A program made the translations under genes and the position numbers. From NCBI GenBank assembly GCA_964187785.1, contig OZ076409.1, positions 14,882,001 to 14,946,000 on the forward strand: a stretch of 64,000 nucleotides of DNA. Reading direction: 5' to 3'. Origin of the DNA: Amphiscolops sp. MND2022 (taxonomy: Eukaryota). The notes below the pieces were generated by a model that had not been told where the DNA came from, searched no databases, and was given only the letters and a program-made list of their open reading frames with translations. This document shows positions 1 to 64,000 of this stretch, piece after piece. How positions within the stretch are numbered: the first letter of the stretch is position 1; each line of letters opens with the position of its first letter.

Positions 1-311
1 TTAAACGGTACATGTATATTTCCGTGTGTTGCTCATTTGTATTGCATGTAGTTTAGATTTGTCAATTTCTTTCGTGACGTCATTGATTTGGCAGGTCTTT
101 GAACCTTACATGTATTGATCATTTCATTTTTGTGTGGCATAATTCTATTTGCGTGATTCGAAATAAAGTCGGCTGTTTTTATCGTTTCGTGGAGTTACAT
201 GTTGTTTGGGAATTAGCTGATTTATTGTGATGTTATGTGGATGGTGTTTCCCATCACAAGGAGGTTTTCGTAAGTCATTTAATATTTTCGAACTTCCATT
301 TAGACTAAATT

Positions 312-1034
312 CATCGTTTTGACATCCTCCAGCGAAGCTAGAGTATCGTGTCAGGCTGACGATAAATTCGATCACGATTTGATGGTAGTTTCCATCACAA
401 ATTCATCTCATTAATTGTTTTCATGTAAGTTCTGAATAATTGAATCGAGTTCATCGCTAATTCATCCTCTAGCCGAGCTAGAGTATTATGATAGCATGAA
501 CGTGAGTGCGTTCGCATTCTGATGGCATTTTCCATCTCCAATGCATCGCTAGTAAATATTGCATGTTGATTGGTCAAATTTTTGACTAAGTTCATCACTT
601 TTTCATCTCTCGTGTGTCTGAGATAAATTTTCATGTGATTTCATCCTTTTTCATCTCAAAATTTTTATGTGTTGTTTTTCTGGTTTTTTGGTCGTTTTTC
701 ATCCGTTTTACATCGTGTTTCGTCTTTTTGCGTATTTCATGTAGTTTTAAGTGATTGTTCATCTATTTTACATCTTCATGTTCGTTTTAAGTTGAAATTG
801 CATGTAATTGACTCGTTTTTGTGAATTTTCATCCGTAACTCATCGTGTGTTTAGAAATGTGGTTTTTCATGGCTAAATCGTTACGTTTACTTTGTTGGTC
901 TTTCTCAGTGCGTTTCTAGCTGCAGTAATCTCATGAATGAGGAAATCAGGATATGTTTTCGGTGTAGGGTTCTCGCGTAACCTGTACCTACTCTGATTGT
1001 TTCTAGACGGTCTAGAACTCATCCTTCCCTCATC
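312..1034 (-). repeat. Array of GATG-N7-GATG motifs (CATC-N7-CATC on +) in the pol tail and 3' noncoding region of element A
   Basis: Exact CATC-N7-CATC at 312, 393, 452, 533, 593, 700, 760, 830, 1020, plus an N6 variant near 642. Confidence 0.85.
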
Positions 1035-4000
1035 TTCAGTTTGCGTGTTTGTCTGTTGTGATTGATTTTCGTGTTGTTCGTCTCTCAGAGGTACTCTTAT
1101 CCTACTTTCATCGCGGGGGGGGGCGGTAGAATAATTTCCTCTTGCGTTCCAAATCTAACTGTAGGTGGTCTAAAGTTGTTGTGGTCAGTTTCTACTTGCT
1201 GATAGTCTATTCTCGTGGTTATTTCTGGTGGAATTACTTGTGGACTGTGTCGTTCTTGTACCTGCGGAACTATTTCTTCTGAAGGCTCTTCTTCGACTAA
1301 GTCTTGATCTAGATTGTCATTCTCATTCTGATCTACTTCGTCGGAATATTCGAGTCGAAAATGTCCGTGTCTTCAACCCTTTCAGTGTCTTGGTAGAGAT
1401 GTTTGGACACCTTGATGTCATCAATCGGAAATTCCGGTTTGAACAACCTCAGTCGCATTCTGTGGACGCACTGAGTCTGGTGTGTGCCTACTTTGCGGAT
1501 GATGTAGTTGCTATCGGATAGCACTTTCATCACCTTGTACGGTCCTTTCCAATGGAAAGTTTTAAACTCTTCTTTGCTTCTCTGAGAGTCGTACTTAGGA
1601 TCTAGTAGGAACACAAATTCATTCACCTTCAGTGGCTGTGCTCGTGCTTTTCTATCATAGTACATTTTGTACTTGTGATATGTGGAAATGATGTTATCTA
1701 GATTGTCTCTGAAGATGAAGTTCATTTTGTCTAGAATTTCATTCACGTCCTTGCACTTTGTTTCAGCCGGCTTGTTTGCGTTTCGGAATTGCAGATCTAG
1801 TGGGTTGTATGGTGTTCTGCCGTGGAAAATTTCAGTTGGTGAACATTTCAGTGAATCATGATACGTTGTGTTATGGGCCATGATTGCTATGTCGACATAG
1901 TGGTCCCATTGTGGTCTGTCTGCGTTTACACTAATTTTAAGGATCTTTTTCAGTTTCGCGTGCGTTCTCTCCACCATGCCTATTGTCTGTGCGTGCTTTA
2001 TCGTGGCATGGGAGATGTGAATATCAGCCGCTTTCGCGATTTCAGACAGAAGTTCAGCTGTAAACGCCGTGCCCTTGTCCGTCAGAATGTGCTTGGGCAC
2101 ATACGCGTGTTTCGTGAAGATCGACAGTAATCCTCTGACTACGGAATGTGTATCAGGTCTCTTCAGCGGAACGGCGAACAGGTAGCGTGAAAAAACGTCA
2201 ACAGCCGTCAGAATGTGTGTAAAACCGTTCGACGCCGGGAGTGGACCAACGATGTCTATTTCCAACAGGTCTTCTGGTCCGTCGCACGGGTCGTAGATTT
2301 TTTGTAACGGTGGACGTAGTTGCGTTTCTTTTATACTTTTAGATTTCATGCAGTTTTCACATCCGTCAAGGATTTTTTGAATTTTACAGGCTAAGTTAGG
2401 AGAGTAATATCTTTTACGAAGTTCGTACAACATTTTCTTTAAACCAGGGTGTCCTTGTACCGGGCTGTTATGTAGAGTCCTAATTATTTTCAAAATACAG
2501 TCTTCAGGAACAATTAACTGCTTGTGAGACTCCAGTCCCGTGTGATCAAAAAACTGTCTGTATAAGACACCGTTTACAACTTGTAGACGTTTTCGATTTT
2601 TGTGCAATTTTTGAAAAACTGATCTTGCATACTAACTGGGTGTTGCAAAATTTCAGTACCTTCTAAAAATCTAATCATTTTTTGAATAACCCAGTTATTT
2701 TTCTGGACCTGAATTAGATCGATCCCCTCAGCAGGGCTAACCTGACTCATTACCGGGTGTGATAATGATACTTTACGGTTGAATTGCGAGAGTTGAATCG
2801 GCTCGTCCACGTCTGTGAGGCGGTACGTCAGATGGTTGTCAGTCGCGAAGTCATCTGAGGCCGCTGTTCTCTCACAGTTGGTGAACTTCATCCCTTTCCC
2901 ATCGTCATGAGCCACGTCAGTGCCAGGTGCCAAGTTCATCTCTTTGACAACCTTCTGGCGCCTGCATCTGAGTGGTTCGCTCGTGGGAAAGTAATCAGGC
3001 TCGTCTTCCTCCTGTTTTGGTGTTCGGGAGGCGATGTCGATCTCGATTCTGTGAATTGGAATAGTATCAGTCAATTTTAAATGTACGCGGTCTTCAGGTC
3101 TAATCTCAAGACGAGATAAGTAATCCGCTGCGGGATTTTCAACTCCTGGTACATGTGCTAATAAAAAAATGAACTGAAGGGTTTGATCACAAAAATTCCA
3201 AAGTGAAGGCGGGATATGCTTCGCCTGAAAAAATCTAGTCAAGGCCTTATTGTCAGTCATAACAATGATGGGTTTTTTTGCACCCCACAAAGTGTGGCCA
3301 AATTCATCGAAGGCAAAGTGCATAGCTAAAAACTCATTGGCATACATTGTTAGAGACATCTGGCCGCCCTGAAAATTCTTAGAGCCAAATGCAACGGGGG
3401 CGTATGTTTGTTTGACTGACGGGTCAGCATAATCCTCAATTAACAAAACATAGCCGGCAGCGTGTTCGCTGGCGTCACACATGATTACCAATTGTTTATC
3501 AGGTAATGGCAATTTCAGAGACACTTTTGTTGCTTTTAACAAACTTTCATTGATTTCAAAAAGAGCATCTTTATGTTGTTGGCTCAGCTTGAAAGGGACG
3601 TCCTTCTTGATCAATTCCTGTAAACAACAAGTTTTATCAGCTAGGCGGGGAATATAAGACCTGTAAAAGTTTACAAAACCAAGATAACGTTGCAACGCTT
3701 TCACTGAATTGGGTGGTTTCAACTTGGTCAAGTAGTCTGTTACGCGTTTTTCAATGGGAGCAATACCGGTGCTAGAATTAGTTTTGCCCAAGTACTCAAT
3801 TTGCTTTTGTCCAAATTCACATTTACTCATGCTAAGTTTAAGACCAGCTTTGTTCAACTGCTGAAAAACAAGTTCAAGGTTATTAATCAGTTCGTCAGGG
3901 GTGTGTGCTGCAATTCCAATGTCATCAACATATTGAGCACACCGGTCTGCTTTGACCAAGGGGTCCAAATACTCACGGACTACACTTGTAAATGCTGACA

Positions 4001-5960
4001 AAGAACGATTAAGACCCTGTGCTAGACGTAAAAAGGCGAAAGTTCTAGAACCAAAATTAAACGATAACAGTTGGACGGACTGCTCATCGGCCATTGGAAT
4101 GCAATGGTAGGCCTGGGAACAATCAAGTTTACAGAAGTACTTTTTCCCGGCCATGTGTTGGGCAGCGTCAGCAATTGTTGTTACGGGATGGTTGTGCTCA
4201 CCGTAATCGTTTTTGATGAGATGGTTTATTCCTCTCAGGTCAACTAAAATCCTCAATTTACCATTAGGTTTACGTTGAGCAAATATGGGAGAAGAGTATT
4301 TGCTGTGAGGCAAGGTAGTTATAATCCCGTACTCTTGCATTAAAGCTAACTCCACGAGCAAATCGTCCTTCAAATTTGTCGGATTAGGGAGACTTAGTGA
4401 ATAAACAGGTTCTTCATGTTGGGGTGTTAACTTAACTTTAAAATCAGTATTCATACCAATATCAAAACGATGTCTAGCAAAAATGGAGTTGTACTTTACC
4501 AGCAACTCCTCTACCTGTAACCGTTGAGACGGAGTAAGAAGCGAGTCGTCCCAGTTGAAGTTCTTCAGGAAGTACATCCGTTGTTCATCGGATTGGGACG
4601 GGTCAAGCTTCTCGAGCTCTCGCAGTGCCAGAATCTCATCATAGATTCGTCGCTCATTTGCGTTGAGTTTGTGTGGCTCACTGCACGTCTCGGGAGTTGG
4701 GTACCACTTAGTTGACTTCATTTCAGGGTTCACGAACAGTTGGTTGATCACCGCTTCCGCCTCATCTGGGTACTTGGTGATCAAGTTCAAGTGTTCGACT
4801 GGCATGGGTGTGATGTTCGCCGCCTGATGTGGTGTCGGTATGCGAAAGTGTGCCAGAGTGGTGTTGGCATCAAGTGTGAACGTGTGATTGTTCGGGTTGG
4901 TGACCTGGATTGTCGTCTTGCCCTCATCTAGGTCAACCAAAGCTGAGGAAACAAGCAAACACGTCTTTCGCATGAACCCAGGTGAGCCCTCAACTGTACC
5001 AGTTGTAAGTGAGATGTCCGCGTCACTGTGGACCTGTATCATCACTTGATGGAGAGGAGGGATCACTGTTCTAGTACTGGAACACAAATCAATTAAACCA
5101 GTTTTGAATCTGTTGTTCTTTTGCTGTCTAACTTGCATGGACATCATGTGATTGGGGAAGTGGACAAGGTGGTTTTTTATGTCTAAGTTGACTGAGTACT
5201 TTTCAAAGAATGACATTCCAATTAAAATTGTGCCCATTGTTGGAAGGATTAGGAACGTTTCTTCAAAGACTTTTCCAGCAACGTAAAATCTAAGTAAGAC
5301 TTGCTTACGCACTGGGACTAAGTTCCCGTTTGCTATTTGAATTTTGAAATTCGGAGGGGGGAATTCTTGAAGGATGGCTTCTGGATGAGCCGTTGTTATT
5401 TTTCGCAATTCTGCTTCAGACATTGCGCTTTGAATTGCGCCTGTGTCTAACAGTGCATGGTTTTCGTATTTATCAAACTGAAGAGGGACGTACAGCATTT
5501 TATCTTTCTTGTTTAAATGTAAAGTTGGACTAAGAACGTGAATTTCTGTTTTAGTTGCATGTTTGTTAGCTTTTGAAATGTTAATACTACTATGTTTTGC
5601 ATGTTTTTTAATACTAAGCCGTTTGTCGATTGTTGTGTGTGAAGTCGAGTCGTCGTCTAGATGGTTGGTGTTCATCTCTTTGGCATCGTCCACCTGCCTC
5701 ATGGTGTTTTGTTGCCAGTTCATCGTTTGTTCATCGTTGATTTCAGCGAGTGGAGAAAAGCGGCTGCTGTTGCGTTGACGTGCATTTCCCATCGCTTTTT
5801 CATCGTTGGAAAGTCTTCGCTGACAGACTTCATCAGCTTTTGGTCGTTTGTCCGCTGAAGGCTGCCATTTCTTCATTGGACGGTTGTGAGTTGTTTGTTG
5901 AGTCTTAAGTCGTTTGTCGCGCGTGTCAATTGTAGCGGGCGGAAATCGTGGCTGAATCAA
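873..5960 (-). pseudogene. pol: pol of element A (PR-RT-RH-IN), frameshifted near 2600 and interrupted at 1333
   Basis: 1128-aa ORF (LLDTGA, CKLDCSQAY, QYVDD, MCDAS) plus 424-aa integrase ORF (LHNSPVQGHPG..CENC, EIDIV, LTDKG, VERTH, GPY). C-terminal tail RYRLRENP ends at a stop near 873. Confidence 0.9.
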
Positions 5961-5966
5961 AAACCC
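5957..5966 (-). promoter_or_regulatory. Putative -1 ribosomal frameshift site G GGT TTT at the gag/pol junction of A
   Basis: X XXY YYZ heptamer immediately before the gag TGA; the pol ORF is in the -1 frame. Confidence 0.7.
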
Positions 5967-7139
5967 TGGTTTATGTCTTCATCAGAGTAGCTTATTTGTT
6001 CGTCGTCTTCAGTAATTGCTTGCATTGGATTCATCGGCTTTTGTTGTCGTTTTAAATCTTGTCGTCTAGCCTTGTTGTCGTCCTGTGAACTCGTTGTGTA
6101 TGGAATCTTTCCATATGCAGAGCTGCTTTCCTTGGGGACGCGTCGTCTGCAATCCCTTACGGAGTGGCCTGTGTAACCGCAAATCTGACAGACCAACTTT
6201 GGATTGTATTTTGGTTTGTCGGGGTCAGCTACTTTTTTCATTGGGATTGCGTCCTCTTTCTTTATGCCGTTTGCTTCGTCTCGTTGTCGGGCGCGACATT
6301 CCGTTTTGCGGTGTCCTGTCTTTCCGCAGTTGAAACATTGTCCCTCAAATCGTTTTCGTTCTGTCGGTTGCGTTGTCGTCGTTGTTGCTGGTTTAGTAGT
6401 TGTGTTGGTCATTGGGGCCGAGGAGGTGACCGCGTTAAATGGTTGAATTGCCGTAGGTGGCGCGACGTACTGCTGGTACTGGTACTTTCTCATCAAGTAT
6501 GTCTTGATTTTTTCCGGTGAGCTCTCCTCCTTATTGGCCATTGTAAGTTCTTGTTGTATTTCGATCGACTGGAAGTTTGCCGAACAAGAACATTTTGATG
6601 ATTTTATCTGCGTCATCCCCAAATGCTTGTTTCGCCGTCTTCTTCAAGTTTTTGAGGAAGTCGCTGAATGTCTCCGTTGTGGGATCGTAACGGGCTTGAT
6701 CCCATTTGTAGCGCGCTACCTCTTTGAGGTCCTCTTTCGCGAATTCTTTTCTGAAGAGATCGAGCACATCTTTCAGCGTTGTCAGTGGTCTTATTTGGAT
6801 CGATTGCCAATACTCGATTGCTTCGTCTCTCAAAAGGCTTTGAAAGAAATGAAGCTTGTTCTCCTCAGTTATTTTGTAGGCTAACGGGCTGAGGTGGTTG
6901 AGGAGAAGGTGTTCAAATTCGACGAGTTTGTCTTTCTGTCCTCTGAAATTCGGTACGTGTGTCTGCAGTAGTTTTGTATTTGTTGTAGTGCTCTTTATGC
7001 GTTGCGGGATCGTCTCGATGGCGTTTAACAGCCGTTCTTCGTTGCTTCTGGGAGTTGAATCGCCTTCTTCGTCTGAGTCATATTCTTGGTATCGTCTGAA
7101 GTTTGTGAAACTTGATGTCGGGCGGGTGGAGCGGGTTTC

Positions 7140-7153
7140 TGTAACTGTCACCA
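7140..7153 (-). promoter_or_regulatory. Primer-binding site of A (TGGTGACAG...), inside the gag ORF
   Basis: TGG directly after ...CA. The same (T/G)GGTGACAG follows the proven repeat end in element C at 21256. Confidence 0.75.
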
Positions 7154-9132
7154 TGTCGTACCTATGCTGTTGGGCCGGCTTTGAAGGACCTTTTGAGCTA
7201 GACGGCTGCAATTCGTTATTATTCTTGCTTACTATCGCCATCATTAAGTCCTTCAGTTGACTAAACTCCTGGTGTAACTCGTTAATTCGGCGTTCATAAC
7301 TTTCTTTTATTTCAGATAACTGAGAAGAGATATCTGAATTGTCGTTGGTGTCAGAATCATTTGAGTTTGCCTGAGCCCTGTCTGGATCTGTTGGAGAAGA
7401 TGTTTCTGACGAAGAATTTATGACTCTACCGCTCCTAAGTTCGGTACCTTGATCTGGGTTCATGTAGCCGAGAGAAAAGAATTATGAGTGAAGACTGGAT
7501 TATTTGAGATGCTGTTTGATGTATTTTACTGATTCAAATGGCTATCTCAAAATTCACTAATCTGAACTGAGATGTTTTAGAGATGAAGTCGTACAAGCAA
7601 GTAAGTCGTTAGGTGAGAATAAGGAAATTAGCAAAGTAGTTAGGAAAGTTCATCCAATTTTCATCGCAATCGTAGATGCACCAAGGAAATTACTCAGTTT
7701 CAGTTCTATAGTTTCTGAAGATGAAATAGAGATATATTTTCAAGTAGATTTTGGCGTGAACTATTCAACTGGATGGTAGCTTGTCGCAATTTGGTCTGAG
7801 TAATCGCTAATGGCGGTCCAAATTACAGCAGTTCACGTGTCTTTTCGGTTGTTAAGACGCTAAATCTCTTACCAACCTTCTCTCATTGGCTGTTACCAGC
7901 TGGTGTTAAAATGGTAAGTCACGTGACCGGTGTTGTGAACTGCCGCAAAGTGGCCACGCATCATGGTACATCTACATATGTTAATGGTGTTTAGTCATCA
8001 ATTTACAATGTCGCAATTGCCTGCACGCAGCATCATGGTTTCTATAGCAACTAAAATGAGCTCAAATCGTTCAATAACGCACTAATTTCAAGTCAATTTA
8101 AGATAAAGCACAAATCGGGATGGGAAAACGATGTTTTCCGCTTATTCGAGCGCCAAAACCAATGATTTAAAAATTGAAGATGGAAATTCGATGAACTTGT
8201 AAGAATATTTGCTGATTTTCAAGTCTAGTTTAGCTCTGGATGAAAATGCGATGAATGGTGGTCTTTCTCGCTCGAAAATCAACACAATTTAAACTGACGA
8301 TGATAAAAGGATGAACTCCACTTATAATTTGCCAATTTCCAGCACAGATTATAATGACGATGAATTCGGGATGAATTCAGTCGATAAACGCTAATTCTAG
8401 CACAATTGAATTTTTGGCGATGGGTTTAAGATGAACTTGTCAGTTAAAACAGCAAATACCAAAGCAATACAAATTGGCGATGAGTTTAGGATGAACTCAC
8501 CAGTTAAAACACCGAATACTAAGGCAATTCAATTTAGCGATGAGTTTAGGATGAACTCATCCACTAAAATGGTTAATTTTCAGCACGAACGAAATCAAGA
8601 TGAATTAAGGATGGGTTTACTAAACAAATCAGATAACCAGCACTTTCACTCTTTTTTAGGATGGATTAAGGATGTACTTTCTCATTTCCCTTCTACGCTA
8701 GTGAATACGATGATTAAAGGATGAATTACTGTCCTCTAAGAAATGAGAAGCACATTGAAATTTCTTTACATGAAATACAACGATGAATTTAAGATGAAAT
8801 TACTAAAATAAGGTCCCATAAAATCCGCTGATGGATTAGTGATGAAAAGTCAGTTTAACGTCCCAATCGTTGTTCATATGCAATTCCGGAGATGAAATTG
8901 CGATGAACTTCATTCAAAATAGCTCCAAATTGAATCCGCTGATGGATCTAATGAATTTATCAGTCAATTCGGGTTCATCGTTAAGTCCGCTGATGGACTA
9001 GCGATGAACTTCATGAAAGTGTTGTCACGACTACAAGTCCTGAGGCGGGGAGCTAGTAGAAGTTAACATTTCGTCTCTCTTGTATCTCTCGGTCCAGTTT
9101 GACCCGAAAAACTTCTCTCCCTTGTCGTGACA
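7154..9132 (-). repeat. Probable 5' LTR of A (~2 kb), including the gag start
   Basis: TGTC...GACA termini and an adjacent PBS. No second copy in the window, so the outer boundary is inferred. Confidence 0.62.
8119..9006 (+). repeat. 60-bp-periodic array of GATG-N7-GATG motifs with largely non-conserved spacers
   Basis: Exact motif at 8119, 8179, 8239, 8299, 8359, 8419, 8479, 8539, 8599, then 8660, 8709, 8782, 8830, 8891, 8992. Confidence 0.92.
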
Positions 9133-10895
9133 AACCAATATTTATGAAATATAGCACATTCGAGACTATTTGGCAAGATCATTTATGCGGACACCGGAAC
9201 TAGAGCGCTCAGTATTAAGTAAATATATATAACTCAAACTCATGGGGGAATGGGGATTAAGTATAAGTAACGTAGGGTTGCTCACAACCATGGTTCTTAT
9301 TATATGACATCATATTGCCCATATCTAAGTACATAAGACATAATATTTACATTACAGATATTTAGTAGATTATATTTCCATCATGCTGGCATGACATTCG
9401 TTCTCAGCGATCATTATTCCACTGTGTTCAAATGCGCAGTGGTGAAGTAATCTGCCAAACCTGCACTCTCAACTTGTTCATTTTCGTTTGATTCAACTGA
9501 ACAGATTTCGTTGTTCCTTGCAGCATGGTCGGATTTTGAATTCCGGAGACTTTCCTCAGCCTACATCTGTCGACCTTCCATTCTCATCTAATATTTGGAA
9601 TTTAGCAAATCTCTATATTGAAAACGAGGCTGCTGGATAATTCGTTCTTTTCATCTTCTCTTTCCGAAATTGATCAAACACCGAAATTACTGATGAACCA
9701 AAATTGATCCGAAATACCACGCAGAAAACTTAAGGAAAAACGGAACGGCAAAAAAGGATTTCTGTTTATGTTTTGCGTTGGATAAAGTTTGTTTTCTGCC
9801 CAATGCTTCAGCTCAAAGCACGCATTACGACGCCAATCGGGTTTTTTTTTCAAGAAAAGACAAAAGTCAGTTTTCGCACCTCCCAAAATGTGTTTTCGAG
9901 AATTCACAAAAATTGTACACTTCAACGAATCAGCAGCGCCGCCAAAATGATTGGAAAATTCACACACTATTTTTCTTGAACACCCTTCTTGAACATGTTT
10001 CTGAAAAGTCTCTGGATTCTCTAACGCTTTCGGGCATCTTCAAACATTTTTTCGAATTCATCGAACGCTTTCGCAAGTCTGGGAACGTTTTATTGAATTG
10101 AATAAATCGATGAAGAAACGAAACACTGATACACAAACAGTATTTGATTAGAACAAATTCCAATGATAATTATGTTGTTTTGTGCAACATTGTTTTGTTT
10201 CATTTTTTGTTTCTAGATATTTCTTTGGTTTTAATTTCAAAAAACGAGGACGTTTTCAAAAAGGAAGGAAGTCTTGAATCTCCTGAATGACTGAAACTTG
10301 GATACCTCTCTACTTTAATCACTAAAAATCTGATTCTGTGATGAATTGTCTCTACATTGCAATAATGTTTTTGGGAAAACTTATCATCCACGTTCTATGA
10401 AGAAACATTCTTATTCTCCATTTTGTTGGTGTAAAGTTTTTCTAGAAGGTTGTTCATGACACAATGACGTCTGTCTCAAACTATGAACAACTTGCTGCAA
10501 TGCAATTATCTGCAGTTGTTCTCTATTTTTGCTCTACACCTGCGTTGATCAAACTTTGCCCATTATTATTAGCGCCTTTTCCATTTACCAACTTTTTTCT
10601 CCTTCTTCTTCTTCAATCTTCTTCAATTTCGATCAAGCTCGTAAAACAGCCAATGACGAACCTTTGTTAAAATCAGGTGGCAAAACAGACAAAACCAAAA
10701 ATACGCCTATGCGTTTACTTCCTAAAAAATCGCTCTTTTTTGGAATCGTTTTTCGACAATTCAAGCAACATATTGAACCCAAATCTACTCGACGACAGTC
10801 CCGATTTAAATCATGGAAGAAAAAGAAAGCAGTCAAACCATGAGAGAGTTTTGTAGGTGTGACATACGAAGGTCACAACCCAAAAAGAGCAACAG

Positions 10896-13800
10896 TGTTG
10901 TTGTCAAACAAACTCATAAACAACTGACTTAGCTACTGCTCTATTTATGTTTAGTTGATATGGTGTAAAAGATACATTACTCTACCATTATGTATTTGAG
11001 ATAGATACAATACAGCTGAAGAGATACTACTGTACCTAACCTGTTTTAAATTTAGATTTAGCGATCTTAACATGGCGCAGTAAGCAAGACTTCCTTTTAC
11101 TAAATTTGTTCACCCCTTTTACCCTTTCTACCCTACCAACATGCCACTACACTAGAATGGCCGTAGCAACCAAGATACAACCACCATATCTAGAAGACAC
11201 CGGATTAGACGGCAAGAAATTATATACACCCAAAGAATGGACCGAAAGACTCCGGCACTACATAAAAAGAATCTATAACATCGACATCAAACCGATACTA
11301 ACGGATGATACGGTACCAACCGGAGGCCCGTGGAATACAAAAGAACCATATATCAGACAAGATTTTATCTGGGGCGCCGGACCGTCAGCAATTGAAATCA
11401 TCACAAAAGGCGAATTCGATACGGATCCAGATACAATTACAATCGACAAAATAATACAGCTATTTAAAGAGTACTACATGCCGAAAAGAAATACATACCA
11501 TAGCCGCGGAGATTTTTTCTGGGCTAAACAAGAAGAAAACGAGACACCAGAAGAACACTGGAAAAAGCTGATAACACTCGAAAAGAACTGCGAATTCAAA
11601 GATATTAAACAGGAAGACATAATAATATCGAAATTCATCACGAGTATAACCGATAAAAAACTTCGGGAGAAACTTATCCGCGAGAAGACCCTCAACCTGA
11701 AAACCACCGTAGAGCTTATCACACAAAACAGCTACGACCGCCGACACAAACAATCTACCATACCAGCTGCACTTGCAAAAGAAAAAGAAATCAAAGAAGA
11801 ACCAATCCAAAAAATACAACCAAAGATCAAAACCGATAAATACGGTGATAAAACAACACAAAAGAAAAACAACTGCGGATTTCGTGGACAACAAAATTGG
11901 AACCCACAACATACATGCCCGGCAAAAAACGCGAAATGCAACAATTGCCAGAAATAGGCCACTTCGCACGAGTATGCCGCAGTAAACAAAACAGAAACGA
12001 CCAAAGAAGAATCAATTATCTGGAAGAAACAAGTTCAGAAGAAGAAGAAGACAGCGAACCCGAAGTAATCCGCCAAATAACACAAATAAACAAAATACTA
12101 CCCGACAACAATGACCACTACGGCGTCGAAATGATAATAAACGGGGAAAAGCAAAAATTTATCATCGACAGCGGATCTCCGGTCACCATCATGCCATACG
12201 ACCAGAAAATACACAAAACAAGAGAAATCAAACCAATGAAAGAAAGATACCAGGACGTAAACAAAAACGAAATCAAATTCATGGGAAAAACACGGGTAAC
12301 CGCGGAATACAACGGTGTATCAACCAAACTACCGATGCTAATCACCAAAAGAAACGATATCACACCACTACTGGGAGTAAATTGGTTAAAACAACTGCCA
12401 ATAACAATAAACAAAATCTCATTGAACAACGAAACCAACCAATCAGAAAGCGTATAAAAAAATATTACACAAACTCTCCAACACCAACCACACAATAAAA
12501 GACGCCGAAGTCAAAATACAAATAAAACCGGGATGCTACCCAATACAACAAAAAGCACGACCGATACCCTACCATTTGCAAGAAGATGTAAAAAACGAAC
12601 TGAACCGACTAATAGAATCCGGACACATAGAAAGACTAGAAACAATCGAAGAAGATTGCTTCGTATCACCCGTAGTAATTACGGTAAAGAAAGACAAATC
12701 CGTCAAAATTGCACTAGACGCCAGAAAACTGAACGATTGCTGCATAAAGAAAAGACCACACATGCCGAACATGGATGAACTACTCAACCAAATATCCGCA
12801 GAATTATCAAAAAACGATACCGACCCAATTTGGATATCCGTAATAGACCTGGACTATGCATACGGCCAAATGAAATTAGCGCCCGATACAAGCAAACTTG
12901 CAACTTCGCAATCACAGGAGAAAAAATCAATGGATATTACCGTTTCCGAAAAAGATTTTACGGCCCAGCAGACATACCCACAAAATTCCAAGAGAAGATA
13001 GACCGTACGCTCGGACACGAAACACCCGTATGGCTAGACGATATCATAGTGGTCACACTAAGCACAAAAGAAAAATACACCCAAAAATTAGAATCAGTAC
13101 TCAGAAAACTTAAAAACGAAGGCTACAAGGCGAGCAAGAAAAAGTCAAAATTTTACTTGAAAGAGACAGTCTGGCTGGGACACACTATTGCCCAGGATGG
13201 AATAAGACCGAACAAAGAAAAGACGGAAGCCATAAACAAACTAAACCCACCAACCAACACAAAAACACTCAAATCCTTTTTGGGGGCCATCCAATACTTT
13301 GCAAAATTCATTCCAAACTTATCCAAAAAACCAACAACATGAGACAATTACTCAAGAAAAACACGAAATGGGAGTGGACAGAAGAACGAAACACCGATTT
13401 CAACAAAATCAACAAAGAACTAACTTCGCAACCATGCCTTGCACACTACAACGGAAACAAAGAAAACATTGTAACCTTCGACGCTTGCGGTACCGGTCTT
13501 GAAATAGCATTATGGCAGAAACAAAGCAATGGAGACCTAAAACCAATAGCATTCGCCAGCCGATACCTTAACGACGCAGAAAAAAATATTCAGTCGGAGA
13601 ACTAGAACTACTGGCGGTAGTATGGGGATTAGAACGGTTCAGATTTCACCTATACGGAAAACAAGTTCAATTATTCTCCGACCACCAAGCCCTGGAACCG
13701 CTTTTGAAGAAGAATAAATCAAATAAACAATATAGTGCCCGATTAACCGGTGGCTTGACAGACTCAATCATTTCGACATCACATTAAAATACCCCGCGGG

Positions 13801-16430
13801 AAAAGAAATCAAATTCACGGATTTTATTAGTAGAAACCCCACCGAAATAGCGGAACCGGAAGAAAATTACGAAGAAGAATTCGTGATTAACGCCATCGCG
13901 CAGCTTGCAACGGCAAATTACCGCATCGGCGCATTTTCAACCAATCAAATCACTCCAACACGGCAGTCATGCATGATACGCGACGCATTCAGACTGGTAC
14001 GCGCTGCAGTAAAACAAACAATCATTCAAACTTTCAAACGACCGCTAATTACATTAATCACACCGTGACAGACAATTATCATTTGAAATTAGAAAAGAAC
14101 CAGACAATGGACAACAACAACAACGAAGATACACAAGAACCGGAGAGATACCCCAGAGACGAAGAAGGGAGACTAAAATACCATTGGGGCGCTGATGATA
14201 CAATCATGAAAATCATAAAGAGAAGAAACAATTCGCCGGAAACCAAAGACTTAGTGAGACAACGGATCGAACTAACAAAACCCGGGAACATGCGCCACCA
14301 ATATAACAAGAAACTAGAAAGACAAAATCTAGTACCGAGAAGACCGGACGAAGAAGAACGAAAAGAAGTAAAACGAATCGACCTCCGACTAAAGCGGAAA
14401 GAAGAACACCGAATAACTCATATCAGCGGAGGATATTTCAAAAACTTTGGTGACCAATCGTCACAGGAACACCAAGAACACGGCACATCGACAGAAACAC
14501 CAATGGAAACCAATAGAGAGACCGAATCCACGGTTTCCTTTACCCCCAAAGAACCCGTCACAACTCAAGAACCCGGCGCATACCCGGCTATCCCGGTACA
14601 AAAATTTAGAGACGGTCCAATCGAGGAAATCGAGGTACGCTACGTACGCATCAACCGCGTAATAGAAAACAAAGCCACAAGGAACAAAAAGCAAGAAGAT
14701 AATGTTAGAGCGGCAGAATTTGACTTCATGCTCGATCTTGAAACCCTAATCAAAGAAATCGCCGCAGACCCGGACTTGATTGAACTACAATGCTGCATCG
14801 AAGACAACAATCTCAGCCAGGCCCCAGAAGCCTACAAACCAATCATAAAGAGATTAACCCACCGCTGGGGAATCACCATGGTCGACGACAGAATTATCGT
14901 CCCAAAAAGCTTCAGATACACAGCACTGAACGCACTCCACTTCGGGCATCCCGGAATCAACAAGATGTATGTGGCGATGCAGCCATATTCTGGTGGCCGA
15001 ACATGCGGGCCGACATTGAGAAAAAAGCAAAAACCTGCTCTGCCTGCCTGAACGCCGGTAAGAATTTGAAATGTCAAATACCCAGTACCGAAAAAAAAAC
15101 AAAAATAGAACCGCCGGAAAACCCAGGCGAAGAAATCCAAATGGATTTCACCGGAAATCTAAAAAGTAAACATTTTGAACACTCCCCCTTCATACTAATC
15201 GCCGTCGATAGCAATCGCCGATGGCCGGTAGCAAAAATTTGCAAAAATACGAATCATGAATCCGTAATAACATTCCTAAAGGAATATACCAATATTTACG
15301 GCGTTCCGAAATCATTTAAAACAGACAAAGGAAGTGCTTTAATATCAAAAGAATTTAGCAAATATTGTAATGAGAACAATATTTCCCGTAAATACGGTAC
15401 AGCAAATTTACATACTGGAACGGGATTGGCTGAGAGAACCATCCAATCTATGAAGACTCTACTAAAAGCCAATTTAGAGGACGGAACCAATCTTAGAAAT
15501 AGTTTAGACAAAGCACTACATGTGCTTAGATTTACAACCCAATCTGAACTACAAAAAACACCTTTTGAACTCCATTTTGGACGAAAACCCAGAACGAAAC
15601 TAACCAACTTAAAAAATGCTATTTCAGCCGATTCAAAAGACTTGTCCGTGTACATAACCCGAAGCTCTATGGGCGAAATCACCGACCACTTGGTAATGTC
15701 CAAGAAGAAGACGACCGATCCAAAGTACAGACGGGGGATGACTTTCTCCCAGACGAAAAACCGCCAAATACGGTCAGTACGAATAAAAACCCTTTCTCTT
15801 TCTACGAAAAGAACTACAAAACGAATTCACTGGGCAGCAAATTTAGTAACAAACTACAAACAGCTGTTTCGGGTACCAAACATACAGTTACCACCGATAA
15901 AAATAAAGTAATACACAGAAAACTAATATCCAACCCATTACCATTTCAGAACAATACAACACCGACGAAACGGATAACCACTCGACAAACGACTGCGGAA
16001 CAACCGTCTTGCTCCAAATCAACTGAGCCACAAACAACCTGTGTCTACAGAAGGAAAGAACCACCAAAGCCAAACAACCACGAAAACAGTGAAGACTGGA
16101 TCCGCAGGAAAGACCAACCGAGAAATGAGAAGGGACAATTTACTTCCCCACAAAAGAATACCGGCAACATTACGGACCTAGACCTGAGCATCGTCTCAGA
16201 TGACGAATTTAACTGCTACAACAACAGTGAAGGCAGACCAATAAGCGTGAATGTAGACGACGAACTACAAATCCACCCGAAAGAAACGAGACTATCGCCG
16301 GAGACAGGTATAAACCACGACCACATAATAACTAAACCAACAACACCCGTAAGAAGGTCTAGAAGACTACCATTTGCAAAACAAACCGATAAACTAGGCG
16401 GTATCCCTTACCAAACCAATAATAACCGTA
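10896..16430 (+). mobile_element. Ty3/Gypsy element B (different clade, Mag/K02A2.6-like), frameshifted, 3' LTR not found
   Basis: ...TTAACA|TGGCGCAGTAAGCA PBS at 11073 (tRNA-Ser-like); gag with zinc-knuckle remnants; PR FIIDSGS; RT; RH; IN LHFGHPG..CSAC, QMDF, TDKG, AERT. The LTR start at 10896 is a guess from TGTT...AACA. Confidence 0.85.
11157..16000 (+). pseudogene. gag-pol of element B with multiple frameshifts
   Basis: Consecutive ORFs 11106-11957, 11897-12457, 12576-13001, 12830-13342, 13339-13605, 13969-15051, 14790-15911 carry gag, PR, RT (IDLDYAY, WLDD), RH and IN in order. Confidence 0.85.
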
Positions 16431-17239
16431 AAAAAATTAATATTAATAATAAATATAATGAAGAATTTTTTATACTGTGTGGGTTTTACAGAGGACGTGT
16501 TAGAATTTTTCAAATTTCATTTTGAAACTCCCTGTATTTTCCGATGAAATTTTGAATTGGTACAATCGTTTAGATGCCACTAATTTGAATCGCTAGTAGA
16601 ATTGCTGAAAAACTTTGCGCGGCCGCTAATCGCTAAATCGTTGATTGGCGGTGTCAAAACTCTGATTTATAGTGTAAAAATGAGACACTTTATGGAACAA
16701 AGTCTTTTACTACTAGAAGCACCCACTCAAAGCATTCCGGAGGATCTTTGAAGATCTTATGCATGTAAGTGTGATATACACGGTGTGTACAAATGCTTAG
16801 TGTAAGCAGGTCTTAATGTCAATGTCAATGCTTATTGAGCATTACTGGCTGGATTCAGACTAACGTAGTATAATCTTTCGCGTGCCAAATAACAATGACA
16901 CGACACAGAAGAAACATTAGAGTTGCCGACTTCAGGCGATGTAAGCCTTTCCCCTTCCTTTTTTCACTTGTTCGTGCCTTCGCTTGCATAATTCGCGCTT
17001 AATCATAGTTTTACTTGATCTTGAATTTTTGTTTTTTCAGACAGAATATTCACAGAACTAAGGGATCAGACATTCATGAATGTGAAACAAGATTGAATGA
17101 AATTTGAATTACAATTTTTGAAACACCAGTTTAACAACCGAGAGGTGGTACAATTCTTTCAATCTTTTTTATTTTTCAAAAATCACAAGTGGGTATATCT
17201 TCGGTTTTACACAAGTAGCGTGATGTCTCCAATTTTCGT

Positions 17240-18638
17240 TCATGAGTTAAAATCACAAACAGCAGCAGCGGAAACTGACGTTGGACGGCAGTTATGTATA
17301 TATTTTCTTTCCCCATTCTCATGCCACGCAACAATTACAGATTCGAGACTGGACCGTGTTGGCTCGTATTCATCCCATCGAAACGTCTGTATGGGAATGT
17401 CTTCTCCAAGGAGATTCTGGAACACCCCATATTCTTTCATCGTTATTCCCAACCAGAACGGTTGATCGGATACTTTTTGGTAGAAGAAATCAAGTTGCTC
17501 TCTTGTACCATCCAACTTCCAGAACAAAGTCGCTCCCATTTCTTCACAGCTTTCTCGGGCACCCGCCCAATATTGTTTTTCGTGAATAAAAACATACCAT
17601 TGCAGTACCACCGTGCTCTCACCTGGACAATCATTGCGCTGCATGGAACACTCTCGCTTTTTGACCTCTTTGTATTCTGAACTGGTGTCAATTTCCAATA
17701 TTTGTGACCATGGGCCCCACTCTGGAAGTCTGCGAAAAGGGAAGAAGTTACAATGTATGGATTTTGAAATTAAGTTTTGAAGCGAAAATTTTGTTACCAA
17801 TTTCAAATATCCTATAATTAAATCGAATTTTGTCATTCGATGCGATTTTTTCATTGGATCTTATCAATCGCATTGAATGACGAGATTCAACATAAATAGA
17901 GGTTCTTTTGAAATCGGTAACAAAATTGCTCGCCAGTTATCATCGATTGCGAATGATTGATGAGAGTTGAATTTAAAAATGTAGTACGAAAGATGGTAGA
18001 GTAGACGCCTTATTTGAAATATTCACACTTTTTTATCAAAAAAGTTGCCTCTTTTTAATAGTATATGAACTTTCAAAGAATTCATTGAAACTTTTTAATG
18101 CAAGCTTTGAAATTATTGACATCAAAAAGCGTTGAAACATGAGACTGTCAAAAATGGAAGAAGTTTTGACACGAACTCATCTAGGACTATAATTGTAAAA
18201 AAAGACAAACTGAAAAACTGGTGATAACCTCTTTTTGTTGTTTATTTTGCATCTGTTTGGGTTGCTGTCATCATTTATCTCCCTAATTTCATCCCCCTCT
18301 TTGCAAACGGGGCTGTTATAATACCTCATGCCCGTAAATACGCAGTTATGATCATTCTCCCACGCAACACTTCCAAAAAAGGAATCTTTGAAGTTGAGCT
18401 GGCAAACATCCGAGTCGCAAAAGTTGAATGAGAAGCAGTTCGGATGCCTATTGCACAACGTAGCGCAGTGTGTTTTGCTGATTTTCCAGTGATTTTCCAG
18501 AGAACTGCCGGATAAGCGGACACCCACCTTCGAATCTTCGAAGACTATGGTTCTTTGGGCAAGAGTCGATGCCTTATTGTAGGTCTTCGAAACGTTAATC
18601 AAGACGAAAGAGGCAATCGTCTTCCAGAAAAGCAACAT
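17240..18638 (-). CDS. Secreted PAN/Apple + TSP1-like + C-type lectin protein, 2 exons (18638-18229, 17729-17240), ~299 aa
   Basis: Hydrophobic N-terminus; CATLCNRHPNCFSFNFCDSDVCQLN (PAN-like); WGPWS..RECS..CPG (TSP1-like); YWAGARESCEEMGATL..FWLG..C..VCDF (CTL). GT..AG phase-2 intron joins the two ORFs in frame. Confidence 0.8.
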
Positions 18639-19222
18639 GAATCAAGCAATTCTATTTCAGGTAATCATAAATTACGGTTAATTCTACCCAACTGAATAAT
18701 TCAGAAATTCATGAAAATAATGCAAAGGAGGCTAAGCAGAGATAATAGAATTTTCCATAAATTTTTAAAACAAGGAATTGATTGAAAGCATAATTAAAGG
18801 CGTCCACGTTTGTGTTTTACCGCAGTTGAATTGTGTACGTCGAACTTTTTCTCAAAAAAACAGGTGTTCGAATGAATCCTTTCTGATTCTGTTGTACTGA
18901 TAAATGATCAATATGTTGTATATCGTTGTCTTGGAGCGCGCTTTCAAAAAATTCCATCTCTGACTATTGAGAAAATTTATTGATTATTTTCCATGCGTTC
19001 AGTAATGCCTTCAATTAGATTTCCATGTTGTTAAACAGTTTCCGCATCTTGGAACAAAACAGAATAGATTTTCACAAATGAAGATGAAATTAGAATTGAA
19101 TGAGTCTAACAAACAAATGAAGGGACTAAAAAGCTAATATACTTTTTTCAAGAAAGCAGATTGAAGAAACTTGGTTTGGTTCCTCGTTCTTCTCATTCGC
19201 TACTAGAAACTACTGACAGTTC

Positions 19223-19296
19223 ATTCAATTCAATTCAATTCAATTCAATTCAATTCAATTCAATTCAATTCAATTCAATTCAATTCAATTCAATTC
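19223..19296 (+). repeat. (CAATT)n microsatellite, ~15 units
   Basis: Perfect pentamer run. Confidence 0.97.
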
Positions 19297-19416
19297 GAGA
19301 TATTGTTCGGCGTTCGTTAAAACTCTAGTTTTTACACCTGTGTATGAATTCGTTATTGTTTTAGTGTCCATCAAGTTTTATTGTGCATGGTTCTACTTTG
19401 CAGAAGATTATGGAAG

Positions 19417-21255
19417 TCGAAAAATGCTATTTCGTTAAATGAAAGCTAAATTTACGCTGATTGCGAAAGCCCATTTTGCATGAAGTTTCAACACTCCTCT
19501 TTGCTCCTGATTTCCACCGAATGATGAAAAATTTCTGTCAACTATGCAACTGTCATTTATGCAACGAGGCAATTCGAAAACTCGCAATCATGACATGTTT
19601 GGTGGTAAAGCGTGACTCGACAGCAACGTAGAATTAAGAAAGAAAGGACAAAATCAAAACGTCAAAGAAGTTAACGGAAGTTTGAAAAATAAGCGTTTTC
19701 TGACCAAACAGCATGATGTCGCAACCCAGGAATTGCGTGGGACCCGTGGTGCAGCCATAGTGCAGACAAACAGTCCAACAACCACGGCAAACTCTAAAAG
19801 CTGAAATGTGACCCAAAAACTTAAACTGATGAACTGACATTTAATTTTGTCTCCTATTTGGTTCATCATGAAGTTTTGTAAATATAATATTTAAAAATTG
19901 TTTGCTCTAAATGAAACCCTCCCTGATGTGCTACTGAACCCTAAAACTTCATTGAGAGCCTTCCTTAGCTCGTACAATGAATCACCCCATTGTCGAATAA
20001 GATAATTTGGAAGCTTTAATACATTAGGAATTGTCCCCATATAGTAACCTGTATCTTAGCGTGGTACCACTATGCGGTATCATGCGGATCGAGGAGTGGC
20101 ATATACTCGTCACTATGCGGATTTGTCAATATCACTATGCAGCATTATACGTCTCGGGGTGTGAAACATACTCGTCACGATGCGCTTTTGTTGGGGACAT
20201 TATGCGGCATCCTGCGGAGCGAGTAGTGACGCATACTCGTCACTATGCGTTTTCTGCAGGACCATCTATACAATGTGAATATGTGAACTAGTGCTATTGG
20301 AAACCATCTCAAATACATTCTGTACGTTATCCTAAGCATTTTCAAGGGTTCTTTAGTCCATTTTCAAACATATTTTGAATGTCATGTAATTGAGCTCATG
20401 TTATAAAAAGTATGACGTTATTTTGACGCAATTTTCTTTTTACCTGTTCCCAGCGATGACTCTGATAAAAAAAGAGTGTCATGATATCGTTTTTGGAGCT
20501 ACTTTATAGTAGATTGAAAAACTAGATCATTAAAAAACTCAAACGTCAGCAAGTGCAGTTGTCTTTTCTACACGACTGTAAACCTTTGATAACATTGTCA
20601 TACTCTCTGATCTTGTTCTTTTCGAGTATACAAGGAAATTCAAATTCTTCCTAAAAAACCTGAAACTATTTTTTCACCTGAAGCAATATGGGAAACAGAG
20701 GTAATAGATGTTCTAGAAGATTGAAAAACCCCTTCCCCAGATAGAAAAGTAGAAGTAACTCAAGTAGAAACACCCAATACAGGTAACGAATTTTTGACTA
20801 ATCTTGATACTGTAGTTCAAGAAAGTTTAGGTGAAAACAACTTTGAGAATCAGCCAACTGAACGCAGTCAGATAAGCAACGAAATTCAAGTTTGGACCCA
20901 AATTATGGAGCAAAAGAACAACGATAGGATTGGAAAGATGAGAGAGGAAAGGGAAAAAAAACTCGAAACAATCGTAAAGGAAATAAAGTCTAACAAAAGC
21001 GCATCAACAGTAACATATCCGAGGTCAGAAACCAATGAAATGCAAGATCAACAGCTGTCGGGATCCTAAACAAATAAGTCTCAGGAGTTCGCGCATCTAA
21101 CAACGAGAACTCAGACTCTGAAAACGATGATTATCCTCTTAGAGCCTCAAAAATGAAATTTTTAAAACATCCTGCGAAACCATTATTCCAAAACGAATCA
21201 GATATAGATGTAACAATACTTTCTAACGAAGAATCAGACAAAGAGGATTATCACA
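19417..21255 (+). repeat. 5' LTR of C (shared portion), ending ...TATCACA and followed by PBS GGGTGACAGGAG
   Basis: Aligns by eye along its length with 33500-35356 with scattered substitutions and small indels. Homology stops at the CA before the PBS. Confidence 0.88.
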
Positions 21256-22336
21256 GGGTGACAGGAGCCAACCGACTACTCCACACACAAGGCTCTCAAA
21301 AACTAAATGCCACAGTAGGATCACATGCAGACAAACTTGTCAAACTTGACATCAAAACCCCTTGACCCGGTTAATCAAATCGCCTTAGCAATAGAAAACT
21401 GGCGAGCAAGAACTCCTCACAGTCACTTTTTCACCCAAAAAACACATTAACATTTAACGGAAAAAAACGAGAAAAATGAAAAATTCGAATACTTCGAATC
21501 CTGTTTCACACAACACTTCGAATGCAACTAAACCTAACAGAGGACATGAAAATTAACCATTTTCACGCCCACCTCAGGGGTTTGGCGCTGAAGACATTCA
21601 AGAACATACAAGCACGACTTTGGAAGACATTCTAAAAGTTTTCGGACGAAAATATGTCAAACCAGAGTCCAGTGCATCAACAAAGCATAGATTCAACAGA
21701 CTCTCATTCGACCCAGAAAATCAGAAACTCCCAGATCTTCTAGAAGAACTTCAGGAGAGTGCCGCAAAAAGCGTTTGGGGATAACGCCCATCGAATGATA
21801 GAGAATTTACTCTATGCGAAAATGCCTCCCCACCTTATGAAGTCAATTAACCAAGCCTACCTCGAAAATGTCACAACGATCAAATCGTCAAACATCTTGA
21901 AAGAAAGATGGAATCAAACGGTCTAGAGGCAGACGAACCCCTTGTCAAAACTCAAATGACTGTTACCAAAAAGGAACAAAACACTGAAAAACCCAACAAA
22001 AAACAAAATGACAAAACCAAAAAACAGACTCCGAAAACAGTACCCAATAAAACACTCAAAAATGACCAATGCCGTTATTGCGAAGATGCCAGCGACATGA
22101 TGGCTGACTGCCCTGAATTAGCTAAACAGCGTAAAATAGAAGAAGACCTGGATGCACCCAATGCCCTATTTGCAAAACCCCATGAAAAAATTGCTATTTT
22201 GGTGCCAATATGGATAATCGACCATCAAATGGAATTTGACAGAAGCACAAGAGAAAGTTTTCGAAGAGTACAAGCAAGTTAAAAAACCAGTCAGACCAAA
22301 AATGGAACGACATCAACGTCGAAAGGTTTAAACTAG
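20688..22336 (+). pseudogene. gag: gag of element C (starts inside the LTR), ending at slippery site T TTA AAC TAG (22327-22336)
   Basis: Fragments 20794-21069, 21153-21365, 21908-22282 with a degenerate knuckle CRYC..MMADC; similarity to gag A (KINHFHAHLRG..AL.TF). Confidence 0.8.
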
Positions 22337-25300
22337 AAACGCCACGCCTTGACACAAAATCATCACAAAGACCAAACCTAGCTGATGACTGACAGCATCA
22401 GCTGAGCCCAAAACCCACAAAAACACCATTCTTTGGAAATGATATAACAACACAAATTTCTCAATAATCAACACTGGAAACTTCACCTGAAGACTTATAC
22501 GAAATCTTACACGATGCACCAGACAACTACTTCACAAAACAACAGACCACCCTGAAACCGACTCAACCCTAGAATTTCACCACACAACAAAAACCACATC
22601 ACAGTAAAAACTTCTTGCGATAATAAAAAACGACCCTTATTGGAAGAGGACCTCACTGAACACATAAAATTTGACACGGAACGGAACTTATCATACCTCC
22701 CAATTTCAACATCCTTGACATTGAAGCGAAAACGCCACAAGCACTACATTCGAATGGACTTCGAAAAACTGACACTTGATGGTCTTTTTGATACCGGGGC
22801 CCTTACAAGTGCAATCTCCGAACAAGACCTCAATAAAATCAAGTTACTAGCAAATAAAGCAATAAAAGAAACCGGTCCTCTACTAAACTTCCAAACTATG
22901 GTGGCCAATGGACAACTAGAAGTCCCAATTGGTACAGTTCTACTCAAATTTGAAGTGGCTGACTTCATGTTAAAAGAAAATTTCATCGATATGAAAAACA
23001 CCCCAAATCCATTAATCGGATTGTGTTTCCTTCGCGCGAAAACCGCAATTTTCGATGTCATTCAAGGCATCCTAACATTCCCGTATCTTTCAATGCAGCT
23101 CAAACCTGACACCCAAATATCAATACAACAGGCAACATGATTGTTGCTGAAAATATCTATACTTTAGAACCAGTCGAAACTCTCGCCATTGCAGGCATAA
23201 TGCCCCACCTGATGGATCATGACGCTACTGGAATAGTCACTCCATCGCAACAGTTTGAAAACCATGATAGCATTTTCATCACTGCATCACTCAGTCCTGT
23301 GAACAATTATGCTATCGGGTATCAAATGTTTAATTTTTCTAAACTACCATACACAAAAACAATAGACACCCATTTAGCGGCGGATTTCAAGATACTGACT
23401 CCAGAACAAATCAAACACATACAGCCAGTAGACCCAGCACTACTATCCTTCATGATACAAAATGAAGAAACAACAGAGGTCTAATGAATGAACTCCTAAA
23501 AGTACGCCGAAAAATTCAGAACAGGAAGCATACTGGTTCCCTACCCCTGAAGAACCAGGTGATCCAGCAACATACACTCCAATTCAGCAACGTATCTACA
23601 ACGAACTCCTCGAACTCAAAGAACTCGAGAAACTAAACCCACATGATAATGAAACTTTGACTGGTCTGATACAACGCTCAGCCCCGATGAACGACAAGAA
23701 AATGAAGAGATCCTCCTTGAGTTTTACGATGTTTTTGCTGGACATCGATTTGATATCGGCAAAGGTCGTGAATTCAAAGTAAAACTCACCCCCAATGATA
23801 AGAGACCTGCGTACAGCCAAAGTCTGCCAACGCTGATCAACTTCAAAAATGATGTCACAGTAGAACTTGCACTTCGGTTCAAGTATGGTATCATTACAAC
23901 TCTACCTTTTTCCAATATGCAAGCCCAATTTTCGCACAATGCAAACCTAACGGGCGCCTAAGACTCTTAGTAAACCTCAGGAAAATCAACAATCTCATCA
24001 ATGGAGATTATGCCAACAACAACCACCCGGTAAGCACCTTATCGGATGCAGCCCAACACATGGCAGGTAAAAAACTTTTCTGCAAACTGGATTGCTCTCA
24101 GGCTTACCACAGCTTTCAGATGGTAGACTGCCAATCCTTTCAAATGCTCGCTTTCAATTTTGCAAGCACAACTTTGCTTATCGCCGTCTCGCCCAGGGTC
24201 TCAGCATATCACTTTCTGCCTTTTCAAGCTTTATTAGAGAGTATCTGGACAGAGCAATTAAAGCAGACCAATGTGCCCAATATGTCGATGACATTGGCAT
24301 AGCGGCAAATGAAACAAAACAATTGTGTACAAATATCAAAACTGTCTTCGAATGTATACGCAATGCGGGATTGAAACTCTCCATGTCAAAATGCCATTTT
24401 GGAGTCAAACAAGTCGACTTTCTGGGATGCACAATCACACCAGATGGAGTGGCACCTCTATCCGACAAAGTGAAAAGTTTCTTCTCAAAACATTGCTTTC
24501 CTAAATCAAAAATGGCGTTACAAAGGTATATAGACTTTTAAACTATTTTTAAACTATTACCGAATTTATATACCACGCCTTTCGGAACGGCTCTCTCCGT
24601 TCTTCAAACTCCAAAGAAACTTCAAAGAAACTACCAAATTCTATGAACAAACAAAGTTAGTAAAAGACTTCAAAATCCTCAACAAACTCCTGGAAAATTC
24701 TTGCCAGTTAGCGTTGAAACAACCACTGAAAAACAAGCAACTTATAGTCATGTCCGATGAAAGTTTCACAGCAGCAGGATATGCTATCATGACCGAAGAC
24801 GACCTGAACCAAAAACAAAAACTCCAATCCAAACGCAAAACATATGCACCTAAAGCGTTTGGATCAAAAACCATCAATCCAACACAGACAAAATTGTCAA
24901 TTTCTGCAAAGGAATTTCTTTTAATATATTTTGCAATTGTGCGGACACCTCATGTGAGGAGGCACCTTCCAAGTAATCGTGTTCACAGACAATCGGCCTG
25001 TCGCCCGGTTCTTCCTAACAAAAATGATACCTACATCACTCTGGAAAACCTGCGATTATGTTTTACAAAATAATTTCGTAACCGCATATGTCACAGTGTC
25101 AATGGATACCGCTGCAGACTTTTTATCTAGAAGAGAAGTCGACCAAACCGAAAAATTAGAAAAGACCATTCGCAATGATATTCACACGAAAGCGATTGAA
25201 GTGAATATTCAATCATCTGCCATTGTTGAGGAAGAGCAAATCTATGTTCTTCCCGATGATGAAATTGACAAAAATCAATTATGGGAAGAAAGACAAAACA

Positions 25301-27001
25301 TCCGAAATCAAGCTCAGACTGAGTTACACAATGACACAGAGAATGACGTTTCTGAACTACAACAATTCCACAAACCTACACCGGTACTTTTCTCCTGCTC
25401 CTCAGGATACTTTAAAGACAATGCAAGAATCCGGTTTGTGCAGAATAATAACATAGTCCTCAGAAACCTGAGAGCAGAAACAGAAGGTAACTTTTTTGAC
25501 GATAATGAACTGGCATGAGACTACAGATACCAGCATTACCTACAAAACATAACACAAATAGAGATTAAACAGGAAGTTCTTACACGCAAATACTACACGG
25601 ACAATGGAAACATATCTCACTACCAAGTCTTTCTACCAATCCAACTCCTTGATGAATTTGTTCAGGCCCTGCGTGGTCACAATTCAAACCACCCAGGGAT
25701 CACAAAGATGATACAAGACGCAAGACAAAAATATTACTACCCATGTATAGCAAAATACATGAAAAAATAGGTCACTAACTGCCAAATCTGTATCCAAACA
25801 AAACAAATCAACAATGATCTCCTCAAGACAGAATTCCTTAATTGTCCAGAATGGGATCTTGGCCCAGAAGACCTTTTACAAATGGATATCTTACCCAACC
25901 TCCCACCTAGTGGAGATTATGACAACATCATCACGGCAAAAGATTTTTTCCAGATATCTGTTTGCTTACCCTGTACCACGCATCACTGCAACAGCAGTAT
26001 CAAGGGTAATTATGGATATATCATGCGAATACACATACCTACCAACAACGATAATCACGGATTTGGGAACTCAATTCAAAGCTCAAGTAACCCATGAAGT
26101 TGCAGCTGTGCTAGGAATTGAACTCAGATATCCAACAATGAAACATACCCAAACAATAGGACTCCTCGAAAGAACTCATTCCTCAGTCAAAACACACCTA
26201 AAAGCCGCAACAGGCGTATTTAGGAATACCTGGCATAAATACCTCCCATTGGCAGTCCTTAATCACAACACAACAAACTATACATCACTCGGTTGGAAGC
26301 CTTCACGGGTCTTCCATGGTAGAATACCGCACAATATCCTAGGCTATAAACTCGAATATAACCCTAATCCAAGATACCAACCGCAAGCAGATGTAGCGGA
26401 AGAAACTCAAAAATGAATGAAAACTCTTCCAGATCAAACTAAGAAGAACATCATGCAATCTTACTTTAAATACAAAGCCTTCTATGACCGAAAAGCGAAA
26501 GCAGCTCCGCTTGAAACGACGGATTACTGTTACATACTTAACCCAAAGGCTGATACACAAGCAACAAAAAAGCTATTTCGAGAAATCAGATGGCGCGGAC
26601 CATTTAAAGTAGAAAAAGTACTCCCTAACAATAACTACATTGTCCGGAGACTTGGAAATAATGAAACTGAGGACACTGATTATACCCCAATCAAAATGCC
26701 TGAAAATAGACGCCCACCGCCCGTGGATCTTCAAAAAATAGTGGGAAGAGCCCAGTGGAACAGACCACCGAACCATACAAAAACCATGCAAATTAAATTC
26801 CTCTACAAATCTCTGAAGATGACCATGATACCCAAAAAACTCAAAAAGAATCCAATAACCCATCAGAAGATGATTTTCAAAAACCACCAAAAAAATCCCA
26901 AAATTCCCCATTGCAAGAAGAACCCGTTAAGTACCCGTGGTGAAAAATACAACTTACGTCCCAATCCCAACCCAAACTATTCTGACTCACACAGATATTA
27001 A
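22337..27001 (+). pseudogene. pol: pol of element C, many stops and frameshifts
   Basis: LFDTGA, CKLDCSQAYH, QYVDD, MSDES, ITDLG, LLERTH, GPF, terminal KYNLRPNPNPNYSD. Confidence 0.92.
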
Positions 27002-27192
27002 GAAAACAATCGCAGAGGAAATTTGCTTTCCGTAATTACCTTCTCAATCTGCACTATAGTGTGCAGCTAAGCTTACTCGTTTACTTTTACTTGACTCACA
27101 TTGATCACATAGAGAAATATCTAGTGACAACTACTCAAACCAACATAAAACAAAAGAAACAAGTAAACATAAAGTTTCAAAGAGAGAAGCAA

Positions 27193-30100
27193 TCAGTTCT
27201 CCTTAGTTTTTGAAGATTTCTGACAAATCTTTTTCGAATCCTCTCCTTGCTCCGTCCTTGAGCACCGACTGGGGGAAACACTGACGCGTCCCAAAATAAG
27301 ATCAGGAGAAGGAGTACTATCGACACTACTAGTCCGGTTTTCACTAGGTGTAGTAGTGGAAGAAGTCACTGCAGGTCTCTCTAACCAGAGAACAGCCTTC
27401 CTGTACCCAGTCTCTAACTTCCCTTGTAATGTCATTCTCCGAGGAATACATCTTTTCAAGAATTTCCAGATTGAAAATTTTTTATCTGACAGCAGCTCCG
27501 CCCCTCGTCCCAAAAGACGAAAAACGCGACTAATAGCTCCAGCATCTCGAAATAAACTTGATACATGCGGCACCGATTAGTAGGAAATCTGCAGACTGAC
27601 CACACATGACACGAATGAGCTCTTATCGGACTCAAGAATATGATTCGGCACCTCAAAAATAGGGGAGACCTCCACTATTGGGGCAAGACATAAACATGAG
27701 TTTGAACAACTGTAACAGCTCAGGACGACACTGGACCTCATAGTGCGTAACAATGAATTGAATCCAATCGTCATAGTCAGGAACCGTCCCAGTACGTAGT
27801 TTGGATACGAACGACCGGTATTGACTGACAGCTTTTACTTTGTCACTTGCCGAAAATAAATCGACTGCCACAAAATGGATAGACAACTTCTCAATAGCAG
27901 ACACATAAACATCCTCAGGGCTCCCTACGATCACCGGAGAACAGCAGAAAGTCCTCTGAGTAAATCGGATTTTACAATATCATGCGTCATTAGCTGTTTA
28001 AAAAACGGCCTTGCAAAAACTCACAGATTGCTCTATAAGTTTGCCAGGGCGAGGCAGCTTACTAGACGATAATAATCCTCTTTCAGTATGAACTGATCTG
28101 CAGCTTTAAATGGTATTTCAGTAGAGTCCAAATCCAAAGCAAGAATGGAATTCCAGTCCGAAATGTTCCCTAGAGTGCTATCGGGCAAATTATTTTGCAA
28201 CTGAGAATAGGTAAACACGGCAAATTGACTGAAAAGGCGGAACCCGCTGTCGAGTCGCTTTTTAATCCCTGAGAAAGCAGAATCATCTGAAACACACCAA
28301 ACGATTACAAATAAAACGCCAATGTACAACAAAAGGAACTTATTCGTGGAATTAACCGACTAATACGAACAAACAATCATTTAATTGGATACAAGAAGTT
28401 AATGAACACCCAACAAGTTTTCTGTTCTAATGCGCTGGTTATGCTGCATTGCACTGATCGAGCAATGACAACTATACGTCACTAAGCGGTTCGAGGTGTG
28501 ACGACTATACGTCACTATGCGGTTAGAGGTGTGACGACTATACGTCACTATGCAGAAATGAGAATAAAAGTGTGCGGCAGTAGAAAGTGCCAGAAAATAG
28601 ACACAAATGCCACTGCAGGACGGAAAAAGAAATGACAACTACAAGTGTAAACGTTTTTGAAATCTGACTGAGAGGAAACTTTAGACTTATTCACAAAAGT
28701 AGGAACCCGATAGAATCTCCATCAAAAAATGTTGATACACAAATGCGAAGAGTTGTATCTGGAACTCCTAGTACTGGTTGAAACTGTCTTAAATGGAAAT
28801 CCCCAGAAGGTGAAATAACTAACAGTGATCAAGGACGCATCTGATGATGAACAATCTGGCAAGATAAGCCGTATTCAGCCGAAAACATTCGTCAAGTGTA
28901 TTGGGCTGAAAAAAATACGTAGGATAAGTGATAGCAAAACTAACTATACAAAATAATGTGAGTAGAGATAGTTACCTCTTCCAGGAGAAAGTCCAAAATT
29001 GTTCTGAAATCGTGACTCTCGATAATTTGGGCAGTCGTTGTAGCAAGGCTGCGCACGAATTCACTTGCGCCAAGTGAATTGCCAATCGATGGAGCTTTTT
29101 AGTCCCAGATAAACGAGAACTTAGACACTCATAAAGTTCATCTTCAAATCCAATTAAAGAAACGCAGAATGGGAGTTCTTCAAAGAAGAGACTGAGGAAA
29201 GTAGCCATGAGAAAAAGGATCTTTCGTGGTAACAACAGTCCTCTCGGTGCCCCGCCGATGCAAACTCGGTGCCTTGTACTTTCTATCCAAAAGCAGAGAA
29301 TGACGTAAGATGCTGTGGTTGTGTGCTGTACAGCAAGAGAAAAATAGCCAGAGGACGACATGGCCTTGACACAGTAGTCCATTAGTTCTCGGAACAGGTA
29401 AACCAAAGTTCCCTGTAAATGGCGAGAGTGTTAAAATTTTATCTAATTGACTAATGTTCACAAAAAACATGGTGCTAATATCACTTAAGGATTCAAAAGA
29501 AAAAGAGAATTTTCAACTTAGCAGAAGAAAATTGTACAAAAAACGGGACTTACAAAGATACGCTGCTGACTCCAATTTTGCACAGACAGGCAGTCACTTG
29601 ATGTTAAACGGACTAGTTCATCGTACATCCCTGTCAGACTGGCTATGTTTCTTCCATATCTTAACCCAAACTCCAGGGTGTTGATCTGTGATAGTATCCT
29701 CTCCGTTGGACTGGTAGTCACACTGAAGTCCGGAATCGACTGCTGTCCTACAAGTGACCGGTGAGAATCAAGCTGAAGTGGTATGGGATCATTATTCTTC
29801 GCTTCCTTTTTCGCACCCTGTAGTGCAACACCAAGCAATTCTTTTTCGTCCCGGCCATAGAGAGTCATCCCCGGTATCTCCAGTCTTATGCGATGCTCTC
29901 TGATCAAGTGGGAGTCAAAGCAATAATGGGAGAAGAACTTCAAGCTTCCGCGATTCATGAAAGACAGCTCAACCTCACAGACACGGCACCTTTTGCACGG
30001 AGTCTTGTCTTTAACTAGGGGTCCTGTTGCTGGAAACTTCAAGACAGGGTGTCGCTTAAACATGCTTCCAGTCAAGGAGTCTTTTGGTCGTCTTCGTTTC

Positions 30101-30870
30101 CCTCTAGCCATTGTAGAGCCTTCATCAACCCCATGGGGAACGATGTCAGTGCTGGTATTGGCAACCATTTCTTCTTGGCTAGAGGTTGTTGCTAAAGTGG
30201 TGGGGATAACATCGTCTACGACCGTAAGAGACAAAGGTTGAGAGAGATCAGCATCAACTCCAGTGACGAATGACTGAGGGATCCTGCCGAGAACATTGCC
30301 TGCCTGGTAATGCTAAGGCTTGGGAGAGTAGTCACTGGATAAATAATCTCATTCGGAAGAACTTCGGTAGAAGGTGGATTCTTTATACAACCCTGAATAA
30401 TAGGATTATTTGGCACTTGTGTAGAGGAACTACCTTGAGCATGGAGTGAGTTGTCGTGCTGCCGGATTAACTGGCCAAACCGTGGCGATGGAGCTTGAGA
30501 AACATCAGGAGGATCCAAACTCCCAGGAAGGTCTTGGGCAAAGTCACCCAATGATGTCTCCATAGGTTTGGCAATGGCAGAAGATCCAGTAGCAACTGGA
30601 CTGGTCCTAGATGGTCAATTTTCTTTAGGAGGTTCATTTAGTTCGTGTCTTTCGCCAGGAGAGCTTGGGAGAGCAGGTGGCGGTGATGTTCCAACTGTTA
30701 TTTCTTCAACAATCCGTGAAGGGGCATCAACAGGAGAGTCTCCAACTCCAATAGGCTTCAATAAATGAGGCGTTCCGACTTTTAATGAAGTATAAACCTT
30801 TCGAGTGAACTAGAAGGCGTGACCTGAGCCAATCCTTGTCCAACAAAAACAAATTATCTGTTGTCTGAAT
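27193..30870 (-). pseudogene. Antisense spliced Zn-finger / hAT-transposase-like gene of element C (decayed)
   Basis: Finger remnant RCRVCEVELSFMNRGSLKFFSHYCFDSH; LFRELMD..SGYFSLAVQ..LCFW; PELLQLFKL..SC; GT-AG intron 29553-29413. Colinear with the 55262-59533 gene of D. Confidence 0.78.
28466..28556 (+). repeat. 3 x 33-bp tandem repeat (GACGACTATACGTCACTATGCGGTTAGAGGTGT) within the antisense gene of C, probably intronic
   Basis: Three consecutive units visible. Confidence 0.85.
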
Positions 30871-31589
30871 AGAAAGAGAACGAATCTTGCAAGCGAAAAC
30901 GTTTTACTACTACCTCAAACTGGACGCGGGACAAGAAAGAAAAAGAAAACGGAAGTAGCTTAGAAGTTAGGAACGGAAACGTTTCGAAAAATTTCGAATC
31001 TGGCATAGATATCATACTAGCCATTTTCAATCTGCAGGCCTAGCCACCCTATTCGACAGACAAAACATATTAGAATACAAAAAAAATGAACTAAATACGA
31101 AATGAAACATGTTGGACTGACGGGATGAGAGTTCAGGTAGGATATCTGTACCCTAGAAATCGTCGTGACGGTGTGGAGCTTGGTCTTTTTGAGACCTACG
31201 TTTCCCTGAAGGACTTGTTTACTTGTACAAAAGTAAATTAAAAGGGGAATTTTAAGATAAAGAATAAGATAAACGAATGGGAAACAACTGGGTAGGAGAT
31301 TATGCAAAAGGATTGAATCTGCAAAGACTAAAATTTGACTAAATTACTGGAATTGACTGAAAACAGTTACTATAAATACCAAGGAAAGTCGATGCTCGGC
31401 GTTAAGAAGAAAGGCAAGAAGCAAATGAGACAGTTTTGCGCAAGTTAGCGAAGAAAATACTCGAATCTGATTGGTTGATTAAATATCAATCACTTCTGCC
31501 AGCGTGATTGATTGACTCATTCCAAAATTTGGAACTGATGCAGTTGTGATACTATTATACACGAAAGTATGCCTCATTTTGCGGAATTA

Positions 31590-31830
31590 CAACAGATAGT
31601 ATGCGGCAGTATGCAGATTTACAGCAAAGACTACGCGGCAGTATGCGGATTGACCAGTAACAAGTATGCGGCAGTACACGGATTGACTAGCAACGAGTAT
31701 GCAGCAGTATGCGGATTGGCTAGTAACGAGTATGCGGCAAGATGCGGATTGACTAGTAACGAGTAGGCGGCAGTATGCAGATCTACAACAAAGAGTATGC
31801 GGTAGTATGCGGATCGATTAGTGACGCATA
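31590..31830 (+). repeat. ~7 x 33-bp tandem repeat (GAGTATGCGGCAGTATGCGGATTGACTAGTAAC-like)
   Basis: Periodic units; the translation repeats YAAVCGLTSNE. Confidence 0.9.
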
Positions 31831-32599
31831 CTCGTCACCATGTGGTTTTCACTACATGCACACGAAGAGATGAATTAGTGCTGCCAATGACTAAAAACGA
31901 GTAATGGAGCTTCATTATGCAATAGAACTGAAGAAGCTACGTATTCATTGCTACAAAAGACATGTGATACTGCTGATATGATGCATATGTGTGTGTTAAG
32001 CAAAGTAAAGAACCGAAATTTGGATGAAACTGGTTTAGATGAAACTTTCCTTGAGCTTCTGGCTTTTCCTTAATTCAGTCATGTAGTTTTGAACAAGTAC
32101 ATTTAGATTTTTTCTTTCGATGTGAAATTTCAGAAGTTAAGTTTCCGTTTTATTGAATCGGAGTTAGGTTAAAGTTGTTTACATGTCATTTGGATATTGG
32201 TGAAATGCTGTGAAATAAGAGAATAAGGTAAAATTCGTTGAAGTGCTAAATAAAACACCTTTTATGGGAATTGTTTCCAATCTACTGTGATTCAAACTCG
32301 TGACAAGAGTCTCCACAAAACCCTTATAAGGGCGATGAGGAAATCAAAAATCATGACATTCAGTTTTTCCGAGGAGTCCCACCAGAGACGAAAGAAAAGG
32401 AAAAACTCATCACCATATGGTCTTTACCTCAATCAAAAATCAGTTGATTTTGTTATCACAAACGTTTCTGTAAAATAATCCACCGCAGAATTAATCACTG
32501 AAAATCATAACCTAACCTGAAGCCAAAGATAATAATCTCCGAGTAAAGATGAACAACTCGCAATTCGACATAGACGAGATGTTCAACTACCTAAGATCC

Positions 32600-33500
32600 T
32601 CTCTATAATTGACGTGTCGAGCGAGTCTGGCAAAAAATTCATAGTGGAGCCAGGAAACGTGCAAGAATTGGACGAGAGGTTTCGAATCGGAGGCCCCAGT
32701 ACAGACGCCTTGTCAGCCTTTGCGAGGGCGGCAGCAGCAGCAACCCTTTTCCGTCCCACTCGCTTTCTCACCAATCGCAAGACGTCACTGTCACTTCGGG
32801 ATCCCAGATCGAGGGGCAATTATTAGAGTTAATCGACGAATATCAAAGTCACCAATCAATCTCCCCAACATCGTTCATCGATACCGAGTTTGAGGAGTCT
32901 CCAGATTCGCCTGACGACAAAGGTATGGAGAATAGCTTCTCAATGAACAGCTACGGTAGGCCCTCTGCTGCGATCTTGCCGACTCCAAGAGGAAGAGGCT
33001 GGGGTAGGGGTCTGGTCTCCGGTCCAATGCCTACCTATCCACCTCGTTTTAGATCGGGATTAAGTAATTTTAATGTGATAGGAGAAAATATGCAATAAAT
33101 ACAAATGGACATTTTCAAAAACAGATACATCATTACTCAAAATGAACCAACAGTGACCAATCCAGCCATGTCAACGGTCAACATTACTAACCCCGCGCAG
33201 CTGATGATACAGATCCCGCCATTCATGCCAAGCTTTTTCAAAGGTTCCAGGCGGCCATCCAGTTCAACCGTTGCCACAGGAAGTGTACTCGGTACAGATT
33301 ACTCACAGCACGAGTGTGCGCTTGCTAGACGCGAGCTAAAGGAACTTGTACAGATTGTCACCCACTGTGATGCCGAACGTTGCCGGATTCTGTAACTGGT
33401 GTGGTAGAACGTAGAATGAATTTGGTCTGGAGATGCTAGGAGAGTATCTTCTAGCGATGGCGTACGATGCTGAGACCGTAAGAGACCGAAATGTGCGACT
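32600..33500 (+). pseudogene. Decayed accessory sense ORF of C, homologous to ORF 53441-54220 of D
   Basis: Frame at 33385 reads GFCNWCGRT*NEFGLEMLGEYLLAMAYDAETVRDRNVR. It aligns without gaps to TGCMVCGHSADAIKREKVDWYVSRTKSRDEPEYITQIR (C, C, G, E, Y, E, R identical). Confidence 0.6.
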
Positions 33501-35356
33501 CGAAAATGCTATTTCGTTAAACGAATGCTAAATTTACGCTGAACGCGAAAGCCCAATTTGCATGAAGTTTTAACGCTCCTCTTTGTTCCTGATTTCCACC
33601 GAATGATGAAAAATTTCTGTCAACTATGCAACTGTCATTTATGCAACGAAGCAATTCGAAAACTCGCATTCATGACGTGTTTGGTGGTAAAGCGTGACTT
33701 GACAGTAACGTAGAATTAACAAAGAAAGGACAAAATCAAAACGTCGAAGAAGTTAACGGAAGTTTGAAAAACAGGCGTTTTCTGACCAAACAGCATGATG
33801 TCGCAACCCAGGAATTGCGTGGGACCCGTGGTGCAGCCATAGTGCAGACAAACAGTCCAACAACCACGACAAACTCTAAAAGCTGAAATGTGGCCCCAAA
33901 ACTTAAACTGATGAACTGACATTTTATTTTGTCTCCTATTTGTTTCATAATGAAGTTTTGTGAATATAATACTTAAATTTTGTTTGCTCTAAATGAAACC
34001 CTCCCTGATGTGCTACTGTACCCTAAAAGTTCATTGAGAGCCTTCGTTAGCTCGTACAATGAATCACCCCATTGTCGAATAAAACAACTTGGAAGCTTTA
34101 ATACATTTGAAATTGTCCCCATATAGTTACCTGTATCTTGGCATGGTACCACTATGCGGTATCATGCGGATCCAGGAGTGGCATATACTCGTCACTATGC
34201 GGATTTGTCAATTTCACTATGCAGCATTATACGTTTCGGGGTGTGACACATACTCGTCACAATGCGCTTTTGTTGGGGACATTATGGGGCATCCTGCGTA
34301 ACGAGTAGTGACGTATACTCGTCACTATGCGTTTTCTGCAGGACCATCTATACAATGTGAATATGTGAACTAGTGCTATTGGAAACCATCCCAAATACAT
34401 TCTGTAAGTTATCCTAAGCATTTTCCAGGGTTCTTTAGTCCATTTTTAATCATATTTTGAATGTCATGTAATTGAGCTCATGTTATAAATAGAATGACGT
34501 TATTTTGACGCAATTCTATTTTTACCAGTTCCCAGCGATGACTCTGAGAAAAAAAGAGTGTCAATTTTTCTTTTTTTGGAGCTATTTTATAGTAGATTGA
34601 AACACTAGATCATTCAAATCTCAAACGTCAGCAAGTGCAGTTGTTTTTTCTACACGACTGTAAACCTTTGATAACCTTGTCAGACTCTCTGATCTTGTTC
34701 TTTTCGAGTATACAAGAAAATTCAAATTCTTCCTAGAAAACCTGAAACTATTTTTTCACCTGGAGCAATATGGGAAACAGACGTAATAGACAGTCTAGAA
34801 AATTAGAAACCCCTTCACCAGATAGAGAAGTAGAAGTAACTCAAGTAGAAACACCCAATACAGGTAATGAAACTTTGACTAATTTTAATACTGTAGTTCA
34901 AGAAAGTTTATGTGAAAACAACTTAGAGAACCAGCTGCAACTTAGAGAACCAACTGAACCGAGTCAGATAAGCAACGAAACTCGAAAGTTTGGACCCAAA
35001 TTATGGAGCAAAAGAACAACGATAGGATTGAAAAAATGAGTGAAGAAATGGAGACAAAAGTCGAAGCAATCTTAAAGGAAAAAAAGTCTAACAAAAGCTC
35101 ATCAACAGTAAAAAATCCGAGGTCAGAAACCAATGAAATGCAATGTCAACAGCTGTCGGGATCCAAAACAATTAATTTTATAGGAGTTCGCGCATCTAAC
35201 AACGAGAACTCAGACTCTGAAAACGATGATTATCCTCTTAGAGCATCAAAAATGAAATTTTTAAAACATCCTGCGAAACCATTATTCCAAAACAAATCAG
35301 ATATAGGTGTAACAATACTTTCTAACGAAGAATCAGATGAAAAGGATTATCCCACA
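33500..35356 (+). repeat. 3' LTR of C (shared portion), containing the gag 5' fragment 34770-35359
   Basis: Second copy of 19417-21255; ends ...CCACA with no PBS after it. Confidence 0.88.
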
Positions 35357-35899
35357 TGAACATTTGCCGGCGCACTTGAACCGCTCAATCTTCAATTCGA
35401 CTAAAACATGCGGGATAAAGTAGCAATTGAATTTATCCGAGATAATTTTGTCACAAAAGAAAGGTGGCCTAAGCTTGGTTTTGGAATCTTCTGAAAGCTA
35501 TAGACATAACACAGAGAGCAGAGACCCCCACCTATGCTGAACTACAGCAAGGACAGCAAAAAAAGTGAAAGGTGATTCCAAACAAGGTTTAGCAACAACA
35601 AGAAGAACTCAAAAAACTGCTGTGAGTTGAACTTTGGAACTACTTTGATTATTTAAAACCTCCGAACTAATTCATTGTCTTCGTTGGAAAAGACGGCAGT
35701 TATTGTTTTTCAAGAGAAATGTCAATTGTACTTGAGTTGTTGGTTAGTCCCTTTGTCTTCAAAATGTGAGTTTCAGATCTTTGTTTTGCCTATGTAATCT
35801 TCGTGGCTAAATGGTTTTCACACTTTTGCGGGTAGTGACTAACTTTGTAATCGGTTTCTTGGTTATGCTCATCCCATCCTTTTGCTGGCAAAAACAACG

Positions 35900-38700
35900 A
35901 TTACTGGCAAGAACCAATAGACTGGCCGCACGTAAGATCCTCTTTGGATCAAGATCTCGATCAACTGATTTGGTCAATTGTTTGAAACAATTTAAAGATC
36001 ATGGCCATTGACAATCATCAGCTATGTGATGACTCCTTGAAGGAAAACGACGTCTCCTTTCTGCAAGTTCTGTTGTTCTTCTGACCACGTCTGTCGTTGC
36101 TCGAGCGGTGTTAGGTATTCCTTAGTCCAACACTTTCATAGCGATTTGTCGTTGATGGAATTCTCAGACAAGCGACAAGCCTGCTGACTTGGGTAGGCCA
36201 GTGATGGGAACTGCTAGTAATAGACGTCCGATAAGAGGATGATCTGGTGTGAGGATAGACAGTTCGTTGGGGGCGTTGTCTGGACCTGTATGCGCACGAG
36301 AACTCAGTACGCTTTCGATCTGGTTCAACATTTTTGTCGATTCGCTGAGGAGTAATGTGGTTGTTCTAGTTTTATTCATCAGATGATATTTCATGGGTTT
36401 GATTGCTACTTCCCACACGCCACCGGATTGAAGAGATTGTGGTAGTATCAAGAGATCCCAAATTTTGGGACAAGCAACAATGGGCTTCAGAGCGTCGTTG
36501 ATCTTCTGTTCTGTTGGTATTCTTAGCAGTTCAAGTTCAGTATGGCTTCTCGTGTACGTGTACGGCACCTTCTGCAGGAATCAACTTCATTGAGCAGAAG
36601 TGTGTTGTGAGCGACTAAATTGGCACTGAAGCCAAATTTCCGATTACAACTCAACCGCACAGAGAATCATGGTAGGCGATGTTGCTGTTTTCTTTGATTC
36701 GGGCGTTCAACATAGTGGTTTCGTAGAGCTCCAATCCAATTTCGAGGTCAATTTCTGATGATGTGTTGGATATTGGATCACCAAGTCTGAGGTTTCGGAG
36801 ATGCTTCAAAAGATTTCTGAGTTCTTGGATGAAGGCAGACATTTGTGAGCTTTGAAACTACAAATGCTTGCTATATAATGACTGTTTTTGTTCTTGAGGA
36901 GGTGCGATGCAGTAGCTGACTTTTGACGCCCAGACTACCGACCAAAAGTTCGCGTATGATGTTTTTCAGCGATAAACATAGACGCCTGACTAGACTATCA
37001 GTGATCAGGCTAGTTCGAGAACCTGAATCCAAACGTGCTCGGCAATAGGTGGTTTCACTAATTGCCAAGAGGGAAATCATAGCTGTTTTTTTTGTAGAAG
37101 TGTTTCCTGTTCTTTGTTGACAAAATGAGGAGGCGACGACTAGCTCCTCTGGAGGCGACTGCGCTGCCGCACTTAGAGCTTCTTCAGTATCTCTGTTAAT
37201 TTTGTCTAACTCCATTGTTTACGGATCGGAATGACCGTGAGGACTGTAGATGACGAAGTGTTTGTTGCTTCAAGTTTCATTGACAGCAGTTCGTTTCTCT
37301 GTAGTTGACGTTGGCCTGTTTTCAAGCAGTTGAAGCAAAATGTTGTTCAACTTGATGACTTCTGCTGAATTAGAAAGAGTGAGATCCATGCATTTGGTGC
37401 AGAGATTTAGCTTGTGAGTGTCATTGGAACACTCGCCTTGGAATTCGAATATTGAGACATTGATGTTGTAGCTGCGTTGTGATGGTTGTGGTTGTTGAAG
37501 ATTGTTCTAACGAGTCGAAAAGCGGGGTTCTGTTGGAGTGGTCGACGTTGAGGCAGCGGCTTCCAGGGCTAACAAATTCCATCAAGAAATTTCATGTTGA
37601 CGTCTTAGATCTCAGGTTTTGTTTCAATAATTGAAAACTGCTTTTTTCTTCTGGGAAGGTCTAAGCTAAGACGGAGAAAGTCGTGTTTTTGACTGACTGA
37701 CTCATATTTACAATGTCTAGGTTCTGGTCTTCCACTGCATCCAAATGATGACGAAGCTCTTATGCTGTTTTCTTGTTTCTGTGTGGGTGGCGTCTGGACA
37801 ATACTTGCGTATATATGAGAGCGCATCGTCACTTGATTGTTTTGATAGTAACTTTGCAAAATCTTCAAAGTGATTGCGTAGTTGGTATTAGTAGTTGTAA
37901 CCAATGATATATACTCCGCTGCATCGCCCTGTAGAGTCGCTTTGAGATTTTGCACATTCTCACTATCGCGAACTTCTCCTTTGAAGAGGTCAGCAAAAAC
38001 AGTCCAGGTGAGGTTATCTTCAGAAAATGTCGGCAGATCCTGGTTGAATAATTTTTGTTCCGCCTATGAGAGCCTATCAAAACTCTTTTGTGTTCAAATC
38101 TGAATAAAATGGCCACTTTTGTTTTTCTATTCACCGCAATTATCGAATCAATGAAAAGTTTAATAACCAAACTGGAACAGTAAATTTTTTTCCAAAATGA
38201 CAACCTTTTTAAATAGATACCAAGTTTTTCATGACTTTTCGAAGAGTGGGTTGATTCAATCAAAAATTGAGTCATCTGGATGACACACTCCCGTCATGTC
38301 TTCTGAATGAGCAAACTTTCTGTGAACAGTTTGACAATTTAACTATCTCATCAACTTCAAGGCATCTATTTTGAGTTTTTCGGTTAGTCATTGTTCGGTT
38401 CTAACAAAAACTGCTCAGTCGACCTTGATAAACAAGTCTTGACTTCATTCTTTGCTGCAAATTCAACTTCGTCATCTCTCACTTATCCATCTCGTCCAGA
38501 TTATACTTCTCGAATTCTTCCCAACTTCCAACGTCCATTAACTGTATTTTGGTCCTCAACTAACACTACATCATCCATTTGAATGTTCATGTGGGTATAA
38601 CGCCAGTTTTTGTAAAAATGTCTGTGACAGGAAATATCCGTTGCCATTTCATCCAAAAGCTGTCCAAAGCGTTTTCGGCGAGGTTGTCAAGGGTCAAGTT
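35900..38700 (-). mobile_element. Highly degraded BEL/Pao LTR retrotransposon fragments
   Basis: LKATLQGDAAEYIS..TNTNYAITLKILQ (Pao gag); CRARLDSGSRTSLIT (PR); GGVWEVAIK..LNQIESVLSSR..LTPDHPLIG (IN). C-terminal DDVVLVED..RWKLGRI near 38500 and WTKEYL..LQKGDVV near 36100. RT is not evident. Confidence 0.8.
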
Positions 38701-39241
38701 ACATTTATTGTAGTTTGATAAGTAAAAGCACAGTTTGGTTTCGAGTACGTAGCAGATCGAGTACGTAGCAGATCGCCAGTCAATTGCAAGATGAGAAACT
38801 GAATTTCAAAGGTGACTGATGAAACGTATCACTCAAAACACTTCGAAACTTTGTCAAGATTTCAGTTGGAAAATAACAAGTTTCACCAGATATAGGACTT
38901 CTCAAAATTTGGCCAACTCCCCGCCCCCCACTGTCCTGTTGAAACACTCGTTCAATCACCTCGAAACTTGGCACACATATAGTGGTGTTACCTTAATTTT
39001 TCACTCGAAACACCCTACCCCTTATCTCCCCTGGGTGCCGGGCAACTAACACCCAAGTAGCCTAGGTCGGACCCCATGATAACCCATTTTGCTATCCAAG
39101 TTATTATGTGATTTTCTCATACGATCTTGAAGGAAATGTAACTCTGTTGAAATTAATAATATTTACTTTGTGTAAACATACTTTCTAGCCCACCTGACCA
39201 ACAAGCCAACACCACCACCTTGTTTGCTTACTTAGCTAGTA

Positions 39242-40222
39242 CAGTAGACTCTGCATAAATTCACCCTCTCGGGACGGCGAAAAAATGTGAATTTAGACGA
39301 AGCGTGAATTAAACCGGAGTTAACAAAGAGGTATACTCAAATACAGTTTAATTCAAGTAAATGTGAGTAACATTACTTAGCAAGTCTGAAAAAGTCAATA
39401 AGCGAGCTTTGTTTTCTTGGTTTGGGCTGACTTTCAATTGCATTTTCTATTGAATCAATTTTTGCTTGCAAATTGTCGGCATTTGGCAGTGTTGTAGAAT
39501 AGAGTCTAATTGCGTGGATCATTTTGAGTGCTTCCAAAGTTGTCGGAATGACCTCTTCAGACTCATCGTCGATAATAGTGGTTTCAGTCGTGTCATTTTG
39601 TTCTAGAATTTGTTCGCAAATTTCTTGATCCGTAAAAACATCAGACGTTTGGTAATTTTCATCAATATCCACAAAGGCCGTAAATTCTTAGGATGAAATT
39701 CCCGGTAAAACAACTTCCGGTTCATCATCCTCCGATACGATTGTTGATTCTGTATTTACCTCATAACCAGTTTTGTAGAAACAATTTGAAATTGTTGACG
39801 GTTTCACCAAAAACACAGAACGTTTTAACATATAAAGAATTGTTGTACGTTCAACGCCATTTTTCCTAGCTGCATCTGCTCGTTTCCTCCCATTCTTGAT
39901 ATCTTCTAGTAATTTGAACTTTTGAGTTGATGTAAGAGAAACGTATGATTTACGTGTAGGCACCATTTCATATGTAATAGTTAAATTTCGTGTCCGTACG
40001 TATGACTATATGCCGGCCAATCTATTTATCTGAAAAGTTATTTTAAACGGATGAATTAGCCAATCAAAATACACCAAATTGTTGATTTAAAGCAGAGTGT
40101 GAAATTATTCGATGTGAATTAAACCGCTGCTAAATACAGTATGAATAAAACGGGACTGGCGGCTTGGGTGAAATTAGGCGGAATGTGAATTAATCCGGTG
40201 TGAATTTATGCGACTTCTACTG
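39242..40222 (-). mobile_element. Non-autonomous pogo/Tigger DNA transposon (internal deletion derivative)
   Basis: TA target duplication at 39240-41 and 40223-24; TIRs CAGTAGAnnnnGCATAAATTCAC at both ends; psq-type HTH start MVPTRKSYVSLTSTQKFKLL joined to VKPSTISNCFYKTG..DIDE..KQSSLIDFF. Confidence 0.9.
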
Positions 40223-41479
40223 TACATTCATATTAAATGTATTTAAATGTATAAATGCTTTAAATGTATTTTATTTAGACATACAGTTTGATGCATTTTT
40301 ACTGTAGAATTGTAAATCAGATTTATACCATTAATAAATTATCATTATATCATTATCGCGACTGAATAGGTATAGTCAAGTTGAATCTCAGGACCACGAG
40401 ACTAATTAACTTTCCACATCTTTACAACTTTTCGCTAGAGTCAGAGCGAATAAGTTGCTACTCTCATAGTTAGAGAGCCAGAGCGCGTAATGATACAGAG
40501 CGGGAAGTTTGTGCTGGATCATCATCGGATCCATCCTAGTGCAAAGCGGGAAATTCCACGGGTCACATCGGACCCACCAGGCAAAAGATACAGTCCTTTA
40601 AAACAAGAAAACCAGGATTTGTTTAATAACGGTCCACAGTTCTAAGCAACGGATCAGGGCAGCGTAAGCATCGTCAAGCCTCGGCGCAGGATAAGGGGAA
40701 GCAGCCGTTACACAGATAACTAACACTAACAAAAGCAAAAATCAAGCATTTTTATTTTGCTGATTAATTATTCAGCGGAAGCTTATTTCCGTGGAGCACA
40801 GCCAAGTGAAACGTCCCACCATAATCCTTTGAAGGTGAATTTTTCAATGAGTAAATCTTCACTTCATCATCTTGAGCTGTCTTGAAGTGCTTTGTTGGCT
40901 CCAGCTAATTGAGTCCCTGAGTCAGAATGAATGATTACAAGAAATCTTCGAATTGAAGCTCTTGAAAGTTTGTCGACACTTTTCTAACGAGTAATTCATC
41001 ACTACATCCAATTGTACCGCTCGAGAAAAGAAGCAGGTGGAAACATCTGCGTAAATTTTTAAAGCGTAGTTTTTTTCAAACTGCTTCTCACCTTGTAGGG
41101 ACCAAAAAATCCATACAGAGGTTTGTCAACAGCGACGAAGATTTTAGTCGCTCCTCAGTTGCTGAACTCATTTTTTGACAACCTCTTTCTTCGTTTTAAA
41201 GTTTACACCTAGTGCAAAACTTCAAATGACTTTTTATTATTTTTTAGCAGGTTCAGTGACTAATGTTTCGTACGAATTTTGATTCCAGTTGTTAAAACCC
41301 CTAAGGAAGTTTGTTTCCAGTTGTTTGAAACTCCTAACGAAGTTTGATTCCAGTTGTCAAATCTCCTGGGTGATCAAATTGGTGCGCTTCTTTCATTGCC
41401 AGAGCTTCGCCAATTCATATGATTTCGGTTTTAATGGAACAATTTCCTCGATTCTTCGACAACCTTTCTCGTTTCTGAA

Positions 41480-41710
41480 AGCTCCTGAACGTTCAAACAG
41501 TTTGCTACGGAACTACCCGACCCAGAGTCCTGATTTATCGATTTTGAGAACGTGTGGAACTTGTTGGAAGATCGCATATACAATATACACCCAACAACAA
41601 AACACGAATTGATTGTCGTGACGAACGAAGAGTGGGATCGATATGATGCACAATTGATGAAGAGGTTTTTTGCGGTCATTAGGGCTGGTGGTAGAACCAG
41701 CACTTATAAA
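41480..41710 (+). mobile_element. Tc1/mariner transposase C-terminal remnant
   Basis: YPTQSPDLSI / ENVWNLLEDRI..EEWD..AVIRAGGRTSTY matches the Tc1 WPxxSPDLNPIENxW ... AVIxAxGxxTxY pattern, with a frameshift. Confidence 0.75.
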
Positions 41711-41899
41711 TGTGTTTCCATTTCATTTTATTCCCTTTACCCATTTGAAAGTTATAATGACTTTTTATGATGTCACTTGCGATTTCAATTTTCACTACGA
41801 AAACTTTTTTCCATGACTGTAAACTCCCACAAGGGCTAGGGAGCAATGTACTGATGTAGATCTTCATACAGTAAAAAAAGTCCCTTCTGCAAAGGAAGT

Positions 41900-42250
41900 T
41901 TGATTGTTAATTTGCTTTAGCTTGTCATAGCAGTCCATGGAATACGTGATCTTTGTCTATATGCTAGTCTTCGAGATGCTCGAAGCTTGTGACAGAGGAG
42001 GTATCTTTGATTCTGAAGTTTTGATTGACGTTGTGCCTTCTATTTTAAACAAAACAATAAAACCACCGCAGCGGCAACCACGGCTTGAACAATTGCTCAA
42101 CTGTACTAGCAAAAGATTGTGATCAACACTCATTGTGCTATAAGACGTCAATCCCTCGCCAAACTTCTGGCTAGAATACGAGACGATATACATGAACAGG
42201 TATCCGCCATGTCATTGGACAATTTGTAGGCCAGTATTGGAACTGTCAAC
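41900..42250 (-). mobile_element. Possible LINE reverse transcriptase remnant
   Basis: VDHNLLLVQLSNCSSRG resembles the LINE RT motif VDHxILLxKLxxYGIRG; otherwise heavily decayed. Confidence 0.4.
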
Positions 42251-43504
42251 AGGGATTCTACTACAAAAACGCCGAATAATTACATTCAAAACGGGAAGAC
42301 AACAATGCCGGCATAGCTCGACTTTTTTGCAAGAATCGTTTGCACGTTAATTTGCGAAAAGCGCAGGCTGTTGGGAGTCTTGTTTTGCAGCTTTCGTGCG
42401 ACTGTGACCATATTCACGCTAATAATAAAACCTGTCACATTTAGAAAAAATGCGATGGTATTAGTAATTTTCCCCTCATGAAGTATAGAAAGTCAAAATT
42501 AACAGTTTTTGAAACTTTAGATGCCTGTTTCCAACGGATGAGCTAGAATGAACAGACTTGTTTTCTAGATTACAAAGGACCCAAACTGATAGCAGGCTTG
42601 TTGCTTCTTATAATATAGAAGGTTGCACGTACGGCACGCATTTTTGTGAATGTCTGGTAATATTTGCTGTAAGGTTTACAAAAAATCTTTTAGGTTCAGG
42701 AATGTGGTTTTCCTGGAAACATAGACAAAAAACGAAAAAAACCGTTTTGATCTTTTCTAGACAAAAACAGTCTTTCCATCAAAGTTAACACCACCACGTC
42801 AACACCACGTTAACAGTTATAGCTAGCTAGGCCTGATCTCAATTTTACGTTTACACTACGTCGCAAATTTATAAAATTAAATCCATCTAATGTCAAGATT
42901 TACGACGGTAGTATACTAACAGGTAAACACTGATCAGAATGAGTTTAAATTCACGTCAGTTTCACTTTAGTTAAGGGCAGGAATGAAAAAGGGTTGTATT
43001 TTGCGTCTAGTCTGCGTTGACCAAAGATGATTCTAGCCGGAATAAAATTTTAAGGATCTTTTCATCAGTTTGTCTTGAAGTTAAAATAATATAAATATTC
43101 CATGATGAAAATCACAGTTTATACAGATGATTGATTGATGTGAGTTAATCGTGAAAAAAGTTGGTGTAAATATTTCTAATGGTGGTATTTTGTACTGAAT
43201 GTTCTTAAACTGCAAGCTACTCGAGAAAAGTGTTTATACCCCACGAGTGAGGATTCTTTTAAATGAGTGTTTGCCATTTTTGCTACTTACGCGGTCTAAT
43301 AATTCTAAACCCAAATTGACTTTGTCAGGTCGCCTTTCATTGATTGTTTAATCGGTAATTGCTTTGCAGTACCTGTTATCGCTAATATATAACACCAGTC
43401 CTTGTACTCCTTCCAGTACATGCAATTTCCCCATCTCATCCATTTACGTGTTGCTCAATAACTAGACCCGCTAAGCACCGGGATATTTTCCGATGAAAAT
43501 TGAA

Positions 43505-43575
43505 CGCATTTGCACGGGTTCGAACCCACGACCTCGTGTCTGCCAGGCAGACGCACTGCCAACTGAGCCAAATTA
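43505..43575 (-). mobile_element. tRNA-derived SINE head or tRNA-like pseudogene
   Basis: Minus strand has A box TGGCTCAGTTGG and B box GGTTCGAACCC at tRNA spacing; no convincing acceptor stem. Confidence 0.65.
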
Positions 43576-44394
43576 AATAAATTAGGCAATAACTGACGTG
43601 AATGGAGATCGTAGAGATTTGGCTGAATTGGTAAAAAAACGCAACACAGATAATGATTGTTGTGAGGGCGTAAAAAAATGGTTAAAGAATTATGGTGTAA
43701 AATTGGTAAAATGTTTGTAGAATAGTTGGCGATGTCTCAAATAAATATATTAACTGTGAAATTTGATTAGGCTAATCAATTAACATACCAGCGTATCTGT
43801 ACTTTTTGTTCTCTCTGTCTCTCTCCTAACATAAATCGAGCGTAAATTTATTGGAAATTAGTCACTATTTTCCTAGTTTCAATGTCAAAGTTGGATGTCA
43901 GTTGTTCGGATCATATGATGGAAAGAGGACATTCGCTGAAAACGGGATTTGTGAGTTGTGAACAAATGTAAGGACTACATATATTTAAGGCGTGAGCATT
44001 GCCGATATACAATGAAATTTGCGAAAAAAAATTCTCAAAACATTGAACTTCTTGGTTTATGAAACCTTTTTTCGTGATACGAGCAGCTCAATGTTCCGCT
44101 GTTCAGCTCGCTGAATATTTATATTCCAAAACATTCAAAAAGTTTTCGAAAGTGAAAAAGTGGTCGATAACGATAACATTCAGCATTTTATCTCTATTAA
44201 GGTTTTGGAACATCAGAACTTTTTCAATTTTAGGCTTTTTCCTTTCACCACAAATTTTCCTTTCAAAGAACAAATGAACGCGTAGAGTACAGTCGGTTGT
44301 TTTTGAACGTTCGCTTTTGAAACAAGTATTACGTAATGGCATGTTTAAACATTGAAACTGCATTGTCTGACTAGAACAACGAACTACTCTATAA

Positions 44395-45290
44395 GAACAG
44401 TATTCTTCCAAAGATTCATTAATTTTTGAGAATTTACCATGGGACGGTAACCAGTCTTTACCTGATTTTATTACCAGCTTCCTCGATGAGTACCTAAATT
44501 TTCAAACAAAGCCGGGCAATTTCAAAGCATGCCATGTTCTTGGGCGCGGACAAATGAACTACCCTCCTGCAGTCATTGTCAACTTTATCTATTTTCATGA
44601 AAAGAATGAAATTTATGGCAGAAAAAAAATGTTGATTGGTGTGAAAAACTGGATGAATGGAAAACAAATTTTTATAAGGGAGAGTCTTCCACCAAAGGAC
44701 AAAAAATTACAAGTAAATGCAAATGAGCAAAATCTGGTGACCCGAACGCAAAACTGCCAGGTTCCGTTTTTGGTCGAAAAAGATGGAATTCGCAAGAACA
44801 TTGATGTAAATAGCAGAAAGACAATTGATGACAGTCTACCAATTGCGGTGAAAAAGAAACTGAAGGTATTCCCAGTAGCAAGGAACCATGGTGATGAAAG
44901 AACCTCACAGACCAATGATTCAAACTGGGTTAAAAAGTTGGCTACGTGTAACACGACAGAAGAAAAACTAATGGTCGTTGACAAAATAATTGAAACTTGT
45001 AGTCTAGATGCCAAACGACCCGACCTACGATCATCTCCGTCATTCTTGACGTAAAGAGGATGCCAGTCAATTTGAGTTTAAAACATTTGTAAAGTGAACG
45101 TTCAATTTAAACAACCGTTTTACACTGGCATTCACTTATACGATGAACAACAATCAAAAACTCAGTTGTGTGGTAGGGAAGTTCACAATTTTTAATAATA
45201 ACATAAGATCAGTATCAGCAAATTTTGGTCATCTAGAAATTCTGGTATCTGAATTGAAGCCGTCAGTTATTGCCCTAACCGATAGAACTG
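44395..45290 (+). mobile_element. CR1/L2-type LINE remnant: ORF1 C-terminal part and start of ORF2 endonuclease
   Basis: KACHVLG..PPAVIVNFIYFHEKNEIY..IFIRESLP (ORF1-like); NIRSVSANFGHLEILVSELKPSVIALT (APE N-terminus). Confidence 0.65.
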
Positions 45291-46178
45291 ATCAATTCAT
45301 TGCAAGTGTATAAAATTTGAGTACCAGATGTGAAATCTCTACCACACACACAAAAAAACCCAATTATTTTTGTTCCAATAATAAGGATCCCTCTTGAAAA
45401 GCCTAGTGCTTTTAGGGGTCCTTTTCAGGGGCTTCCATGTTAGTTCTTTTTGTTTAATTTGATTTATTGCCTGTTATTTATGCCCTCTGATAAAATAAGT
45501 TATTATTATACCACCTTTTTGAAACCCTTTCGATGATCTCGTTAACGTATTTCCGTTTCAGTCAATAACCGTAATATTTCAGGTCAAGTCTTCAAAAGGT
45601 TCACTATCGTTGGACTACAATATGAAAAATAAATTCTCTGCACTTTTTTGAGAATTTGTTGGAAATCTTACTACCATACTCTAACTATTACATGGCAGTA
45701 ATTTTTTTCATTCGTATTGACTTAAAATACAACCTGGAACAGAGCAAATGAACTTTTTTGATTGTTGAATAATAGCAAAAAATCTAGTAACTTGCTTTGC
45801 GTGACCTTGTGCTGGTATATGAGAAATTCATCTTCAAAAAAGATTATGGGTTTGGGCTGCACTTAGTGTTTAAAACCTATAAGATGACTCATTAGCCTCA
45901 TACTGTTTTGAAGTTTTGACATTTTGGTACCAACGCAACTGTATTTCCGCGAATCTCTGGGATGCGTATCCCAGACGTACACTACAGAACAAAAACATCT
46001 GTACTAAAATGGGCACATAGCTCAATTTAAAAGCGCGAAATGGTAAGAAATATTTTATACTTTTATCAAAACCTATCTAACTGCCGCATATTTTCATTCA
46101 AAATGTTTCTGAGCAGTCTTGATAGTTTCAAAACTGAGCACTAGTTGCCATAATGTTTATATCGGTCCTCATTGTTTC

Positions 46179-46738
46179 TCAAAACTGATACCCTCGCGAA
46201 AACCTGATAATCTGCATTTGCATTCTCAGTTCCAGAAACCTTTCGCGACTTCCTCCTTCCCTGTCAGGATGGCATTCCAGAGCTTTTTTATGATAAGCTT
46301 TATTGATGGTAGCATTATCTGCCGTTCGTTCAACTCCTAAAAACTTGTAAGCCTTTTCCTCCGCCACTGTTTTCGGTAGATCGAAAATAGATTCGGTAAT
46401 TAGTTCCATGACGGTTTTGGCTGCGAAACCCACACCAAGAGCGCCAGCTACACCACCAACAACGGTGCTTACTGCGCAAGTTATTGGCCCCCCGAAGGTG
46501 CCTATCCAAGCTCCAGTCGATGCTCCAGCATACGCCCCACCAGTTGCACCTGAAAAACATTTTTTGAGAAAACCTTCAAGAATCTTTCAAAAAGCTTGTC
46601 CACTACATTTTGTGATTTTGAAACCTTGCCATTGTGTTAGTTTTGTTTTAAAAGCATTGCAATTATATTCCCCAAGAAGACTCTTACCATTGTTACGATC
46701 CGCATACTGTTTCTGTGTTAGCCTTGTGTTGCCAACGA
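46179..46738 (-). CDS. 3' exons (46738-46688, 46549-46179) of a glycine-zipper + C-terminal DnaJ-domain protein; upstream exons not resolved
   Basis: AYKFLGV..INKAYHKKALECHPDREGG (J domain, HPD motif) preceded by GATGGAYAGASTGAWIGTFGGP..VVGGVAGALG; phase-compatible AG/GT sites. Confidence 0.72.
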
Positions 46739-46849
46739 CTGTAGATACAATATGACGTGTAGCGATTGGTAGAAAAAGGGAAACAATAAAGGTAGATCAC
46801 TTGTGACTGATAGGAGATTAGAAGTAAAGCAATTTGAAAAAAAAACATA

Positions 46850-46916
46850 TTTAGTCCTGAGAGGGACTCGAACCCAGTCTTTTGCTTCCCAAGCACCAGC
46901 CGTACTGACTAGCCAT
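46850..46916 (-). mobile_element. Second tRNA-like SINE head
   Basis: TGGCTAGTCAG and GGTTCGAGTCC boxes on the minus strand. Confidence 0.45.
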
Positions 46917-47829
46917 AAGACAAACAGCCATTCACCGGGCTACCTATGACTTAATCATGTTCCAAATCAGTGATGTCCATGTTTCTTATTTTCCTTCCAT
47001 ATTTTAAACGGGAAAGGAAAATATTCAAACCAAACGCGTTTTTTAAACAAAGTTGCCATGTTCCAAATTTATTTCCAAGTTAAAGTGTTTCACCAAGAGA
47101 AAATAAGTGGAACAAATTTAGTACCCTGCGATATGTACTTGTAGAGATTTTTTGACTTTTTTGGTTGACCCCGAAAACACCAGAATGACCCAAAAATGAC
47201 AAAAAATGCAAAACTTTTCCAATTTTCAAGATTTTTTGCAATTTTTGTCAAATTTTGCAAACTTTTGCGGATAGGACCATTGAAAACGTTCAACAACGAA
47301 CGAATTCATTGTCCAGTAGGCTTTTTGAGGGAGATAAATGTAGTTTTGTTGAAGAAAAAAAACAAAGTAACCCCAAAAGAGTAAAAAATTAAGGTTTTTC
47401 AAATAAGTTTTGAATTTTTGACACAATTTCGTTGCAATTTTCAAAGATTCCACGAAATAGGACTTTAAAACTGTTCAACAACCATCGAATTGATAAAAGC
47501 CATTTTTTCATAGAAATATGCCCTAATTTGACATCAAAGTAACCTAAAAACCTGATATATTCCAGTTGATATAGCTTTTCAGGCAAATTGAGTACAAAGT
47601 TTGGTGTTTTTAGTCGGCGCATTTTAGTAGAAAATGTGCCCGACTATTACAGTGGGTAGTTTTTTTTTTTAGACACGAAAGTGCCACTTTTCTTTCTGTC
47701 TTTTCTTTTTGTTCTTTGTTCAGTTCATTTCTTCAACAACTTGGCGAACCTAAGAAGCGCGTCCAAAACGAAAAAGAAAACAAAACAAACAAAACCTCGA
47801 CAACACACTAACGATCTCCCCTAAGCCTC

Positions 47830-48258
47830 CCCGCCCTCACTTTTTTTCGGCACTATGCGACTTTTTTTGAAACTTTTTGGATTGCACCAAAGGGTCCCCC
47901 CTTTATTTGTTTCGATATTTTAAAACACAATGGATGTCAGAAAATTCCAAAGGGTCCCCCCTTTTACATTTTTCGGCACTGTGACACTGTTCAAAAATCA
48001 CATTTTAAAATTTTTTGGGCAATTTTTTTCAGTCCTTAAAGGGTCCCCCCTTCAATTTTTTTCATATTTTGCAACCAGCTGGAGTTTCACAAAGCCCAAA
48101 GGGTCCCCCTTTTACATTTTCCGACACTGTGACACTGTTCAATTCATTTTTTTTCATATTTTGCCACCAGCTGGAGTTTCACAAAACCCAAAGAGTCCCC
48201 CCTTTTACAATTTTGAGCCTTAGATATAGCGCCGACTTTGGCCGTTCTCGGCTTGTTT
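47830..48258. repeat. Interspersed element with internal tandem AAGGGTCCCCCCTTT units (Helentron/HINE-like)
   Basis: About five AAGGGTCCCCC units, two GCACTGTGACACTGTTC-like units; ends in a GC-rich hairpin-like GCCGA..TCGGC followed by TTGTT. Confidence 0.5.
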
Positions 48259-51200
48259 GTTGGTGATTAGGTTCAAAACATTCAAAAACGAACAAACTTG
48301 TTATGTATTTTCCATATTTGATGAAAGAATAGCACTGTTTTACGACCCCTGTCAATCGGGAAACAGAAAAATTGAAATATGTAAACGTTTTTGAACAAAT
48401 GAAATGTTATTGGAAATGTTCAACAAAGACTGTAGTTGATATCCGGTTGGCTGCTGTGGAGTTATTGGCAGATTTGTGTTTGAATAATTGACTGTTTCAG
48501 TGATTGCTTGAGAATTCCATCTCAGAATGAACCAAAGAAGTCGAAATCCGAAACTTTTCCGACATTCGAAGTTTATTAATGGTTTCACAACTTTCCGTTT
48601 GTTAAAGCAATGAAAACGTTGAACAGAACCCACGACGTTATACAATGTGCATTTTGAAGGTCAATTGCGTATTCATGTTGGAAAAGAGCCTCAAAAGTGA
48701 CTTCAAAATAACCCAAAAGGCTTAAATTTACATTTTCGACATTCTAACGCACTTCTTTTTCGAAACTTGAAAAATTTTTGAAAGAACTCTGAAACGTTTC
48801 ATCCAAAATTTGAATGCAATGTCCAGTAGGGTTTTTGAATGAAATCCACGTTTTAATTCGAAATATACCTCGTTTTGACCGCAAAAAATCCATAAAACCA
48901 ATCAGTATGTCGCCTTTCATGCAAGTTGTGTACAACTTTTGTAGGTTTTCATGGCTATAAAGGTTCAAAACATTCAAGAACGAAGAACGAAATAGCTATG
49001 CGATATTCATTTTTGAAAAGGCAGTTCCAGTGTTTTCCTTAAAAAACACTTAAAAAAGACAGCAACGAATGGCAAAAGAAGAAAAACCTGAAAGTTTTTC
49101 ATAAAGTTTCTGAATTTTTTGAGAAATTTCCATAGAAGAATGAAAACTTTCAACACCGAACAAATGAGTTCTCCAGTAGGCCCTTTGCAGGCCAATTGCA
49201 GTTTCACATTAGGAAAGAGCCTCAAATTGATATCAAAAATTGAAGAAAAATCTACATTTTGTAGTTTTTCGTCAAGTTAGTGAATTTTAAAAAGAATTAC
49301 CAAACTGTCGTAATTGAAAAGTTTCAGAAGTTTATAAACGTTTCAATTAGGCATGCAGTACGTTTAGAAAAAACTTTTGCAGTTTTGTAAGTGAAAATTT
49401 CGCCAAAGTGACTTGAAATAATCGAAAAATCCAAAATTGTCTTGTTTTCAAACTTTTAAAAAAATTTTCATTCACCTTTCGAAAAATTTTTAAGTTAGAA
49501 AGGTGAAGGAAATTAAGAACGACTGAACCCGGTATCCCGTGATCGTGTTTGTGACGACTTCTGCATTTTCTAGAAAAAGTGCCCCATAATGACCGCAAAG
49601 TTGTCCGTATATCAAAATTCCCCAATTTTCAACGTTTTCACTGACTGCAAAAGGTTTTAGTTTTGTGAAATTTTATAAAAGTTTTCAAGGTTAGGTTTTG
49701 GTATCCCCACAGTCCGACAACAAGACAAATTGGTTTTGTGTGTGTTCTTCAGGTTTCTCCTTGAAATGGGATTGAATTAGGTTTTTTCATCTAACTTCTA
49801 TGCGTTTTCATAGTGCATTGGCTATTCTTGAGCCTCAAAGTTATGTCGTTGCTAGAACAGTTTGGACAAAAATATCCTGCTGGTCAGCGGGCGTCTTGTT
49901 CACAGGTTGAATAGAATGTGTATAAGTATTGATTAAGGAAGTCTTAATTTAATTTGTTAGCTTTCCTCAAATTATCGGCAACTTAAATTATGCGTCACTT
50001 GGAGTGTCAAAGTAAATTCTTTTGGGCATTGATTTATAATTGCATGATAGTTTAAAATATCGGGATGGGTTTTTTCGCAAACTAAATTTTGAAAAATCAT
50101 TTTTATCATCCATATAAATGGACATCACTGGTTATAAATGATGTTCTTGTTTAACAAATCGGAAAGACATAAGTCCACGCCCTGCTCAAGACTCGAAAGC
50201 GCAAACTGTAAAAGACCTTTTTATGAAGAAAATCACAAATCCTCACAATGCCAAAATATTTTCGGAAAGAGGACCTTTTGGACTAGAAACACTTTCCGAA
50301 CATGCAAAAGCGAGATCCTTCTTGTGAAAAGAACTTCAGTGTATTCAAAAAAACGTCAGTGTCGAGAAAACCAAAGTTGTTTGGAATTCAAATTGAAACG
50401 TCAAGAAAAACAATAACCGGGACTTTTTGGCCATTTTACCTTGTTTAAATAACAACTCATTTTAGAACTTTCCGTAAAAGTTTCAGTAGTTTCTACCGAC
50501 AAAAAGAGAAAGACTTTGAAAACACGGATCGCAATCTAGTCCTGATGTCATTATTTTGAAAAACTAAGGAAACCTCCAATTGCTCTGGAGTGATGACATG
50601 GGGTTAGGAAGTTTTTTCAGTAAAGACTTATTAAAGAACTTTTCTTGAACCGAGAGAAGCAGAAACTGAAATTTCGTGAAACATTTTTGACTTAAGCAGC
50701 TCCGTTGTCAAGAAAAACAGTGGACCGAAACCATCTAGAACATTGCCAGGTCGACTAGACTGTTGAAGGATATCGTGATTGCGGAAACGGCATTGCCTCT
50801 GAGGTTTGAAAAATGAACCCCTGAGGTATAAAAAAGAGTTTTCTCTTGAGTATCTTTTTTTCTTGGAGTATCATGTTTTTTGAGTCCTGCTCAAAAAGCG
50901 TTGATTCGTTTGCTTAGAAACTTATCAATCTACTGGATTATAGTTTCTTGACACAAGGATATCTCAATTTTTGGAAGAGGCGCAACAGGACTGGTTTTTC
51001 GTTTTTCGCTGCATAAACTCGGAAAGTATTTCACAGAATGTGTGTGCTTCTAAATGGGCCCTTGCCAAATTACAAAAGTAGCTGACACGTGGTGGGGAAA
51101 TTCAAAATAAATTGAATTTGAATGAAGTTGTCACTGGCTGCTTAAAAAAGAAACTACGGGATCGCTGCAACTACAGTAGCGTTCTAAAATATCGCAACTC

Positions 51201-51819
51201 CAATGCTTAAAATTTAAATTTCAAATCCAAATTTCTTGAAAAGTGTCACAAATACAAAAACGTGTCAGCTAGGAAACTTTCTTAGAATTTTATCTAGTTT
51301 ACAAAAAAGTTTGTTTGAAATTTCTGCGACAAAAATTACAAAAGTTAGAAATTGGAAATTTTGACAAAATTCAATCAAATTTGTACTTTTTCTGCATTTT
51401 CACAAAGTTGAAAATATATTTTTGAAAAATTTTCAGTCAATCATTTGCCCCCAAATCTCCTGAGGATGCTGATATAATTTGATCGGAAAACTTTTTCGAT
51501 TTCAAATAAAAATCATCAATTTTCTAAATACAATTCTTATAGCCAATCTTATGTACAATCTTAATACATGTACTTCAGTGCTCATAGACACAAAATATAG
51601 TGTATTTTTTCTGATTCGAAAAAAGTTCTCGATCAAAACAATTCAGTAGGCTCGGGAGAATATAGGAAGTTTCCCAATGAAAAAAAAAATCCAAAAAAAA
51701 ATATTCTAAGTTACTCAATTTTCGAAAAAACTCAAATTTCAATTGAACTTTACTAAAATTTGCAATTTCTAACTTTTTTGGTAACGGTCGTAGAAATTTC
51801 AAACAAACATTTTTGCAAA

Positions 51820-52395
51820 CTAGATGTCGTGAGCAGTGCGATATGCGTGGTCACATTGTTCATTGATCAAAGTCGTTCTGGTCCTGGTATTTTGCTGAAC
51901 TTCGGAATGATTTTCCGGTCTCTCAACTGGGACCTCCCATCCCCTTCTAGTCTCACGGCCCGATCCGGCCATTAAGGCATTTTGAATCTGAGGCAATACC
52001 TGACTCTTTATAGCCTCATTAATGGCCCTTTGGATCTGTGAGCTGACATTATTGAACATGTCATCCATCTCTCTCGAGATCCTAGAGTTTAATTCACTTG
52101 ACAACCTGTTTATCTCGGCTTGAGAATCTAGGCTTGCTGAGTTATGGCCATAACCGGCACTTGTCCCAATTCCAAGGTTCTCATTTTCTGAATGAAGATT
52201 TGTTTCCTCATCCTCCAAATTATTACTTGCAACGCTATTTTGTCTCCTAATGGAGGTCCCGTTAAGGCTGTTATCCCTCCCTGATCCGTTGAAATGGTTC
52301 TCGCCTAGCATAATATCTAGATTTTCGAAGTCCGAGAAAATCTCTAATCCTCTAGATTTTCTTGCCTTCTTTTGCTTTCTAGTGGTAGGCATCAA
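51820..52395 (-). other. gag 5' fragment (191 aa) carried in the 3' LTR of D
   Basis: ORF stops 5 nt past the ...CTCACGACA terminus at 51825; basic N-terminus plus coiled-coil as in gag starts of A and C; same arrangement as 34770-35359. Confidence 0.72.
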
Positions 52396-53440
52396 GATCG
52401 AACCGAGTTGAAATATTGAATTCGTAAACTCAGAAATTTAACAGTGTAACCGTTTTGATATTTACTAACATGAATCAAAATGAAATTGTGTCTTCCCCAA
52501 GCGGGGTAGTAGTATATATACCGCACGGGGAATGACAAGCACATTTTTTACATAATTAGCAAATCACTTGATTCCATACCTCACAGGGAAATCCCCGACT
52601 AATACATTTTTTAGGGGACAACTTAGGAATGGAATTCATAGACCGTTTATCTAAACACCAACATCAAACAACATGTCGGCTAGCATCGTGACAATTATGG
52701 TGTAAACAAACTTCACTGCTTACATATTTTACAACTATGCAAGGTGCAGGCACGTGCCGACACAAGTTCATTTCATAGCATCTTCATAAATGGAATGCAT
52801 TACGGAATTCTAATAATGTAGCTGTATTCTCAAAGCACTATTTTCAATGAACGCCCGAACAGGGACTAAGTCCATAACATGTACAGCACGAATAAGGGGG
52901 CATGGAAAAGAGGTTAAATTATCCCCTTTTGTTAGGCAAGCAACAAGATTATTTAAACTACAAATGCGTATTAAATAGCTCCGGATAAATATTGGCTCAT
53001 TTAAACAACAAAGGAAATATTATATCAGAATAGGCCGAAACCGGCCACTTGACTAAAGGGCCATTATTAGAATAGTACCGTTCAGGCAATAGGCCTTATC
53101 CGGCCATTATAAACAAAGCATTTATAATTAGCAACAGGGGAGTGCTGTGATTGGTCAGCGGCCGTACCGAAAGTCACATCGCCGAGAAGGGACGTTTTCT
53201 CACTTGAACACGTTTCCTTCTCGCGATTAACTTGCTTTTGCACTTTACCGCTTTTCACTACAAATTAACACGTCGTTATACTGCACAGTATCTACATTCT
53301 AATACAACATCTCAATTTGGATTTTCCAAATTGTAATTTAACAGACTAATATAATGCACCAATATATAAAATACATCCGGTTAACTAGAAAGTTGACAAA
53401 AATAATGATCCAATAACTATAAGTTTTAGTCAAAAGAGTT

Positions 53441-54220
53441 TTAAAATGTTGGAAGTGTACCTGGGGCGATATCTTGGCCCACTGCTGTAGTCGTTATAGG
53501 AGTTCCGTCACAGGCGGCAGCCTGCGACACTGCGGGTGTTATAAATAAAAAGGCCCCAGCATTCAACCCGTTCATATAGGCGTCTCTCCTAATCTGTGTT
53601 ATGTACTCTGGTTCGTCCCGTGATTTGGTCCTTGACACGTACCAGTCGACTTTCTCTCTTTTGATGGCATCTGCTGAATGTCCGCACACCATGCAGCCCG
53701 TGTATAAGCTTTCGCTGACGTTTTCGTACGGCAACGTGTTTTGCACGTGATATGACGCGTGAAATCCACCCATAGCATACGGCACAATAGGAGTATCTAG
53801 GCTCGGTCCCCTCTCGTGAGGTGGGGGAGACATGGGAGATTCTGCCACTGGTATGATGGTATTGCAGATTTCAATTCTTGATTTGGTAGACCTTTTCGGC
53901 GGGGCATAACACATTTCACGGTCGAAATACTTCGGGCCCAATTTCGGGGTTACATTTGCTTTGGAGCAACTTGGACCGTCTTCTTCATTGTCGTCTTCGG
54001 GTTCCTCTACAGTCATAATTCTTCCCCCAATAAGCATCGGGCTGGCAGTCACCTCTTTCTCAATTCTGGAAATCAGCTTTTCAGTATCAGTAGAATAATC
54101 GGTCTCCCATTCTGAAGCTTCGCTTTCATCGCTAGATAGGTAGATCACTGATTCTCCAGACATGTCCGAGTCTGATTCTTCCAAGTCGAAGAGTCTCTTA
54201 GCCAGATTGAATTTATTCAT
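53441..54220 (-). CDS. Accessory ORF (259 aa) of unknown function: acidic N-terminus, HxxxH...CxxC motif
   Basis: Intact ATG-to-stop ORF; homologous remnant at the same position in C. Confidence 0.7.
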   Translation of the reverse strand: MNKFNLAKRLFDLEESDSDMSGESVIYLSSDESEASEWETDYSTDTEKLISRIEKEVTASPMLIGGRIMTVEEPEDDNEEDGPSCSKANVTPKLGPKYFDREMCYAPPKRSTKSRIEICNTIIPVAESPMSPPPHERGPSLDTPIVPYAMGGFHASYHVQNTLPYENVSESLYTGCMVCGHSADAIKREKVDWYVSRTKSRDEPEYITQIRRDAYMNGLNAGAFLFITPAVSQAAACDGTPITTTAVGQDIAPGTLPTF

Positions 54221-55261
54221 TATGAATTTTTTAGCTATTTTGATGAGGATTGAGGCAACTGGTTAGAAGTAAGATTCTGAGCTGAATGAATTTATCAGTC
54301 TCGGGGTTTTAGCCGAGACGGGCCTTTTCCGAAGTTTCCAATTCAGCGGGAGAAACTTAGGTTGATCGTCTCGATTCGATGTAAACTTTTATGAATGGAA
54401 TTCTCAAATGAGCTTACGGTCTTTATTAATTGGTGTTTTACCCCTCATCTCAACAAGCATCAAAGGGGGTGTGAATAACTCTCAAGTTGTTGATATCAAA
54501 TATTTCTCTCTCAAGTGGGTAATTAACAACCTGCCTCACAGCAATTAGCGGCGTGCGACAAGAAAACTTCCCAAGATGGCTTTAGCCAATCAGAGTTAGG
54601 CTCTGATAAATTGAAAAATTAAATAATAAAATGGCGAAAATAATAAACCAAAAAATAATTCAAAATGGCGGATTTTTAACTAGAAATAACTAAGGAAACT
54701 GAACGAAAACAATAAAGTGTAACTGGTCAAACGGCCGGAATAGGCCACTAACTAAGTAGGTCGTAGATAACAAGGTTTTGTACACTTCGCTGGCAGACTC
54801 CATGTACGGAATAAATATGTAAATAATCCCATAATATTAGTCTGGTAATAATCTTCAGCCACGAACTCCAACTTCTAATTCTATTACCCCATTTCAATTC
54901 CAATTCAATTCCAATTATCATTCCATTTATTTTTCATTTGTAATTTTAATCTTCATCTCCATCTTCATCTTCATTGTCCGCTTTGTCTTTGTGTCTGTTT
55001 CGGACCTCGCCCTGCTTCATCCCCGAGCTCTTCTAATTCCCTTCTTCAACAACGTCCGGATTGGGACTTCGTCCAAAAGGCGCCTCCAACAGAATGTCTT
55101 CAAATACAGGTTGGTTTGATTTCCTTCTATTTTGAACTAGTTCAACTTGATCAGGGTTGAATTTGTTCACAAACTGCTTCCTGCCTCCACTAGTGAACGC
55201 GTGATAAAATCGTTTCACTCAAATTTTCAAAGCACTTCCGGAAGTTTTCTAATGCGGCGTA

Positions 55262-58200
55262 ATGGATTTCTTTCAAGGAAGCTTACCGCCAAATTTCATC
55301 TCTTTCTGTTTAGATAACCAGAATCTTGATGAACAACAAGTTCAAACCAGCAACGCAGCTGACAATTCTGCTGGGGCTATTCAACGCCCAGTCCCCATTT
55401 CCATGTCTGGATATGTTCCTGGGATCAATCCTTCACCGCCTCCTTTTCCTCCGATAAGGACGTTCCTCTCTCAAATGCAACAGTTGACCGCTGATTCCCC
55501 TTTTAGCAATGAAAGTAACGTTGACGTCACAGCGTATGCAGATGAGATGGTACAACGGATGGAGATTTCGCAGGGGTTAATTGGTACAGATCCTACTAAT
55601 CTTGAGGAAGAAGAGCCGTCTCTGGCACAAAGCCCAGTTGTCCAAGACGTGGGTCGCGATCCCGTTCAAGTGAGGGCCAGTACTCCTACCCCACTCGAAC
55701 AGTCAGGAACAGAAGTCGTTAGCACTTCACAACTTGTGTCTTCGTTGTCAATCGTGCCACAATCACAGTCTGGCTTCCCTGAGTTGCGCGTTCTTCAGGA
55801 CCAGACACAAGAGATGTCTGAGGCTTCCTTTTTGCAGTCTGAGGGGAATGTCTCTTCTTCAGTCACAGAACCTCCTCCACTTCCTGGGGGAAGAGACCAA
55901 ACCGAGGACATTGGCGAGTCTAGTGATATCAATCCAGCTTCAGAAAACGCCAGTCAAGTAGAATATCCCGCACTATATGTCGTGAACCCATTCGACTTGG
56001 CACAGCAATCAGAGACTGGAGGTGAATCGAGCTCGGAAACTCACGATCCAGGCCAACCGAGCACATCCAGGGCTGGCCAACCAGGTCAAAGTGATGCTTT
56101 GCGAGATTTGTCAGGGCGAAGTCGAGCCACCTTGAAACAGTACTTTGAGACTGAGGACCCTTACACCTTCCCGGTCGGACAAAGAGTGGTTGCGTTCACT
56201 GAGCCACAAGTTTACCACCTGCTCCGAGTTTTAACTGATGAGGCCATTAGCATGACCTGCTCAACTATGGAGAGGATGGTGATTGGAGCTGTCAAAGGTA
56301 CACCCGCAACTACTCCTTCAAGGACAGACAAATTCCGGACCCGAGCCCGCTCATTCACACCTGACCCCAATACATCTGTCATATCTGATTCTGAAGGGAC
56401 TTCGGCCGAATATGGACTAGGATCTGGGTCACGAGCTGACACGAGTCTGTCCCAAGACGTCAACGGTTTCCTTGATCCCAATGAGAGCGACAGTGCTACC
56501 GAAATGGCTCTCATCAATCAGGCTCTCGGAATTGCAGATTCCAGGGGATCTCCACAAACTCCCCAGCCAACACAGCCGCAGGATTCTTCTGAGGAGGGAG
56601 CTGGGACAGGGGAAAAAGATAGCCTCGATATTGCCCTCTCTGAGATCCGGAATGGGACATCCACCCAAAGGTCCCGGAAAGGCACTGCAGCTGCTAAATC
56701 AGCTAAAGCGAAAAAGGCTTCTCGGCGAGGTGTGCCCATGAGAGAAGAGTTCCTCTCTAAAATCAAGTGGACGAGATCTTTCATCTCTGGACCTTCTGAT
56801 CCCTTGCACAATCCATATATGGTATGGTGCCATATGTGTAAGAAGAACTTCAGTGTGAAAACAAAAGGCGCCGTTGAGATCCTACGCCATCACAGGACTG
56901 AAAAACATCTACGTCGGGACCAGAGTTGGAGGTACGAGCACCTCAAAACAGTAGATCACGTATCTGGAAAGGTACAACATCGTGTCAGGGGGAGGAATGG
57001 CAAGATCCTTAGCAAGAAAGAACTCGCTGATGAGTTGCGCAAATTTATACACACAGAGCTCGTCGACGCTGGGGAAAGAAATCCGTTTTATGAGGATTAC
57101 CTTCAAGGCCACACTACTGCTCCCATCTCTCCACAGTCTCGATTACGCACGCAGATATGTCTCTTGGGGGACTTTGTTCAGAGTTCAGGAGATTTGGGAC
57201 TGCTTCGAAAACTGTGGACAAGAGTTGGAAGTTATACTGAGTTTCGAACAGCCTTCCAGGACTTCAATTGGAATGAAGACCACATCATGGTAAGATTTCT
57301 CAGATGTTTTCCAAAAGGTTGAGCTAGGGGGTAGAGAAGGACCAGGAAAGTGACGACATGTTGTCCATCTAATTTTGTTCCGTTTCAGGCCATCTTCCAA
57401 CACGTCTTCAACTGTCTAATGGGAGACATAGCTGACCAGGTCTCCGCCTCCCAGCATTTCGGCGTTGAATTTGAGAAGAGAGGGGCCAACCGCCACATGT
57501 CTCTGCGATTCTGGAAAGGGACGAAACTCTGTCGAGTGTTCATCTGCAGAAGTAGTCTTGCTGGCGCTGGACTGACCGAGGAACTGGGCTCCCTAGCACG
57601 GCTGCTATCCGTTGTGTCGACTGCTCCTGACATAGTTGCCATCTCAGGTTGCGCTGTGGACCTGATCAGGACTGTGGACCAACACCCATCTTACCCGCGA
57701 GGAGTGCAGAGCTGCTTTCGCTTTGAGTTGCTTGATCTGCGCACACTGATGCATAAGAAGAGTTACAGTGTGTTTGGCAACATCGACATGTTTTCAGTCC
57801 TCCAAAGCCTCTTAGTCTCACTTGGAGGAGGTTTGTCTGAAGACTGGGTCACAGAGTCCCCTGATCTTGTCCGGGTGAGTCTAGTTTGTATATTTGATTT
57901 ACATTACACTGGTGGGGGGGTGGTAAGCAGTCTCAGTTGAGATTCCAACCCTGAGGATTACTTTGTTTAGGCAATCACCACCTGCAAATTAGAAGTAGAG
58001 AAGATTCCTGAGCTTTGCCGAATTTTGTCAAAGAAGTGGAAAACAATCCTCCGCTACCTCACAATCCACTCACCACGTCAAGAGAACCAGGGCGTGCACA
58101 ACAAGGTTATGGACTTCAAATGGCATTTCCTTTACATAAAGAAATGTTGTAGTTGCTCATCTTGCATTGTCGTTGGTGGGTAAGTCCAAAGGTGTTCACT

Positions 58201-59533
58201 CTGCTTCTTTCCTAGGTCCAGAGCTTCGAATGGTCCCTCATCGTGGACGACTTCTTTGCAGTCAAATTGGAGCTTTTCCAACGATTGGTCAACGATTGTG
58301 AGTATTCTTAATCCACCAAGGTCCCTTTGGTCCGTTGTCCTTATAAGGATCGTTGATTTGTGAATTTCAGATGTCATCAGCTTCGCCACCCATTTGAGTC
58401 AGAGACGTGATGCCTCCTTCTTCCTTTGCGGCGAGGTCTGCAAATACATCAACCGCCTCTGCTCTCGTATCTTTCAGCCTGATACCGTGCCACTGGAGAA
58501 CGCCTGGTTCTTATTGATGGATTTCCAGATGAACCAGGGCAAGTTCATGGAAGACGAGGACTTTCTGGTGCGTCTCAAGATCTCTGGCAAAGTCACTTCA
58601 GCGAGTAACTTGAAAGCAGCTGGCCTCCACTTTAACAAGAAGTCGAGTAAGGCAGCCATCAGTAAGACCGCTGATCAGGCCAAGTCAGATTTTGTGGCGA
58701 GCGCCAGAAGTTACGTCAAGTTCCTGTTGTCACAAGTCCTCCAGCATACCGAACTCAGTTCTGATCTCATCAAAGGGTTGGCAGCGTTCGACCCATACAT
58801 CCTCTTCAAAAGACCAGTGGAAGTTGCCCTACGACATTTTGATTGCTTGTACTCCACGTTCCAGTTGCGTTTCTGGGTCTCCGAGTTCAATGAGTCAGCC
58901 TGCCGAGACGAGTACGTAGCCCTATTGGACTACCTCAGAAACAACCATTCCGCTGAATTTAGTGCTGCCAATGATTCCCCTGATCTCATTGATTTCTTCA
59001 TGAATTTGGAATTCCTTCAGTCTCGAGATCATCTTTGTTATTTGTTCAAGCTAAGCTGTCTTTGTATAACAACTGTCAGTCCTGAGTATCCTCCCGTTTC
59101 CTTTGGAAGAATCAATACAGCCATGCTTCAGTCCCGTTTGGTAGACGTGATTTTACCCTGCCAGAGTTATTTATCTTCTGATCCTGATTCCTTGTTGGCC
59201 TGCTGCACTGAATCCCAGCTTGAGAGGTTCCAGCAGTTGTCTTCTACTTTCGGGCAATCCGCTTTCGCTGCCGATTATGACCCTTGGCCTTTTGTAGACG
59301 GTTTTGGTCGAACTGCTATCTACAAGTCCCTTGTCGCTTCCCACCGTTCTGTGCTTTCTGGGTCAGAATTCCAGTTCCGTAGTCCCACTCTTGCTGATAC
59401 TTCTTCCGTCAAAGATGCTCCTGCTTACAGACTGCCTAGTGACAGTAAGAGAAGACGAATGGAGAGGGCCGTTTCTCGTTCTACGGCTTCATCTGTTGGC
59501 GACGAATCCTCAGCTAGTAGCCCTAAAGACTAA
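55262..59533 (+). CDS. Antisense multi-exon gene, ~1,290 aa: long disordered N-terminus, C2H2/BED-like Zn finger, hAT-transposase-like body. Exons 55262-57289, 57389-57874, 57971-58105, 58216-58297, 58371-59533; possible extra first exon 55094-55109 spliced to 55314
   Basis: GT-AG introns of 99, 96, 110 and 73 bp join all segments in frame with no stops (third donor GTTATG is weak). WCHMCKKNFSVKTKGAVEILRHHRTEKH; HFGVEFE..MSLRFW; LIKGLAAFDP; HLCYLFKLSCLC. Confidence 0.8.
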
Positions 59534-59764
59534 ATGTACATATGTATATATGTACTCTCAAACTGTTAACTTTGTTGATTTCTTTGTTAGATAATTTCTG
59601 CATTTCTGTTTCCTTTGCCCCGTATTTATTCTTCTGAAGGGGTTTTGTTGGCTGTCCCAATTATTTATTCAAAAGATTCGCCTTGGGACTAAAAGATAAA
59701 AGATAAAAAGAGAAAAAAGGCAAAACAATTCAGGGCTAGTTTCCTGAATCGAATTTAATTTTCT

Positions 59765-62700
59765 CTAGTATCTATAGTCTTCTGAGTAGTTCGGGTTGGG
59801 GTTAGGCCTGAGGTTATATTTTCCTCCTCTAGGGCTCAGGCTTTCGTTTCTAGTATCGTTTTCAGATATTTCGGGCACGATAATATCATCCCCCCTGCTA
59901 GGAGAATTTTGTAGGTCAGTATCATTTGTTGAATTGTTCTCTGAAATGATCTTGTCTTTTTTGAGGTCATTTCCTGTATTCGGCGAATGTGTTTCGTTAG
60001 CGTTCGTTATTCCGGCCTCGTTCGGCCAATCAGATTCTTCGTTCGATGCTTCTTCGGTGACGTCATTACTTGTCGTTACGTCGTGACGTAAGCGGCCATT
60101 CCGGCTGTGCACCGCGTTGTCATTATTCATTGCTTCTCGCGTGATTATATAATCCGCGTTATTGTTGTTTGCGTCATTGTTAATTTCTGTCGTACTCGGC
60201 TGTTCGCCATTCGGGAAATTAGTCGGAATAGGCTCGTTGCCTCGCGTAACTAGCTGCTCACCAAAGTCGGTTTCCCACGTTATGACGTATAAGTCATCTT
60301 GTGGAATGACAATTTCTTCGTCTGGCTGTAGCCGTTGTTCTCGGAAATTGTCCTCAAGCGGTTGATTGGGAACAAATTTTTTCAGGCGAATTCGATGCAA
60401 AATCTGAGTTTTATTTGTATTAATCCGTCGTACGATGTAATTTTCATTTGGTAAGACTTTCTGGACTACAAATGGTCCAACCCAACGATAATCGCGGAAT
60501 GGGATTTTCGATCCTTGATGATCCGCTTTCGGCTGTAAGACAAAACAGAATTCATTCTCCTTTAATGGAGCAGCTTTTGCTTTGCGGTCATAATATTCCT
60601 TATATTTGATATATGACTGCATAATATTTTGCTTCGTTTTGTCTATTAGGGTTTTCGTCCTGTTCTGGATTTCTTCAGCAAATTCGGTTGTAGGGCTGAT
60701 CTTTTCGTTTGGATTATTTCCAAGCTTGTGATCTAGAATGTTGTAGGGAATTCGGCCATGGAATACCCTCGTTGGTTCACAACCGATGCTGGCATGGTAA
60801 CTGGTATTATGATTAAGCACTGCTAATGGCAAATATTTGTGCCATTGTCGGCGGTATTCTCCACATGCCATTTTGAGATTTGTCTTTAAGGAGGCATGGG
60901 TCCGCTCCAATTTCCCAATTGTTTGCGGGTGTTTCGTTGTCGCACATTTGAGTGTAATTCCCAAAACTTGCGTGACTTCCGTAATAATTGTAGAAGTAAA
61001 TGCAGTACCTTTATCAGTGATAAGCGTTGTTGGTAAGTACGCATGTTTTGTCATGATATCGATGAGCGCTTTTGCTACATTGATCGCTGATGCATCCGTA
61101 AGTGGATAGGCAAACAAATATCTAGAAAATACATCAATTGCCGTTAGGACGTTTTCGTATCCTCCACTTGGGGGAAGATTCGGCAATAGGTCAATTTGCA
61201 TGGCGTCTTCAGGTCCAAGGTCCCATTCGGGCAAATTTAGTAGTTCAGGCGTGATCGTTGCATTAGGGACTCTTTTGTCTCTGGCGCATTGTTCACACCC
61301 TTCTACCCACTTTTTGACGTGTTTAGCCATGCTAGGGTAGTAATACCGTTGTCTAATGTCCTGCAACATTTTTGAAATCCCGGGATGTTTATGCGCTGCC
61401 CCGTGAAGGGATTGAAGCAATTCCCGGAGTAAGTGTTGCGGGAGTAAAATTTGATGGTATTTCACATTCCCTGTTTCGTCAAAATATTGCCTCGTCAGGA
61501 TTTCGTCCTTGAGTACAATTCGTTCCAGGTTGTTTGCGTAGTGTCTATATCGGGCATCCTGTTGCAGTGTGTTTTCCGAATAGTCTTCATGAAGGAGTTT
61601 CGCCCTCAATTGTTGTAATACTGCGTCCTTGGACTGTTCAATAATAATTTGGTTAGTTTTCTTGAGTCGGACTTGTATGTCTAGTTGTTGTTTCACTAGG
61701 TTCGTTGACAGAGTTTCTATTGTAATAGTGGGCTCATCAGTCATTGGGTTTTTCCTGATTGCTTCTTTTCTTGCCCAATAATGTTCCTCTGTCTCGTCGT
61801 CATCATTCGTATAGAATATCTGCTCTTCCTGTGATACCCCCGCAGATTGGACATTTATCTCAATGGGTAATGTTTGTACATCTTCCCGGATTTTCATGAC
61901 CAATTTGTCCTTCGGGTCTGCCTCCAATCGGGACAGATAATCTGCGGCTGTATTTTGTGCCCCCGGGATATGCGCTATGACGAAATTAAACTGAATCACA
62001 TAATCACACGCATTCCAGAGTGCTGGGGGTATAATTTTCGTCTGGAAGAATCTTGTTACAGCCTTATTGTCAGTAAGGATTATGACCGGTTTGGGCGCAC
62101 CCCAAAATATATGCCCAAATTCTTTGAATGCAAAGTAAATTGCTAGAAACTCCTTGGCGTATATTGACATCTTGATTTGAGCTGGGGTGAAGGTTTTTGA
62201 GCCATATGCCACCGGTGCATAGGATTTTCGAAGGGAAGTAAATTTCTGGTTTGGGTCATCTTCTATGAGTACTGCATACCCAGCTGCACCAAAACTTGCA
62301 TCAGTCATTAGTGCAATCTGCTTGTTTGGAATGGGTTGTTGTAAGGCCAAGTCGCAGCATTTGTCGAGTGCCTTATTGATTTCTTCAAATTGTTGGACTA
62401 ATTCTTTCGATACTAGGACCTTTTCGTCACTTTTCAGCATCTTGTAGAATGGGGCAAGGCGTTCTGAGAGTCTTGGGACATAGTTTCTATAGTAATTCAA
62501 GAATCCCAAATAACGTTGTAAAGCCTTTTTCGACTTCGGGAATTTGGTCTTTTCCAGAAAGTTTTGAACGTTTTGCTTTTGGGGTTTAACGCCTTGTGGA
62601 GTAATTGTTCGTCCAAGAAAATCAATTTCTCTGGCACCAAAATGGCATTTGTGCATGGTTAACTTAAGGCCTGCTTCCTGTATGCATTTGAATGTTGCTC

Positions 62701-64000
62701 TCAGGTTCGTCATGAGGTGGTCGACATCATTGGCTGCGATGCCGATATCGTCCACGTACTGGGCACATTGATCCGCTTTAATGACTTTGTCGAGGTATTC
62801 CCTCATGAAACTCGAGAATGCGGATAGTGACCGACTAAGGCCTTGTGCCAAACGTCTGTACGCAAATGTACGACTGGCAAAATTGAAAGTCAACATTTCG
62901 ATTGAACGTTGGTCGGCCATTGGTAGGCAGTGATATGCCTGAGAACAATCCAATTTGCAAAAGAGTTTCTTGCCTGCCATGTGTTGGGCAGCATCAACCA
63001 GGGTGCTAACAGGATGATTATTGTTAATGTAATCATCAGAGATTAGGTTGTTGATTTTTCTCAAGTCAACCAAAAGTCGTAGCTTCCCGTTTGGCTTCTT
63101 TTGGGCAAATATTGGGCTTGCATACTTTGAGAACGGTAGTGTAGTTATGATGCCATATTTGTGTAACATGGCCAATTCGACTAGAATATCCTCCTTCAGG
63201 TTAATAGGCGCTGGAAGACTTTGACTATAGGCTGGGGAATCGTCCTTGGGCGTCAATTTGACTTTGAATTCCTCATTCATGCCTATATCAAATCGGTGTC
63301 GAGCAAATATATCATGGAATTCTACTAATAGTTCCTCTATTTTCTCCTGCTCTTCGGTATTGAGGGTAGAATCTTTCCAATCAAAATTTTCTAGGATTTT
63401 GGCGCGCGATTCTTCGTCTTTCGTGGGGTCGAGTGTCTCCAGTTCCTGTAAGGCCTGTAATTCTCGGAGGATTCGTTTCTGGATAGGTGTATGTTCCTCA
63501 GGATTTCCAGGATTCTCTGGGGTCGGGAACCAATAGTTTTCAGAATTTTGCGGATTTTTGTTGGTCTTGATGAGACTGCTGACATAGTGGGCTGCTTGCT
63601 CTTGGTCATTTTGTAAAAGGTGCCAGGTTGATGCCGGGTCTACCGGTTTGACGTATTTCATTTGTTCTGGGGTCATGACTGAGAAACTAGCAATGTGGAG
63701 TCCCTTTTTAAGTTTATAAGGGTGATCTGTGAAGTTATTCACTGGTATCATTATATTGCCGTCATGCAAGGTGACCAAGGCTGGACAGAATGTGATATCA
63801 CCTTCTTCATGGAGAAGGTCGCTTGGTTGTAAGATTCCCGTAACAGCATTCTCAGGGTACAATAGGGAATTGGTCCTAATTAGGACTCTGTCATTTGGCG
63901 GAATGGTGATCTCATTAGGGTTGAGAATCGGCTCTAATACATTTGAGTATTTGTGATCAGCTGTTTTGAGCTGCATCGAAAAGAACGGGAAGTTCAGTAT
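59765..64000 (-). CDS. pol: pol of element D (RT-RNase H-integrase; protease beyond window end)
   Basis: Open frame with CKLDCSQAYH, QYVDD, MTDAS, LHGAAHKHPG..CEQC, QIDLL/ITDKG/LERTH, GPF, KYNLRPNP. Confidence 0.96.
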   Translation of the reverse strand: MLNFPFFSMQLKTADHKYSNVLEPILNPNEITIPPNDRVLIRTNSLLYPENAVTGILQPSDLLHEEGDITFCPALVTLHDGNIMIPVNNFTDHPYKLKKGLHIASFSVMTPEQMKYVKPVDPASTWHLLQNDQEQAAHYVSSLIKTNKNPQNSENYWFPTPENPGNPEEHTPIQKRILRELQALQELETLDPTKDEESRAKILENFDWKDSTLNTEEQEKIEELLVEFHDIFARHRFDIGMNEEFKVKLTPKDDSPAYSQSLPAPINLKEDILVELAMLHKYGIITTLPFSKYASPIFAQKKPNGKLRLLVDLRKINNLISDDYINNNHPVSTLVDAAQHMAGKKLFCKLDCSQAYHCLPMADQRSIEMLTFNFASRTFAYRRLAQGLSRSLSAFSSFMREYLDKVIKADQCAQYVDDIGIAANDVDHLMTNLRATFKCIQEAGLKLTMHKCHFGAREIDFLGRTITPQGVKPQKQNVQNFLEKTKFPKSKKALQRYLGFLNYYRNYVPRLSERLAPFYKMLKSDEKVLVSKELVQQFEEINKALDKCCDLALQQPIPNKQIALMTDASFGAAGYAVLIEDDPNQKFTSLRKSYAPVAYGSKTFTPAQIKMSIYAKEFLAIYFAFKEFGHIFWGAPKPVIILTDNKAVTRFFQTKIIPPALWNACDYVIQFNFVIAHIPGAQNTAADYLSRLEADPKDKLVMKIREDVQTLPIEINVQSAGVSQEEQIFYTNDDDETEEHYWARKEAIRKNPMTDEPTITIETLSTNLVKQQLDIQVRLKKTNQIIIEQSKDAVLQQLRAKLLHEDYSENTLQQDARYRHYANNLERIVLKDEILTRQYFDETGNVKYHQILLPQHLLRELLQSLHGAAHKHPGISKMLQDIRQRYYYPSMAKHVKKWVEGCEQCARDKRVPNATITPELLNLPEWDLGPEDAMQIDLLPNLPPSGGYENVLTAIDVFSRYLFAYPLTDASAINVAKALIDIMTKHAYLPTTLITDKGTAFTSTIITEVTQVLGITLKCATTKHPQTIGKLERTHASLKTNLKMACGEYRRQWHKYLPLAVLNHNTSYHASIGCEPTRVFHGRIPYNILDHKLGNNPNEKISPTTEFAEEIQNRTKTLIDKTKQNIMQSYIKYKEYYDRKAKAAPLKENEFCFVLQPKADHQGSKIPFRDYRWVGPFVVQKVLPNENYIVRRINTNKTQILHRIRLKKFVPNQPLEDNFREQRLQPDEEIVIPQDDLYVITWETDFGEQLVTRGNEPIPTNFPNGEQPSTTEINNDANNNNADYIITREAMNNDNAVHSRNGRLRHDVTTSNDVTEEASNEESDWPNEAGITNANETHSPNTGNDLKKDKIISENNSTNDTDLQNSPSRGDDIIVPEISENDTRNESLSPRGGKYNLRPNPNPNYSEDYRY

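Follow-up and report, generated by a model that had tools for sequence, protein, structure and literature searches.

The window analysed here (64,000 nucleotides of Amphiscolops sp. MND2022, assembly GCA_964187785.1, contig OZ076409.1, forward-strand positions 14,882,001 to 14,946,000) contains an array in which the word GATG recurs in pairs separated by seven bases, the pairs themselves standing at largely regular steps in a retrotransposon that we call element A. The question raised by this locus is whether the array is an ordinary tandem repeat in decay or a set of sites held in place by selection, and, if the latter, what would read them.

The dyad array upstream of gag

Element A is a Ty3/Gypsy element on the minus strand, in which Pfam recognised a gag zinc knuckle followed by protease, RT, RNase H and integrase in that order. 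Its gag family has 194 matches in ENA contigs and forms clusters of up to 380 members, and the pol cluster of the family has 1,482 members. The array lies 650–1540 bp upstream of the gag start, in the following surroundings.

875..5978, minus strand: element A pol, which encodes protease, RT, RNase H and integrase and is spread over several frames in the present copy
5957..7463, minus strand: gag of element A with two zinc knuckles, in two frames in the present copy
7834..7925, no strand assigned: two CACGTG boxes and one CCAAT box, words of promoter type lying between the array and gag
8119..8658, plus strand: regular block, nine 60-bp units with GATG-N7-GATG at the start of each, a decayed tandem repeat without indels
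8660..9006, plus strand: irregular block, six further dyads at steps of 61, 49, 73, 48, 61 and 101 bp
9023..9132, no strand assigned: 110-bp segment between 9-bp inverted repeats, directly beyond the array

The CACGTG and CCAAT words agree with promoter consensus words and presumably have that function. The 110-bp segment may be an element end or a pair of factor sites. Position 9123 within it is the sole match in the window to the ZBED1 site consensus quoted in PMC7471704, and the 9-mer of its ends is found again at 41614, where an isolated dyad (41645) lies 31 bp away. The label that first placed the array in an LTR came from the original prediction; no LTR pair is visible in the window, self-BLAST found no second copy of the upstream array region there, and the 3ʹ end of element A runs off position 1. 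Two PBS-like TGG words occur on the minus strand, at ~9137 and ~7683, neither preceded by CA and neither canonical. A PBS at ~9137 would place the array in the leader, and one at ~7683 would place it in the LTR; no tRNA gene was available for comparison with these words. Further out, at 9600–10200, the depth of sequencing run X1 was raised, with loose ends at 9700 and 9880, and this region is probably another repeat family bounding element A.

Direct counting on the plus strand of 8119–9006 gave exactly 15 GATG-N7-GATG dyads, starting at 8119, 8179, 8239, 8299, 8359, 8419, 8479, 8539, 8599, 8660, 8709, 8782, 8830, 8891 and 8992, compared with a mean of 0.04 and a maximum of 2 in 2000 dinucleotide shuffles; the 15 exact copies of the original prediction, the first nine of them 60 bp apart, were thus reproduced. 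Its 11-bp distance between half-sites, one helical turn, was also recovered: 30 of the 31 GATG words in 8100–9020 are paired at 11 bp, and among gap lengths from 3 to 13 only N7 was productive, all others yielding zero dyads in 8119–9006. The second half-site is followed by AA in most dyads (12 and 13 of 15). TRF detected only 8414–8559 of the regular block.

When the nine regular units were aligned, the spacers showed a mean identity of 36.9%, compared with 27.8 ± 1.1% after shuffling (maximum 0.324 in 5000), and of 35.0% without unit 7, indicating that the nine units descend from one 60-mer. Units 6 and 7 are 78% identical, and unit 7 is a recent duplicate of unit 6. The spacers, which had been described as unique, therefore share ancestry. 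Nine of the 60 columns are invariant across the nine units, namely the eight motif bases and one T, and no indel separates the regular units despite the 37% spacer identity. The flanks in the irregular block have no detectable relation to the regular block (z 0.7).

To set a neutral expectation for these columns, arrays were simulated on a star tree with eight units, no indels and five divergence levels, 3000 runs each (15,000 arrays). At 37–40% identity the mean number of invariant columns was 0.5–0.8 and nine were never reached (3000 runs each); at 46%, the identity of the whole units, the mean was 1.9 and nine were reached in one of 3000 runs. With nine invariant columns in one of 15,000 simulated arrays overall, the proposal that motif and phase are kept beyond ordinary minisatellite decay stood up. 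The unit alignment that had been suggested as its check gave a divided answer: the motif is invariant and the spacers are less conserved, as proposed, but the spacers are weakly related and the array proves, from its aligned units, to be an old 60-bp tandem repeat in which the motif has been protected.

The 60-bp period is divisible by three, and one could read the block as the remnant of a protein-coding repeat of 20 residues, frame-preserving and carrying D-x-x-x-M, with a stop-free frame of 104 codons at 8410–8721. That frame, however, contains five stops in units 2–5, stops occur in all six frames, identity is equal across the codon positions (0.365, 0.352 and 0.362), synonymous positions of the motif are invariant, and the later spacings break the frame. 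We regard a coding origin as scarcely credible.

CRISPR repeats are conserved sequences of ~23–55 bp separated by unrelated spacers. The present array departs from this pattern, since its invariant motif bases number eight only and its spacers are related to one another; moreover, no cas family was found among the 22 ORFs scanned (54 are listed in the window), and the array matched neither phage sequences nor Rfam. The initial remark that nothing at this locus points to CRISPR accordingly holds, and the array is not a CRISPR array. Spacer 8 (8554–8598) has a 17-base exact match to 21547–21563 in the gag of element C (E 1e-4, AT-rich), which is probably due to chance.

Dyads along element A and in other copies

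The dyad is a property of the whole element. Positions 1–9200 contain 33 dyads, where 0.95 (from local word counts) or 0.25 (from outside counts) would be expected, while the remaining 54.8 kb of the window contain 2, against 1.5 expected. The 18 dyads of element A beyond 8119–9006, which the original prediction had overlooked, are distributed as follows.

312..844, minus strand: second cluster behind pol, eight exact dyads and one N6 variant (642), in the orientation opposite to the first array
1020..1034, minus strand: dyad in the C-terminal tail of pol
2889..2903, minus strand: dyad in the RNase H-integrase linker
4575..4589, minus strand: dyad within pol, ahead of the RT core; 11 of 12 family copies retain it and 12 of 12 sister-subfamily copies lack it
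5673..5804, minus strand: three dyads at 5790, 5721 and 5673 (steps of 69 and 48 bp) in the linker that precedes the protease, encoding in-frame D-x-x-x-M
7571..7665: two dyads in the leader before gag in opposite orientations (7571 plus, 7651 minus), 80 bp apart
229 and 5373, plus strand each: further single dyads

The flanks in the second cluster show no in-register relation to the first array (z 0.8). The six dyads within pol lie in the sense frame and encode D-[EDAVG]-x-x-M, and six of the seven peptides of this form in the element A ORFs examined lie on exact dyad codons, synonymous positions included.

These sites bear on the simplest alternative, a neutral decaying minisatellite whose motif seems conserved because the units were chosen by it. 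The shared ancestry of the spacers (z 6.3) and the recent duplication of units 6 and 7 suit such an origin, and tandem arrays are common in Gypsy elements according to the accessible part of PMC11963269. The simulated arrays, however, almost never produced the observed invariance, and the 18 outlying dyads lie in unrelated sequence, six of them in a coding frame and kept between subfamilies. Neutral decay is therefore largely refuted, and we consider it very improbable.

To follow the dyads into other copies, we used the pol peptide as a trace, which shows residues and not codons; the non-coding array is known from a single copy. The comparison took in 16 of the ~1,480 pol sequences of the family, 19 from a sister subfamily and 93 from the next clade; members of a cluster, of which 15 were listed in each case, are at least 90% alike and so not independent. 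The trace was kept at 46 of 50 site-observations in the 16 family sequences and at 31 of 34 linker site-observations in the 19 sister-subfamily sequences. Between the two groups the RT-RNase H core is identical at 421 of 460 positions, and the linkers at 63 of 128 (49%) and 29 of 83 (35%). The sister subfamily has lost one site and gained one, the RT-proximal site being absent in 12/12 and an extra site present in 6/6.

Because the DNA consensus, with AA after the half-site, predicts K or N after the M, the trace was also searched with this residue added. It occurred 35 times in 15,815 aa of the family and 27 times in 11,948 aa of the sister subfamily, and was absent from 75,759 aa of the 93 next-clade sequences. 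The clades have supports of 98/99 and 96/97 (tree of 12 rows, midpoint root), and the dyad motif, as followed through its peptide trace, is confined to one pol clade.

Searches with gag or integrase queries in metagenome, viral and prokaryote collections found no further DNA copy of element A. A scan for the dyad pattern gave 0 matches in the prokaryote and viral collections and at least 115 loci in metagenomes, none of which resembled the window by BLASTN or TBLASTN; among the metagenome matches listed, the pattern lay in tandem repeats that were either simple or coding. A single sequencing run contained 6% of the window words; its contigs leave out 7201–9200 and so speak neither for nor against the array.

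Spacing geometry and the putative reader of the motif

Steps between neighbouring dyads were taken from three places, namely the irregular block, the cluster behind pol and the linker in pol, and the regular block contributed a single value; these steps are 48–49, 59–61, 69–73, 81, 101 or 107 bp. On the 16 spacings, the Rayleigh R was 0.72 for periods of 10–11, a value reached by one of 5000 random sets (p ~2e-4); on the 11 distinct spacing values, the ladder had a p of 0.007. The ladder is compatible with any period from 10 to 11.5, so that it may also have arisen by slippage on the 11-bp half-site repeat. Two spacings in the sister subfamily, 63 and 51 bp, are off the ladder.

Could the motif act in RNA? 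The clusters are oppositely oriented and thus complementary on the sense strand, so that they could pair (in end-to-end contact, dimerisation or packaging), or Gag could read the words. The predicted duplex reaches −256 kcal/mol, compared with −174 ± 7 in plain shuffles and −221 ± 9 when the motifs were kept and the rest shuffled, where 0 of 30 shuffles attained −256 kcal/mol. When the spacer blocks were permuted intact, however, the value was −240 ± 10 and 3 of 40 nulls attained the observed one. The longest helix is 9 bp, the local alignment score of 82 lies within the null (64 ± 10, maximum 100), the cluster spacings are mismatched and Rfam gave no match; the ladder of 10–11 bp, moreover, suits a double helix. 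An RNA function appears improbable.

We favour, with some confidence, the reading that the array is a selected, family-specific set of protein-binding sites and the main cluster of a cis-element that extends over the whole of element A. In the mechanism that we infer, a sequence-specific protein would occupy double-stranded DNA at each dyad in the form of a head-to-tail pair, with cooperation between adjacent pairs at a fixed rotational offset. Selection would then hold motif and phase and let the spacer drift, and the bound platform may keep the integrated copy open or transcribed.

The nature of the binder is a separate matter. A host factor may bind the array as an enhancer or insulator, in the manner of Su(Hw) on Drosophila gypsy, which would contradict only the notion that the element encodes its own binder. 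No accessory gene was seen for element A in the window, the array adjoins the promoter-type words, and the gypsy insulator, in the accessible text of PMC2493044, consists of twelve repeats that lie in the 5ʹ untranslated region and are recognised by a zinc-finger protein of the host. Against a host binder, the next clade of the same genome set lacks the motif and elements C and D have different ones, a turnover between families that a co-evolving element protein explains more easily than a host factor, and only the two dyads already mentioned occur in the 54.8 kb outside element A. A host binder is a serious candidate that we nevertheless hold to be rather doubtful.

Dyad codes and antisense genes in elements C and D/E

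Elements C and D stand on a distant branch from element A (0.48 or more). Both have dyads of their own and, in addition, an antisense zinc-finger gene that lies behind pol and has several exons.

55253..59533, plus strand: element D, antisense gene of several exons behind pol; it encodes a CxxC..H-x5-H finger, and its last exon resembles a hAT dimerisation domain
28972..30614, minus strand: element C, antisense finger gene distantly homologous to that of D (gene span 27193–30614), between two 33-bp motif arrays (28437–28554 and 31598–31844)
20068–20253, 28437–28554, 31598–31844 and 34150–34335: element C dyad arrays with 33- and 65-bp periods
51957, 53033, 53092, 54733 and 60014: GGCC-N6-GGCC sites in D/E

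The first exon of the D gene belongs to a large family (177 matches; 997 clusters at 50% identity), and in the antisense finger family the C, C, H, H pattern is invariant or nearly so. A domain profile of the D finger found the element C ORF at E 2e-6; the full-length profile of the D-type protein missed it, and hhalign of the D-type protein with the C homolog gave E 0.0035 and a probability of 9%. For the last exon of D, the atlas leans to Dimer_Tnp_hAT (score 0.92) with a recognition of 1906, below the mark of 2300. The antisense proteins of C and D have no Pfam match and no PDB sequence match, and their structure models are poor (pLDDT 55 and 39), with no usable fold match. That the product is a hAT-derived BED protein is thus a lead only. 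No homolog of the antisense finger gene was found in positions 1–11000, which include element A; in C and D this gene ends within ~230 bp of the pol stop, whereas element A has ~875 bp without one up to the window edge.

The dyad of element C is TATRC-N5-TATRC, with half-sites 10 bp apart, in the four arrays listed, and the units of these arrays are more alike than those of element A. All five palindromic GGCC-N6-GGCC dyads of the window, spaced at 10 bp, lie in D/E (0.13 expected). One of them is in the pol tail, like the 1020 site of element A, and two others are 59 bp apart. Element B and the region 35400–51800 have no comparable dyad enrichment. The dyads of C and D together with the antisense finger gene suggest a self-regulating system like VANC.

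Several further observations were made in this part of the window. Sense ORFs without a known family lie upstream of a second gag start at 53441–54262 (minus) in D/E and at 32613–33098 (plus) in C, which points to tandem copies that carry an additional ORF ahead of gag. A 1.85-kb direct repeat (92%) joins 19421–21255 and 33503–35354; because it takes in the gag 5ʹ end, it is not a plain LTR pair. The pol of element D (59765–64000, minus) stays open in a single frame for at least 1411 codons. An (ATTCA)n microsatellite lies at 19223–19296, and a tRNA-like stretch at 43500–43575, spotted by eye and not called by ARAGORN, is perhaps a tRNA-derived repeat.

On analogy with these genes, the binder of the element A array may be encoded by the element lineage itself, as a hAT-transposase-derived zinc finger like the antisense genes of C and D, with motif and protein changing together in each family as in VANDAL/VANC. 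More tentatively, a large Gypsy radiation could have captured a hAT transposase gene and turned it into a sequence-specific regulator, each family co-evolving its own helically phased dyad code (GATG-N7-GATG, TATRC-N5-TATRC and GGCC-N6-GGCC) across the whole element, pol linkers included; this would amount to VANC-like anti-silencing or activation in a retroelement. CpG was undepleted in all seven regions measured (o/e 0.86–1.39), so that removal of DNA methylation is an unlikely output.

The hAT connection can also be turned round, with the inverted clusters as subterminal repeats, bound by the transposase, of a DNA transposon of hAT type that encloses gag-pol or has captured it. The BED fingers of Hermes bind in a cooperative manner to subterminal words of 4 bp (PMC10368747, accessible part), and the same source describes, as in element A, 4-bp words followed by AT-rich DNA, in many copies and in opposite orientation at the left and right ends. 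The hAT-like genes in the related elements and the missing LTR pair would also fit. In Hermes, by contrast, the repeats serve cut-and-paste transposition near terminal inverted repeats, whereas those here lie inside a retroelement; dyads occur within pol linkers and evolve with the pol clade, the Gypsy domain set of pol is complete, and neither an element-spanning terminal inverted repeat nor a target duplication was seen. We judge such a transposon to be quite improbable.

Comparison with described systems and significance

By the features compared, the element A array is a member of none of four described systems: VANDAL/VANC, Sirevirus, the gypsy insulator and Retand. VANDAL/VANC is an anti-silencing system of Arabidopsis, in which, in the accessible text of PMC5735166, a short motif has been amassed by tandem-repeat formation in several non-coding regions, as in element A, and differs between related families. 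Its accessory protein may have a counterpart in the extra gene of the related elements C and D, a candidate binder, and none was seen for element A, the 3ʹ end of which is outside the window. VANDAL, however, is a Mutator-like DNA transposon and element A a Gypsy gag-pol element; the VANC motif is one 9-mer, whereas element A has a spaced dyad on a 10–11 bp ladder that is also found in coding linkers; and VANC removes DNA methylation, whereas CpG in the window is undepleted.

Sireviruses, as far as the accessible part of PMC2829016 goes, are LTR retrotransposons in which a family-specific motif, present in 8–32 copies, is clustered ahead of the promoter and once more behind pol, and the palindromic GGCC-N6-GGCC of element D is closer to them than the dyad of element A. 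They are plant Ty1/Copia elements with a palindromic CGG-CCG core, unlike element A, a Gypsy element with a direct-repeat dyad, inverted clusters and sites in pol. The Drosophila gypsy insulator has about a dozen repeated sites upstream of gag, where element A has 15, but it is a single cluster bound by the host protein Su(Hw), and the motif of element A differs from the Su(Hw) core (PMC2493044 and PMC5416891, accessible parts). Among the plant Gypsy elements, Retand, Grande and RIRE2 resemble C and D in an antisense ORF behind pol, predicted to be DNA-binding, and in family-specific tandem arrays. Retand differs in its TRP28 domain (PF04195), where C and D have the CxxC..H-x5-H finger and the hAT-like end and gave no TRP28 match at E up to 1, and conservation of motif and phase is not described in the accessible text on the three plant elements (PMC11963269, PMC7264820).

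In the titles and abstracts of the part of the literature covered, we found no Gypsy element with a hAT-derived antisense gene or with helically phased dyad arrays. A preprint (10.64898/2026.08.24.746577) argues that transposases are intrinsic sequence-specific activators, and its main text, as accessible, does not use LTR or retrotransposon as whole words. Anti-silencing by ORFs of LTR elements is treated as open in the accessible part of PMC12844716, and VANC alone is mentioned in that of PMC12859917.

How retrotransposons reach a thousand copies and more against host silencing is an open question. Plant DNA transposons provide documented cases of sequence-specific counter-silencing, and in the part of the literature covered, antisense ORFs and arrays of Gypsy elements are without an assigned function. 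For the element-wide, clade-specific cis-code described here, the motif, the geometry and a candidate binder family are all named. With families as large as these (1,482 members in the pol cluster, 997 clusters for the accessory gene), co-evolution of protein and motif is directly testable. If the binder is a host factor, element A would still be an unusually clean case of a cis-code shaping the sequence of the pol protein; if a hAT transposase gene was indeed captured, these elements would have a self-addressed system in a genome without CpG depletion.

Follow-up and report, generated by a model that had tools for sequence, protein, structure and literature searches.

Noncoding DNA of a retrotransposon in Amphiscolops sp. 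MND2022 carries a short sequence, ATGCGG, repeated one helical turn apart. This raises the question of whether the element marks itself with a word of its own that is read by a protein it encodes. The original prediction assumed so, by analogy with the VANC anti-silencing proteins of Arabidopsis VANDAL transposons, and named an antisense zinc-finger protein as candidate reader. The motif as an observation is confirmed, and its interpretation as a self-recognition system is partly supported. Whether this protein recognises the family's dyad, both in the LTR and in its own promoter, and turns the element on is, in our view, evenly balanced.

The window, i.e. the whole stretch of 64,000 nucleotides that was analysed, contains four Ty3/gypsy-type pol regions (Pfam and the list of open reading frames), here called A to D.

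1333-5978, minus strand, pol of A
about 11040-16525, plus strand, pol of B
20688-27001, plus strand, gag-pol of C, with many broken frames (Pfam and open reading frames)
59765-64000, minus strand, pol of D

These elements presumably resemble acoel elements. By sequence comparison the pol of B is distant from that of C, and C is nearer D than A; the reverse transcriptase of C matches that of D at 67% over 129 residues and that of A at 52% over 134. Other sequences lie between the elements. A 110-bp unit between A and B (9023-9132) has inverted TGTCACGAC ends, with no target duplication seen, and is possibly a short solo LTR or a miniature element. Intronless-looking C-type lectin and PAN-domain reading frames (17240-17860 and 18177-18641, minus strand; Pfam) are found between B and C, and point to an animal as host. 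A decayed Bel/Pao-type fragment (DUF1759, Pfam) occupies 36000-38063 on the minus strand, and a 132-bp inverted repeat adjoining the LTR end of D (51292-51825) is likely a miniature DNA transposon. There are also a 63-bp family (47889-48213), a 33-bp tandem repeat (41272-41357) and, immediately 5′ of C, an ATTCA microsatellite (19223-19296).

Element C, which bears the motif, is a Ty3/gypsy LTR retrotransposon: direct LTRs flank a gag-pol region with zinc knuckle, protease, reverse transcriptase, RNase H and integrase (Pfam), the order expected of this group. Its layout is as follows.

19421-21255, plus strand, 5′ LTR; either truncated or with a start placed only to within about 10 bp, terminal CA
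20402-20408, plus strand, TATA-like box about 145 bp 3′ of the LTR motif array, from a sequence scan; putative promoter role
21256-21275, plus strand, primer-binding-site-like sequence directly 3′ of the 5′ LTR end
31468-31480, no strand given, CCAAT-like boxes, putatively functional, in the spacer from which the antisense gene and a sense reading frame diverge
32536-33395, plus strand, broken sense reading frame preceding the 3′ LTR
33503-35357, plus strand, 3′ LTR, including a motif array at 34147-34341

This copy of about 16 kb is decayed, with numerous stops and frame changes. Its LTRs (19421-21255 versus 33503-35354) are direct repeats of about 1.84 kb with 92.4% identity (120 mismatches in 1833 aligned columns); CA is the terminal dinucleotide of both, a TG start is possible for the 3′ LTR and the 5′ start is degenerate. 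A target-site duplication is not evident at the LTR ends, one of which is the degenerate start, and there are no tRNA genes in the window. The reading frame that starts in the 5′ LTR, with its first approximately 570 bp there, appears from its position to be gag. In both C and D the LTR seemingly contains the initial 150-190 codons of a frame resembling gag (20688-21255, 34770-35357, 51820-52437), which seemingly places the primer-binding-like site within the coding region; these LTR reading frames of C and D have no significant similarity to each other. At the place equivalent to the broken sense reading frame of C, element D has an open sense frame of 273 codons before its LTR (53441-54262, minus strand), with an acidic N-terminus, a CxxC-H motif and no Pfam match. 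It shares one divergent spacer with D's antisense gene, and no homology is detected between it and the sense frame of C at 32536-33395.

Where is the motif, and how exact is it? Three of the four 16-mers first quoted are exact where they were placed: ATGCGGTATCATGCGG at 20072 in the LTR, with a further copy at 34154 in the 3′ LTR; ATGCGGCATCCTGCGG at 20202, also in the LTR; and ATACGTCACTATGCGG in the 33-bp repeat, at 28507. The fourth, ATGCGGCAGTATGCGG, was assigned to the spacer repeat and has no exact match; it exists only as part of the 33-bp consensus unit, and its real variants start at 31601, 31699, 31732 and 31797. The palindrome TAGTGACG-N6-CGTCACTA is exact at 20224 and again at 34306, and has a variant at 31819. 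The range proposed for the motif, 20070-31830, does hold it but omits the 3′ LTR copy at 34147-34341. Likewise the sites in LTR, intron and spacer are present, the word intron being deduced from splice signals and the parallel layout of D.

20065-20259, plus strand, LTR motif array, three 65-bp units
28432-28556, plus strand, array in the putative intron, one full cassette and 33-bp repeats of the palindrome half
31567-31850, plus strand, spacer array, the 10-bp pair in roughly seven 33-bp repeats

Behind these arrays is a single cassette, some 50 bp long, in which two TATGCGG words at 10-bp spacing are followed by GTGACG-N6-CGTCAC and then TATGCG. Each 65-bp LTR unit has a TATGCG pair 10 bp apart together with GTGACG-N6-CGTCAC, and the palindrome at 20224-20245 is perfect; the spacer array terminates in one full cassette, with its palindrome at 31819. 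Amplification differs by site, the cassette being multiplied whole in the LTR, as its palindrome half in the intron and as its direct-pair half in the spacer. Five copies compared have 32-42 of 50 bases identical. The cassette appears to have been copied to both LTRs, to the putative intron and to the spacer upstream of the antisense gene, and then amplified differently. With one ancestral cassette, the three sites are not independent accumulations. The LTR array spans about 145-340 bp upstream of the TATA-like box, and so lies in the presumed U3 promoter region.

In the noncoding parts of C, TATGCG occurs 14 times against 0.92 expected; in the element, TGACG-N6-CGTCA occurs four times against 0.02 and CCGCA at 10-bp spacing four times against 0.03, the last two each exceeding the best of 15 block-shuffled controls. 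These figures overstate the independent evidence because of the common origin and tandem amplification. Within the window the patterns are specific, with 9/9 matches to CGTCAC-N-ATG and 7/7 matches to the TGCR-pair pattern inside C. All nine palindrome copies have the right arm CGTCAC, and five are perfect in both arms; the arms are kept while the six-base spacer varies from array to array, which supports recognition by a protein. It should be pointed out that the contrast in conservation between motif and spacer is weak in C itself. This weak contrast, in a decayed copy whose arrays share an origin, would suit a neutral by-product, whereby template switching spread the cassette, slippage amplified it and the spacing is incidental; family-specific tandem repeats behind pol are common in Retand, according to the available part of PMC11963269. 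The related elements speak against such a by-product, which we regard as improbable: in A the repeat units have diverged outside a dyad that is kept exactly, the five dyads of D are non-tandem with unrelated flanks, and one spacing rule recurs in three families.

The evidence from these elements comes from a scan of all 4- and 5-letter words, direct or inverted, with gaps of 0-20, over each element whole (C without its 3′ LTR). Expectation was taken from each word's own frequency and from 15 block shuffles per region, and words close to homopolymers were excluded from the ranking. The top dyad in A, C and D has a spacing of 10-11 bp and is above the best of the 15 shuffles in each: GATG-N7-GATG in A (11 bp; 33 versus 0.97 expected) and GGCC-N6-GGCC in D (10 bp; 5 versus 0.13). 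Thus motif discovery per family, proposed as a check, yields for each of the three a one-turn dyad of its own, and the claim of a family-specific noncoding motif is upheld, the C patterns being found only in C within the window. The distant element B has nothing above its shuffles, and a non-element region gave one result above shuffles, probably from a local repeat.

7571-9006, plus strand, dyad of A upstream of gag, 17 copies, nine in exact 60-bp register
229-1034, minus strand, dyad of A downstream of pol, 10 copies, mostly in opposite orientation
51957, 53033, 53092, 54733 and 60014 (51957-60027), no strand given, dyad of D, three in the LTR, one in the spacer, one at the integrase end

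The dyad of A has two occurrences in the other 55 kb of the window; six copies also lie inside its gag-pol coding DNA (2903-5804). In nine consecutive 60-bp units the eight dyad columns are 9/9, with most other columns at 3-7/9, and this invariance among diverged units supports a reader; the presence of the dyad in both orientations fits double-stranded recognition. All five GGCC-N6-GGCC of the window are in D; the other 15 spacings together give three matches, and T stands on the same side of the dyad in 5/5. This, too, supports a reader. The five have unrelated flanks and lie outside tandem repeats, two of them in coding DNA. One is midway in the spacer equivalent to that of C. Two others fall within the presumed LTR, with one TATA-like box just upstream of them and a second about 500 bp downstream, so that position does not reveal in which direction regulation would go. 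A second, inverted 19-bp word is common to the LTR region (53338-53356) and the spacer (54830-54848) of D, and is 89% complementary. C and D both have a site in the LTR and another upstream of the antisense gene, as expected if the protein acts at both, and three different words under one spacing rule likewise support recognition by a family-specific protein.

Such a protein need not be encoded by the element. Repeats that serve as enhancers for host factors are frequent in LTRs, and we take some words of C to be host-site-like: TGACG (a CRE half-site), TGYGGT (Runx) and ATGCGGG (GCM). The arrays could be enhancers for host transcription factors, acquired separately by each family, while the antisense protein acts otherwise. 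That A has the motif and no finger gene in view fits this, and selection on a motif does not identify its reader. We nevertheless hold host enhancers to be a rather unlikely explanation, as three different factors would all have to favour one-turn pairs, the C patterns are nowhere else in the window, and sites also occur in the intron, upstream of the antisense gene and in coding DNA (six in gag-pol of A, two of five in D).

The preferred reader, the antisense protein, is encoded behind pol.

29553-30865, minus strand, finger-bearing exon of C, frame change near 30295
28976-29412, minus strand, putative middle exon of C, from splice signals; read-through homologues match 29461-29147
27196-28284, minus strand, last exon of C, with stops and frame changes, homologous to the last exon of D
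55262-59533, plus strand, antisense finger gene of D, open, three exons; pol of D is on the minus strand

The finger exon of C has, in order, a low-complexity N-terminal part, a basic NLS-like stretch, a C2H2 finger (about 29908-29988) and a helical domain. It shares 57-65% identity over approximately 250 residues with seven intact homologues, and its profile match has an E value of 7e-71. The last exon scores 13.1 bits against profile A2, the best of 500 shuffles reaching 2.5. The middle exons of C and D have no significant pairwise match (23/500 shuffles reach the score); P0043, a homologue whose reading frame continues across the first intron position, offers a natural template for this exon. 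The gene is probably spliced, as judged by splice signals (donor at about 28975 and acceptor at about 28286 for the intron with the array) and by the parallel layout of D. In both elements it ends about 200 bp behind pol and the splice positions match, although the proteins are only 25% identical in the finger region. As predicted, then, the antisense zinc-finger gene is real: it is a high-copy family (387 clusters), has an equivalent place in C and D and shows clade-specific finger residues.

Of 156 homologues examined, 101 have the pattern C-x2-C-x16-H-x5-H, and the finger domain is predicted to fold with a pLDDT of 86.8; both observations support the protein as reader. BED fingers have the pattern C-x2-C ... 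H-x3-5-H/C with an upstream aromatic signature, and the Cys-to-His spacer of 16 found here equals that of the Hermes BED. Spacer positions 7, 11, 12 and 16 differ by clade (90/149 rows), near where the Hermes BED contacts bases, i.e. positions 9-13 and 16 in the part of PMC10368747 available; this proximity also supports a reader of DNA. Two findings count against it. The best structural neighbours of the finger are RNA-binding fingers, and its modelled fold appears nearer to RNA-binding matrin fingers than to BED; its H-x5-H spacing is one that we take to be matrin-like. In addition, no finger gene for A is in view within the window, where the gene-motif pairs number two (C and D).

Perhaps, then, the repeats act as RNA, folding into small hairpins toward the 3′ end of the genomic transcript, where a matrin-like finger would serve export, packaging or stability. 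The genomic RNA includes the intron, spacer and 3′ LTR arrays, and 5/10 folded pieces have z values of -2.3 to -3.2. The other five, among them two units from the LTR and the greater part of the spacer array, are shuffle-like (z -1.07 to +0.75), there is no Rfam match, and direct repeats at fixed helical spacing, together with the two orientations in A, misfit a single-strand signal. We give an RNA role little credence.

If the antisense protein is a DNA reader, where did it come from? A hAT transposase is a lead only. Among Atlas look-alikes of the last exon of D, 23/30 matches are PF05699 hAT-dimerisation clusters, in which 53-60% of members carry PF05699 (score 0.92), and the top Foldseek row is Hermes, non-significant at E 1.2. 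A Pfam test for the hAT core or dimerisation domain gave 0/113, the protein model used in the hAT test (pLDDT 56) had no fold match, and no PDB sequence match was found. Terminal inverted repeats bracketing the gene in C or D are absent among the 25 longest pairs listed per region. The Atlas and Foldseek leads would also suit a relic of a nested hAT DNA transposon that left both the gene and, as subterminal repeats, the internal arrays; hAT ends carry short repeats, according to the available text of PMC10368747. The absence of such inverted repeats among the pairs listed, the matching gene ends and splice positions of C and D despite their divergence, and the presence of the motif in the LTRs, outside any such insert, make a nested relic very improbable. 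The same leads are consistent with a reader descended from a hAT protein, for which there are precedents: BED fingers bind short paired repeats cooperatively (PMC10368747, in part), and transposase-derived proteins activate cognate copies (bioRxiv 10.64898/2026.08.24.746577, in part).

The mechanism that we propose is therefore a conditional one. A Ty3/gypsy lineage would carry, behind pol, a spliced antisense gene for a nuclear zinc-finger protein, putatively derived from a hAT transposase and no longer catalytic. In each family a half-site spaced at one helical turn (TATGCGG at 10 bp and the palindrome in C, GGCC at 10 bp in D, GATG at 11 bp in A) would have built up in the LTR promoter, around the promoter of the antisense gene and elsewhere inside the element. 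Paired sites may be occupied along one side of the helix by a dimer or oligomer of the protein, which would switch on its own promoter and the LTR in a family-restricted positive loop, and co-divergence of finger residues and motif would insulate the families. Provided that binding holds, activation seems somewhat more probable than repression. Any action on C would come in trans, since its own gene copy is decayed. In its widest form, the proposal is that a hAT transposase was taken over by a lineage of animal LTR retrotransposons, which kept its DNA-binding part as a family-specific regulator, and that dozens of finger classes and one-turn motifs co-diversified in one genome, letting families self-activate or escape a silencing other than methylation; we offer this tentatively. 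If true, this would mean that a retrotransposon has recruited a DNA-transposon protein, would suggest how numerous LTR families can share a genome, and would add a small, programmable-looking family of DNA-binding proteins. A candidate reader, three predicted target words and the finger positions that vary are already available, which makes the idea directly testable.

How does this compare with known systems? Sequence-specific self-regulators are documented for plant DNA transposons; in the literature searched, mainly open-access and without repeat databases, no such self-regulator is described for an animal LTR retrotransposon. Of the VANC analogy, the layout stands and the chemistry does not. 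As far as the available part of PMC5735166 describes them, VANDALs also encode a protein and have short family-specific motifs, tandemly multiplied, in intron, intergenic and terminal noncoding DNA. They are, however, Arabidopsis MULE DNA transposons, whereas here the sites are paired at one turn in an LTR retrotransposon, apparently of an animal; a VANDAL-type host with VANA transposase is ruled out for C, which is an LTR retrotransposon. VANC removes DNA methylation (PMC5735166, in part). In C, LTR-to-LTR changes affect 10/130 CpG-context columns versus 47/590 other C/G columns (p=1), with a CpG observed/expected ratio of 0.81 (0.90 in the window), and this lack of CpG decay makes VANC-style demethylation unlikely. 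VANC has DUF1985/DUF287, in the portion of the source available, whereas the candidate binder here has a C2H2 finger; neither domain has a Pfam match in single reading frames, the last exon or the finger region.

Spm TnpA and other transposase-derived regulators likewise pair a presumed transposase derivative with cognate motifs (bioRxiv 10.64898/2026.08.24.746577, in part), but serve their own DNA transposon or the host, whereas here the regulator would be captured by a retrotransposon, its origin being a lead only. The hAT element Hermes shares the Cys-to-His spacer length and exactly phased, paired short sites (PMC10368747, in part). It differs in its last ligands (H-x-C versus H-x5-H) and the structural match is weak; here, moreover, terminal inverted repeats are lacking among the 25 longest pairs listed, and the sites are in promoters instead of at ends.

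Viruses offer another parallel. Foamy virus Tas/Bel1 and the HTLV antisense or trans-activator genes resemble the arrangement proposed for C and D in being accessory genes at the 3′ side that are driven by an internal promoter and regulate the LTR. The proteins are unrelated, however, and here no env is seen and the repeated dyads are family-specific. The HTLV genes are mentioned in the paper on Retand (PMC11963269, in part), a plant Ty3/gypsy element with the closest architecture of all: a long region from pol to the 3′ LTR, an antisense reading frame predicted to be DNA-binding, and family-specific repeats. For its antisense TRP28 frames and arrays, the available part of that paper gives no known function, and TRP28 (PF04195) has no Pfam match here in single reading frames, the last exon or the finger region. 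What distinguishes the present elements from Retand, as described there, is a zinc-finger gene that is probably spliced, and a cassette that is found also in the LTR and keeps a fixed helical spacing.

Follow-up and report, generated by a model that had tools for sequence, protein, structure and literature searches.

A conserved, intron-containing antisense gene of Ty3/Gypsy retrotransposons moves between elements as a cassette and may descend from a hAT-like transposase

Two retrotransposons in a 64,000-nt stretch of the Amphiscolops sp. MND2022 genome (the window) each carry a multi-exon gene that runs antisense to pol and ends close to the pol stop. This arrangement raises the question of whether one gene was captured once and inherited by a clade of elements, or whether two unrelated insertions happened to land in the same place, and also of what such a gene might do for a retrotransposon. 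The genome is 1.07 Gb in size, and several Ty3/Gypsy elements lie inside the window, their class given by the pol order PR-RT-RNaseH-IN. Element C (19421..35354, + strand) is decayed, with LTRs 92% alike and 15 stops among the mapped pol codons upstream of the pol stop at 27001. Element D, on the - strand, has LTRs 99.8% alike, and element A, on the - strand at the left edge of the window, has LTRs 98.6% alike. Copies of families A, C, and D possess paired LTRs, TG...CA ends, and short target duplications; the ends of the window C copy are decayed. Nearby ORFs gave weak Pfam matches to C-type lectin-like and PAN-like domains, which suggested an animal host.

Table 1. Positions in the window of the three elements, their antisense genes, and associated repeats
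Feature	Position	Strand	Remarks
Element A pol, gag, 5' LTR (7154-9399)	1333..9399	-	antisense gene just left of window, L043:5629-8219
Element C 5' LTR	19421..21255	+	ends approximate; 92% direct repeat with 33503-35354
Element C gag-pol, decayed (protease, RT, RNase H, integrase pieces)	21256..27001	+	
C antisense gene, last exon E	27193..28286	-	phase-1 acceptor; 4 internal stops
C intron 4	28287..28823	-	contains 33-bp tandem array (about 28466-28553), related to family-C motif arrays
C exon D	28824..28905	-	27 codons + 1 nt
C exon B (RNase H-like)	28982..29412	-	frameshifted; 3'-truncated by ~260-nt deletion that also removes exon C
C intron 1	29413..29553	-	phase 0; intron flagged in the earlier note
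C finger exon	29554..30843	-	5' end approximate
33-bp tandem array with CCGCAT motifs, upstream of C antisense gene	31598..31852	.	
C extra sense ORF, decayed	32613..33400	+	homologous to D 53441-54262
Element C 3' LTR	33503..35354	+	
Element D 3' LTR	51824..53531	-	99.8% identical to partner past window end
D extra sense ORF	53441..54262	-	273 codons stop to stop; head-to-head with antisense gene
D finger exon	55253..57289	+	open frame 689 aa
D exon B	57389..57874	+	162 codons; predicted RNase H-like fold
D exon C	57971..58105	+	45 codons
D exon D	58216..58297	+	27 codons + 1 nt
D last exon E	58371..59533	+	predicted helical; weak alignment to Hermes 389-571
Element D pol	59768..64000	-	runs past window end; pol stop 234 nt from antisense stop

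An earlier note on this DNA had described a decayed homolog of the D gene in element C, ending ~190 bp from the pol stop, and the coordinates bear this out, with the antisense stop at 27193, the pol stop at 27001, and a gap of 191 nt. The two window copies align only weakly (BLASTP E of 2e-4 over 37 aa), with C versus D identities of 18% for the antisense protein and 55% for pol, and the D exons gave no match to C by tblastn at E<=1. Each of the C and D finger exons has at least 150 matches in the genome, and intact copies were used for the comparison. A significant relationship was then evident by hhalign (16 D versus 17 C copies; probability 99.75, E of 3e-27, score of 216 over 706 columns), for which reversed and block-shuffled controls scored only 20-31. 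The element A gene was linked to those of D and C by profile E values of 2e-6 and 1e-5, respectively, with control scores of at most 25. These results confirm that C, D, and A carry a homologous gene antisense to pol. The antisense proteins are indeed far more diverged than the pol proteins, as the earlier note had stated, with median C versus D identities across 288 pairs of 20% and 71%, respectively.

The same note had drawn attention to a single intron, after the finger exon, shared by C and D. Its phase (0) and position (29554 to 29412 in C and 57289 to 57389 in D) are the same, and mapping of the remaining introns revealed that four match between C and D in both position and phase. In each gene, three exons of 162, 45, and 27+1 codons separate the finger exon from the last exon, and the four intron phases are 0, 0, 0, and 1. 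Only one intron had been noticed, and two were hidden, because ~260 nt (the end of exon B, intron 2, and exon C) are missing from window C, whose last exon is also interrupted by 4 stops. Both last exons begin cag|AT (28286 in C, 58371 in D), as claimed; what is conserved is phase 1, and other copies have cag|AC. Of the 18-21 copies per family in A, C, and D, almost all had GT/AG borders at introns 1, 2, and 4; in C and D such borders were also present at intron 3. Intron 3 is missing from the family A gene, which shares introns 1, 2, and 4 as well as the 162-codon exon. Among 36 further loci, the intron-1 donor was present in 35, the acceptor in 31, and an exon B of 162 codons in 34; L163, L170, L173, and L181 were left out of the splice count and of the deep trees. 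In three database proteins (P0110, P0155, and P0176) the finger exon is continuous with exon B and the protein ends at the intron-2 donor, and L182 has a 0-nt gap at intron 3. These natural intron-less variants support the predicted junctions, and the antisense gene is predicted to be spliced. A short exon at 55094-55109, upstream of the D finger exon and joined to an acceptor at 55313, is also predicted.

Searches beyond the window showed how widely the gene is distributed. Among 1.84 billion representatives clustered at 50% identity, a three-family finger-exon profile matched 644 at E<=0.001 and 275 at E<=1e-10, and the 10 matches that were checked were unnamed ENA proteins. For three matches nothing above 38% identity was found among the scored candidates of this genome, which suggests that they come from other species. 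In word-based protein searches, the finger exon matched nothing but unnamed ENA proteins of C-like sequence, and exon E matched nothing. In 40 loci chosen only by distant similarity to the gene, an integrase/RT lay downstream on the opposite strand in 37, and the other 3 were fragments or tandem duplications without pol; there was no free-standing donor copy of the gene among the 40.

The gene occupies a fixed position, between pol and the 3' LTR and antisense to pol, in at least five related Gypsy families. Pol and the gene both gave the tree (A,((C,C'),(D,D'))), with bootstrap values of 90-100 on the family-level nodes, and the possession of intron 3 by C and D alone among the three mapped families agrees with this five-family tree. 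The trees leave out L071, L082, L039, L034, L037, L052, and L057, in which pol or the gene is missing or partial, and exon-E rows with stops were left out of the exon-E alignment. Shared introns and a common topology thus uphold the single ancient capture proposed in the earlier note, most simply placed before the families diverged.

Vertical inheritance, the companion claim, holds between families, where the trees are congruent, but not within them, where the trees conflict because the gene has been swapped as a block. The proportion of supported antisense splits also found in pol was 1/12 in family A (18 copies), 1/13 in family C (17 copies), and 4/10 in family D (16 copies), and the antisense topology was rejected by the pol data in all three families (p-AU <= 0.002, from 2000 replicates only). 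The within-family trees and the swap argument leave out L079, a possible chimera whose LTRs are only 79% alike. Three full-length elements, L073, L080, and L068, have LTR pairs 99.9-100% identical, with target duplications visible in L068 and L080; they are ~92-99% alike over LTR, gag, and pol, whereas the gene alone is 62-70% alike or unalignable. The reverse is seen in L073/L077 and L068/L070, which share the same gene allele (~91-98%) on differing LTRs (U3/U5 only 73-89%). In family C, L025/L036 and L026/L042 repeat the pattern of L073, L080, and L068, and the D pair L150/L059 shows it less cleanly. The LTR pairs of all swap elements are 98.9-100% identical. It follows that the gene is transferred as a cassette bordered on either side, whatever the LTR type. 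We also considered an allele-specific, lock-and-key coevolution of the gene with its LTR and rejected it, because cassette alleles do not cosegregate with LTR type but reassort.

Fast evolution under host conflict had also been proposed, and, understood as positive selection, it is not supported by the substitution rates. Maximum likelihood omega for the gene was 0.089 in A, 0.066 in C, and 0.078 in D (6, 12, and 7 copies, respectively), with a highest pairwise value of 0.31, compared to 0.067, 0.024, and 0.039 for pol; these values are imprecise owing to synonymous saturation. The gene is under purifying selection and is somewhat less conserved than pol. Its surplus divergence is also synonymous, as pairs with an integrase dS of 0.02-0.12 are saturated in the gene, and this excess arises because old alleles are swapped as cassettes between elements. 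It is important to point out that loci were picked to span antisense-gene diversity, which inflates gene tree length relative to that of pol. The keeping and exchange of old alleles could reflect frequency-dependent conflict.

The gene product begins with a long acidic low-complexity N terminus, followed by a finger, CxxC-x16-H-x5-H, that is invariant across A, C, and D. The C finger exon in the window retains this layout, with a broken low-complexity N-terminal part, the finger (in which one Trp codon is lost), and a helical domain. Among the alleles of each family, the finger ranks first or second in conservation and the helical body varies most; from one family to the next, the loop of the finger is different. 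One homolog, P0150, scored above the Pfam zf-BED cutoff (22 bits versus 20.6), making it 1 of 15 homologs scanned, with a weak match in 1 more; none of 23 window-family members had a zf-BED match in Pfam. Apart from P0150, Pfam searches with the exons and alignments yielded nothing past the cutoff, hAT profiles (PF05699 and others) included. PDB sequence and profile searches gave nothing meaningful, and hhalign against the hAT proteins of this genome was not significant (E of 0.04-0.63).

A hAT origin had been hypothesized before the structure searches were made. In the exon B model (pLDDT 65), strands and helices follow one another as in an RNase H-like fold; a wide search matched it to DegV domains (Z of 6.3), and a second-look structure search to DDE integrases (Z up to 5.6) and to Hermes (Z of 4.3-4.9), which aligned over the greatest length (118-122 residues). 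Hermes is equaled or outscored on exon B by DegV proteins and retroviral integrases. Residues 1-112 of exon B align to Hermes 153-265 (rank 32 of 48,161 chains), and residues 49-239 of exon E, from a poor model (pLDDT 50), align to 389-571 of the same chain (rank 5 of 48,161, Z of 5.2, 120 aligned); about 0.05 chains common to two top-50 lists would be expected at random. The two matches are colinear but weak (Z of 4.5-5.2), and a common arrangement can score so. Foldseek gave only noise with the exon E model. Using what we take to be the Hermes residue numbers of the catalytic triad and CxxH, we placed the equivalent positions, which are occupied by E/Q/T-type, G/S, and P residues that vary between families, the register coming from the models. 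The product would accordingly appear to lack the DDE catalytic residues. No inverted repeats of >=60 nt flank the gene within the window. The predicted makeup is a BED-like finger, a catalytically dead DDE-class RNase H fold, and a helical region, and we consider it fairly probable that the protein is a dead hAT-like transposase.

If the finger binds DNA, short motif arrays near the gene are its candidate targets, by analogy with known systems. In family C, CCGCA[TC] occurs at ~8/kb upstream of the gene and in intron 4 versus 0.4/kb in exons, and at no more than 0.8/kb in other families; each of the 20 C loci retrieved has the strict form in its intron 4. GATGAA reaches 9/kb in the family A LTR, where 11 bp is the commonest spacing, and family C' has CAGCATA arrays in intron 2. 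The arrays are thus family specific, roughly 11-bp phased, and noncoding in three of the five families (A, C, and C'). D and D' had no clear motif array, and a GGCC motif in family D showed no enrichment over exons, with only some 10-bp-spaced pairs in LTRs. Tandem arrays can also form without any binding protein.

Several other explanations need to be weighed. The incongruent within-family trees would suit a DNA transposon that had landed by chance, and independently, in several Gypsy families, yet the position, orientation, exon lengths, and intron phases are identical, the five-family tree is congruent, and the distant loci included no free-standing copy; we agree with the earlier note in setting this idea aside, as it is scarcely credible. 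That note's own version, vertical inheritance with rapid adaptive amino acid change in an arms race, draws on the low C versus D protein identity (20% versus 71% for pol), a gene omega 1.3-2.8 times that of pol, and deep gene branches several times longer than those of pol. It is nevertheless very improbable, as omega is far below 1, synonymous sites of the gene are saturated between elements with a pol dS of 0.02-0.3, cassette borders are sharp with the same alleles on different backbones, and the pol data reject the antisense tree in every family compared; within families it is already largely refuted. Alternatively, the gene may be functional and its alleles equivalent, with sweeps or bursts of an LTR-gag-pol backbone picking up any old cassette. 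A diverged block that cannot recombine inside would move whole without selection on allele identity, and our sample was selected for allele diversity. Replacement, however, needs crossovers on both sides and is repeated in A and C among young elements, and many deep alleles coexist, leaving such neutrality a lesser possibility, although one to be taken seriously.

Other alternatives concern role and origin. With the same origin and the same cassette exchange, the protein might serve integration or particle biology (chromatin tethering or nuclear import) or exclusion between elements. A transposase-like DNA-binding architecture would suit this, as would the lack of clear arrays in D and D', and variation concentrated in the helical body rather than the finger suits self/non-self interference too. 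We think it rather unlikely, since alleles move freely among pol/integrase backbones, which speaks against close coupling to integrase, and the arrays lie in introns and upstream regions, like VANC targets. It is also conceivable, if doubtful, that the gene has no transposase ancestry at all, having been captured from the host or duplicated from integrase and having converged on an RNase H-like fold, given that no hAT sequence match was significant and that integrases head the second-look list for exon B. Against this stand the BED-positive homolog, the match of two independent exon models to one Hermes chain in order, and the introns and large helical C-terminal half, which integrases do not have.

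Taken together, we lean, with slightly better than even confidence, toward one intron-containing antisense gene, present in at least five Gypsy families, kept by purifying selection, and exchanged as a cassette, which is likely hAT-like with catalysis lost and is predicted to encode a DNA-binding activator or anti-silencer of its own element. On this reading, an ancestral Gypsy element would have received a DNA transposon in head-on orientation, or captured its gene, and the hAT-like gene, fixed head-on between pol and the 3' LTR, would then have lost catalysis. We propose that its introns have persisted because splicing cannot remove them from the packaged RNA, which is the opposite strand, with occasional exact intron losses coming from recombination with spliced mRNA. 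The BED-like finger would bind the family-specific short motifs that are arrayed at an ~11-bp phase in the LTR, in introns, and upstream of the gene. Together with oligomerization of the dead transposase body, this may keep the element transcribed. Template switches by reverse transcriptase in homologous flanks would carry the gene whole, possibly because alleles are too diverged for internal recombination. Rare alleles are probably favored, and they could escape a host countermeasure (small RNAs or protein) tuned to common ones. That an animal retrotransposon clade domesticated a DNA transposase as a spliced antisense anti-silencing factor, with many ancient alleles circulating as interchangeable cassettes under frequency-dependent selection, is a tentative proposal to which we give somewhat less than even weight. 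If true, the cassette alleles would be comparable, at the level of transposons, to an immune-evasion or incompatibility locus. Natural near-identical element pairs that differ only in the gene make its function directly testable.

How does this gene compare with known systems? HBZ of HTLV is an antisense regulatory protein, and env exchange among endogenous retroviruses is a case of module exchange by template switching. The antisense gene and the module exchange are alike here, but the protein is unrelated, and no env-like gene was identified in these elements. HTLV antisense genes are mentioned in the available text of PMC11963269, and giant planarian Gypsy elements carry other accessory domains, according to the accessible part of PMC6431247. 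For non-plant Gypsy clades, our literature search, incomplete for subscription papers and Repbase reports, returned neither a transposase-like antisense gene with several introns nor any swapping of its alleles.

Closer in layout are the antisense additional ORFs of plant Ty3/gypsy elements (Retand TRP28/PF04195, maize Grande gene23, and RIRE2), whose origin and function are stated as open questions in the available portions of PMC7264820 and PMC11963269. As in those elements, the gene lies antisense between pol and the 3' LTR, with family-specific tandem repeats nearby (PMC7264820, PMC11963269, same portions), and the Retand-type position recurs in 37 of the 40 gene-selected loci. The plant ORFs are retained in most copies, and a nuclear regulatory role has been proposed for them in these texts (PMC7264820, PMC11963269). 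Our case differs in its non-plant host, 3-4 conserved introns, candidate hAT-like origin, and cassette-swapped alleles; the word "intron" is absent from the accessible text of the Retand paper (PMC7264820), and Pfam scans of the gene gave no match to TRP28 (PF04195).

With Hermes (PDB 8edg), whose BED domain binds short subterminal repeats, the predicted protein would share, in the same order, a BED-type finger, a helical domain, an RNase H-like core, and a helical region (PMC10368747, available text). Unlike Hermes, it is predicted to lack the DDE triad and CxxH at the corresponding positions and has a CCHH rather than CCHC finger, a long acidic low-complexity N terminus, and a sequence likeness below significance, and its gene is without TIRs, as far as inverted repeats of >=60 nt in the window are concerned. 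Catalytically dead transposases are known as regulators, such as Spm TnpA and domesticated ones, and there too, as predicted here, the loss of catalytic residues leads to a sequence-specific regulator (bioRxiv 10.64898/2026.08.24.746577, accessible text). The adopter in those cases is the same DNA transposon or the host, and here it would be a retrotransposon; the whole word "retrotransposon" does not appear in the portion of that preprint available.

Sequence-specific anti-silencers are established for plant DNA transposons, and a non-plant retrotransposon equivalent is absent from the literature searched. The present case would add a candidate origin, a dead transposase, and predicted family DNA targets in A, C, and C'. 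For VANC of the Arabidopsis VANDAL elements, which are DNA transposons, binding and anti-silencing have been demonstrated (PMC5735166, available text); here both are predicted by analogy, and no VANC homology was seen in Pfam scans of the gene. The two systems nonetheless resemble each other in being accessory genes with introns, encoded by a transposable element, and in the family-specific short motif arrays of their noncoding regions, accessory-gene introns included (PMC5735166, same text).

Besides the antisense gene that lies between pol and the 3' LTR, Ty3/Gypsy elements C and D carry a second accessory ORF, encoded on the pol strand head-to-head with that gene, just inside the 3' LTR and overlapping it. 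The C and D versions are homologous (tblastn E values down to 2e-7), and the ORF is uninterrupted over 288-373 codons in seven of the eight extended C/D copies, with a product that has an acidic N terminus and a CxxC. At the equivalent site in three copies of family A, there was no ORF of at least 150 codons.

Another ORF, apparently the first part of gag, starts several hundred bases into the LTR, and its LTR-internal start is also seen in the extended C copies L025-L042. Because the start sits within the LTR, solo and 3' LTRs hold a truncated version of this ORF. These features and others in the window are listed in the table; a tblastn search that used the D exons as queries gave no antisense-gene homolog in the neighborhood of the further Gypsy element, B.

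Accessory ORFs and other features of the window
Feature	Position	Strand	Basis
ORF starting inside LTR, apparent gag start	6531-7481	-	
ORF starting inside LTR, apparent gag start	51820-52437	-	
Second accessory ORF, element C	32613-33400	+	tblastn homology to D counterpart
Second accessory ORF, element D	53441-54262	-	tblastn homology to C counterpart
Element B, a different decayed Gypsy element	11040-16525	+	
Host-like ORFs matching PAN and, below cut-off, C-type lectin-like domains	17240-18641	-	
Fragments, possibly from a BEL/Pao element and from a LINE ORF1-like protein	36164-38063; 44395-45054	-; +	Resemblance by eye

Individual copies also varied in structure. The pol-to-antisense-gene spacer of family A, rich in GATGAA and CATGCA/CATGTA motifs, is ~500 nt shorter in L065, L066, and L070, which belong to one backbone lineage, than in other A copies. 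Parts of the antisense gene or pol are tandemly duplicated within single elements at loci L034, L163, L170, L181, L153, and L174. At L079 (G000:C7:33573453-33598452), the two LTRs of one element are only ~79% alike, and this copy is probably a postinsertion recombinant or an assembly chimera.

Finally, introns of the antisense gene are absent, exactly or near-exactly, from the database protein homologs P0110, P0155, and P0176, from loci L182 and L143, and from family A. These absences fall in separate lineages, as would be expected if spliced antisense mRNA had recombined into element cDNA.
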